A DNA stretch of 32,000 bases, taken from contig DATBGU010000075.1 in NCBI GenBank assembly GCA_036557825.1, positions 34,867 through 66,866 of the forward strand, given 5' to 3'. Positions 1 to 32,000 of this stretch are shown here, piece by piece. The translations under genes were made by a program, and so were the position numbers. Position 1 is the first letter of the stretch; the number at the start of each line of letters is the position of its first letter. The stretch is from Gemmataceae bacterium (GTDB taxonomy: Bacteria > Planctomycetota > Planctomycetia > Gemmatales > Gemmataceae). A model generated the notes under the pieces. That model was given only the letters and a program-made list of their open reading frames with translations. It was not told where the DNA came from and searched no databases.

Positions 1-2583
1 CTGTGGAGCCTGAAGGACCGCGACGCGCGCGATCTCGTCGGGCACCTTGTGCTGGCGAGCCAGGGACCGCTGCTGGTTGTGCCGTCGCTGGATGAACTCG
101 TGGACGGCAGCGTCGTGCGGCCGTTGACCGGCAGCGAAGAGACGCAGGTCAGCGCGCTGCTGGAAGAGGCGGCGCGTGCGCCGCGGACGCGGCCCCTGTC
201 GCAAGTGAAACGTGCGCCGGCAACGGCCGAGATGCCGGTGCTGGAGATACCGCAACCGCCGTCCTCGGTGCTGGTGGCTGAGCCGGCCACGGAGACGGCA
301 ACGCATCCGACGGCGCTCGAACCGACCACGCCCGCGTTGCCGCGCTTGCCGCCGCCGCTACCACACTCCGGGCGGCACAGTTCGGCGGACCTCGCGCTCG
401 CATCCCTCCCGGTGGATGCGCCGAAGGGAGCTTGGGATCTGACCCGATTGAGTGATCCGCTCGTTTCGATCCTGTCTCGTCCGGGTTGGCTGGCCGTGCT
501 GGGAGGGGTGGCCCTGCTCAGCTTCGTGGTCGTCAACGTGCTGGTGTGGGCCTCCCTCAAGCCCAAGCCGCGGGGTCCATCCGTCGCGCAACCGCGCTTG
601 CAGTCCATCGACGACGTGATTGTCAAAGGAGGGCACCGCCACGAAGTCCTCCTGACCGTCGAGCGCAACGAGTGTGAGGAGCCGCTGACAATTCAGGTGC
701 ACGGCCTTCCGCCCGATATGCCCGCGCCGCCACTGACGCTCAAGCCGGACCAGGAATCGGTTCCTCTGCCGCTGCTGGCCCCGCTGGGCGTCGAATTGCC
801 GCCGCGCGAGATAATCGTCTCGCTGTGGCGCGGCGACCAGAAGATCGAGGAGCAGCATTTTCAGTTCTCGGTGCGGAAGACGCCGCGACCGATCTTGCAC
901 AAACCGGACAACATCGTGTGCCCGGCCGGCACTTCGTTCGATTTCACTGGCCGCGTTGATCGCAACGGCTGCGAGGAGCCGCTGGTCGTGGAGTTCGCGG
1001 GGTTGAAAGGGGTTCGGCAGGAGAAGTTGCCGTCCGCGAACGCCGACTCGCCGCGCGTGCGGCTGATTGTGCCGGCGGACACCCCGCCCGCCGAACTGGT
1101 TCCGCTCAATTTGGTGCTGCGCGTGGCGGACACGGTCGCCGACACCAAGGCGCTGTTTCTCAGCATCAAGGAAGCACCGCCTCGGATCGGCAAGGAAGTA
1201 GCCTCTCGCTTCAAAATCGAGAAAGCGCCCGAAACACTGTCCGTCAAGGCGGGCGAGAAGAAGGAGTTGGCGATTTCGCTGGCACGGGGAGATTACAAAG
1301 GTCCGGTCGAAGTTCGCTTAGAGGATCTGCCGTCCGGCGTGAAGGCCGCGCCCGTCACGGTCTCCGCCGAATCGTCCTCAGCGGTCGTTGTCGTCGAGGC
1401 CGCGACGGATGCCGAGACGGGCGACTATGCGGTGAAGGTGCGGGCCGTGCCGGGCGAGCATCAACTCGACGAGCGGACGTTTGAACTACAGGTGGAGAAG
1501 GCCGATCCACCGGAGGCAGCGGCGAACGGCGGGCCGCGTTGGAAGCGCGTCACGTTCAGCACGGTGGACCATGTGGAATTGGTCGGCTCGCTGTACGCCG
1601 GGTCCAAGGGCAAAAAAGGGGCGACGGTGCTGATGCTGCACGATCTCGGCCGCGGACACGACCGCAAGGAGCGCGGCTGGACGCGCTTGGCCGAGGCGCT
1701 GCAAGCCGAGGGACACACCGTTCTGACCTTCGATTTTCGCGGCCACGGCGAGAGCATTCGCGTTCCTCGCAAGTTCTGGGAGAGCGCCGTCAACAGCAAC
1801 TTTCCCATCGTTCGCCAGACCCGACCGCAAGACGGCTTGCCCGAACGCATCAAGTTCGCCGACTTTCCCCCCGATTACCTGCCCTGGCTGATACACGACA
1901 TTGCCGCCGCCCGCAACTTCCTCGATTTGCGCCACGACGACGCCGACGGCCCCATCAATACGTTCAACATGGTTGTCATCGGCGCCGGCCAGGGGGCCGC
2001 CCTCGGCACGCTCTGGCTGGCCTCGGAAGGAGTGCGTTTCAACGCCGTGGGCGACGTATTCAAGATGGAGCCCTTGGGGTGGGAGAAGAAGAGCGTTCTG
2101 CGGGCCGTCTGGATCGGAATGTCGGGCAAGCTGGGCCGGATCGACGTGCGTGGTTGGATTCGCCAGGCACACCAGGCGCCGGTGGTGCCGGTCGCCTTCG
2201 TCTACGGTGACAGCGACCAGAGGACATCTCAGTTTTTAAAGCCGTTGCTCAAAGACGGCGTAATCGAGGAAACCGTCACGCCCAAAACGGCTCTGTCGGG
2301 AGAGCGTTTGCTCGACCCGGACTCCGAAGCGGCCGAAGTCATTCGGTCGTACCTCGTGAACACGCTGGGGGCAATTCGGCCGCAGCCGTGGGCGCGGCGT
2401 CAAATCAAAAGGCTCTGGTCCTACTGGGTGTTTGCGCCTCAGAAAAAGGGGTCTCCCGAGTTCTACCTGGCCAAAAAGCCCGAAGAGGTGATGCTGTCGT
2501 TCGTGCCGTTGGAACGCTTTGACATCACGATCGCGGGCATGCAGCCGCAAAAGCCGCTCATGCTGGGCATGCCGGGCCGGTAA
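1..2583 (+). CDS. Large single-pass membrane protein, probably 5'-truncated by the window edge. It has three ~90-aa tandem repeat modules and a C-terminal alpha/beta-hydrolase-fold domain with a degenerate catalytic triad.
   Basis: The frame is open from nt 1, with no stop before the GTG at 49 used by the ORF track. TM helix WLAVLGGVALLSFVVVNVLVWASL. Three repeats at ~nt 604-1492 (ERNECEEPLTIQVHGLP / DRNGCEEPLVVEFAGLKG / RGDYKGPVEVRLEDLPSG). Alpha/beta-hydrolase signature ATVLMLHDLG...GHTVLTFDFRGHGES. TAA stop at 2581-2583. Confidence 0.7.
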   Translation: MWSLKDRDARDLVGHLVLASQGPLLVVPSLDELVDGSVVRPLTGSEETQVSALLEEAARAPRTRPLSQVKRAPATAEMPVLEIPQPPSSVLVAEPATETATHPTALEPTTPALPRLPPPLPHSGRHSSADLALASLPVDAPKGAWDLTRLSDPLVSILSRPGWLAVLGGVALLSFVVVNVLVWASLKPKPRGPSVAQPRLQSIDDVIVKGGHRHEVLLTVERNECEEPLTIQVHGLPPDMPAPPLTLKPDQESVPLPLLAPLGVELPPREIIVSLWRGDQKIEEQHFQFSVRKTPRPILHKPDNIVCPAGTSFDFTGRVDRNGCEEPLVVEFAGLKGVRQEKLPSANADSPRVRLIVPADTPPAELVPLNLVLRVADTVADTKALFLSIKEAPPRIGKEVASRFKIEKAPETLSVKAGEKKELAISLARGDYKGPVEVRLEDLPSGVKAAPVTVSAESSSAVVVVEAATDAETGDYAVKVRAVPGEHQLDERTFELQVEKADPPEAAANGGPRWKRVTFSTVDHVELVGSLYAGSKGKKGATVLMLHDLGRGHDRKERGWTRLAEALQAEGHTVLTFDFRGHGESIRVPRKFWESAVNSNFPIVRQTRPQDGLPERIKFADFPPDYLPWLIHDIAAARNFLDLRHDDADGPINTFNMVVIGAGQGAALGTLWLASEGVRFNAVGDVFKMEPLGWEKKSVLRAVWIGMSGKLGRIDVRGWIRQAHQAPVVPVAFVYGDSDQRTSQFLKPLLKDGVIEETVTPKTALSGERLLDPDSEAAEVIRSYLVNTLGAIRPQPWARRQIKRLWSYWVFAPQKKGSPEFYLAKKPEEVMLSFVPLERFDITIAGMQPQKPLMLGMPGR

Positions 2584-2864
2584 AAAAGTCCTCTTGCTTC
2601 GTATCGGCCAAATCGGGTAGAAGAGTTCCGCACGCCTCGGAGGTGAGAAGGAATCTCGCGGCAATTCGAGGGCCAATACGGTAGGGAAACCGAACTCTGG
2701 TGGGCGTCCAGCCCATGCACACAACTCTGTTTGCGCACCTTCGCTCTTTCCTCGCACACCGTTGTGTGAGTCCGCTGGAGTTATCCCCCCGCTCGGGGGG
2801 CGCCGCTCGGGCAGCGGTGCGTTCTCCTCCGGCATCCCCCGGTTTGCTGTAGCGAGAGAGACCC

Positions 2865-3140
2865 ATGCCTGTTCTTTCCGATCGCATCCACCAACCCAAT
2901 CCCATTCCCGCCGACCTGACGCCGTTTCGTCAGATGGTCGATCGTCGTCTGTGCATCGCTCAGAAAGGGCTGGACGAGGCACGGCAGCACCTGGCGGCCG
3001 GCCAGGCTCAAGACGTCGATCTGGTCCTGGAGAAAATCGACGAGGATTTGCACCTGCTGCGCCGCCGTCTGAGCAGCGAGACGGAGCGGCGACCGACCGT
3101 GCTGTACGGTCGCCCCGACGCGATCAGCGAAGCCAATTGA
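2865..3140 (+). CDS. Small hypothetical protein (91 aa, predicted helical)
   Basis: ATG-initiated ORF with G/C- or T-ending codons typical of the flanking genes. The overlapping alternatives (2762..3250 +, 2781..3053 -) are Arg-rich shadow frames. The stop lies 4 nt before a 26-bp-arm perfect hairpin. I recognised no family. Confidence 0.5.
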   Translation: MPVLSDRIHQPNPIPADLTPFRQMVDRRLCIAQKGLDEARQHLAAGQAQDVDLVLEKIDEDLHLLRRRLSSETERRPTVLYGRPDAISEAN

Positions 3141-3144
3141 TGTG

Positions 3145-3205
3145 TACCAGCCCGAAGCGCCAGCGAGGGCTAAGGGACCGCCCTCGCTGGCGCTTCGGGC
3201 TGGTA
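3145..3205. repeat. Perfect GC-rich palindrome (family 1, copy A). Candidate bidirectional terminator or REP-like element between convergent genes.
   Basis: Arms 3145-3170 (TACCAGCCCGAAGCGCCAGCGAGGGC) and 3180-3205 are exact reverse complements, with a 9-nt loop TAAGGGACC. It lies 4 nt after the stop at 3140 and 4 nt before the minus-strand stop at 3210. There is no flanking T/U tract. Confidence 0.85.
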
Positions 3206-3209
3206 TCGA

Positions 3210-4388
3210 TTAACGGCGCGACCCCGCTTGCAAATCCAGCAAATTCATGATGATGGACTGCTCCAACTCGCTGGGCTTGAACCCGAACGGCCCGCGACCA
3301 CCCTTGTACACCACGCTTCCATCGCGGCTGACGAGGTAGAGACGATCGGGCATGCCGCTGTAGAGATGACCGACGCGATCGTTCACGCCGTCCACGACCA
3401 GCGGAATCGTCATCTTCAGCGTTTGACAGCAGCGCGCGGCCACGGTCGTTCGCTCGGTGTCGGTCTTCGGCTGGACGATCTCGATGCCGTCGCGGTCGTT
3501 GGAGTCCATGCGCCAGCCGTCAATGGGATGCGCCTCGCGGACGTAGACGCCGAGGAACTGCACGCGGTCGCCGTAGCGGCGCTTCAATTCTTCCAAGGCC
3601 CCAAACTGGGACCGATACGGCCCTCAGGTGAAGCTGCCGAAGATTAGCACCACCGGCTTCTTGCCGCGGAAGCGCGACAGGGTGATGGCCTTGGTATCGT
3701 CGAACGTCCGCAGCGTGAAATCGGGAGCGAGCCGGCCGACCGACGGTCCCTCGTGGAACGAGCCGATTTCGCCCTCGAACAGTCCCTTGAGCAGAATTTG
3801 CGGCGACGGCATGCCTCCTCCCGGATTCTTCGACGGCGGAGGCGGCGGGGGAAACAGCAGGGCGTGCAGTTCCTCGCGCGACAGCGAATCCTTGCCCTTG
3901 GCCGCTTTCTTGAACATCTCCTGCCACTCGGCGGCGGTGATCTTCTCATCGTGATCGGCGTCGCTGCGGCGGAAGAACGGGTTGACGATCCGCATTTGCC
4001 GGTTGAGCGGCGCGTCGTCGGACCAGTCGAAATCGGCGCGCGTGAGCCGGCCGTCGTGATCGCGGTCGAGGCGGTCGAACAACTCGTCCGGCCCGGTGAA
4101 CTCCTGTTTGCTGATATTGCCGTCGCCGTCCTTGTCCATGCGTTCGGCTAGCCATTTCAGACCGTAGGCGCTCTGGCCGGGATGGAACCAGCCCATGTCG
4201 CCGGAAGAGGGCGGCTGCCCGCTGGCGATGGCGCCGAGCATCTGCGCCGCTTCCACCTGGCGCAGCCAGCTGAGCGTCGGTGGCAGAAACTCGCGCGGTG
4301 CGGCTTTCTTCGGCGGCGCAGCCCGGCTGGCGGAAATCGCAACGGCCAGGAGGAGGCAGGCCCCGAGACATCTTGCAAAAAAGGACAT
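3210..4388 (-). CDS. Secreted EF-hand / iodothyronine-deiodinase-like (thioredoxin-fold) selenoprotein candidate. The in-frame TGA at 3624-3626 is read as selenocysteine (392 aa, U at residue 255).
   Basis: ORFs 3624..4388 and 3210..3596 are in the same frame (4388-3596 = 792 = 3x264), with only TGA plus 9 sense codons between them. The joined sequence reads APDFTLRTF..GKKPVVLIFGSFT-U-GPYRSQFGALEELKRRYG..VYVREAHP...GMPDRLYLVSRDGSVVYKGGRGPFGFKPSELE. This matches the deiodinase-family FGSxT(U/C)xP(F/Y) active site and the C-terminal ERLY...Y.GG.GP.G motif. N-terminal signal peptide MSFFARCLGACLLLAVAISASRA. Three EF-hand loops (DKDGDGNISKQE, DRDHDGRLTRAD, DADHDEKITAAE). AGGAG lies 7 nt upstream of the ATG at 4388. 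The downstream ORF alone would need a TTG start with no RBS. Confidence 0.75.
3597..3613 (-). promoter_or_regulatory. Candidate bacterial SECIS hairpin downstream of the in-frame UGA
   Basis: The mRNA reads UGA-GGGCCGUAUC-GGUCCCA-GUU-UGGGGCC. This gives a 7-bp stem (one G:U pair) with a GUU apical loop, starting 10 nt after the UGA. The loop lies ~17 nt downstream of the UGA. This agrees with the bacterial SECIS geometry I recall (apical loop with G/U, roughly 16-37 nt after the UGA). A competing hairpin, GGGCCG-UAU-CGG(U)CCC, forms immediately after the UGA. Confidence 0.4.
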
Positions 4389-4427
4389 GGTTTATCTCCT
4401 ATTCGTATCATTCTGCGTCGTTTCCCC

Positions 4428-4490
4428 CAACTAGCCCGGAGCGCCAGCTACGGGGTACTTCCGCCCGTCGCTGGCGCTCCGGGCTAGTTG
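4428..4490. repeat. Perfect GC-rich palindrome (family 1, copy B, diverged)
   Basis: Arms 4428-4448 (CAACTAGCCCGGAGCGCCAGC) and 4470-4490 are exact reverse complements. The 21-nt spacer can add ~5 more base pairs. It lies 12 nt downstream of the stop of the 4503..6407 gene and upstream of the selenoprotein gene. Confidence 0.85.
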
Positions 4491-4502
4491 GAGAAGGCAG
4501 CC

Positions 4503-6407
4503 TCATTTCGCCCCTTGCTTGATCGTGTGCTCCTTGTCGATGCCCAGTTTGTCGAGATCGGCTTTCTCCAGGACGGTCTTGCCGCCGTCCTTGCCGGGCC
4601 AGTAAATCGTGAGGCGATCAATCTTCGTGGTCTCACCGAGTCCGAACGTCACGGTCAGTTCGCTCTGGCTGAGATACCCGCGTGCGGCGGCGACCTCGCG
4701 GCGCTGCTCGATGCCGCCCGCTTGCAGGATGACGCGCGCGCCGATGGCGCTGCGGTTGGAGCGCACACCGTCGCCCTCCAGACGTAGACGAATCCAGTGA
4801 TTGCCGAGCTTATTGTCGTTGCGGAGGACATGGGCGGGACCGCCGTTGCCGACCAGAATCACATCGAGATCGCCGTCGCCGTCGAGGTCGGCGTAGGCGC
4901 TGCCGCGACCGACGAGCGGCTGGAACAGATCGGTGCCGGCCGCTTCCGCCGTCACTTCCTCGAAGCCCTGGTCCTTCCTGCTCCAGAAAAGTTGCGGCGG
5001 CTGAGCGTACTTCTGGCCCGCCTGCAACTTGCTGATACCGGGATCGAGATGGCCGTTGTTCGTCAAAAAATCGAGCCGGCCGTCGAGATCGTAGTCGAAG
5101 AAGAACGTCCCGAACTTGAGCAGCACGCGGCTCGGCCCGGCGATGTACTCGCTCCGTGCGACTTCCGAGAACTCCAGTCCTTTCGGATCGTCCTGGCAGA
5201 GGAAGGTGTTCGGTTCATCGGCGAAATTGCCGATCAGTACGGCATTGCAGCCGGGACGATAGCAGGGTCCCCAGTCGATGCCCATCGCCCCACGGACGTT
5301 GCCGTCCACGTAGGCGACGCCGGCGTAGGTGCCCTTCTCCTTGAAGACGCGGCCGCCGTCGGGCGCGGGCTGATTGTGGAACAGGAAATTGCGCACCGTG
5401 TCGTTGGCGACGAGGATGTCCGGCCAGCCGTCCTCGTCGGCGTCGCAGACGATGACACCCAGCGATTTGCCCACCGGCCGTAAGGGCGCATTGGGATCGA
5501 TGCCCTGCGCCTCGATGACCTCTACGCCGGACTCTTTCGACACGTCCTTGAATTTGCCTCCGCCCTCGTTGCGGTAGAGGAAACACACCGCGCCATCGAA
5601 CTGCTTGGGTTGAGCGTAAGTGCGCTCCCTGCCGTCAATCTTGGAGCCGATGGCGAGGTCGTAGGCCGGCGACCAGCGGACGTAATTGCACACGAACAGG
5701 TCGAGCTTGCCGTCGCCGTCGTAGTCGAGGAACGAGGACGACGTGGAAAAGCACAGCGGTTTCTCCGATTTGAAGAAATCGGGAAGCACGATGTTCGGCC
5801 AGCCGCCCGGTCCGCCGACGCCCGCCGTCTCCGTCGCGTCCTTGAACTTGCCGCCCTCGTTGCGGAAGAGGCGGTTGCCGCCGACGCCGGTGACGAACAC
5901 GTCGGTCCAACCGTCGTTGTCGTAGTCGCCGACCGTCGCGCCCATACCGTACATGGTGACGGCCAGGCCCGCCTCCTTGGTCACGTCCTTGAACTTGCCG
6001 CCGCCCTCATTGTGATAGAGGGCCAGGGTCGGCTTCGCCGCCCCGGTCTTCTCCTGACCGGGCCAAGGGCAAGCGTTGACGAACAGAACATCGGGCTTTT
6101 TGTCGTTGTCGAAGTCGAGGATGGCGACGCCGCCGCACATCGTCTCGGGCAGCAGTTTTTTCGGGGTGGCGCCGTTGTCATGCACGAAGCGAAACCCGGC
6201 GTCCTCGGTGATGTCGGTGAAGAGAACGTGCGGCACGGGAACGGTTTTGCGATGGTGTGGATCGCCGGTCTCGCCCACTATCTTTGGAGGCTGAACGACG
6301 CTAAACACGCCAAGATAGTGCAGCGTTGCCAGAGTGGCGCCGCCCAGCAGAAGGACGCCGCCCACGAACCAGGCGATCGAAGAGGCTTTACAAGAACACA
6401 GAGACAT
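4503..6407 (-). CDS. Membrane-anchored FG-GAP/VCBS repeat protein with a C-terminal ASPIC/UnbV domain (CRTAC1 family)
   Basis: Repeated Ca-binding-type loops: DFDNDKKPDVLFVN, DYDNDGWTDVFVTG, DYDGDGKLDLFVCN, DADEDGWPDILVAND, DYDLDGRLDFL, DLDGDGDLDVILVGNGG. ASPIC/UnbV-like tail: GNHWIRLRLEG...SNRSAIGARV...GYLSQSELTVTFGLG. I chose the ATG at 6407 (GGAG 6 nt upstream). The ORF-track GTG at 6434 lies inside palindrome C. Confidence 0.85.
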   Translation of the reverse strand: MSLCSCKASSIAWFVGGVLLLGGATLATLHYLGVFSVVQPPKIVGETGDPHHRKTVPVPHVLFTDITEDAGFRFVHDNGATPKKLLPETMCGGVAILDFDNDKKPDVLFVNACPWPGQEKTGAAKPTLALYHNEGGGKFKDVTKEAGLAVTMYGMGATVGDYDNDGWTDVFVTGVGGNRLFRNEGGKFKDATETAGVGGPGGWPNIVLPDFFKSEKPLCFSTSSSFLDYDGDGKLDLFVCNYVRWSPAYDLAIGSKIDGRERTYAQPKQFDGAVCFLYRNEGGGKFKDVSKESGVEVIEAQGIDPNAPLRPVGKSLGVIVCDADEDGWPDILVANDTVRNFLFHNQPAPDGGRVFKEKGTYAGVAYVDGNVRGAMGIDWGPCYRPGCNAVLIGNFADEPNTFLCQDDPKGLEFSEVARSEYIAGPSRVLLKFGTFFFDYDLDGRLDFLTNNGHLDPGISKLQAGQKYAQPPQLFWSRKDQGFEEVTAEAAGTDLFQPLVGRGSAYADLDGDGDLDVILVGNGGPAHVLRNDNKLGNHWIRLRLEGDGVRSNRSAIGARVILQAGGIEQRREVAAARGYLSQSELTVTFGLGETTKIDRLTIYWPGKDGGKTVLEKADLDKLGIDKEHTIKQGAK

Positions 6408-6432
6408 GGAGGACTCCGAATAAGGTTCATCC

Positions 6433-6483
6433 ACCAGCCCGAAGCGCCAGCGAGGGCGGCCCTCGCTGGCGCTTCGGGCTGGT
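6433..6483. repeat. Perfect GC-rich palindrome (family 1, copy C)
   Basis: Arms 6433-6456 and 6460-6483 are exact reverse complements with a 3-nt loop. They share an identical 25-nt core, ACCAGCCCGAAGCGCCAGCGAGGGC, with copy A. It lies 18 nt downstream of the stop of the 6502..9675 gene. Confidence 0.85.
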
Positions 6484-6501
6484 AGAGTTCATTGAAGGCG
6501 C

Positions 6502-9500
6502 TCAGAAGCCCGGCGCGCCCTCGCGATTGAGCGGATAAATGACGATGGACTCGGCCGCGTGATCGGCGGCTGGGTGTTTTTTGCGATACATCTGCACGGT
6601 CCGGCTCTGCGCCAACTCGTCTGGCTTGAAGATCCGGTGCAGTTCCAGGTGCAGCTTGCCCAGCACGTGCGCCGCCGCCTCCTTCAATTCAGGGTCGGTT
6701 TCCTTGTGGAAAAACGGGGCGATCTGAGTCAGCAACAGCTCGAAGCGGGGCCGCCTCGGTTGCGTCACTGAGACGGGTTCGCTGCCGAGGGCCGTCAGCG
6801 CTTGTGCCAATTGAGCGGCCGCTTCTCGCCGCGCGCCCTTGTCGGTTTGGCCGTTGAGCAGCGTCTGGGCCAACGCTTTCAAGGACTCCTCATCCGTTTT
6901 CGGCGCTCCTTCGGGAACCTCGACCTTCGCCAGCGGCCGGCCGAGCATCTGGAAGCACTGATGCAGCCCGAAATGCGCGCTCAGGTTTTCGGTGTCGATG
7001 CGCAGCGTCCGCTGGTATTGCTCGATCGCTTCCAAGAGGAAAGGATCGCGCGCTTGCGGGTTGCCACGCTCCAGCGAGGCGCGCTCGAAGAGCGCGCGGC
7101 CCAGGGCGTTAATGACGACGTAATCCTTCGTGAAATCGAAACCGCGGTCGCGCGGCTGCCGCTCCGGATCGAGGATGCCCTTGAAAATCGTGATGGCGTC
7201 GTCGTAGCCCCGACGATCGGAGGCGTTCTCCAGCGTGACGAGTCCGTTGAACCACGCCACGGTCCACCACGGCGCGCCGCCCTTGCCGGCCTCTTCCAGC
7301 ACCGTGACCGCCTCGCGCAAGCGTCCCTCCTTCTGGTAGACGCGCGCCAGGTTCAGGTTCGCGTGGCCGGCCGCCTCCTTCGGATAGCGCTTCAGAAGTT
7401 CCTTGAACGCTTCCTCGGCCTGGCGCAGCTCGCCCTTCTTTTCGGTGATGCCACCCTCGATGAGGCAGCCGATGCCGTAATCGTTCCAGCGCTGCCACGC
7501 CGGTTTGATCGGCGAAGTTTGCTCCCGCACTTTCTCGTCGACGCCTTCGACCGGCAGCGTCAGCCGGTCGGCGCACAGATCGACGATCGGCAGTTTCGGC
7601 ACCTTATCGTCGCCGCCGTAAACCAGACTCATGTACTCGAAATCGAACTTACGGTAGCGCACGCGCACTTCCAACTCGACCGGGCCTTTCACGTCTTGCG
7701 GCACCTTCAGCTCGTAGTGGACGACGTGACCGGCGCCCGGTGGAATCTGATGGTTGTACAGCGGCGTGAAGATGTCCTGCGGATTGCGGCGATTGACGCG
7801 ATTGCCGTTGCGGTCCAGCATCAGCACGTTGAGGCGATGCGCCCACTCATCGACTGCCCCGGTTTCGTCGGGACCGGCGAGCGCCCCGGATCGACCGATG
7901 ACCTTGCCGGCCGATTTCGCCGTGAAGTCCACCCATATTTCGTTGGAATCGACCGTGCCCTGCGAGAACAGATGGCCGACGCCGAGAGTGCGAATCACCA
8001 CTTCGACGAGGTAGTTGTTCCCCGGTTTCAGCTTCGGCAGTTCCGGCCGCAGCGGGGCGATGAGCCGGCCATCGATGGTGCCGCCTTCCTTCAGCGCGAA
8101 CAGGTCGATGCGCAGCGAGCGGTCCTTGCCCTCCGGATCGGTGCCGCGCAGGAAGTCGGCGTTTTTCTCGGCCGCCTTTCGGAAGCCGTCGGCGTGCGCG
8201 GCATGTTCCGGCATCTGGCTCAACAGCCACGCCAATCCGGTGTTCGCCGCCGGGAAGAAGTGATCGTGGACCTTGCGCGTACCACTGGTGTCGAAGTCCT
8301 TCGAGCCGAAATCGTTGCTCGCTTGCAGTAGCATGTGGCAACTATTGCAGTTCTCCTTGGCCTTGGGCGGATAGTAGAAACTGCGGGCGTTGTGGCCGGA
8401 AACGCCGCTGAGCAGGAACGATTCGCGGTGGTCTTGACCGCGCAGGAACTCCTTGTAGTGGTTCAACTCGACGGGCAGGCTGACCTTGTGGCACGTCGAG
8501 CAGAAGTCCGCATGGATGTTGTCGGCGTTGCGATGGAACGGTTTGAGGAACGTCTTTTTGTGGAAATCGGGCTTGGCCTTGACGACCTGATTGCTGAACC
8601 AGCTGAGCAGCGGATTGTCACTGTAGGCGAACGGATAGGGCATCGGCTCCTCGATGGTGTAGGCGGCGTTGCCCTCGTTGCTGTTGACGTTGGTGATGGC
8701 GTGGCAGACGACGCAGGTGATGCCGGCCTTGGCGGTCGGATGGTTCTCATCGTCGAACTTGGGATCGTCGAAAGCGCCGGAGAAGAACGGCACCGGATCG
8801 TGACAGCCGGCGCACCAGCGCGAGGCGCGTGGGACGCCGTGCTCATCGACGATCTTGCGCGACTCGCGGACGCTGAAACGATAGGGCGGATTGTTGAACG
8901 AGCTGAAGTGGTGCGCCGAGTGGAAGTGCTGCTTGTAGATGTCGGGATGGCACTGCATGCAGTATTCGTCCTTCATCATGGCGCTGGCCGGGATGAAGTC
9001 GCCGGTGGCGGTGCGCGCCCTGGACGGCTCGTAATATTTCTCGCCCTCGCGCGGGCCGACGGCGAACCACTTGCGCGGATCCTGCATGTGCAGCACGATC
9101 ATGGCGGCGACGAAGACAGCGACGCCAGCACCCCAGCCGTAGGCGTAGTGCCATTTGATGTCCGGGCCGGCCCAGCGGTGCAGCACGTACAGCACCACGG
9201 CGGCGACGGGGGCGAGAATGTGCAGCCCGTACACGATCCAGCGACCGACGCTGCCGACCGGCAACTGCGGCAGGCCGGACAGCTGGATGAGAGCCACGCC
9301 GCTGACTACGACCAGAATGCCGGTGACGAATAGGGTGATGCCGAGCTTGACGGCCAGGCGGTTTTTGCGTTTGCGCGCGGTCAGCAGATGCGTACACCCA
9401 AACACGAGGAACGGCAAAATGATGGCGAGTCCAAACAGGATGTGGGCGACGAACATCTGCAAGGTGAACTGGTTCGTGTAGGTGCGGGTGCTGATCATCT

Positions 9501-9675
9501 CCAGCACGCGGATCGCCAGCAGATAGATGCCGGTGACGCCAAGCGCCGCCGTGCCGGCGAAGACGAGGAAGAGCAGACTTTTCAGGCGTGGGCCGATCGC
9601 CGGTTCGTAGGGCCGGCCGCGCACGTCCACCAGTTTTCGAGGCGGAACAGCCGCTTGGGTCTGTGGAAGGTCCAT
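6502..9675 (-). CDS. Integral-membrane multiheme c-type cytochrome fused to a TPR-like C-terminal region
   Basis: About five N-terminal TM helices. Five CXXCH haem-binding motifs (CMQCH, CAGCH, CVVCH, CSTCH, CNSCH). The C-terminal half is helical-repeat/TPR-like (NLARVYQKEGRLREAVTVLEEA...). ATG at 9675. Clear amino-acid complexity compared with the Arg-rich antisense ORFs. Confidence 0.8.
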   Translation of the reverse strand: MDLPQTQAAVPPRKLVDVRGRPYEPAIGPRLKSLLFLVFAGTAALGVTGIYLLAIRVLEMISTRTYTNQFTLQMFVAHILFGLAIILPFLVFGCTHLLTARKRKNRLAVKLGITLFVTGILVVVSGVALIQLSGLPQLPVGSVGRWIVYGLHILAPVAAVVLYVLHRWAGPDIKWHYAYGWGAGVAVFVAAMIVLHMQDPRKWFAVGPREGEKYYEPSRARTATGDFIPASAMMKDEYCMQCHPDIYKQHFHSAHHFSSFNNPPYRFSVRESRKIVDEHGVPRASRWCAGCHDPVPFFSGAFDDPKFDDENHPTAKAGITCVVCHAITNVNSNEGNAAYTIEEPMPYPFAYSDNPLLSWFSNQVVKAKPDFHKKTFLKPFHRNADNIHADFCSTCHKVSLPVELNHYKEFLRGQDHRESFLLSGVSGHNARSFYYPPKAKENCNSCHMLLQASNDFGSKDFDTSGTRKVHDHFFPAANTGLAWLLSQMPEHAAHADGFRKAAEKNADFLRGTDPEGKDRSLRIDLFALKEGGTIDGRLIAPLRPELPKLKPGNNYLVEVVIRTLGVGHLFSQGTVDSNEIWVDFTAKSAGKVIGRSGALAGPDETGAVDEWAHRLNVLMLDRNGNRVNRRNPQDIFTPLYNHQIPPGAGHVVHYELKVPQDVKGPVELEVRVRYRKFDFEYMSLVYGGDDKVPKLPIVDLCADRLTLPVEGVDEKVREQTSPIKPAWQRWNDYGIGCLIEGGITEKKGELRQAEEAFKELLKRYPKEAAGHANLNLARVYQKEGRLREAVTVLEEAGKGGAPWWTVAWFNGLVTLENASDRRGYDDAITIFKGILDPERQPRDRGFDFTKDYVVINALGRALFERASLERGNPQARDPFLLEAIEQYQRTLRIDTENLSAHFGLHQCFQMLGRPLAKVEVPEGAPKTDEESLKALAQTLLNGQTDKGARREAAAQLAQALTALGSEPVSVTQPRRPRFELLLTQIAPFFHKETDPELKEAAAHVLGKLHLELHRIFKPDELAQSRTVQMYRKKHPAADHAAESIVIYPLNREGAPGF

Positions 9676-9839
9676 AAACGGAAAACCTCACAATACGGAT
9701 GAAATCATGAAGGCACGAGCAAATTTGGAGCGCGGCCGTCTCGGCCGCACGATGCGGGCGGGACGCCCGCGCTCCGACGCGGCGCGGAAAGAGCGCGCGA
9801 GTCCGATCATGCGTCGAAAGATCGCAAGAAGCGGAGCGA

Positions 9840-10253
9840 TCACCGCGGAGGGTGGAAAATGCTCGAACCCGCGGAGAAAGGACGTTCGTGGTGCTCTTCG
9901 GGCGTGTGCGGCGAGGATGTCCGGGGAGGCGACGTTGCCGGCGCGAGCATACAAGCCCATTCCCGCGCGTCAGGTGCGTCCGGCGCAACAGGGGCCGGCG
10001 CGGGGGCGACGGGAGCGCGCGAGCAGTTCGGGCCGGTGCAAGGAGCTTGCTTTTTGAACGGCTGGACCGGCGGCGGTGTGTGGTCATCGGCCATCGGAGC
10101 GCTGACATGCACCGCCGTCACATGATCGCCGCAGCCGGCGCGCGCCGACGCGGGCGCAAGGAGCGCGACGACCAGGAGGGAGAGGGTTGCTCCCAGCCAC
10201 CACCGCGAACAGGGGCCTGGCAGGCCGCTCTTGTGCTCCACGCCTTGCCGCAT
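9840..10253 (-). CDS. Hypothetical small secreted Pro/Ala-rich protein
   Basis: ATG at 10253. Signal-peptide-like N-terminus (WWLGATLSLLVVALLAPASARA). Third-codon positions are strongly G/C-biased in this frame. The competing ORF 9852..10535 (+) is an Arg-rich shadow frame. No family recognised and no clear SD. Confidence 0.45.
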   Translation of the reverse strand: MRQGVEHKSGLPGPCSRWWLGATLSLLVVALLAPASARAGCGDHVTAVHVSAPMADDHTPPPVQPFKKQAPCTGPNCSRAPVAPAPAPVAPDAPDAREWACMLAPATSPPRTSSPHTPEEHHERPFSAGSSIFHPPR

Positions 10254-10365
10254 CACGGACTTTGTCGAACGAGAGTGAAAACGAAACGATTCTTGACTTC
10301 TCCAACTCTAACAAGGGGAAGACGGGTGTTCAAGAGAAAGCGGATGGAAGTGACCGGACGCTTTC

Positions 10366-10971
10366 TCAGGCGAATGCGGAAACCTCCTGCTCGGCGGCGG
10401 CGATCTGCGGTTGCAGTGCCTGTATGGTCGCCTGGTCGGCTACGATGGCGTTCTGCAAGGCGTTTGCCTGCTGTTGGTTGCCGAGTTGTCGCAGCACCGG
10501 AATCACGGCGGAGTCGTTCTGGATCGTCGCGTTGAGGATGATGACCTGGTCCTGGAGATCGTCCAGCTGATCCAGCAGGTTGGACTGGTTCTGTAGTGTC
10601 TGCACTGTGGCCTGCTGCATCGGAATGGCGCCGGTCAAGGCGGCGATCAGCGGCTGGAATTGCGGCGCCTGCGGCGCGAACTGTTGCACAAGGGACAGCA
10701 CGATCTGTTCCACCTCAAGCTCGATGGCGGCGTTCTGAGTTTGCTGATGGAAGAAATCCTGTAGGTTGTGGATTTGATCGTGCGGCAGCGACGCGATGGT
10801 GTTCACGGACGCCATCGGTGCCGCGGCCGACATCGGCTGGCTGGCCGGCATCATGTTCGCCGACGGCAGGCAGCGGTCTTCCAGAGGTTCCAGCATCGGA
10901 CGGACGGACGAGGTCGAACGGCGATCGCGCGGAGCGCGGTTCGACCCGGCGGAGAAGAACCAGAGGTTCAT
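10366..10971 (-). CDS. Secreted Gln/Ala/Leu-rich coiled-coil-like protein with an N-terminal LEPLEDRCLPSA motif
   Basis: ATG at 10971 preceded by AAGGAGG about 5 nt upstream. The ORF-track start at 11064 adds 31 implausible residues. N-terminus: MNLWFFSAG..RPMLEPLEDRCLPSA. The rest is Q-rich heptad-like sequence (QATVQTLQNQSNLLDQLDDLQDQVIILNATIQND...). Confidence 0.7.
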   Translation of the reverse strand: MNLWFFSAGSNRAPRDRRSTSSVRPMLEPLEDRCLPSANMMPASQPMSAAAPMASVNTIASLPHDQIHNLQDFFHQQTQNAAIELEVEQIVLSLVQQFAPQAPQFQPLIAALTGAIPMQQATVQTLQNQSNLLDQLDDLQDQVIILNATIQNDSAVIPVLRQLGNQQQANALQNAIVADQATIQALQPQIAAAEQEVSAFA

Positions 10972-11286
10972 GACGCCTCCTTTCAGGGGATGGGAGAAAC
11001 ACGGCGAAGAGCCCGGATGTGCTCTCGGGAACGACGCGGTCGCGGTCGAACCCTTCGTTCGCACCGCGGAAGGAGTCTTCCATTTATAACGAGTGCGCGA
11101 GCGGTCGATCGCATCCCAGTTTCTTCCGCCGCGTGCGAAATCGACGTGATTTCGCTCGCTGCCTCGGGGCGAGGGGTCCCAGCCACAGCGTACAGGAGTG
11201 CGGAAATCGAGGGGCGGATTTTTTCATAAAAGGGATGGATAATAGGGAAGAGAGTGTCGAAAATCGGCGCGAGAGTAGGCCGACCT

Positions 11287-12429
11287 TTATTTTTCGGCAG
11301 ACTTCTTCGCGGCATAGGTCCGGCCGAGATGACCGACGATGGCCCGCTTGACCGCCAGCGCGTCGATGGCGCCGGTCTTGCGGTAAAGAACCTTGCCCCC
11401 CGGCGCGATCAGCAGCGTGTGAGGCAGCGGACCGGCCCAATCCTTGTCCAGCAGGTCGGCGAACTTGTCGCGGTCCTTGATCTTGAGGAGGTAATTGACG
11501 GCAGAGACGTGCTTATCGCGCAGCACCTTCATCGCTTCGTCTTTTTTCTCCGGCTCGTCCATGCTGAGGGTGACAAGTCGGAAATCGCGGCGACGGTACA
11601 TGCGATTCATGGTAACGAACTCTGGAAGCTCTTCGACGCATGGCCCGCACCACGACGCCCAGACGTTGACCAGCAACAGCTTGTCGCCGTCGTTCTTGAC
11701 CAACCGAGCGACGCCGGCTTCGTCGATCGACTCCAGGGCGACCGGCTCCCGGTCCCATTTCTCCAGGGACTTCTTGGCGTCCTCGCGCTTGTCGGCCCAC
11801 TTGGTCGAGCAGCCGAAGACGCGCGTCCGCTCGACCGGGACCGGTTTGCCCGCCAGCAGGGCGTCGAGGGTATTGCGGGCGTCGTGCGATTTGACCTCCT
11901 TGACGTCGGAGTCGTCGATGCGGCCGACGTAGCGGAGCCGGCGTTCGCGGTCGAAGACGAACACCTGCGGCGTGGCCAGCACCCCGTAGGCCCGCGATGT
12001 CTTTTGGGTGTCGCCGTCGTAGAGGTAGGGGAAGGCGAACTTCCTCTCCTTGGCCCGCAGCTTCATCTCCTTTAGAGAATCGCCAAGGTCGGTATAACCC
12101 AATTCGTCGAGCCGGACGGCCTTGGGGTCGTTGGGGGAGATGGCGACCAGGGCGACGCCCTTCCCTTTGTAGTCGGCGTGCAGCCGGATGATGCGTTCCT
12201 CGTAGGCCTGGGCGGTGGGGCAGTGGTTGCAGGTGAACACGACGACCAGGATGCGCGCGTCGGCGAAGTCCTTCAGGGCGTGCTCGCGGCCATCGATGCC
12301 GGGCAGCTTGAAGTCTGGGGCGGCCCCGCCGATAGGCAACGTCCGCAGATCGGGAGGGTCGGCCAAAGCCGTGCCCGCCCCAGCCAGGAAGGCCGCCACA
12401 CCGACGGCGAGTCGAACGCAACAAATCAT
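11287..12429 (-). CDS. Secreted two-domain thioredoxin-fold thiol:disulfide oxidoreductase (redoxin/AhpC-TSA-like plus TlpA-like)
   Basis: Signal peptide MICCVRLAVGVAAFLAGAGTALA from the ATG at 12429. First domain carries VVVFTCNHCPTAQ (CxxC). Second domain carries LVNVWASWCGPCVEELPEF (WCGPC). The ORF-track start at 12501 adds 24 residues upstream of the signal peptide. Confidence 0.8.
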   Translation of the reverse strand: MICCVRLAVGVAAFLAGAGTALADPPDLRTLPIGGAAPDFKLPGIDGREHALKDFADARILVVVFTCNHCPTAQAYEERIIRLHADYKGKGVALVAISPNDPKAVRLDELGYTDLGDSLKEMKLRAKERKFAFPYLYDGDTQKTSRAYGVLATPQVFVFDRERRLRYVGRIDDSDVKEVKSHDARNTLDALLAGKPVPVERTRVFGCSTKWADKREDAKKSLEKWDREPVALESIDEAGVARLVKNDGDKLLLVNVWASWCGPCVEELPEFVTMNRMYRRRDFRLVTLSMDEPEKKDEAMKVLRDKHVSAVNYLLKIKDRDKFADLLDKDWAGPLPHTLLIAPGGKVLYRKTGAIDALAVKRAIVGHLGRTYAAKKSAEK

Positions 12430-12556
12430 GGGGAGAACTCCGGGGGCGGGTCCAACTCGACTGTCACGGCCCGATTCTACACCGCCGGACAACGGTTGCA
12501 ACGACTTTTCCCCACTCTCTTCCGAATGAAGTCACCGGAAGGCCACAATCCCATCG

Positions 12557-12799
12557 TTGGAAGCCACCGCGAAAGGATTTGGTGGCGTTCTATGCCGAAC
12601 TCCTCCTCGGAGATCTGCCGGACGCGGAATGGGTCGAACGGCTGGTGTCCGTCGTCAGCATGGGCCGTCCAGGGCCGGCCGCGAATGCCGCAGCCGCTTC
12701 CGTCGGGTCTATGCCACCATCCTGGATGAGTGGCTGGATCTTCCGTCCCGAACCGTGCTGGGAGGCACCTTCGAGCGGCTCCCGCTATTCCGAGTGTAG
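12557..12799 (+). pseudogene. Possible 3' remnant of a DUF1501-family (sulfatase-like) gene
   Basis: The last ~33 codons (12698-12796) read FRRVYATILDEWLDLPSRTVLGGTFERLPLF. This resembles, from memory, the conserved C-terminus of DUF1501 proteins (DFRsVYaTvLe.WLg....vLgg.f..lpl). The upstream part is Arg-rich and degenerate, and the region has no plausible full-length gene. Confidence 0.25.
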
Positions 12800-12829
12800 C
12801 TGGTGAACCCGATATTTGAACCGGTCGTA

Positions 12830-15568
12830 TCAGGGCAGCTTGTCCCAGTCGATGATCTCGCCTCCGTTGCGGGTGATCAGCGCGCGGAGCGATTTCTCGC
12901 CTATCGTCTGGGGGATAAAGCGAACCGCCCCATCGACCGTGGCGGCGTGGAAGCCATCCTTGAACAGACCGCCGAGCTTGGGCAACGGTCCCTTCGGGTC
13001 GAAGGTCAGATCCTGCGGCTTCGTCCACGGTACCGATTCAGCGGCCTCCGCGATGAGCAGGGTGTAGGTGGAGCCGTCCCGAACATCCCCCCGTGGGGTG
13101 CCCCGTGGACCATCAAAGACAGCTCCGGGACCGACGAACACCTGGTACCGTGTATTGACAAGATCCGTCGGGTTGACGTTGCCGGGAAGGTTCCCCAAGC
13201 GGGCGGTTTCAAACACTCTGGGGATCAGCGGCAGAAGCTTCTTGTTGTGCTCGCTGTCCCACGGCTCATCCAGCTTGAAACGCTTGTATAAAGCCTCCTG
13301 TTCGAGATACGGCAGCAGGGCGACCCGCCAGCTGAGGAGGGGCGTGCTGTCCTTGCCTCGGATGCTCTGCGGCGGCAGGCGGCCGTGAGTGGCCTCGTAG
13401 TTCAGCATGGCGAGCGCCAGGCTTTTCAAGTTGTTGCGACTGACCGTGCGTTCGGAGGACGAGCGGACCGCGAGGGTGGAACCAAGGACCGAGGAGCTGG
13501 CCTGCGCCACCAACGTCGCCGGAGTTCGCTCAATCTGGAGGGTGGCCCGCACCGTGCCTTCCTGCATTTCGACGTGCGGGTTATCCAGGGCCGCGACGCA
13601 GTCGTTGAGCCAGCGCAACTGTCCAGTGAGCGTGACGTCGCTCTTGGCCAACGTAGCCAGAAACGGCTTCAGTTTGCGGTAAAGGAGGGCGAGAGCGGCC
13701 TTGATCGCCTGCTGGCTCTCGCGAACGGGAACCTGCGGCGGGAACTCAACATTCAGGGCGATCCGTGTTCGCGCATGCGGGCTGACATCCATCGTCAGGG
13801 TGGCGCCGTGTGCGCTCAGCAGCGGCCGAAGCGCAGGCTCTTCCTTGAGGAACTCGTCGCCGATCCACTTCTGGAGAAACTCGGGCGGATACAGCCCGGC
13901 CACGATGAGATGTTTTTCCGCTCCCTGCTTGAGCACGCTCGTCCACGGACCGGGGGCGTCCGACCGACTCGGCCGGCGAAGGACACGCTTCATTTCGGCT
14001 GGCGGAGCGAGCACGAACGTGCGGTCGTTGACGAAAGACACGGCGTTCTTGCCCGGCCGCTGGGTTGCGTCCGCCGTGTGGTAGGTGACATCGCCGTCTG
14101 TCAATCGGCGCGGCTTGGGCGGCAGCAAGGCGGCCAAGATCTTGTCGCGCGGGACGTCTCCAGTTGTCGTGACGATCACCACGGGGTCGGACAGGGTGCC
14201 GTCCTTTTCGGAGCGGAGCAGGAAAAGCACTACCCGCTCGACTTCCGAGGGCGCCACTCCCAACCATTCTTGGAGCGGTTGGAACGCTTGGTCGAGGTCT
14301 CGCGCGGCACGCTCGCGCAGAGGCTGGGCGGCCGGGCTTTTGCGCAGGGCCGCCAGGTCGAGGAATATGAAGCCGAAGGCCTGCGGGGGCACGAGAGCGA
14401 GGTCCGACGGCAACGAAGCAGCTGGAGCAACAACGGACGGTTCGGGCGGTGTCTCGATCTCGGCAGGGGGAGCAACTCGACCGCGATGAATCAGCGCGAA
14501 CGTCAACCCCACGGCTGCCGTCACCGCGGCACCGGCCGCCAACCAAAGAAACTCACGGCGGCGGAGCGATCGGCCGAGGCGCTCGATCGGCCCTGGGCGG
14601 CGGGCGAGAATCGGCTCGCCGTCGAGGAAGCGCCGCAGGTCGGCGGCCAAATCCGCGGCAGTGGCATAACGCCGTCGCGGCTCCTTTGTCAGCGCCTTCA
14701 GACAGACCGTTTCGAGGTCGCGCGGAATACTTCGGTCCAGAGCGCGGGGCGGCTTCGGCTCCGCGAATCGCACTTGATGGAGCAGCATGCGTGCCGTGCC
14801 GCGGTAGGGGAGTTGCCCCGTGAGTAGCTGATAGAGGATGACGCCGAGACTGTAAACGTCGCTGCGGCCGTCCACGAGATGGGACTCACCGCGCGCCTGC
14901 TCGGGGCTCATGTAGGCGGGGGTGCCGAGCACCTGTCCTTCGTGGGTTAAGGTCGCTTCCGCGCCGTCGCGGCGGGCAAGACCGAAGTCCATCAGGTGGG
15001 GTTTGCCGGCCTCGTCGAGCATGACGTTGGACGGCTTGACGTCCCGATGGATCACGCCGCGGTCGTGGGCGTACTGCAAGGCGTCGGCGACGGCGGCGAC
15101 GAGACGGGCGGCTTCCCGCGGACTGGGCCGACTGCCCGAAATGAGGTCGGCCAGCGTCATACCTTGGACGAATTCATTCACCAGGTAAGGCAGGCCGTCC
15201 TGCTGTCCGACTTCGTGGACGGGCACGATGGAGGGATGACGAAGTTGGGCGACACTGCGCGCTTCACGCAGAAAACGCTGCAAATCGTCGCTGCCGGAGA
15301 GGATACCTGCGCGCGGAACTTTGATGGCGACTATGCGATCCAGTTCGGGATCGCGGGCCTTGAACACGGTGCCGAAAGAGCCGGCACCAACCTGATCGAG
15401 CAACTCGAATCGTCCCACCCGGCGTGGGCCGTCCAGCGGCCGCCAAACCACGGTCGCACAGGTGTTCGGCGGAAAACTTGAGCCGCAAGAGGGACAAAGC
15501 ACCTCCGCCGGCAAATTGTCTTCCGCCAGTTCTACAGTTCCCTGACAGGTCGGGCAGATGAGGTGCAT
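12830..15568 (-). CDS. Ser/Thr protein kinase. Architecture: N-terminal zinc ribbon, Hanks kinase domain, TM helix, ~350-aa extracytoplasmic region, C-terminal DUF1559-like domain.
   Basis: ATG at 15568 gives MHLICPTCQG..LCPSCGSSF. Kinase motifs: GAGSFGTVFKA, VAIKV, HRDVKPSNVML, DFGLAR, GTPAYMSPEQ. TM helix FLWLAAGAAVTAAVGLTFALI. C-terminal ~203 aa (12833-13441): SRNNLKSLALAMLNYEATHGRLPP...LLSWRVALLPYLEQEALYKRFKLDEPWDSEHN...VDGAVRFI. The ORF-track extension to 15943 overlaps the next gene and looks non-coding. Confidence 0.85.
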   Translation of the reverse strand: MHLICPTCQGTVELAEDNLPAEVLCPSCGSSFPPNTCATVVWRPLDGPRRVGRFELLDQVGAGSFGTVFKARDPELDRIVAIKVPRAGILSGSDDLQRFLREARSVAQLRHPSIVPVHEVGQQDGLPYLVNEFVQGMTLADLISGSRPSPREAARLVAAVADALQYAHDRGVIHRDVKPSNVMLDEAGKPHLMDFGLARRDGAEATLTHEGQVLGTPAYMSPEQARGESHLVDGRSDVYSLGVILYQLLTGQLPYRGTARMLLHQVRFAEPKPPRALDRSIPRDLETVCLKALTKEPRRRYATAADLAADLRRFLDGEPILARRPGPIERLGRSLRRREFLWLAAGAAVTAAVGLTFALIHRGRVAPPAEIETPPEPSVVAPAASLPSDLALVPPQAFGFIFLDLAALRKSPAAQPLRERAARDLDQAFQPLQEWLGVAPSEVERVVLFLLRSEKDGTLSDPVVIVTTTGDVPRDKILAALLPPKPRRLTDGDVTYHTADATQRPGKNAVSFVNDRTFVLAPPAEMKRVLRRPSRSDAPGPWTSVLKQGAEKHLIVAGLYPPEFLQKWIGDEFLKEEPALRPLLSAHGATLTMDVSPHARTRIALNVEFPPQVPVRESQQAIKAALALLYRKLKPFLATLAKSDVTLTGQLRWLNDCVAALDNPHVEMQEGTVRATLQIERTPATLVAQASSSVLGSTLAVRSSSERTVSRNNLKSLALAMLNYEATHGRLPPQSIRGKDSTPLLSWRVALLPYLEQEALYKRFKLDEPWDSEHNKKLLPLIPRVFETARLGNLPGNVNPTDLVNTRYQVFVGPGAVFDGPRGTPRGDVRDGSTYTLLIAEAAESVPWTKPQDLTFDPKGPLPKLGGLFKDGFHAATVDGAVRFIPQTIGEKSLRALITRNGGEIIDWDKLP

Positions 15569-15803
15569 GGACGATCCCCTCAAGAGGAAGATCGCGGAAT
15601 GCCAGTAGTGTAATACGGATAGGGCGGAATAGCAACGAGGACACGCGGGGAAACCAGGAGGTTTCAAGGTGCTTTCTCGATCTCGATGGCGGCCTTTTGC
15701 TCTTCGGACAGAGAAGCTACGCCGTCCAACGGAGTTGGGGATTATGCATTCCGCAAGAGGATTCGGGGACGCGATGTTGGTTGCGAAGAAGCAGCCGGCC
15801 GAT

Positions 15804-17102
15804 TTAGCGTGCGGAACCGAGTGCCGCCAGGTCGGTTTCGCCCTGGAAAGGGAAGGGAACGGGTCGGCGGCCCGAACTGGATTCTCGGCGGCCCGATACG
15901 CTTTTGAAACCGAAAACAAGACTTGAGACGGCGACCTGGGCAAGACGATGCTGAAAGCTCACCCGAGCCGACGCGGGTTGATAGGACCGAATGGCCTGCT
16001 GATAAACATCGCGCACCCGTGCGATGGAATGGTCCCAGTTCATACCCATGACGGCCGCCCGGGCGGCGCGGCTGATCCGAACGCGGAAATCCTCGTCCGA
16101 CAGGAGCGAGTGAATGGCGTCGATTGCGTCTTGGAGGCTTCGCGCCGCATACAACATGCCGGTATCGCCATGTGAAACGAGGCTAGGGATGCCGCCGGCG
16201 CGAGGGGCGACAACCGGGCAGCCGCAGGCCATCGCCTCCAGGACGACGTTACCCATCGTCTCGGTTTCTGAGGCGTACACGAAAGTGTCCGCGGAGGCGT
16301 AAGCCGCAGCCAACTCCGCGCCCCGAAGATAGCCGATGAAATGGGCGTTCTTGCCGGCGAAGCGACGCTCCAGTTCCGAGCGCTGAGGACCATCGCCAAC
16401 CACCGCGAGCGAGACGCCGGGAAAGTGATCGAGGACATCGGCCAGAAAACCGACGTTCTTCTCGGGCGCTAGGCGCGACACCGTCAGCAGGAGGGGTCGC
16501 TGAGTCGCACCGTTTGTCAGTCGATATCTCATCTCCGTGCTTTGCCGCGCTGGGTTGAATAAATCACCGTCAACCGCGGGAGGCCAAAGTTCGACGCGCC
16601 GGAACCCCCGCTCTGTAAGCTCGTCGCGCATGATGCTCGATACGGTGAGATTGACATCCGCTCGATTGTGGTATTCGCGCATGAACCACCATAACAGATG
16701 GGATAAGGGTTTGAGCAGCTTGTACTGCTTGACGAATTCGCCGTAGAGCGTGTGAAACGAAAACACACTGGGTACGCGCACGTCAGCCCGGCGCAGCGAA
16801 TCATGACAGCGGAACCCGAAAGCGAAGGGGTTGACATAATGCAACACATCGGGAGCGAAATGGTCCAGCACTTTCACCAGCCGTTTATTAGGTAAAGCGA
16901 TACGGTATTCGGGATAAAGGGGAAAGGCGAAGCTGGGAAACTCGACAATGGGTACCGGGCACGCCTTGCTTCCATCCGCCTGAGGACAGATAACCATGAC
17001 GTCGTCGTTGGAGCGAAGCAGCTGATGGATGAGGTTCATCGTCCGATTGACGACTCCGTCCACCTTGGGCAGAAACACCTCGGCGAGAATGGCAATACGC
17101 AT
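15804..17102 (-). CDS. GT4-family (GT-B fold) glycosyltransferase, SqdX / diacylglycerol-glycosyltransferase-like
   Basis: The N-terminus MRIAILAEVFLPKVDGVVNRTMNLI is typical of SqdX/UGDG-like GT4 enzymes. The C-terminal donor domain has LLTVSRLAPEKN...FVYASETETMGNVVLEAMACGCPVVAPRAGG (EX7E-type). ATG at 17102 with GGAGG ~8 nt upstream. Confidence 0.8.
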   Translation of the reverse strand: MRIAILAEVFLPKVDGVVNRTMNLIHQLLRSNDDVMVICPQADGSKACPVPIVEFPSFAFPLYPEYRIALPNKRLVKVLDHFAPDVLHYVNPFAFGFRCHDSLRRADVRVPSVFSFHTLYGEFVKQYKLLKPLSHLLWWFMREYHNRADVNLTVSSIMRDELTERGFRRVELWPPAVDGDLFNPARQSTEMRYRLTNGATQRPLLLTVSRLAPEKNVGFLADVLDHFPGVSLAVVGDGPQRSELERRFAGKNAHFIGYLRGAELAAAYASADTFVYASETETMGNVVLEAMACGCPVVAPRAGGIPSLVSHGDTGMLYAARSLQDAIDAIHSLLSDEDFRVRISRAARAAVMGMNWDHSIARVRDVYQQAIRSYQPASARVSFQHRLAQVAVSSLVFGFKSVSGRRESSSGRRPVPFPFQGETDLAALGSAR

Positions 17103-17193
17103 CTCCAACCTCCCCAATCAAGAAAAAAGCCAAGCGATCATCACTTTCCATGCTCGATTCGTCGCGAAGGCTACCAAGACAATTTGGCGGGGG

Positions 17194-18015
17194 CTACGGT
17201 TTTCGGGACAGGGCGATGACGATCTTGTGGTAATCCTGAATGGGAAAAAAGAACGCATTCAGGAAGGCGCGGATCATCCAGCCCGCCTTGTGCAAACCGA
17301 GAACCTCCAGGAAAGGAGTCAGCCAGCCGCCATAGTAGGCGAACTCCATGAAATCATTGAAGTTGGCAAAATGAAGATTTGGACAAAAAGTCTCGCATTC
17401 ACAAACCTCGAAACCATTCGTCTCCAGAGTGCGAACCACATCATTCTGGTCAGCAGGGTTGCAAATGTGTTCATCAACCTTCAATGTGGAGCTGCCGAAC
17501 AGCCATTTTTTCTGAGGCACCACCTTGGCCTTTCGTTGAAGGTTGGGAAATCCTGCCTTGGTCCCACCCACGAAGGACCAAATGCCGCCACCCACGAGCT
17601 TGCCCCATACCTTCGGCGCCAAAACTCCAAGAGGAACAAACCCCGTGATAAAATGCGTGCAAATCATGTCGAAAGACAGTAACTGAAAATGGTTCTCCAG
17701 ATTGGAGACGTCATCGACGGAGGGCGTCAGGTCGGGGATGCGTCGGCAGGCGACATCGATCATTTTCTGGGAAAGGTCAAGCCCATAGGGGTGGATGCGC
17801 CGCACGGAGTGCGCACGCAATTGCTCGAGGAATCGGCCCGTGCCGACACCTAGATCGAGCACATTCATCGGACCCTCATCGCCGGCATCCAGAGCGAGAC
17901 GCTGGATCTGCTCGAGCGCCCGCTCCAAAGAATCACCGATGACCGAGTGCGGATCGAAATCGTAGCGGGGAGCAATGACTTCATCGTACTGGCGCTGGAT
18001 GACATTGGCCTGCAT
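17194..18015 (-). CDS. Class I SAM-dependent methyltransferase
   Basis: Motif I VLDLGVGTGRFLEQL. Post-I acidic residue in YGLDLSQKM. ATG at 18015 with AAGGA ~10 nt upstream. The substrate cannot be predicted from sequence. Confidence 0.7.
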   Translation of the reverse strand: MQANVIQRQYDEVIAPRYDFDPHSVIGDSLERALEQIQRLALDAGDEGPMNVLDLGVGTGRFLEQLRAHSVRRIHPYGLDLSQKMIDVACRRIPDLTPSVDDVSNLENHFQLLSFDMICTHFITGFVPLGVLAPKVWGKLVGGGIWSFVGGTKAGFPNLQRKAKVVPQKKWLFGSSTLKVDEHICNPADQNDVVRTLETNGFEVCECETFCPNLHFANFNDFMEFAYYGGWLTPFLEVLGLHKAGWMIRAFLNAFFFPIQDYHKIVIALSRKP

Positions 18016-18061
18016 CTGAAGGTATCCTTGTTAAAGTTTAGGTATGCTGTGACCGTAAGCA

Positions 18062-18622
18062 TCATGGATATTGGGTTGACCGTTCGGGTGGCGCGGTGCT
18101 CGGTCGGACAACTAGCCTTTCGCCGCGCCCAAGGGAATGCCGCGCCAACCACTTTTTGTGATCGAACACGAGGTAGTTCAACAACATCGGCACTTCGTAA
18201 ACGGACAGTAGAACGAATAAGATAATGCCTTTTCTGTATTTCTTGTTGAACTCCGTCATGTCCCATTCTCGGACATAAACCTTATGACTCCATGCCTGAA
18301 TCTTATACAACGGGTAGATAGCCAGCGCGTAGACCCAGGCCGGCCATGCGGGCAGCGATATAACAAGGGCGATGACCACCACCAGAAATGCCGCGCTTCC
18401 GACCAGCACTTTCAGAGGAACATTCATAACGAGAATCGCCAGGTGGAGAACCGCGATCCCGAGCAGCGGCCACTCGAAGCCGAACAATCGCTGGACGATG
18501 GCGTACAGACATAGATAGATGCCCATCACAACCGTGATGTGAATGACGTTGATACCAAATTGGGAGTGGCGGCAAAGGTGCCGATCGTACAGTTCCGGAA
18601 AGTTGACTCTGAAAATATTCAT
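18062..18622 (-). CDS. Polytopic membrane protein, DUF962 / Mpo1-like (putative Fe(II) dioxygenase family)
   Basis: About four TM helices. HSQFGINVIHITVV and QAWSHKVYVRE...LLSVYEVPMLL resemble the HHNPxNxxIH and QFxGHxxFE...APxFxxxE motifs of yeast Mpo1/DUF962 (recalled from memory). The ATG at 18620-18622 overlaps the upstream TGA (ATGA), implying translational coupling. Confidence 0.5.
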   Translation of the reverse strand: MNIFRVNFPELYDRHLCRHSQFGINVIHITVVMGIYLCLYAIVQRLFGFEWPLLGIAVLHLAILVMNVPLKVLVGSAAFLVVVIALVISLPAWPAWVYALAIYPLYKIQAWSHKVYVREWDMTEFNKKYRKGIILFVLLSVYEVPMLLNYLVFDHKKWLARHSLGRGERLVVRPSTAPPERSTQYP

Positions 18623-20751
18623 GGTGTCTCCCGTCGATAGGCCTTCCATTTGTCCCGAAAAGATATAGTCGCCATCGTTCGCAAGACGGAAAAAAACAAT
18701 CGGTGAAATGGCTTGTGAAGCGTGGCCGAGATGGCGTCACAAACCTGCTCGATCTCCGCGTGGGTTATCGAAAGGGGAGGGGTGAACTTCAGCACGTTAG
18801 GTTCGTATTGGCAATAGCCCATAAACACGGGGAATGACGCGTTACGGAGCAGGTCGTAGATATAAAACGATGAAGTCTTTCCCTTTAGCCATCGTAGCAG
18901 CCAATTGTTCGTGTTCAGTTCGATGGCGATCAAGAGTCCGAACACGCGCACGTCACGCACCGCCCTGCACGAAGAAAGCCGATCGGACAAGAGCTTGGCG
19001 AATATCCCGCTGGACTCCGATACCGTCTCGGATAGACCGATTTTTTCAGCTCGTGTCAATGTATTTAGAAGGGTCTTGTAGCCGAACTCGTAATCGCAGC
19101 GCCGGCGCAGTGACCGCGGCAAACAAGATCCTATGGCATCGAGCCGTGTCTGAACGGACTCGGAATAAAGCGTCACGGCGAAGGGAAACATCATGTCGGA
19201 GGTGCCCTTCCCGATCGTCAATAGGTCGGGAGAGACACTCATTTTCGCGGACAAGGTGAAGGGGCCGGTCCGATACATCCCGGTCTGCACTTCGTCCACG
19301 AAAAGCAGATAATTCCGCTCGTGCCGGCGCGACTCCAGATGGCGGACAACTCTTTCCGGGATTGCCCGCACGCCTCCGACGGCCTGGATCAATTCCATCT
19401 GCACGATTCCGATCGGGTAGTTTTCCAGGGCATCGTCAAGGGATTGCAAAGCACCCTTCGCAAACGGGTCAACGTAGACCACTTTTTCGTAAAGTGGGCC
19501 TAGGTGTTTCTTGTAGGATTCTCGGGCGGTGCCGGTGAGCGCCAGCAACGTCTTACCGCCGAAGCCGCCCTTTAGAACCAGGACATATTCTTTAGGGTGC
19601 TGGGCCGCCAAGCCGATCCGAAGGGCGTTTTCCACCGCTGAGGCTCCGCTCACCGCGGGAAGCAGATGCTCCAGTCCTGTCAACTCACGAAGCCGCGCGG
19701 ACACAGCTACGTTGGGATCCGCCACATGATGCAAGTCCGCGAGTTCCCCGATGTAGTTTTCGGGATTGTGCCCGCGCACGCTGCAAGCGACTCCCCCCAC
19801 ACCGTCGAAGATCCGCCGACCTTCGGCGATCACGTAATGCCCGGCGGCCTGCACGTTGAGGGTGTCCAGACCCAAAAGCGAAATGGTTTTCCGCAACGAG
19901 GGATTATACAAGTCGCTAAGCAGCGCCTCGCAAATCGCCGGATTCGTGCGAATGCTTTCTAACTCATGCGCTAAACTCGACAAAAAGTCCGGATCATCTT
20001 TTTCCAGACATTTCAGAAAGTGAAGACTGGAAATCGAGTTTGGCTGATAAGTTGTGGAATGAAAGGTAGCGTTTCGAGAGACATTCCAGTAATCGTACAA
20101 GGTTCTTCGGGCCGCAAAGGCTCCGAATGGAACGTGATGATGCGCGAACGACTCGTCGAAAACAACGACATCTGGAGCCAGCCGCTTCCAGAGCGTGGAG
20201 GCCGACCCTCGACAGTGATTCAGGGTGGGACGGTCCACACAGACGATTCGGACGAGCGACTGTCGCTCAATGAATTCCAGAATGTCGCCTACATTCTTGT
20301 ATGACTCCAGGGCGGGCGAGAGGACCAGCACGACGAACCCAAAGCGATCCTCTGGCCCGAAAGCCACGCCGCGCTCAATCTCTTCCCGCTCAAGGACTTT
20401 CAGGCTCGGTACAAACTCGATGCGAGATTCGCCACCGATCGTGACGGAGACGAACGGTCCAAGCTGCCCGTTGCAATCGAGGACGAGGCCTTTCTGCGGT
20501 CGTTTTTCAACGCCCGCGGCATAGCGAGCCAGTTTGATCGCGCCGCTAAGGGCTTCATCGAAGCTATTGGCAAGAAAGCTCTGATAGGGGGGCTTTTCCG
20601 GATTACGAGAGTGCCAGGTCTCCTGGATGTACCGGTTCAGGCAGAAACACGCTTCAACGACGTGCGGGTTCAAATGGAGGCGGAATAGGTTCGGCGTTCG
20701 CCGCGCGACCAGTTCGTCACAGGTGTCCAGGAATGGGTGGCGAGTATTCAT
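18619..20751 (-). CDS. 710-aa class-III (PLP) aminotransferase-family protein. It has an intact C-terminal domain and a degenerate N-terminal ~290-aa half that resembles the same fold.
   Basis: C-terminal domain: AGHYVIAEGRRIFDGVGGVACSVRGHNP, SGASAVENALRIG, LLFVDEVQTGMYRTGPF, LLTIGKGTSDMMFPFA (PLP Lys), VRVFGLLIAIEL, NVLKFTPPLSIT. N-terminal half: LNPHVV.., FLANSFDEALSGAIKLAR (compare F-x-N-S-G-x-E-A-x-E-x-A-x-K-x-A-R), VVVFDESF, HSTTYQPNSISS (compare H-x-x-T-F-x-G-N-P). It has no equivalent Lys segment. Confidence 0.8.
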   Translation of the reverse strand: MNTRHPFLDTCDELVARRTPNLFRLHLNPHVVEACFCLNRYIQETWHSRNPEKPPYQSFLANSFDEALSGAIKLARYAAGVEKRPQKGLVLDCNGQLGPFVSVTIGGESRIEFVPSLKVLEREEIERGVAFGPEDRFGFVVLVLSPALESYKNVGDILEFIERQSLVRIVCVDRPTLNHCRGSASTLWKRLAPDVVVFDESFAHHHVPFGAFAARRTLYDYWNVSRNATFHSTTYQPNSISSLHFLKCLEKDDPDFLSSLAHELESIRTNPAICEALLSDLYNPSLRKTISLLGLDTLNVQAAGHYVIAEGRRIFDGVGGVACSVRGHNPENYIGELADLHHVADPNVAVSARLRELTGLEHLLPAVSGASAVENALRIGLAAQHPKEYVLVLKGGFGGKTLLALTGTARESYKKHLGPLYEKVVYVDPFAKGALQSLDDALENYPIGIVQMELIQAVGGVRAIPERVVRHLESRRHERNYLLFVDEVQTGMYRTGPFTLSAKMSVSPDLLTIGKGTSDMMFPFAVTLYSESVQTRLDAIGSCLPRSLRRRCDYEFGYKTLLNTLTRAEKIGLSETVSESSGIFAKLLSDRLSSCRAVRDVRVFGLLIAIELNTNNWLLRWLKGKTSSFYIYDLLRNASFPVFMGYCQYEPNVLKFTPPLSITHAEIEQVCDAISATLHKPFHRLFFSVLRTMATISFRDKWKAYRRETP

Positions 20752-20757
20752 GACGGT

Positions 20758-22554
20758 TCACATACTGTGTTTTCCGGGATTCATCCGGGCCGCACGAAAA
20801 GTCTGTTTCACATAGGACTCGAAGGCTCGCTTGTGTTTTTTAAGCATAAACAGGTCCACGGATACACAGTCTTGTTCCCGAAAGGGAGAGTTGGGAAACC
20901 CGTCGCGCCGTATGTATCGAACCTGAATTTTGGACAAAGGCAAAGCGTCATGTGTCTTCCAAAACATTGCAAAGTCGTCTTCGGGCAAAAACAGCTCAAC
21001 GTGGTGAGCGAACCGGCGAGTCAGGCCATGGAACAGTGCCGACGTGATCGGATTGGATTCCAGCCGATCCCACAAGCTGCCCAGTCTGTCTCGCGGTAGT
21101 TCTAGGGGCACCGAGTCACCGTCGGGCGGGCTCATGTAATACTGGTATACCCTCACTTCAGTAGAAGCCACCCCGGCTTTGCGTAACTCGATGTTCGCGG
21201 CCCTGTGGTCCTTGAACAAGGCCAGGATCTGCTGGCTCGACGGATTTGCCATCGTCCGCATTATTCTGAAATAGCGTGTTTTGTCTCTGATTTTTAGAGT
21301 GAGTTGTAACAAAAGTACATCGGTCGATAAGTTATACATATAGCGGGCAAAGGTGGGATCCTGTCGAGATGCAACGAAGAATTGATCATCAATTGGATCG
21401 TAGAGACATACTTTTTCAATTGTCTCGGCCAAGGTGCAATACTTACTGGCCGACCCATGAATGGGGATAAAATAGGACGTCCCAATGCTGACGTATGAAT
21501 AATTGGGTACGACATGCAATTCTTTATTATTCGTTGCCAGCAAGCTCATAGCTTCCCGAACGGTGACGCCTCCATCGAACCGGGCAAGGTCATCCCAAAG
21601 TCGAACCCCATGGTTGCAACCTGCGGTTGAGAGAATTGTCTTGCCTGGATGACGCTGGCCAAAATGGGTAACGCCGTTGTTATAGCCAACAATTTTAACA
21701 TGTCGATAATTATATTTGTTGTATAGTACAAGTAGATCTCGAACCGTGGTTGGTCGCAGTGTGTCGAAACTCCACATTCGCATTTCGGGGAACAGTTTAA
21801 CGACTAAGCCAAACAACAGGCCGGCGACCTGTCCCAGCAACAATCGCAGCAAGAGAGTGGTCACTCGGACAACTACTGACAACGGTCGGCCCTCGCTCTT
21901 TTTCGCGAGCAGATGTGTCCACGGCCGATTAGGTCCAAGCAGGGTGAAAACCCGATGTCTTCGGAAGTTTGTGGATTTCAACTCCCCTTCAACAGCCGCG
22001 AACAACTCGTCGCCTTCCACACAGCAACCTTTGAAGCGCTCCGGCACAACCTGTGAGAGGAATCGCAACATCCCAATACGCGCGCTCAATACCGAGCAAG
22101 GGCTGTTGATGGGTGCGGGGCGAAACACCACGACTCGGCCTGGCAACCCTCGCAAGCATTTGACGGCCCATTCTTCGGTTTGTGTCGCACGTCGATCGCC
22201 GAAATGAACACGCAATGAACTGATGAGGCACACACATTCGGCGCTCTTCTTCCTCGCGATCTCGGAGACTGTCTCAAGCAGCTTGCGGTTGCAGGCTGTC
22301 AGCTTGCGGTTCAGAAAAACGACCACACCGGCGAGAGAGTCGCATGAGTGTGTCTCCAGATACTCTGACGAATCAAAATGCTCGATCGGATGCATGTCCA
22401 CAGTTTTATTGATTCCGCCACAAATATCGGAAGTTGTAACCACCGACAGCCGACGCCCCTCCACCCGACTCGCGAATGCGGCGTAATCGGCGATTGCCGG
22501 GTTGTTCGCGCCCGCGATCAGCAGCACTTTGTCCACAGTCTTTCTCCGACTCAA
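20758..22554 (-). CDS. VAO/PCMH-type FAD-binding oxidase-like protein (gulonolactone/arabinonolactone-oxidase-like). It has an N-terminal Rossmann-like region and a central TM helix.
   Basis: FAD_binding_4-like stretch: VKIVGYNNGVTHFG...GKTILST...ARFDGGVTVREAM..LHVVPNYSYVSIGTSYFIPIHGSA. ALO-like C-terminus: SKIQVRYIRRDGF...VDLFML...NPGKHSM. TM segment LLLRLLLGQVAGLLFGLVVKLF. The start is uncertain: TTG at 22554, 3 nt after the upstream stop, or an in-frame GTG a few codons downstream. Confidence 0.65.
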   Translation of the reverse strand: MSRRKTVDKVLLIAGANNPAIADYAAFASRVEGRRLSVVTTSDICGGINKTVDMHPIEHFDSSEYLETHSCDSLAGVVVFLNRKLTACNRKLLETVSEIARKKSAECVCLISSLRVHFGDRRATQTEEWAVKCLRGLPGRVVVFRPAPINSPCSVLSARIGMLRFLSQVVPERFKGCCVEGDELFAAVEGELKSTNFRRHRVFTLLGPNRPWTHLLAKKSEGRPLSVVVRVTTLLLRLLLGQVAGLLFGLVVKLFPEMRMWSFDTLRPTTVRDLLVLYNKYNYRHVKIVGYNNGVTHFGQRHPGKTILSTAGCNHGVRLWDDLARFDGGVTVREAMSLLATNNKELHVVPNYSYVSIGTSYFIPIHGSASKYCTLAETIEKVCLYDPIDDQFFVASRQDPTFARYMYNLSTDVLLLQLTLKIRDKTRYFRIMRTMANPSSQQILALFKDHRAANIELRKAGVASTEVRVYQYYMSPPDGDSVPLELPRDRLGSLWDRLESNPITSALFHGLTRRFAHHVELFLPEDDFAMFWKTHDALPLSKIQVRYIRRDGFPNSPFREQDCVSVDLFMLKKHKRAFESYVKQTFRAARMNPGKHSM

Positions 22555-22557
22555 GAT

Positions 22558-23439
22558 TCAACCAGGGACCGAAAAAACTGGTTGGCCGTAATGGACTTTT
22601 TCATTTGTGCCGAGATGGGTTATCAACCGGTCGGCTGACTGAACGATCAGAATGGCTGTAGAACCGAGTTCAAACGTCGCGATCCAATCTCCTTTTTGTA
22701 CTTGCAAACCCGGGTCATGCTTGAAGCTGGTCATTCTCTGTAGCCGCGGTCGAAAATGCCGACCTCGGGGGAAGGTGATATTGCCGACCCCCCACCCCGC
22801 CACCAATATGAGAAAGCACCTTCCGAGTCTGCTGGACAGGCTCAATATCACTCGCTCATTCAGCGAGAAGACTGGGTACTTTGGCGTATGATACGTTGGG
22901 TGGACGAGCAGTCGATAGCCCGGTACGTGCACGATTGTCTCGATCACTCCGTCTTGAGGGCTAAAAATGCGGTGACAATCGCTGGGCGACAAAAAAATTA
23001 TCGCGTAATGACCATTGTGAATCGGATGCGTGTCTATCCCGGCCAGCAAGGAGCCAACGCTGTACTCGACTCCCTTGACCGTCAGGATTTTTTCTTCCTT
23101 GATCTCGCCCATCTCCTGCACCGTGCCGTCGCACGGGCAGAGGAACTGGTTTGTCAAGGGTGAGATCGGCCTTAGTTCCCGCCGCACACCTCGCGTGAAC
23201 AAGGCGTTGAACGATGGATACGCCCACAGTGGTTGTTCCAGTTCCGACTCGTCCAGGGCGGCGTATTTCCTGCCGTAGATGGTCCGATAGAGCCGAACGC
23301 GCAGTCGCTTGGAGGGGATTCTTACGCGGGACAGCCGGACAGCCAACGCAGCCACGCAGGCGTTCAGAACTCCCCCGTGGATTGCCGACGCTTGTCGGCA
23401 CTGCTCCAGTCGAGTCTCGAAAGCCCGGGCATTCCTCAT
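22558..23439 (-). CDS. psd: Phosphatidylserine-decarboxylase-family pyruvoyl proenzyme
   Basis: Motifs IIFLSPSDCHRIFSPQDG (compare LSPxDYHRxHxP), SLNERVIL, and the self-cleavage site FELGSTAILIV (LGST). ATG at 23439 with AGGAGGGG ~7 nt upstream and 14 nt after the upstream stop. The ORF-track start at 23643 would overlap the GMC gene by 190 nt. Confidence 0.8.
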   Translation of the reverse strand: MRNARAFETRLEQCRQASAIHGGVLNACVAALAVRLSRVRIPSKRLRVRLYRTIYGRKYAALDESELEQPLWAYPSFNALFTRGVRRELRPISPLTNQFLCPCDGTVQEMGEIKEEKILTVKGVEYSVGSLLAGIDTHPIHNGHYAIIFLSPSDCHRIFSPQDGVIETIVHVPGYRLLVHPTYHTPKYPVFSLNERVILSLSSRLGRCFLILVAGWGVGNITFPRGRHFRPRLQRMTSFKHDPGLQVQKGDWIATFELGSTAILIVQSADRLITHLGTNEKVHYGQPVFSVPG

Positions 23440-23453
23440 CGGCTCGTCCCCTC

Positions 23454-24953
23454 CTATATTTCGCGGTTGACAACATCCGCGACGCGCAGTGCGTTCGCGA
23501 TAATGGTCAGCGCGGGACCAACCCCCAGCGAGGTCGGGAAGAAACTGCCATCCACGACGAACACGTTCGGGTGACCGAACAACCGGCACTCCGGGTCGGC
23601 CGCGGCGTGAAGCGGGTCTATGCCGAAGCGCACGGTGCCACACTGATGGGCGACGTGCTCGCTGGAAGGAAACGATTTGGCCAAGCAGACCAAAGCCCCC
23701 GCGTTTCGCAGGATGCGCCTCATGTAACGACTTAATCTCCTGCCGCGCTCCAGATCATAGCGGGAGAATTTGTGAGTTAGTTCGGGCAGTCTGTCCGCAC
23801 CGAGGCACACTCGGTTCGCCGGGTTCGGCAGATCCTCGACGATCCCCGTCAACGGCAACATGCGATGCCGCAGAAACTGGATCGCGCTCCGCGGCAGGCG
23901 TCCGGCGGTCATTTTGCGCATCAGCAGTGGTCCGGGGACCGGAAGGGACTGCACGATCCCCATTTTGTGCGGATAGCGCGGCGTGCCGAAGTAGTAATCC
24001 GCGAAGCAGACCTCTTTGATATACGTCTCGTCCCCTCCCGTCCGTTTGTAAAACAAGCCAATAACGATCGGCGAGAGATGCATCATATAGTTTCGGCCGA
24101 TCCAACGTCCCTCCACCCCCGATCGCAATAGAAGCGCCGGTGAAGCCAAGGCCCCCGCCGCAAGCGCATATCGCTTCGCTCGGAACTCCGAGCGCTGTCC
24201 CGTGGAACGATCCAGAACGCGAACGCCAGCGATATGGCCTATCGCGTCGAGGGAAAAGCGTTCAACCTCAACGCCAGTGAACACATCCAGAGGAAGTCTC
24301 TCCTCCATGCCTCGCTCGACGAGTTGGGCGGAGGAGCGGCGAGCCCCGTTGATGCACACATATCCGGGGCAGGACGAGCACTGTAAACAGCGGCCGAAAT
24401 CAATCGCCAGCGGCAGGCGGAACGGCCGTAGTCCCCGCGCCCGGTTGGCGGCAATCAGCTGCTGATTGATCGTTTTGGGTGGGAGGAGCCTGGAGGGAAA
24501 CCCGCGTTGAGGCCGCTGGAGAGGCCCGAAGTCGTCGTCGGCGCAGCCGGAGACGCCATAGAGTGCTTCCGCCTCTGTGTAATATGGCTCCAGTGTTTTG
24601 TAGTCGATCGGCCAGTCCCAGATCGCCTTTGGGATGCGCACGCCGTAGGACGCGCCGGGATGAAAGTCCTCTTCGCTTGGCCGCATCAGTGCCGCCCCAT
24701 ACAGCGATGTTCCTCCGCCGAAAATGCCTCCCATATACAGCTGACGCTTTGAGCCGTTTACACGAACCGGCCGGTCATCGTACGGTTTCTTGTCCATCAA
24801 CATGGCTTGCTCGTCGTGAACCGGCTTCTCCAAGGTCGATTTGCGCCCCTTCTCCAGCAGGAGCACTTGTTTCCCGGCTCGCGCGCAAGCGTAAGCGAAA
24901 GTTCCACCTCCCGCTCCACTGCCGATCACGATAACATCATAATCGCAGAGCAT
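23454..24953 (-). CDS. GMC-family FAD-dependent oxidoreductase (first gene of the operon)
   Basis: N-terminal dinucleotide fold YDVIVIGSGAGGGTFAYACARAGKQVLLLEKG. Cys-rich CLQCSSCPGYVCINGARRSS segment. C-terminal GMC motifs HQCGTVRFG and NVFVVDGSFFPTSLGVGPALTIIANALRVAD. I preferred the ATG at 24953 (MLCDYDVIVIG) over the start at 24995. Confidence 0.85.
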   Translation of the reverse strand: MLCDYDVIVIGSGAGGGTFAYACARAGKQVLLLEKGRKSTLEKPVHDEQAMLMDKKPYDDRPVRVNGSKRQLYMGGIFGGGTSLYGAALMRPSEEDFHPGASYGVRIPKAIWDWPIDYKTLEPYYTEAEALYGVSGCADDDFGPLQRPQRGFPSRLLPPKTINQQLIAANRARGLRPFRLPLAIDFGRCLQCSSCPGYVCINGARRSSAQLVERGMEERLPLDVFTGVEVERFSLDAIGHIAGVRVLDRSTGQRSEFRAKRYALAAGALASPALLLRSGVEGRWIGRNYMMHLSPIVIGLFYKRTGGDETYIKEVCFADYYFGTPRYPHKMGIVQSLPVPGPLLMRKMTAGRLPRSAIQFLRHRMLPLTGIVEDLPNPANRVCLGADRLPELTHKFSRYDLERGRRLSRYMRRILRNAGALVCLAKSFPSSEHVAHQCGTVRFGIDPLHAAADPECRLFGHPNVFVVDGSFFPTSLGVGPALTIIANALRVADVVNREI

Positions 24954-25440
24954 TGGACCTCTGGAACGTGAATGCGATGCGCCTGGAACACGCACGTCAT
25001 CTTTGCCTTAACATGACGAGCAATTGGTTGTTATCAACTCGATACCATCATCGTTCCATCATCAAATCTTTTCCTACGCGCTCCCCGCGCGTTGACGTGC
25101 TCAAGATCTTCTCAAGAGCACGGTACATCTCTTCCTGAAATGTCACTCGGTTTTTTGAAAAACCATGATCAAGGGTGGCTGTGACATTTGCCACGCTTCA
25201 CGCCTCGTTCAACCTAAATCCAGTGCAACACCACGTCAAGACAAGTGCGATAAAACTCATCGAGGTTTCACCGCTTCTCAACGCATTTTATATCCCTTAC
25301 TCCAGGAGCGGAGGCGGACAATTGAAGCCGTGTATACAGTCCTTGTGAAACCTTCACTTGACCTTGTGAGAACCTACACAAGTATTTGATAGGGTTTTCG
25401 AGGCGGAAACTCCCAGACATCCTGTAAGGGAGCGAAAGCG
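24954..25440. promoter_or_regulatory. AT-rich divergent intergenic control region between the seven-gene operon (-) and the LpxH-like gene (+)
   Basis: It is 487 nt without a credible ORF and the most AT-rich stretch of the window. Repeats seen: 7-2-7 inverted repeat GGTTTTT-TG-AAAAACC (25149-25164), nested inside the 9-bp inverted repeat AAATGTCAC (25138-25146) / GTGACATTT (25181-25189). GTGCTC..GAGCAC (25097-25121) contains a direct CTCAAGA duplication. CCTTGTGA is repeated directly at 25341 and 25362. TTGACC at 25358-25363. I could not call an exact -35/-10 pair with confidence. Confidence 0.5.
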
Positions 25441-26187
25441 ATGGAGTTGTTTGACGCAATCATCCTCTCGGACATCCATCTGGGCAGCAACAACTGTCAG
25501 GCGAAGAACCTGTGTCGCTTCCTGGAGATGATCCACGACGAAGAAATCGCCACAAACCGCCTCATTTTGAACGGCGACGTCTTCGATTCGATCGACTTCC
25601 GACGCCTGAGCAAGTCCCATTGGAAAGTTCTCTCCCTGATCCGCAAACTGTCGGATCGTCTCGATATTATCTGGATATCCGGCAACCACGACGGTTCCTC
25701 CGATATCATCTCACATCTTCTCGGCGTCACGGTGAAAGATGAGTACGTCCTGCGGAGTGGTGAGCGGGATGTTTTGTTTCTTCACGGCCATGTTTTCGAC
25801 TATTTCCTCGACGCCCATCCGATCCTGACCTGGATTGGAGATTGTGTTTACTTGCTCCTCCAATGGATCGACCAAACGCATTACTTTGCCAAGCTGGCGA
25901 AGAGAGGCAGCAAGACTTTTCTGCGCTGCGCCCAGAAGATCGAGGAGGGGGCGATCGATCGTGCGCGCAAGAAGGGCTGTCAGATCGTTTGCTGCGGCCA
26001 CACGCATCACTCGATCGCGAAGCGACAATCGCCGATCGCCTACTACAATAGTGGCTGCTGGACGGAACTTCCCTGCACCTATTTGACCTTGCGAGATGGA
26101 CGTGTCGAACTGCACACGTTCAAAACGCACAAAGTCGAGGAGCAACCTGTCGAGCCGTTGCCGTCCCTCGCGGTCCAACCGGGGTGA
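25441..26187 (+). CDS. Calcineurin-like metallophosphoesterase, LpxH-like (UDP-2,3-diacylglucosamine pyrophosphatase family)
   Basis: Ordered metallophosphoesterase motifs: LSDIHLG, LNGDVFD, SGNHDG, LHGHVFD, CCGHTHH. The size (248 aa) and motif spacing resemble LpxH/COG2908. GGGAG lies ~9 nt upstream of the ATG. Confidence 0.7.
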   Translation: MELFDAIILSDIHLGSNNCQAKNLCRFLEMIHDEEIATNRLILNGDVFDSIDFRRLSKSHWKVLSLIRKLSDRLDIIWISGNHDGSSDIISHLLGVTVKDEYVLRSGERDVLFLHGHVFDYFLDAHPILTWIGDCVYLLLQWIDQTHYFAKLAKRGSKTFLRCAQKIEEGAIDRARKKGCQIVCCGHTHHSIAKRQSPIAYYNSGCWTELPCTYLTLRDGRVELHTFKTHKVEEQPVEPLPSLAVQPG

Positions 26188-26234
26188 GCGAGAAAGGTTC
26201 GTCGCTCACCGCAGCTGATCTGTGGATTCAGCTG
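26183..26234 (+). terminator. Two tandem stem-loops at the 3' end of the LpxH-like gene (candidate terminator, non-canonical)
   Basis: GGTGAGCGA (26183-26191) pairs with TCGCTCACC (26202-26210); this stem overlaps the TGA stop. CAGCTGA (26212-26218) pairs with TCAGCTG (26228-26234). No T-tract follows. Confidence 0.3.
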
Positions 26235-26360
26235 TCAACTCCGCATCAACGCCCACCAATCCGTCTGGCGATCGTCGCGCGGGATTGGCGGATATCGCTC
26301 CATTTCGTACCTTACCGATGGATTCGACATCCTCCCACCTACCGCAACAGGAGCGAACTC

Positions 26361-27074
26361 ATGTCCTGCCGACCCCTCGTCGTCTTGCTCGCCTCCGCCC
26401 TGGCCGCCGTCTTCGTTATCCTGCCCGCCGCGACGGGCGCGGAGGCCGAACCCGTCGCCCTGAAAAAAGGCGACCGCATCGTCTTTCTGGGCGACTCCAT
26501 CACCGAGGCCGGCGTCCGAGCTAAAGGGTACATCACCCTGGTCAAAAAGGCTCTGGGGGAGAAGAGAAAGGATCTCGGCGTCGAGATCCTCGGCGCCGGC
26601 GTCAGCGGCAACAAGGTGCCCGATTTACAGCGTCGGCTCGATCGGGACGTGCTGGCCAAGAAGCCTACTCTTGTGGTGATCTACATCGGTATCAACGATG
26701 TCTGGCACGGCGAGAAGGATCCGGCCCGCGGCACTCCCAAGGACAAGTTCGAGGCGTGCCTCAAGGACATCATCGGCAAGATCAAGGGCACGGGGGCGCG
26801 CGTCCTCCTCTGCACGCCCAGCGTCATCGGCGAGAAACCGGATGGCTCCAACAAGCTCGACTCCCGCCTCGACGAATACGCCGCCGTCAGCCGCGAGGTG
26901 GCGCGCGAGGAGAAGGTGCCGCTGTGCGACCTGCGGAAAGAGTTCGTGGACTATCTCAAGAAGCACAATACCGAGAAGAAAGAGCGTGGAGTTCTGACCA
27001 CGGACGGCGTCCACCTCAACGAAGCAGGCGATCGCTTCGTGGCCGGCCTTATGCTCAAGGCTCTCGGCGAGTAG
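26361..27074 (+). CDS. Secreted SGNH/GDSL-family hydrolase (lipase/esterase)
   Basis: ATG at 26361 with AGGAG ~8 nt upstream. Signal peptide MSCRPLVVLLASALAAVFVILPAATGAEA. SGNH blocks: FLGDSITEAG (I), GVSGN (II), IYIGINDV (III), DGVHLN (V). The ORF-track start at 26184 adds a non-protein-like leader. Confidence 0.85.
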   Translation: MSCRPLVVLLASALAAVFVILPAATGAEAEPVALKKGDRIVFLGDSITEAGVRAKGYITLVKKALGEKRKDLGVEILGAGVSGNKVPDLQRRLDRDVLAKKPTLVVIYIGINDVWHGEKDPARGTPKDKFEACLKDIIGKIKGTGARVLLCTPSVIGEKPDGSNKLDSRLDEYAAVSREVAREEKVPLCDLRKEFVDYLKKHNTEKKERGVLTTDGVHLNEAGDRFVAGLMLKALGE

Positions 27075-27176
27075 TCGGCCGGCCTTTCTTGTGTTCCGCC
27101 CGTCCTCCCAGGCGCGACACCAGGGAATCGGTAAACGTGTGGCTTGCCAGGGGCTTCGACCGAGTTTCGAGCGGCG

Positions 27177-28454
27177 CTACTTCGGCGAGGGAACCGGCTC
27201 GACTGTCGAATCTTCCGGCAAGTCGTCGCCCGGACGAACGACAACGGTCTCGCCATACTTCAGTCCGGCGACAACCTCAACCTCGGCGCCGTAGTCGCGA
27301 CCCAGTTGCACGGGGCGATAGTGTATCTTCCGCCGATCATCCAGCACGCCCACCTTCGGCCCCTTGGTGCGCGTCACAACCGCGGCGGAGGGGACCAGGA
27401 TCGGCGCCGTCTTCTGATTGAACGTGAACTTCACTTGCAGATACATACCGGGCCGCAGAGCGTTGTCCGGATTTTCCACCTGCACCTCGGTCCGCAGTGT
27501 GCGCGTGGCGGAGTCCAGAGCATCGGCCGTGCGCGTCACCGTGCCGGTGAAGGGACGGTCCGGTTCCTCCCGTCGATAAACGACCGCGTACTGGCTGCGG
27601 TGGATCGTCGTGGCGAAGACCTGCGGCACGTCCACGAACACGCGCAGGATGTCGGTCCTCATCAGGCGGAACATCTGCCGCCCCGTGCTGGGACTGTCGG
27701 CGGTAATCAGGTCGCCCGGATCGATGTTTCGGGCGGTGATGACCCCGGCAAACGGGGCGATCACCTTCTCGAACGACTGCAAGGTGGACAGCCGCAGAAT
27801 GTCGGCCTCATTGACCTTGATGGTTGCCGCGGTGGCTTGGACTGTCGCTGTGGCCACACGAGAGCTGGCCAGTTTGCTCTCGTACTCCTCCTGGGACGCG
27901 GCGCCGGTGCGCACCATCTGACGATAGCGGTTCTCCTCAGAGCGGGCGAAGACCTCGTCCGCCTTGTTGCGCACGAGGTTGGCCTTGGTTTGAAGCAGGG
28001 TGGCACGGGCCTGCTCCAGCTGAGCGTCCACCTCCGGGGTGGCGATCTCGGCCAGCAGTTCGCCCTCCTGCACGCGATCACCGATATCGACGAGTCGGCG
28101 TTTCACGTAGCCGGTGGTGCGTGCGTAGATCGCCGCTTCGAGCAGAGGCAGGGTGTTGCCGGGCAGGACGCGCGCGGCGTCGGCCGAGGCCCGTCGCGCC
28201 GTGGCGACGGTGACGCGCGCCGGGCGAGCCACTATCTCCGCAGTCGCTGTATCCAGTTCCCGCATTTGCCGCAGGCGCGGCAACGTGCCGGCGACCAGCG
28301 CTCCCGCCAGGCCAACGACGGTCAGGGCGGCGAGTGCCAGGACGCGCATTCCGGTCCCCGTTCGCCTGGGGATGGCGGCCTCCGTGTGGGGCGGGGTCGG
28401 GCAGCATCCGTTTCGCTCCGCCATGATTCGTTCGGTTGATGTCCGGTTATTCAC
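27177..28454 (-). CDS. RND efflux periplasmic adaptor (membrane fusion protein, HlyD family)
   Basis: N-terminal TM anchor VLALAALTVVGLAGALVAG. Lipoyl/coiled-coil/beta-barrel pattern: YVKRRLVDIGDRVQEGELLAEI..PEVDAQLEQARATLLQTKANL...IAPFAGVITARNIDPGDLI...LRPGMYLQVKF. GTG start at 28454 with GGGAGG 7-8 nt upstream; an alternative ATG lies 10 codons downstream. Confidence 0.85.
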   Translation of the reverse strand: MNNRTSTERIMAERNGCCPTPPHTEAAIPRRTGTGMRVLALAALTVVGLAGALVAGTLPRLRQMRELDTATAEIVARPARVTVATARRASADAARVLPGNTLPLLEAAIYARTTGYVKRRLVDIGDRVQEGELLAEIATPEVDAQLEQARATLLQTKANLVRNKADEVFARSEENRYRQMVRTGAASQEEYESKLASSRVATATVQATAATIKVNEADILRLSTLQSFEKVIAPFAGVITARNIDPGDLITADSPSTGRQMFRLMRTDILRVFVDVPQVFATTIHRSQYAVVYRREEPDRPFTGTVTRTADALDSATRTLRTEVQVENPDNALRPGMYLQVKFTFNQKTAPILVPSAAVVTRTKGPKVGVLDDRRKIHYRPVQLGRDYGAEVEVVAGLKYGETVVVRPGDDLPEDSTVEPVPSPK

Positions 28455-28467
28455 GATCGTTCCTCCC

Positions 28468-28516
28468 GTAGGTCAGGCTTTCCAGCCTGACAGTCAGGCT
28501 GGAAAGCCTGACCTAC
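28468..28516. repeat. Perfect palindrome (family 2) between the RND permease stop and the adaptor RBS
   Basis: Arms GTAGGTCAGGCTTTCCAGCCTGA (28468-28490) and TCAGGCTGGAAAGCCTGACCTAC (28494-28516) are exact reverse complements with a 3-nt loop. It starts 1 nt after the permease stop (28518-28520) and abuts the GGGAGG Shine-Dalgarno of the adaptor gene. Confidence 0.9.
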
Positions 28517-28517
28517 A

Positions 28518-31500
28518 TCAAAGAGATTCCCTCGCCGGCTCAGCGTCGTCGGAAGGCTCCGGCGGCAGGTTCTTTCGGCGGAGCAGACTATACATCACGG
28601 GCACGAAGAACAGGGTGAAGAAGGTGGCTAGCAGCAGGCCGCCGATGACGGCCCGACCCAGCGGGGCATTCTGCTCGCCGCCCTCACCCAGTCCCAGCGA
28701 CATCGGCAACATGCCGATAATCATCGCCAGCGCCGTCATCAGCACCGGCCGCAGACGGGTCGCCCCGGCGGACAGCGCGGCGCTGCGGACGTCGTGACCG
28801 TCGCGGCGCTGGTCGTTGGCGAAGGTAATCATCAAAACGCTGTTGGACGTGGCCACGCCGATGCACATGATCGCTCCCATGAGGGCCGGCACGCTGATCG
28901 TCGTCTGGGTCACGTACAGCATCCACAGGATGCCGGCCAGCGCACCGGGCAGCGCGGTGAGAATGATGAACGGGTCGAGCCACGACTGGAAGTTGACCAC
29001 CATCAGGAAGTAAACCAATAGCACCGCGAACACCAGGCCCGCTCCCAGTCCGGTGAACGAGCTGTTCATGCTTTCCACCTGACCGCGCATGGCGATGGTG
29101 CTGCCGCGCGGCAGGTCCGGCCGCAGGGAGTCCACGACGCGCTGCACGTCGGCCGACACGCCGCCCAGATCGCGGCCCTGCACGTCGGCGTAGACCTCGA
29201 AGACCGGCTGGACGTTGTAATGGCTCACGACCGATTCCGAGACGGTGCGTTGCAGTTTCGTCAAGTTGCTCAAGAGTTGCGGCGGTTGGGTCTGGCTCGT
29301 GCCGTTGATGATCGGCGTGTTCATCAGGCTCTCCACGGAGTCGATGCGTTCGGGCGGGGTCTGCACGGCCAGCACGTAATTGACGCGGTTGTCGGGGTTG
29401 ACCCAGTAGTTCGGCGTTACCTGGCTGGTCGAGCTGAGCGACACCAGTACGCTGCCGGTCACGTTCTGCTGGGTCAGCCCTAGCTGCGAGGCCATGATGC
29501 GGTCCACGTCCAGGCGCAGCGTGGGCTGATCGGCGATCTGGTGAATGTGGACGTCGGCGATCCCGGGTATTTTCTTCATCTCCCGTCGCAGTTTTTGGGC
29601 CACGGCGAGGTTGCCTTCGCGGTTGACGCCGACCACCTGGACGTTGATCGGGGCCGGCAGACCGAAGTCGAGAATCTGGCTGGTGATGTCGGCCGGCTGG
29701 AAGAAGAACGCGCAGTTGGGGAAGCGCCGCGGCAACTCCTGACGCAGCAGGGCCACGTAATCCGCCGTGGGACGGTGCTTCTCCTTCAGCGAAACCAGGA
29801 TTTCGCCGTCGCCGTTGGTAACGGTGCCGTTGTCGATGTAGGCCCGCACAGTGAACGACGGCGACATGCCCATGTTGTCGAGGATCATGTCTCGCTCACT
29901 GTCCGGCACGATTTCACGGATCGCGTCCTCGACCTCACCCAAGATCCGTTCAGTTTCCTCGATGCGTGTGCCGGACGGCGCCCGTACGTGCAGACGGAAC
30001 TGGCCGGCATCGACGCTGGGGAAGAAGTCGCGGCCGACGCGCGGCGCCAGCGCCAGCGAACCGAAGGCGAAACCCAGCAAGACAGCCACCGTCACGAAAC
30101 GATGATCGAGTGCCCAGCCGAGCAACCCCTGATAGACCGAACGCAGGCGCTCGAACAGGCGGTTGAACGCCTGATGAAATCGCCAGATCGGCCCGCCGCC
30201 GGACGCCGCGCCGTGTTCGCCCTCGGCGTACAGATGCACTTCCTTCGGCAGTAGATAGAGCACCATCGTGGGCACCAGGGTGCGGGAGAGTAGATACGAG
30301 GCAAGCATGGCGAAGACCACCGCCAGGGCCAGGGGTAGAAACAGAGACGCGGCCGGCCCGGTCAGGAACATCACGGGCACGAACACGATGCAGATGGCGA
30401 GCGTCGAGACGAACGCCGGCACCGCGATCTGGGCGGCGCCGTCGAGGATCGCCCGCCGGATCGGCTTCTTCATGCTCAGATTGCGGTGGATGTTTTCAAT
30501 TTCCACGGTCGCGTCATCGACGAGGATGCCGACCGCCAGCGCCATGCCGCCGAGCGTCATGCTGTTGAGAGACTGGCCCATCGCCCACAGGACAATCACC
30601 GAAGTGAGGATCGACAGTGGGATCGAAATGGCGACGATCAACGTGCTGCGCCACGAGCCGAGGAACAGGAGGATCATCAACGCCGTCAGCCCGGCGGCGA
30701 TCGCTCCTTCTTTCAGAACGCCCTCGACGGCGGCGCGGACGAACACGGACTGATCGAAGAGAAACTCCATCTTCAATTCTGGCGGCAGCTGGGCCTGGAT
30801 GCCGGGCAGGGCTTCGCGGACGCGCTTGACCACGCTCAGCGTCGAAGCGCCCTCGCCCTTGAGGATGGTCATGAGGATGGCTCGCCGGCCGTCGCGGCGG
30901 ACGACGTTGGTTTGCACCATGTAGCCCATTCGGACGTGGGCCACGTCCTTGACGTAGACCGGCACGCCGTTGACCGTCTTGACGGGAATGTCGTTGAAGG
31001 CGGCGATGACATCGGGACTACTGTTGAGTTTCACATAATACTCGGTGTCGCCGATCTTGGCGGTCCCGGCTGGGATGATGAGGTTCTGACTGTTGATGGC
31101 CGTCTGAACGTCCTGTGGCGACAGGCCGCGCGCGTACAGTTCACCGAGGTCGAGATCGACCATGACCTGCGGCCATTTGCCGCCCCACGGCTGCGGCACA
31201 CGGGCGCCCTGGACTGTGCCGAGGCGCTGGATGATGAAGTTGGAGGCGTAGTCGTAGATCTGCTGCTCGGTAAGGGTGTCGCTGCTGACGGCGATTTGCA
31301 CAATGGGCACACTGGTGGCGCTGTACTGGACGATGTAAGGAGGATTAATGCCCGGCGGCATGATCTTCAGGATCGCCTGACTGGTCGCCGTCACCTGCGC
31401 GACGGCCGCCTCGATCTTGGCCCCTGGGTAGAAGTAGATGCGAATGATACCGACGCCGAACAGCGACTGGCTCTCGATGTGTTCGATGTCGTTGACGGAG

Positions 31501-31718
31501 GTCGTCAGCACGCGCTCGTTGGGCAGGATGATGCGCTGCTCGATCTCGTCGCCGGGCATCCCGGTGTATTGCCAGACGACGCTGACGACGGGAATGTTGA
31601 TCTCGGGGAAAATGTCGGTGGACATGCGATAGATGCTGACCGCGCCGAACACGCCGATCAGCAGTGCCATCACCACGAACGTATAGGTGCGGCGCAGGGC
31701 CAATCTAACGATCCACAT
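28518..31718 (-). CDS. RND efflux transporter permease subunit (AcrB/HAE-type, 12-TM)
   Basis: 1066 aa. The N-terminus MWIVRLALRRTYTFVVMALLIGVFGAVSIYRMSTDIFPEINIPVV and the overall pattern of two large periplasmic loops and 12 TM helices are typical of AcrB-family permeases. ATG at 31718 with GGAGG 8 nt upstream. Confidence 0.9.
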   Translation of the reverse strand: MWIVRLALRRTYTFVVMALLIGVFGAVSIYRMSTDIFPEINIPVVSVVWQYTGMPGDEIEQRIILPNERVLTTSVNDIEHIESQSLFGVGIIRIYFYPGAKIEAAVAQVTATSQAILKIMPPGINPPYIVQYSATSVPIVQIAVSSDTLTEQQIYDYASNFIIQRLGTVQGARVPQPWGGKWPQVMVDLDLGELYARGLSPQDVQTAINSQNLIIPAGTAKIGDTEYYVKLNSSPDVIAAFNDIPVKTVNGVPVYVKDVAHVRMGYMVQTNVVRRDGRRAILMTILKGEGASTLSVVKRVREALPGIQAQLPPELKMEFLFDQSVFVRAAVEGVLKEGAIAAGLTALMILLFLGSWRSTLIVAISIPLSILTSVIVLWAMGQSLNSMTLGGMALAVGILVDDATVEIENIHRNLSMKKPIRRAILDGAAQIAVPAFVSTLAICIVFVPVMFLTGPAASLFLPLALAVVFAMLASYLLSRTLVPTMVLYLLPKEVHLYAEGEHGAASGGGPIWRFHQAFNRLFERLRSVYQGLLGWALDHRFVTVAVLLGFAFGSLALAPRVGRDFFPSVDAGQFRLHVRAPSGTRIEETERILGEVEDAIREIVPDSERDMILDNMGMSPSFTVRAYIDNGTVTNGDGEILVSLKEKHRPTADYVALLRQELPRRFPNCAFFFQPADITSQILDFGLPAPINVQVVGVNREGNLAVAQKLRREMKKIPGIADVHIHQIADQPTLRLDVDRIMASQLGLTQQNVTGSVLVSLSSTSQVTPNYWVNPDNRVNYVLAVQTPPERIDSVESLMNTPIINGTSQTQPPQLLSNLTKLQRTVSESVVSHYNVQPVFEVYADVQGRDLGGVSADVQRVVDSLRPDLPRGSTIAMRGQVESMNSSFTGLGAGLVFAVLLVYFLMVVNFQSWLDPFIILTALPGALAGILWMLYVTQTTISVPALMGAIMCIGVATSNSVLMITFANDQRRDGHDVRSAALSAGATRLRPVLMTALAMIIGMLPMSLGLGEGGEQNAPLGRAVIGGLLLATFFTLFFVPVMYSLLRRKNLPPEPSDDAEPARESL

Positions 31719-32000
31719 GCTTCAGTCCTCCGATCATGCCGCTGTTCGGACGCGGCAAGAGAAAGCAAGGAGTGTTCCAAACTCGACCATTGGAGAGAGG
31801 ACAGCGCAAGTCATTTGGAGTTCAGCAATTAAAAGTTTACGCCGGCAAGAATGAAAGGCGGTTGCGGAGGAAGTGTCGAACGAAGGGTGTCGAAATGTCA
31901 GCGCGCGTCGAGCCATCGACGGCGGTTTCGGCGGAGTCAGGAGACCTGAACCGAGCGCGGTCGTCGCCGGTCACGGTGGGGCCAAGGCTGCCATCTGGCC

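Follow-up and report, generated by a model that had tools for sequence, protein, structure and literature searches.

The locus described here raises the question of whether a TGA in the middle of a reading frame separates two short genes or is decoded within a single long one. The overall best explanation, which we regard as highly probable, is that the locus encodes an exported EF-hand selenoprotein of the iodothyronine deiodinase family (NF038285) in which the UGA is read as selenocysteine (Sec). On the minus strand of the window, by which we mean the whole 32,000-nucleotide stretch that was analysed, translation from 4388 to 3210 yields 254 codons ending in GKKPVVLIFGSFT, the TGA (3626..3624), 137 codons beginning with GPYRSQFGA, and a terminal TAA. 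This is the single in-frame TGA of the 392-codon frame, and it falls at the catalytic position of a thioredoxin fold of the iodothyronine deiodinase type.

The listing of open reading frames (ORFs) splits this gene into 3624..4388 (254 amino acids, ATG start) and 3210..3596 (128 amino acids, TTG start). A first-pass annotation had proposed that the in-frame TGA joins these two ORFs at the catalytic residue, and the proposal holds, with one continuous frame and a T4_deiodinase match that crosses the TGA. It had also argued that the shorter ORF would need a TTG start lacking an RBS; this TTG is indeed preceded by coding sequence, and no RBS is present. A gene caller was expected to report two fragments or a pseudogene, and two pieces are what is seen in every assembly, being 254 and 128 amino acids long, or 250 and 127 in locus L033. 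In the NCBI record of the metagenome-assembled genome (MAG), the N-terminal piece is named ‘hypothetical protein VH643_06640’, and the C-terminal piece is called as a separate gene in JGI and Logan assemblies. Within the frame of the gene, GC3 equals 0.83 both before and after the TGA, compared with 0.63 and 0.43 in the two other frames. The computed masses are approximately 43.6 kDa for the precursor and 41.3 kDa for the mature protein. The coordinates of all features are collected in Table 1, including a palindrome that possibly acts as an mRNA 3′ end or stabiliser.

Table 1. Features of the selenoprotein locus, with positions given in the window
Feature	Position	Strand	Description
Complete selenoprotein gene	3210..4388	minus	392 codons in one frame; Sec is codon 255; followed by TAA
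Shine-Dalgarno-like AGGAG	4396..4400	minus	8 nt 5′ of the ATG at 4388; read from sequence
Predicted signal peptide or N-terminal anchor, residues 1-23	4320..4388	minus	By inspection; core CLGACLLLAVAIS, then SRA followed by A
EF-hand loop 1, residues 85-96	4101..4136	minus	DKDGDGNISKQE; canonical; degenerate in many Cys-form homologues
EF-hand loop 2, residues 108-119	4032..4067	minus	DRDHDGRLTRAD; family-invariant loop (D108, G113, D119)
EF-hand loop 3, residues 143-154	3927..3962	minus	DADHDEKITAAE; Glu at position 6, where the family has Gly
Deiodinase-type thioredoxin-fold domain, residues 209-377	3258..3764	minus	PF00837, NF038285, 4tr3/9h48, residue map
UGA selenocysteine codon, codon 255	3624..3626	minus	Aligns with Sec170 of Dio3
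bSECIS-like hairpin	3597..3613	minus	GGUCCCA-GUU-UGGGGCC; 7 bp, 3-nt loop with invariant G
Cys319 codon	3432..3434	minus	Cys in 28/28 Sec and Cys forms aligned
Long perfect palindrome, copy of a REP-like element	3143..3207	minus	26-bp stem, -61.8 kcal/mol; directly 3′ of the stop codon

There are 27 species-level Planctomycetota genomes in the comparison set; the alignments cover 28 Sec and Cys forms, and the TGA sequences number 21. The suggestion that homologues carry either Cys or TGA in the junction column proved correct, with TGA in 20 of the 27 genomes and TGC or TGT in the other seven. Among the best 120 protein matches, 40 are cut off right after FGSFT, and no fewer than 57 run full length with Cys in this column. 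In the top 150 cluster representatives, 34 or more start just past the column. In-frame conservation of the 137 downstream codons was checked and found: some 130-137 amino acids beyond the TGA are conserved in frame and contain no further stops. Identity ranges from 54 to 79% in the downstream part and from 38 to 78% in the upstream part. Moreover, the presence of Ser or Asn at position -3 follows the presence of Sec or Cys in the family. The mid-gene TGA almost certainly encodes Sec and fuses two ‘hypothetical’ fragments into one protein.

A SECIS-like element had been anticipated after the TGA, and one is present as a 17-nucleotide hairpin located 10 nucleotides past the UGA, inside the coding sequence for R-S-Q-F-G-A. 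The hairpin occupies positions +14..+30 in all 21 TGA sequences, and its loop conforms to G[UG][UC], with the G invariant. Paired cells amount to 99.3% for the hairpin versus 16-65% in slid controls. Three of the pairs exhibit compensatory changes, and the observed covariation score was reached by none of 500 shuffles, although these statistics overstate independence because the sequences share ancestry. All seven pairs are formed in 19 of 20 TGA loci (six of seven in L006), whereas the Cys loci retain only 0-5 of the seven and the element is absent from the Cys forms. The pairing also forces the use of rare codons, such that Phe is encoded by UUU in 16 of 16 cases (23% in window genes), and Gly by GGG or GGA in 21 of 21 and never by GGC (58% in window genes). 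A longer lower stem below the hairpin exists in some lineages only. Rfam gave no match for the hairpin, and in RNAfold the 86-nucleotide region after the TGA gains no significant stability over shuffled sequences (z = -1.26). Support from RNA structure is limited to the short conserved hairpin of 17 nucleotides and excludes the wider 86-nucleotide region.

A search of the window and of approximately 48 kb of the contig (Pfam on large window ORFs and on 10-kb extensions on each side, and ARAGORN) gave no selA, selB, selD or tRNA-Sec, a negative result that is weak because 48 kb is only about 0.5% of a genome of this size. Searches with Rfam and ARAGORN of the window and 28 related loci likewise returned no tRNA-Sec and no RNA family matches. 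For Gemmata obscuriglobus and Isosphaera pallida, the complete set of selA, selB, selC and selD has been reported (PMC4807772).

The two halves of the gene, joined with U replaced by C as had been recommended, match Pfam T4_deiodinase (PF00837) across the junction with 98.8 bits (cut-off 27, E = 3.8e-28). The NCBIfam model NF038285 is matched with 451.3 bits (cut-off 250), wherein residues 44-385 align to model positions 7-346 of 347. The closest PDB sequences are Dio3 (4tr3, E = 2e-21) and Dio2 (9h48, E = 7e-17), compared with 3e-3 for the best Prx. AhpC-TSA (31.4 bits, cut-off 26) and Redoxin (30.8 bits, cut-off 26.6) also exceed their cut-offs but score much below the deiodinase match. The domain displays the motifs FGSFT-U-GPYR, YVREAHPIDGW and YKGGRGPFGF, and the proposed C-terminal family signature does align with mouse Dio3 and Dio2. 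In comparison with the Prx signature, PxxxT/SxxC together with a conserved Arg, Ser stands three residues and Thr one residue before Sec. According to the alignment residue map, most proton-relay and active-site residues of Dio are kept, namely Ser252, Thr254, Tyr282, Glu285, His287, Trp292 and Arg365.

The structure model is that of P0004, the closest full-length Cys homologue, which is approximately 55% identical to the window protein. This model (pLDDT 84.6, pTM 0.83) best matches 4tr3 (TM 0.79) and 9h48 (TM 0.80), and ResA, TlpA, Bcp and Prx structures rank behind the deiodinases. Thus, Pfam, NCBIfam, PDB sequence matches and the homologue model all place the predicted gene product with Dio3 and Dio2. 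There is no conserved redox partner gene among the neighbourhoods compared. The use of neighbouring genes as functional evidence was rejected, as TPR and ASPIC/FG-GAP genes are common to close Gemmataceae only; DUF1559 pilin-like proteins and ORFs without a Pfam match make up the remaining recurrent neighbours.

The N-terminus is hydrophobic in all full-length homologues, and the putative signal peptide, judged by eye, ends between MSFFARCLGACLLLAVAISASRA and AP. The model of the Cys homologue has a helix at residues 2-17 with low pLDDT. A lipoprotein reading of the sequence ‘LGAC’ near the N-terminus was rejected on inspection, since just four hydrophobic residues precede the Cys. The three EF-hand loops noted in the first-pass annotation are confirmed by Pfam EF-hand_1 (46.8 bits, cut-off 25.4), which matches three stretches within residues 79-176, and the loops are flanked by helices in the Cys-homologue model. 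Position 12 of loop 2 is Asp.

Several other readings of the TGA must be weighed. It could be a true stop, leaving a 254-amino acid EF-hand protein and a 128-amino acid ORF that is either dead or translated separately from its TTG. TGA serves elsewhere in this genome as an ordinary stop, and the split is what gene callers annotate in every assembly. However, the TGA recurs at one catalytic column in 20 genomes that span several planctomycete families, conservation is higher downstream of it than upstream, and termination there would cut the thioredoxin fold at its active-site residue. The lack of an RBS for the TTG and the occurrence of the Cys homologues as single proteins also speak against a pseudogene or a pair of genes, and we consider this reading very improbable. 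A further reading, in which TGA is reassigned across the whole genome (code 4 or 25) or the assembly is wrong, so that this particular TGA would be nothing special, has in its favour a bare in-frame TGA and nothing more, and is already refuted. Of the 14 other window genes with Pfam support, seven use TGA as their stop, as do many orthologues, and the window contains only one credible TGA-interrupted frame in 32 kb, the sole other candidate being antisense to an AcrB gene. In addition, the split gene is found with identical sequence in independent assemblies from three samples, which rules out a sequencing error.

Programmed read-through of the UGA without selenium is also quite improbable. 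Stimulated by the hairpin, a near-cognate tRNA would then insert Trp, Cys or Arg, or a balance would be struck between truncated and full-length EF-hand protein. One report (PMC4513850) describes UGA recoding as only partially efficient, and a truncated product is therefore probably also made here. Yet the column aligns with Cys only, which is the classic Sec/Cys pair, the size, spacing and loop G of the hairpin fit bacterial SECIS features (PMC1088965), and relatives from the same family possess the Sec machinery. A possible, though in our opinion unlikely, variant accepts the Sec-decoded gene and assigns its product a role as a periplasmic selenoperoxidase or thiol-disulfide oxidoreductase of the Prx/TlpA type. 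The AhpC-TSA and Redoxin scores, the position of ResA, TlpA and Bcp as the next-best fold matches, and the potential of Cys319 to serve as a resolving Cys are compatible with such a role. The Dio fold has been called peroxiredoxin-like (PMC11592359), and a generic redox function was suggested in 2005 (PMC1088965). Against this, deiodinases are told apart from Prx/TlpA proteins by the Dio-specific insertion and by the Tyr-Glu-His-Trp and Arg275 residues, all of which the family retains, and Dio3 and Dio2 are far ahead of any Prx in the sequence matches.

Returning to the Sec-decoded deiodinase-family protein, we envision that the ribosome would meet the UGA at codon 255 and that the nearby hairpin would serve as a bacterial SECIS. 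The hairpin would bring in SelB with Sec-tRNA(Sec), Sec would be inserted, and the 137 further codons would be translated. Such SelB/SECIS-dependent translation through codon 255 is strongly supported. The predicted protein would begin with a signal peptide, followed by two pairs of EF-hands, a linker rich in Pro and the deiodinase-type thioredoxin fold; this layout, with Sec255 at the place of Sec170 in Dio3, is supported by the alignments and the homologue model. The selenolate may attack a small substrate at an electrophilic atom to give an Se-X intermediate, which might then be reduced by the invariant Cys319, a candidate resolving thiol, or by an external periplasmic thiol. Calcium binding by the EF-hands, which we presume, may help to stabilise the extracytoplasmic enzyme or to control its activity.

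Because the Dio-specific insertion and relay are kept and His219, Phe258, Glu259 and Cys239, which are linked to thyronine binding or to recycling of the enzyme, are lost, we tentatively favour either reductive dehalogenation or the reduction of an aromatic substrate other than a thyronine. Peroxide reduction is possible but somewhat unlikely, as are thiol-disulfide exchange and other reactions taken together. The recycling route and the substrate are guesses, because His219 and the Dio cysteines are missing. Deiodination of iodothyronines is not expected, because the thyronine-binding residues are not conserved. A bolder scenario, which we judge distinctly unlikely, is an extracytoplasmic selenoenzyme gated by calcium through its EF-hands, similar in logic to eukaryotic SELENON, whose deiodinase domain reductively dehalogenates natural organohalogens in the planctomycete periplasm; this activity would be the ancestral one from which the animal thyroid-hormone deiodinases arose.

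The family shares with vertebrate Dio1-3 (4TR3, 9H48), which are its best sequence and fold matches, the motifs FGSxT-U-xP[FY], [VI]Y[VI]xEAHPxDGW, RLY and GG[RK]GP. In Dio numbering, the conserved positions are Ser167, Thr169, Sec, Pro172, Phe/Tyr173, Tyr197, Glu200, His202, Trp207, Arg260 and Arg275. In contrast, an invariant Pro takes the place of His219, and Cys239, Cys168, Phe258 and Glu259 are not conserved. A predicted signal peptide and an EF-hand module take the place of the N-terminal membrane anchor of Dio1-3, the SECIS is in frame and bacterial rather than in the 3′ UTR, and thyroid hormones are not the expected substrate. Eukaryotic SELENON (SelN) is an EF-hand and thioredoxin-like selenoprotein of the ER lumen with the active-site motif SCUG. 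The parallel with SELENON would be conceptual only, in that EF-hands are joined to a Sec redox fold in an extracytoplasmic, calcium-rich compartment. SELENON differs in fold family and active-site motif, and no search revealed a sequence relationship, which points to analogy and not homology.

Bacterial deiodinase-like selenoproteins (PF00837) were described from the Sargasso Sea in 2005 by Zhang, Fomenko and Gladyshev (PMC1088965) and from the GOS data in 2008 (PMC2398784), and are covered in reviews (PMC9312934, PMC13188914). As in those proteins, there is a Sec/Cys pair at the catalytic position of the T4_deiodinase domain and a bacterial SECIS just past the UGA that has a small apical loop with G, and a redox function is presumed. 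The earlier examples are short marine metagenome sequences, whereas the present gene comes from a Gemmataceae MAG of soil or peat type and includes a predicted signal peptide and EF-hands. The reviews give the motif UxxC, and the GOS table gives none; here the motif is T-U-G-P-[FY]-R, and the Cys at +3 is absent. Planctomycetes are unmentioned in the 2008 paper and in both reviews.

The combination of EF-hands and a deiodinase domain had been thought undescribed, but it is already catalogued. NF038285, ‘deiodinase_rel’ (a hypothetical equivalog), is a curated model that runs from the conserved N-terminal region through the EF-hands into the deiodinase domain, and homologues are listed at JGI as ‘Iodothyronine deiodinase/EF hand’. 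NCBI gives Cys homologues (P0085) the name deiodinase family protein, whereas the Sec forms escape annotation. Nothing relevant came up when the literature was searched for bacterial proteins that fuse EF-hands to a deiodinase.

The finding is a real mis-split selenoprotein gene, and hence an annotation correction rather than a new kind of system, because bacterial selenoproteins resembling deiodinases were already described in 2005. The gene is present in dozens of planctomycete genomes, broken there into two ‘hypothetical’ proteins, and as a result the selenoproteome and the use of selenium are underestimated for Planctomycetota of soil and peat. The family supplies a compact and well-conserved bSECIS with clear covariation, and a natural Sec/Cys series in which Ser or Asn at -3 tracks Sec or Cys. 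The role of non-animal deiodinase homologues was still unanswered in the 2005 paper (PMC1088965) and in the 2022 and 2026 reviews, and the Gemmataceae offer a culturable route to their function.

The selenoprotein gene occupies a single minus-strand frame of 254 codons ending in ...RGKKPVVLIFGSFT, an in-frame TGA, and a further 137 codons that open with GPYRSQFGALEE and are terminated by TAA. A mechanical ORF list cuts this frame into 3624..4388 (ATG start, 254 amino acids) and 3210..3596 (TTG start, 128 amino acids). An AGGAG sequence lies 8 nucleotides 5' of the ATG, and only plain coding sequence is found upstream of the TTG. In this frame GC3 is 0.83 on either side of the TGA; the remaining frames have far lower values. 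The first-pass annotation had read this region as one frame in which an in-frame TGA joins two ORFs, and both the translation and the GC3 values bear it out. There is strong support for one gene rather than two. A six-frame scan of the window for high-GC3 frames interrupted by TGA returned only this site and one other, an artefact antisense to the AcrB gene in which it lies.

Coordinates of the selenoprotein gene, its elements and nearby features
Feature	Position	Strand	Basis or detail
Selenoprotein gene, single frame	4388..3210	minus	translation
In-frame TGA	3626..3624	minus	translation
Catalytic motif, residues 252-255	3624-3635	minus	loci L001-L028 (related loci in other genomes)
bSECIS-like hairpin GGUCCCA-GUU-UGGGGCC	3613..3597	minus	21-sequence alignment
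FG-GAP/UnbV_ASPIC protein (643 aa) and TPR protein (1057 aa)	4503-6434 and 6502-9675	minus
REP-like long palindromes	3143-3207, 4427-4493, 6437-6479		arms ~26 bp, core GCCCGRAGCGCCAGCGA
91-aa ORF	2865-3140	plus
AhpC-TSA/Redoxin + Thioredoxin_8 protein (404 aa)	11287-12501	minus
Kinase-DUF1559 fusion (1037 aa)	12830-15943	minus

Two other explanations for the TGA can be set aside. Assemblies of one SRA run and of two JGI metagenomes contain the same 254-amino acid product with a separately called 128-amino acid 'T4_deiodinase' ORF after it, as does an NCBI MAG whose annotation is Gemmataceae. Since these assemblies are independent and the split is identical, the TGA is not an assembly error. 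Genome-wide reassignment of TGA is ruled out because this codon is the stop of 7 of the 14 other Pfam-supported genes in the window and of many orthologues of the selenoprotein gene itself.

In a scan of one genome per species, 28 loci (L001-L028) encode relatives that match across the domain, and they are found exclusively in Planctomycetota (Gemmataceae, Isosphaeraceae, Pirellulaceae, Planctomycetaceae and unclassified lineages). One further locus, the 29th, belongs to a gammaproteobacterium and matches in the EF-hand region only. The catalytic motif was located in 27 loci, of which 20 have TGA as the catalytic codon and 7 have TGC or TGT. In the related loci the frame runs on without a stop for 130-160 codons past the TGA, and this part is more similar to the window (54-79% identity) than is the N-terminal part (38-78%). 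Among the 120 best protein matches, 40 terminate exactly at ...FGSFT, the point where the gene caller stops, and at least 57 are full-length proteins of 340-450 amino acids with Cys in the motif G[NS]x[TS]-C-GPFR. The alternation of Sec and Cys in this column, the downstream conservation and a conserved hairpin uphold the selenocysteine interpretation proposed in the first-pass annotation, and strongly support site-specific recoding of the UGA.

With the U of UGA taken as +1, the hairpin is located at +14..+30 in all 21 TGA sequences. In the window it has 7 base pairs, a 3-nucleotide loop whose first base, G, is invariant among these sequences, and a 10-nucleotide spacer from the UGA. Standard pairs fill 99.3% of the 147 pair cells in the alignment, and moving the 3' arm by 1-3 nucleotides as a control leaves only 16-65% paired. 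Changes on both sides are seen at 3 of the 7 pairs; at pair 15-29, for instance, 10 sequences have A-U, 9 have G-C, and C-G and G-U occur once each. None of 500 shuffles equalled the observed covariation score, although this count is not a probability because the sequences are related. The slid control and the comparison with Cys forms are stronger arguments: all 7 pairs form in 19 of the 20 TGA loci and 6 in the remaining one, against 0-5 in the seven Cys loci.

The hairpin sits within the codons for R-S-Q-F-G-x, and pairing sets the codon choice there. UUU serves for Phe in all 16 cases (it makes up 23% of Phe codons in window genes), its Gly codon is GGG or GGA in 21 of 21 and never GGC (58% of Gly codons), and its Arg codon is CGG or CGA in 20 of 21, the lone CGC having a compensating G opposite. 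The peptide RSQFG is found specifically in Sec forms because this stretch encodes the SECIS hairpin. The 17-nucleotide minimal SECIS of E. coli fdhF lies ~11 nucleotides past its UGA, and the present hairpin fits this arrangement. Its size, spacing and small-loop G also agree with described bacterial SECIS elements (PMC1088965). The hairpin has no match in Rfam, and the 86-nucleotide region around it shows no unusual stability on folding.

Neither the window, nor the 10-kb extensions on its two sides, nor the flanks of related loci encode a tRNA-Sec, SelA, SelB or SelD. This is uninformative, since the search took in ~48 kb of a contig that is 89.7 kb long, in a genome of several megabases. 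Complete selA/selB/selC/selD sets are reported in Gemmata obscuriglobus, of the same family, and in Isosphaera pallida (PMC4807772, Table S8).

Domain and sequence searches with the joined protein, U replaced by C, place it in the deiodinase family. Pfam T4_deiodinase spans the Sec position (residues 209-377, E = 3.8e-28), as the first-pass annotation had anticipated; AhpC-TSA and Redoxin match more weakly, and EF-hand matches fall in three stretches within residues 79-176. The domain combination is not new, contrary to what the first-pass annotation implied. NCBIfam NF038285, 'deiodinase family protein', scores 451 bits against a cut-off of 250 and aligns residues 44-385 with model positions 7-346 of 347, so the whole architecture is already a curated family. 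The nearest solved structures by sequence are the vertebrate deiodinases mouse Dio3 (4tr3, E = 2e-21) and Dio2 (9h48, E = 7e-17), followed by thioredoxin-family proteins at ~1e-5. A confident model (pLDDT 84.6, pTM 0.83) of P0004, the closest full-length Cys homologue (roughly 55% identical), which stands in for the window protein, likewise has 4tr3 and 9h48 as top fold matches (TM 0.79-0.80), with ResA, TlpA and Bcp ranking lower.

Dio3 residues whose roles are described in PMC11592359 are retained in the catalytic stretch (Ser167, Thr169, Sec170, Pro172 and Phe173, here Tyr) and beyond it (Tyr197, Glu200, His202, Pro203, Asp205, Trp207, Arg260 and Arg275), and most are invariant among 43 family members. 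Membership of the deiodinase family, with Sec at the Dio catalytic position, is strongly supported. The His219 position is an invariant Pro in the bacterial family, where Cys168, Cys239, Phe258 and Glu259 are not conserved. Position -3 from the catalytic residue, Ser167 of the Dio3 proton relay, is Ser in 21 of 21 Sec forms (all GSFT-U) and Asn in 38 of 42 Cys forms (GN[FYVI]T-C). EF-hand loop 2 is invariant family-wide, loop 1 is canonical here and degenerate in many Cys forms, and loop 3 carries Glu at a position that is Gly in the family.

Deiodinase-like PF00837 selenoproteins of bacteria, with Cys homologues and SECIS elements, were described in 2005 (PMC1088965); the GOS survey counted 22 Sec and 21 Cys sequences and its 2008 table gives no motif (PMC2398784). 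Reviews of 2022 and 2026 include them with the motif 'UxxC' (PMC9312934, PMC13188914), whereas in the present family the motif reads U-G-P-[FY]-R and position +3 is not Cys. The review entry is either loose or concerns a different subfamily. The family is a large one: exhaustive searching with the part after the TGA returned 2,619 cluster representatives at E <= 1e-3 (956 at E <= 1e-10). The best 150 include EF-hand-fused forms (about 390-460 amino acids), stand-alone forms (about 200-290), larger fusions (700-900) and at least 34 short fragments that start just past the catalytic column, as would fit the existence of more Sec forms that lack annotation. In the searched literature we found no account of Sec-form abundance in Planctomycetota for the EF-hand subfamily, of a minimal covarying bSECIS common to its Sec forms, or of Ser/Asn at -3 tracking Sec/Cys.

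The gene neighbourhood gives no functional hint. The order TPR / FG-GAP-UnbV_ASPIC / EF-hand-deiodinase is conserved at 67-76% identity in three related loci (L001, L030 and L033), but the upstream pair is confined to close Gemmataceae; the other genes that recur nearby encode DUF1559 pilin-like proteins or are ORFs lacking a Pfam match. FG-GAP/ASPIC proteins are calcium-binding and extracytoplasmic as well. A REP-like palindrome occupies every intergenic gap of this co-oriented run (6 arm matches observed, 0.07 expected), with hairpins of -62 and -65 kcal/mol (z = -13 and -10) and no T-run after them. Only 5 nucleotides separate the ASPIC and selenoprotein genes in L033, so the element looks lineage-specific.

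Three other genes were noted. The 91-amino acid ORF is convergent with the selenoprotein gene, conserved in two related loci (67% identity in L002, 51% in L003) and called in JGI and Logan assemblies; it has no recorded Pfam family. In the 1037-amino acid fusion a Ser/Thr protein kinase domain is combined with DUF1559 (SBP_bac_10) at the C-terminus, and DUF1559 is the planctomycete pilin-like family that recurs beside several orthologues of the selenoprotein gene. The 404-amino acid protein, ~7 kb from the selenoprotein gene, has tandem AhpC-TSA/Redoxin and Thioredoxin_8 domains; it is conceivable that this extracytoplasmic-type thiol oxidoreductase is a candidate reductant, and it is not among the conserved neighbours.

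Judged by eye, the N-terminus is signal-like and the protein is probably exported, with a calculated mass of ~43.6 kDa for the precursor and ~41.3 kDa for the mature form. Its EF-hands would presumably bind calcium. Perhaps the selenolate attacks an electrophilic atom of the substrate, after which Cys319 or an external thiol would recycle the enzyme. All 28 of the Sec and Cys forms that were compared contain Cys319, which is the obvious candidate for the residue that would resolve a selenenyl intermediate.

The bacterial family retains the deiodinase-specific insertion and most of the proton relay and has lost the residues linked to the binding of thyronine or to recycling of the enzyme. We therefore tentatively prefer, as a possible activity, the reduction or dehalogenation of some aromatic substrate other than a thyronine; a peroxidase role is only somewhat less likely, and so, to the same degree, is disulfide exchange or some other role. 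A modest point is that soil- and peat-type Planctomycetota commonly carry Sec forms of this EF-hand subfamily.

Follow-up and report, generated by a model that had tools for sequence, protein, structure and literature searches.

A cluster of seven to eight enzyme genes, conserved among planctomycetes, constitutes a real and as yet uncharacterised cassette, which we examined in a 32,000-nucleotide stretch of DNA from a Gemmataceae bacterium (the window). At a probability of roughly 45%, we consider that the cassette modifies the polar head group of a membrane lipid so that the lipid carries an amine, probably N-methylated, and in some cases a sugar, and that it is linked to a PlcP/Agt-type module by which phospholipids are remodelled to DAG and glycolipids. 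Such rebuilding of head groups would probably take place under phosphate scarcity. The literature searched contained no description of the cluster, in agreement with the original prediction that the set does not map to a described operon.

Organisation and conservation of the cassette

Seven genes on the minus strand encode, in the order of transcription, a GMC-family FAD dehydrogenase (23454-24953, 499 aa), which is the first core gene, a PSD-family pyruvoyl decarboxylase (22558-23439, 293 aa), a two-domain VAO/PCMH-fold flavoprotein (20758-22554, 598 aa), a tandem class-III aminotransferase (18619-20751, 710 aa), a small polytopic membrane protein (18062-18622, 186 aa), a class I SAM-dependent methyltransferase (17194-18015, 273 aa) and a GT4 glycosyltransferase (15804-17102, 432 aa). 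Their intergenic gaps of 14, 3, 6, -4, 46 and 91 nt are as predicted, and so is the ATGA overlap at 18619-18622, by which the membrane protein is translationally coupled to the aminotransferase; an overlap of these two genes recurs at other loci. A PlcP-like metallophosphoesterase gene (25441-26187, plus strand, 248 aa) is divergently transcribed. Pfam and NCBIfam confirmed the family calls for GT4, SAM methyltransferase, Aminotran_3, PS_Dcarbxylase, GMC, Metallophos and GDSL. For the VAO-type and Mpo1-like calls, the window proteins gave no direct Pfam hit; indirect support comes from a fold search with a structure model for the former and from weak family-wide hits to PF06127 for the latter.

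The region between the divergent genes (24954-25440, 48% G+C) fits the AT-rich, 487-nt divergent promoter region described earlier. It contains a predicted sigma-70-like promoter for the core operon (TTGACG-17 nt-TAGGTT, 25211-25239, minus strand), followed by a leader of about 250 nt, and the -35 and -10 elements together with flanking GTGAA(A/G)C motifs align across the window and the loci L008, L009 and L010. An Rfam search of the region returned no matching family, and around a 9-bp inverted repeat (25138-25146 / 25181-25189) the RNA fold is unexceptional (z = -1.6).

In a survey of 49 loci from Gemmataceae, Isosphaeraceae, Tepidisphaerales and other planctomycetes, the five core genes, from the GMC dehydrogenase to the small membrane protein, are colinear in every sufficiently complete locus, with the GMC gene detected in 46 of the 49. 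Aquisphaera insulae JC669 is among the organisms that carry the cassette. The aminotransferase, VAO-type and PSD-like genes, whose co-occurrence in other genomes had been proposed as a check, are part of this core. Since this synteny is kept at 30-80% protein identity in at least four planctomycetal families and between unrelated flanks, the genes form one conserved functional unit. The genes for the methyltransferase, the GT4 enzyme and the phosphoesterase stay close to the core in shuffled arrangements: the first lies within about 5 kb, on either strand, in 38 of the 49 loci, the second is present in 24 and missing within 10 kb in half, and the third is present in 19, in at least four arrangements, and absent within 10 kb in about half. 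On one contig all three form a single operon, on another the phosphoesterase gene runs into the start of the GMC gene, and on a third a PhoD phosphatase gene adjoins the cluster. The proposed seven-gene operon therefore stands as a conserved unit, but one made of a five-gene core and a methyltransferase, with GT4 and metallophosphoesterase as frequent accessories. The neighbouring SGNH lipase, previously counted as a member, drops out, as no SGNH gene was found near the cassette in any of the 49 loci.

The cassette of the window lies in DNA of deviating composition, as had been claimed. The G+C content is 0.548 in 16500-26340 versus 0.637 in 1-16499 and 0.636 in 26341-32000, and 1-kb windows range from 0.515 to 0.611 in the island (n=10) and from 0.612 to 0.676 in the flanks (n=21; Mann-Whitney p = 1e-5). 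GC3 is 0.58-0.71 for island genes versus 0.77-0.86 for flank genes, and in tetranucleotide use the island lies at a distance of 0.34-0.35 from the flank profile, flank chunks at 0.12-0.16. The dip is not uniform, the GMC and GT4 genes having a G+C of about 0.60. The earlier hand counts of 60-nt lines were reproduced exactly in seven of eight cases, line 26401 being 77% rather than about 72%. A foreign island, recently acquired and made of unrelated genes whose adjacency is meaningless, would account for the drop of 8.5 points and the deviating GC3 and tetranucleotide use; furthermore, the location of the cassette varies between close relatives, with an IS605-type fragment near one of them. This reading is barely credible in the face of colinearity across families at 30-80% identity and of the gene overlaps that are kept. 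The dip is confined to the sub-clade of the window, cassette and flanks match in G+C in 22 more distant loci, and neither an integrase, the absence of which had been noted before, nor a tRNA, att repeat or flanking direct repeat was found at the island. The synteny census rules it out as a full explanation, and a simple island reading gives way to a cassette that is ancient and found across Planctomycetota; movement of the cassette by lateral transfer would not conflict with its status as a functional unit.

Enzymes of oxidation, amination and methylation

The GMC protein matches PF00732 and PF05199, and its closest solved relatives are the Burkholderia FAD-glucose dehydrogenase (8hdd, 6a2u; E 9e-22) and the large subunit of Gluconobacter fructose dehydrogenase (7w2j). 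The cysteines of a CxxCxxCxxxxC motif (Cys189, 192, 195 and 200) are kept in 34-36 of 36 family members. The flavoprotein comprises an N-terminal alpha/beta domain (1-220), a hydrophobic helix (225-252) and a C-terminal VAO/PCMH-fold domain; PF01565 is found in some homologues, and the AlphaFold2 model (pLDDT 84.6) retrieved alditol oxidase (2vft, E 3e-15), L-galactono-1,4-lactone dehydrogenase and DprE1 as top Foldseek matches. Its family is small: a search of 1.84 billion proteins found 252 representatives at E <= 1e-3. As both oxidoreductases are most like sugar, polyol and aldonolactone dehydrogenases, they probably oxidise a head group of the polyol or sugar type, although their relatives act mostly on soluble sugars, which counts against a lipid head group.

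In the aminotransferase, PF00202 spans residues 302-678 and the catalytic domain is C-terminal (about 300-680), with DEVQTG and K515 invariant. Its best relative is PigE (NCBIfam NF053554, E 6e-38; PDB 4ppm, E 5e-23), the substrate of which is an aliphatic, hydrophobic aldehyde. The N-terminal residues 1-290 form a degenerate aminotransferase fold that lacks the Schiff-base lysine; a profile-profile comparison of the two halves was not significant, and the model (pLDDT 80) retrieved class-III aminotransferases in all top 50 Foldseek matches (best 4ppm, E 1e-9), in keeping with the predicted double aminotransferase.

The small membrane protein has about four hydrophobic helices and invariant H15, H19, H28, Q109, H113 and D121. 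With weak matches to PF06127 in 11 of 17 members of its family (best E 0.003), it may be a distant, weakly supported member of the Mpo1/DUF962-like group; its characterised relative carries out the oxidative decarboxylation of 2-hydroxy acids. Three proteins with transmembrane segments had been expected. Besides this protein, only the flavoprotein qualifies, through its single helix, whereas the signal of the PSD-like protein is marginal and that of the SGNH protein is a signal peptide. The methyltransferase matches PF13649 and related families, and a conserved stretch of about 130 aa extends it at the C-terminus. Its NCBIfam matches are generic, of the UbiE, CpaM and PmtA kind, and it could methylate oxygen or carbon instead of nitrogen.

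Relatives such as these also bring to mind a soluble pathway, in which a sugar or polyol would become an N-methylated amino-polyol or amino-sugar, glycosylated by the GT4 enzyme, that serves as a compatible solute, signal or secondary metabolite. The route would run from aldose via aldonate, 2-keto-aldonate and 2-amino-aldonate to 1-amino-1-deoxy-alditol, with membrane contact for electron transfer only. We consider this distinctly unlikely. Free sugars, alditols and aldonolactones are the substrates of the nearest solved GMC and VAO relatives, the GT4 protein also matches the small-molecule glycosyltransferases BshA (E 5e-24) and MshA (E 1e-22), and in the logic of NeoQ and NeoB a GMC enzyme and a class-III aminotransferase convert a sugar CH2OH to CH2NH2; among the weak structure matches of the GMC protein is 7dve, a related oxidase. 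Yet the PSD family and the Mpo1-like, PlcP-like and Agt/GpgS-like proteins have lipid-directed characterised relatives, the flavoprotein bears a hydrophobic helix, PigE accepts a hydrophobic aldehyde, and no transporter or sugar kinase is conserved beside the cluster in the neighbourhoods examined. A soluble amino-polyol could still be the product.

The PSD-like decarboxylase and its possible substrates

The PSD-like protein matches PF02666 (E 3e-42) and, with 144.6 bits versus a cutoff of 111.75, the equivalog model TIGR00163, and its best solved relative is E. coli PSD (6l06, E 2e-26). The LGST motif is retained, as are the residues equivalent to D90, D142 and H144 (residue roles from PMC7952604). 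At position 137, which is Tyr or Arg family-wide and contacts the lipid phosphate (PMC7952604), the PSD-like protein differs from true PS decarboxylases: at least 90% of 44 family sequences have Phe there, and Leu takes the place of Ser166 in the window protein. The E. coli Y137F mutant keeps about 50% of its activity (PMC7952604), which, like the score above the cutoff, counts against a phosphate-free substrate.

A genuine PS decarboxylase would be part of a phospholipid route to PE and PC, completed by a PE N-methyltransferase, in which the oxidases and the aminotransferase make PS from the PG head group via phosphatidylglycerate and phosphatidyl-hydroxypyruvate, a lipid-bound counterpart to the phosphorylated serine pathway. 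The TIGR00163 score and the intact catalytic residues agree with it, the best GT4 model is a PG-glycosylating enzyme, and weak matches to Legionella PmtA (best E 3e-8) occur in 15 of 16 members of the methyltransferase family. Likewise, alditol oxidases act on glycerol-type 1,2-diols, and gluconate and other 2-hydroxy acids are substrates of this class of GMC enzymes. The route is nevertheless unlikely, given the substitutions of Tyr137 and Ser166 and PmtA matches no better than those to UbiE, CpaM and BioC; it also leaves the PlcP-like and Mpo1-like proteins without a role.

The two substitutions would suit a phosphate-free hydrophobic substrate, such as a hopanoid. Tailoring of its side chain, by oxidation, amination, decarboxylation and methylation of the terminal -CH(OH)-CH2OH of bacteriohopanetetrol, would lead to an amino-bacteriohopanepolyol, possibly glycosylated by the GT4 enzyme. 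This polyol terminus is suited to alditol-oxidase-like and GMC chemistry, and the known amino-hopanoid step is catalysed by a class-III aminotransferase, HpnO. We regard hopanoid tailoring as very improbable, as neither shc, hpn nor radical-SAM genes occur in any neighbourhood inspected, the PlcP-like enzyme is left without a role, and we know of no chain-shortened amino-hopanoid.

Proposed link to lipid remodelling and proposed route

The metallophosphoesterase (PF00149) had been called LpxH-like, a label for which PlcP-like is the better choice. It shares 29% identity (E 2e-22, 80 bits) with the S. meliloti protein adjoining sinR/sinI, which is probably PlcP, and 27% (E 4e-26, 90 bits) with a Roseomonas homologue in an apparent operon with a glycosyltransferase, versus 24% (E 7e-4, 25 bits) with E. 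coli LpxH. Characterised PlcPs share about 46-47% identity, in contrast to these 27-29%, and the GDxxDGW motif of the two aligned PlcP-type proteins is absent from the window-type enzyme. The GT4 protein (PF00534, PF13439; E-x7-E motif ETMGNVVLE) is 33% identical (E 3e-39) to the Roseomonas glycosyltransferase encoded directly after the PlcP-like gene. Its best NCBIfam model is GlcNAc-phosphatidylglycerol synthase GpgS (E 3e-41, 141.6 bits versus a cutoff of 480), which glycosylates phosphatidylglycerol (PMC12713373), and by sequence it resembles the Agt/GpgS-like enzymes of lipid head groups. Operons that pair PlcP with Agt are an established system for phosphate starvation (PMC4796936, PMC8528852).

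The likeness of these two proteins to PlcP-type enzymes and to a PlcP-adjacent glycosyltransferase strengthens a lipid-directed reading, as does the aliphatic substrate of PigE, and their scores, the GpgS match, the shared operon, the overlap with the GMC start and the PhoD neighbour speak for a link of the cassette to lipid remodelling. A membrane setting is indicated by the polytopic small protein, the inter-domain helix of the flavoprotein and the kinship of the PSD-like protein with E. coli PSD, for which PMC7952604 gives a monotopic membrane association. Stepwise oxidation, transamination, decarboxylation, methylation and glycosylation of a membrane-bound substrate, as first suggested, is partly supported as the work of one unit, with the phosphoesterase reread and the lipase removed.

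In our preferred reading, head-group tailoring of a membrane lipid, the PlcP-like phosphoesterase would free DAG from phospholipids, and the Agt/GpgS-like GT4 enzyme would glycosylate DAG or a glycerol-type head group. The cluster holds no acyltransferase and no head-group transferase other than GT4 that would attach the head group to the lipid, which counts against this reading. The VAO-fold flavoprotein and the Cys-motif GMC enzyme may then turn hydroxyls of a terminal polyol, sugar or glycerol group into a carbonyl or 2-oxo-acid by oxidation, to which the PigE-like tandem aminotransferase, tethered to the membrane or assisted by the Mpo1-like protein, would add an amino group. The PSD-like pyruvoyl enzyme would take the alpha-carboxylate off the resulting alpha-amino acid, and the methyltransferase would methylate the amine, so that -CH(OH)-CH2OH or -CH(OH)-COOH would become -CH2-NH(CH3)n. 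The proposed route corresponds to the chemistry that leads from serine via ethanolamine to choline, carried out on a scaffold in which the phosphate encountered by true PS decarboxylases is probably missing.

Conservation and composition of the cassette

The core of the cassette consists of five genes on the minus strand of the window, encoding a GMC oxidoreductase (23454-24953), a PSD-like decarboxylase (22558-23439), a flavoprotein (20758-22554), an aminotransferase (18619-20751) and a membrane protein (18062-18622). Genes for a methyltransferase (17194-18015) and a GT4 glycosyltransferase (15804-17102) follow on the same strand, and a phosphoesterase gene (25441-26187) lies on the plus strand, separated from the GMC gene by a divergent control region of 487 nt (24954-25440). 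The gene order described in the original prediction, its gaps of 14, 3, 6, -4, 46 and 91 nt and the ATGA overlap at 18619-18622 were all reproduced, and its standard family calls (GT4, class I SAM methyltransferase, class-III aminotransferase, PS_Dcarbxylase, GMC and GDSL/SGNH) were confirmed with Pfam and NCBIfam.

Flavoprotein homologues were found in 46 species-level genomes and several metagenome contigs, whose carriers belong to the Gemmataceae, the Isosphaeraceae (among them the isolate Aquisphaera insulae JC669), the Tepidisphaerales, the Pirellulaceae and unclassified Planctomycetota. In a census of 49 homologous loci by HMM, the five core genes retain their order from GMC to membrane protein wherever the contig is long enough, with protein identities to the window of 30-86% and unrelated flanks. 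The aminotransferase, VAO-type and PSD-like genes, for which a search for co-occurrence in other genomes had been suggested, are colinear across this census, and the reading of the region as a one-off island has to be abandoned. The notion of a foreign island in which the adjacency of the genes is meaningless is excluded by the conserved synteny, and we assign it next to no probability.

The accessory genes are more variable in occurrence and placement. A methyltransferase gene is found within a few kb of the core in 38 of the 49 loci, on either strand, a GT4 gene in 24 and a phosphoesterase gene in 19 (14 of the 27 loci with full flanks). The SGNH lipase gene, originally counted as part of the set, is present in none of the 49. 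The phosphoesterase gene occurs in at least four arrangements: divergent from the GMC gene as in the window, in the same direction as the GMC gene, whose start its own stop codon overlaps, downstream of the methyltransferase gene, or in a phosphoesterase-GT4-methyltransferase operon. Its retention despite such rearrangement argues for a functional link to the cassette. In a single case, on one soil contig (JGI 3300047160, which carries P0106), a gene for a 1659-aa PhoD-type phosphatase lies about 600 nt upstream of a phosphoesterase-GMC operon, and a phage-type integrase gene about 2.5 kb past the methyltransferase gene.

Two MAGs carry two diverged cassette copies each, namely DATBHJ01 (L009 and L011), whose flavoproteins are 66% and 52% identical to that of the window, and MFD01716.bin.2.43 (L031 and L046), which suggests duplication or repeated acquisition. 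A complete cassette of about 40% G+C, flanked by MFS, HAD-hydrolase and AdhE-like genes, is also present on contig JAJEAQ010000216.1 (L020), which was assigned to a cyanobacterial bin under the label Trichodesmium sp. MAG, reflecting either a binning error involving an epibiont or transfer outside the Planctomycetota.

The claim that the cassette resides in a low-GC island holds for the window. The G+C content of 16500-26340 is 54.8%, compared with 63.7% in the left and 63.6% in the right flank; 1-kb windows range from 0.515 to 0.611 in the island and from 0.612 to 0.676 in the flanks, without overlap (Mann-Whitney p = 1e-5). GC3 values of 0.58-0.71 for island genes against 0.77-0.86 for flank genes, and a tetranucleotide distance to the flank profile which is 2-3 times that of any flank chunk, deviate as well. 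The dip is uneven, with the GMC and GT4 genes at about 0.60. Seven of the eight hand counts of 60-nt lines were exact, the line at 26401 having 77% G+C instead of about 72%. As predicted, no integrase or transposase was found among the ORFs, and neither a tRNA gene nor convincing flanking direct repeats were detected.

In 22 more distant loci, core and flank G+C are about equal, and over 23 loci, including the window's own, the core-minus-flank difference has a mean of -0.007 and is not significant. In the three closest relatives (L058-L060; aminotransferase identity 77% and 69%), the cassette lies 6-8 points under its flanks, which resemble neither those of the window nor each other. The dip is a property of one cassette sub-clade occupying different genomic places, which is compatible with lateral movement among Gemmataceae; it does not mean that the genes are foreign to the phylum Planctomycetota. 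In the closest relative, an IS605 OrfB-type HTH fragment (L058, 9311-9886) is located 3 kb from the cassette. The right flank of the island in the window, at normal genomic G+C, encodes an RND efflux pair (27177-31718, minus strand) of a membrane-fusion protein and an AcrB-like transporter, which is absent beside the cassette in the other loci inspected. Directly downstream of the GT4 gene and on the same strand, a Ser/Thr protein kinase fused to DUF1559 (SBP_bac_10) is encoded at 12830-15568; this gene is planctomycete-typical and is not conserved beside the cassette elsewhere.

Predicted functions of the core proteins

The GMC enzyme matches both the N- and the C-terminal GMC domain (PF00732 and PF05199), and its best relatives in the PDB are the FAD-glucose dehydrogenase of Burkholderia (8hdd, 6a2u) and the large subunit of the Gluconobacter fructose dehydrogenase (7w2j). 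Like these membrane-associated FAD sugar dehydrogenases (6a2u alpha subunit, 7w2j), it combines the GMC fold with a Cys-rich insert at a comparable position, which in this family has the spacing CxxCxxCxxxxC with all four Cys invariant. In FAD-GDH and fructose dehydrogenase this insert binds a 3Fe-4S cluster, which for the cassette enzyme points to an electron-passing dehydrogenase rather than an oxidase. In contrast to these relatives, the window gene has no gene for a cytochrome c or a small Tat subunit nearby; partner genes of this kind were found in none of the neighbourhoods inspected, and no signal peptide is evident on reading the N-terminus.

The second oxidoreductase, a flavoprotein of 598 aa, has no Pfam match in the window, and some of its homologues match PF01565. 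In an AlphaFold2 model built with 24 homologues (pLDDT 84.6), an alpha/beta domain at the N-terminus is followed by a hydrophobic helix (residues 225-252) and, at the C-terminus, by a VAO fold. Foldseek matched the model to alditol oxidase (2vft) with E 3e-15, a probability of 1.0 and a target-normalised TM-score of 0.58. Among solved structures, those of alditol oxidase, L-galactono-1,4-lactone dehydrogenase and DprE1 come closest (E about 1e-15 to 1e-13). The model, the structural matches and the PF01565 matches of homologues agree with the earlier VAO-type assignment and with an FAD-binding PCMH fold that includes a cap domain. The family is small and isolated: a search of 1.84 billion proteins recovered 252 representatives at E <= 1e-3.

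The enzymes which these two oxidoreductases resemble oxidise sugars, alditols, aldonolactones or lipid-linked ribose. Substrates of this type would fit a soluble amino-polyol or amino-sugar pathway; four other members of the set have lipid-directed relatives, and we regard a soluble pathway as distinctly improbable. A sterol reading, in which a DHCR24-like flavoprotein and a cholesterol-oxidase-like GMC enzyme would act in sterol-making Gemmataceae, was dropped because the cassette extends to Isosphaeraceae, Tepidisphaerales, Pirellulaceae and other groups, and because the fold matches of the flavoprotein among solved structures are alditol oxidase, galactonolactone dehydrogenase and DprE1.

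The catalytic domain of the aminotransferase is recognised by PF00202 (residues 302-678 of 710, E 5e-37), and D486, E487, Q489, T490, G491 and K515, representing the DEVQTG motif and the PLP-binding Lys, are invariant in 27 sequences. The protein had been described as a double aminotransferase, and the structure model indeed reveals a second fold: the N-terminal 290 residues are modelled as a class-III aminotransferase (pLDDT 80), and the best 50 Foldseek matches of this model are all class-III aminotransferases, led by PigE (E 1e-9). The sequence signal is marginal (Pfam E 0.003) and hhalign found no significant similarity between the N- and C-terminal halves, so that the duplication is visible in the structure model only. 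The N-terminal domain is probably non-catalytic, as it has no Lys at the Schiff-base position. PigE (4ppm) is also the best relative of the catalytic domain in sequence and structure, at 131 bits with the PigE model against a cutoff of 850; this MAP aminotransferase of prodigiosin synthesis aminates a hydrophobic aliphatic aldehyde. Both proteins have a long N-terminal extension, but that of the window protein is a degenerate class-III fold without a match to the N-terminal part of the PigE model.

The gene for the membrane protein (186 aa) is translationally coupled to the aminotransferase gene across loci. The window protein has no Pfam match, 11 of 17 family members match PF06127 (Mpo1-like) weakly (best E 0.003, all under the gathering score), and precomputed Pfam domains are recorded for none of the 120 homologues listed. 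Six residues are invariant in the family, namely three His towards the N-terminus, a fourth His towards the C-terminus, one Gln and one Asp. The yeast protein Mpo1 (PF06127/DUF962) is a 2-hydroxy fatty acid dioxygenase which carries out the oxidative decarboxylation of a 2-hydroxy acid; it and the cassette protein are both small and polytopic with conserved His, yet no cassette member reaches the Pfam gathering score.

Every protein of the cassette belongs to a known superfamily, and the decarboxylase alone reaches an equivalog cutoff (TIGR00163, 144.6 bits against 111.75), which together with PF02666 (E 3e-42) upholds the PSD-like call. The protein is of the E. coli Psd type (6l06, E 2e-26). 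Cho et al. (PMC7952604) describe the self-cleavage and catalytic residues of PSD, including the LGST motif and the D90/D142-H144-S254 triad, and report that the phosphate-contacting position 137 holds Tyr in 85% of the family and Arg in the other 15%. In the cassette family, the residues corresponding to D90, D142 and H144 are kept along with LGST, and the alignment to E. coli residues 57-235 and the family consensus shows 'PCDG', 'LSPxDCHR' and 'FELGST' to be conserved. Of 44 cassette sequences, however, at least 90% have Phe in place of Tyr137, and the window protein has Leu at the position of Ser166 and Phe at that of His147. The enzyme that reaches the equivalog cutoff thus lacks one defining substrate-contact feature. 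The replacement of the phosphate-contacting Tyr137 by Phe and of Ser166 by Leu suggests as substrate an alpha-amino acid without a phosphate at the Tyr137-contact position. This is no proof, because the E. coli Y137F mutant keeps about half of its activity (PMC7952604).

The same evidence bears on two other readings. A route from PG via PS and PE to PC would be favoured by the equivalog score of the decarboxylase and by the GpgS-like GT4, but it conflicts with the Tyr137Phe replacement and leaves the PlcP-like and Mpo1-like proteins without a role; we consider it unlikely. Amination of a hopanoid side chain would offer the phosphate-free, hydrophobic substrate, but no hopanoid genes lie nearby in any neighbourhood inspected, and we hold this to be very unlikely.

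Accessory proteins and the control region

The phosphoesterase belongs to PF00149, and the calcineurin-like metal-binding motifs DxH, GD, GNHD and GHxH are among the invariant columns of the alignment (A5). It aligns over its full length with the S. meliloti protein adjoining sinR/sinI (80 bits, E 2e-22, 29% identity), which from its gene order we take to be SMc00171, a characterised PlcP, and it also matches a Roseomonas homologue whose gene is directly followed by a glycosyltransferase gene (90 bits, E 4e-26, 27% identity). The match to E. coli LpxH is far weaker (25 bits, E 7e-4), and the earlier LpxH-like label is better replaced by PlcP-like. LpxH has been used as an outgroup for PlcP (PMC4796936, PMC8528852, PMC9239053). 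The identities of 27-29% lie under the range of about 46-47% which characterised PlcPs share (PMC8528852), and the window type has NGDVFDSIDF in place of GDIVDGW. Two subtypes of cassette phosphoesterase can be distinguished in the alignment: those of L044, L047 and L050 have GDxxDGW and an insertion, resembling the two proteobacterial PlcP-type proteins aligned with them, and the window type has NGDVFDSIDFRR.

The GT4 protein has the two-domain GT4 architecture, matching PF13439 and PF00534, and contains the E-x7-E motif as ETMGNVVLE. It is 33% identical (E 3e-39) to the Roseomonas glycosyltransferase encoded beside the PlcP-like gene. GpgS is the best NCBIfam model, matched over nearly the full length, but its score of 141.6 bits stays below the cutoff of 480; the model for MGlcDAG synthase, at 84, likewise misses its cutoff of 400. 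GpgS, the GlcNAc-phosphatidylglycerol synthase of the P. aeruginosa gpgSDF system, is a GT4 which glycosylates the phosphatidylglycerol head group (PMC12713373). For the methyltransferase, NCBIfam scans of 16 family members gave generic class I matches only, and PDB sequence searches with the methyltransferase and the phosphoesterase were uninformative.

In the control region, a sigma-70-like promoter (TTGACG, 17 nt, TAGGTT) is located at 25211-25239 on the minus strand upstream of the GMC operon, followed by a leader of about 250 nt (24954-25210). Three homologous loci (L008, L009 and L010) show aligned counterparts of its -35 and -10 elements, of flanking GTGAA(A/G)C motifs and of a purine-rich 'GATGA' block close to the start codon. 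The promoter is absent from the list of the generic promoter scan; simple sigma-70 and terminator scans gave counts no higher than in shuffled sequences. A perfect 9-bp inverted repeat (25138-25146/25181-25189, AAATGTCAC ... GTGACATTT) encloses the near-palindrome GGTTTTTTGAAAAACC in the leader/operator region and is partly common to L009. It may be a protein-binding site, since its fold as RNA is unexceptional compared with shuffled sequences (z = -1.6). This z value, and the lack of an Rfam match at the gathering score or E <= 1, led us to reject a riboswitch or leader RNA in the 487-nt region. By eye, no Pho box (CTGTCAT-N4-CTGTCAT) is evident in 24954-25440, a consensus which is proteobacterial and from which a planctomycetal PhoB site may differ.

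A possible head-group pathway and its known counterparts

From homology, structure prediction and gene context, we infer that the cassette may encode a membrane-lipid head-group pathway with an N-methylated amine as its outcome and a link to phosphate-sparing remodelling, a reading to which we give a probability of about 0.45, somewhat short of even odds. In such a pathway, the VAO-fold and GMC enzymes would oxidise hydroxyls of a polyol, sugar or glycerol-type head group, the aminotransferase would transaminate the resulting carbonyl, the PSD-like pyruvoyl enzyme would remove the alpha-carboxylate and the methyltransferase would methylate the amine, so that a terminal diol would pass through a 2-hydroxy acid and a 2-oxo acid to a 2-amino acid before decarboxylation. 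The Mpo1-like protein could serve as a membrane anchor for the aminotransferase or in the oxidative decarboxylation of the 2-hydroxy-acid intermediate, the PlcP-like enzyme would supply DAG, and the GT4 would glycosylate DAG or the head group. As products, an amino-deoxy-glycosyl-DAG, an amino-polyol head group, of which the aminopentanetetrol-like group is an example, or a phosphate-free analogue of ethanolamine or choline can be envisaged, each of them, taken singly, a long shot at best.

Within this pathway, an undescribed class of lipid is conceivable and can be put forward tentatively: a phosphate-free, amine-bearing, N-methylated glycerolipid or glycolipid of cationic or zwitterionic character, for example an N-methylated amino-deoxy-glycosyl-DAG or an amino-polyol head-group lipid. 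The chemistry leading from serine via ethanolamine to choline would then take place on a non-phosphate scaffold, with a PSD-family enzyme without the phosphate-binding tyrosine as the decarboxylase, and the product could substitute for PE or PC in planctomycetes under phosphate limitation. If the product should be ordinary PE or PC, the cassette would even so represent another way of making them. The synthesis of N-glyceroyl-alkylamine phosphoglycolipids, of the type found in Deinococcus, Thermus and Bacillota, was rejected because neither an amide ligase nor a phosphatidyltransferase is present.

Soils, peat and waters harbour abundant planctomycetes, whose membranes contain lipids that are poorly understood; to our knowledge, environmental lipidomics keeps revealing nitrogen-containing intact polar lipids for which no producer or pathway is known. 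Conserved, self-contained and of a size that can be expressed, the cassette gives direct access to a phosphate-sparing lipid that may be new, and to the way in which enzymes of the PSD family change substrate. Its unusual members include the tandem aminotransferase with a degenerate second domain, the VAO-fold protein with an extra N-terminal domain from a family of about 250 sequence clusters, and the GMC enzyme with an invariant four-Cys motif and without partner subunits. For the combination of a PlcP-like enzyme, an Agt-like GT4, a four-Cys GMC enzyme, a PSD variant, an extra-domain VAO protein, a tandem aminotransferase, an Mpo1-like protein and a methyltransferase, full-text searches of the literature yielded no description, in line with the original view that the set maps to no described operon.

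The closest comparisons are with systems that share parts of the cassette. E. coli Psd (6l06, 7cnw) belongs to the same pyruvoyl-enzyme family, the LGST motif and the D90, D142 and H144 equivalents being common to both, but the window gene lies in a cluster with oxidase and aminotransferase genes and not beside pssA. The GpgS system differs in that the GpgD deacetylase and the GpgF flippase are missing at the cassette. PlcP-Agt operons are an established means by which bacteria replace phospholipids with glycolipids under phosphate limitation (PMC4796936, PMC8528852, PMC9239053). Those of Sinorhizobium, Phaeobacter, SAR11 and Pseudomonas aeruginosa (PA3219/PA3218) pair a metallophosphoesterase of the PlcP/LpxH lineage with a GT4, as does the cassette, and in some planctomycetal loci the two genes likewise share one operon. 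The identity to these systems is low, however, and the planctomycetal pair is accessory to a five-enzyme core and a methyltransferase, which PlcP-Agt systems lack. We rate the cassette among the bacterial operons for lipid head-group and phosphate-starvation remodelling, an already known kind, in which a PlcP/Agt-like pair has here been joined to a module of oxidase, aminotransferase, decarboxylase and methyltransferase.
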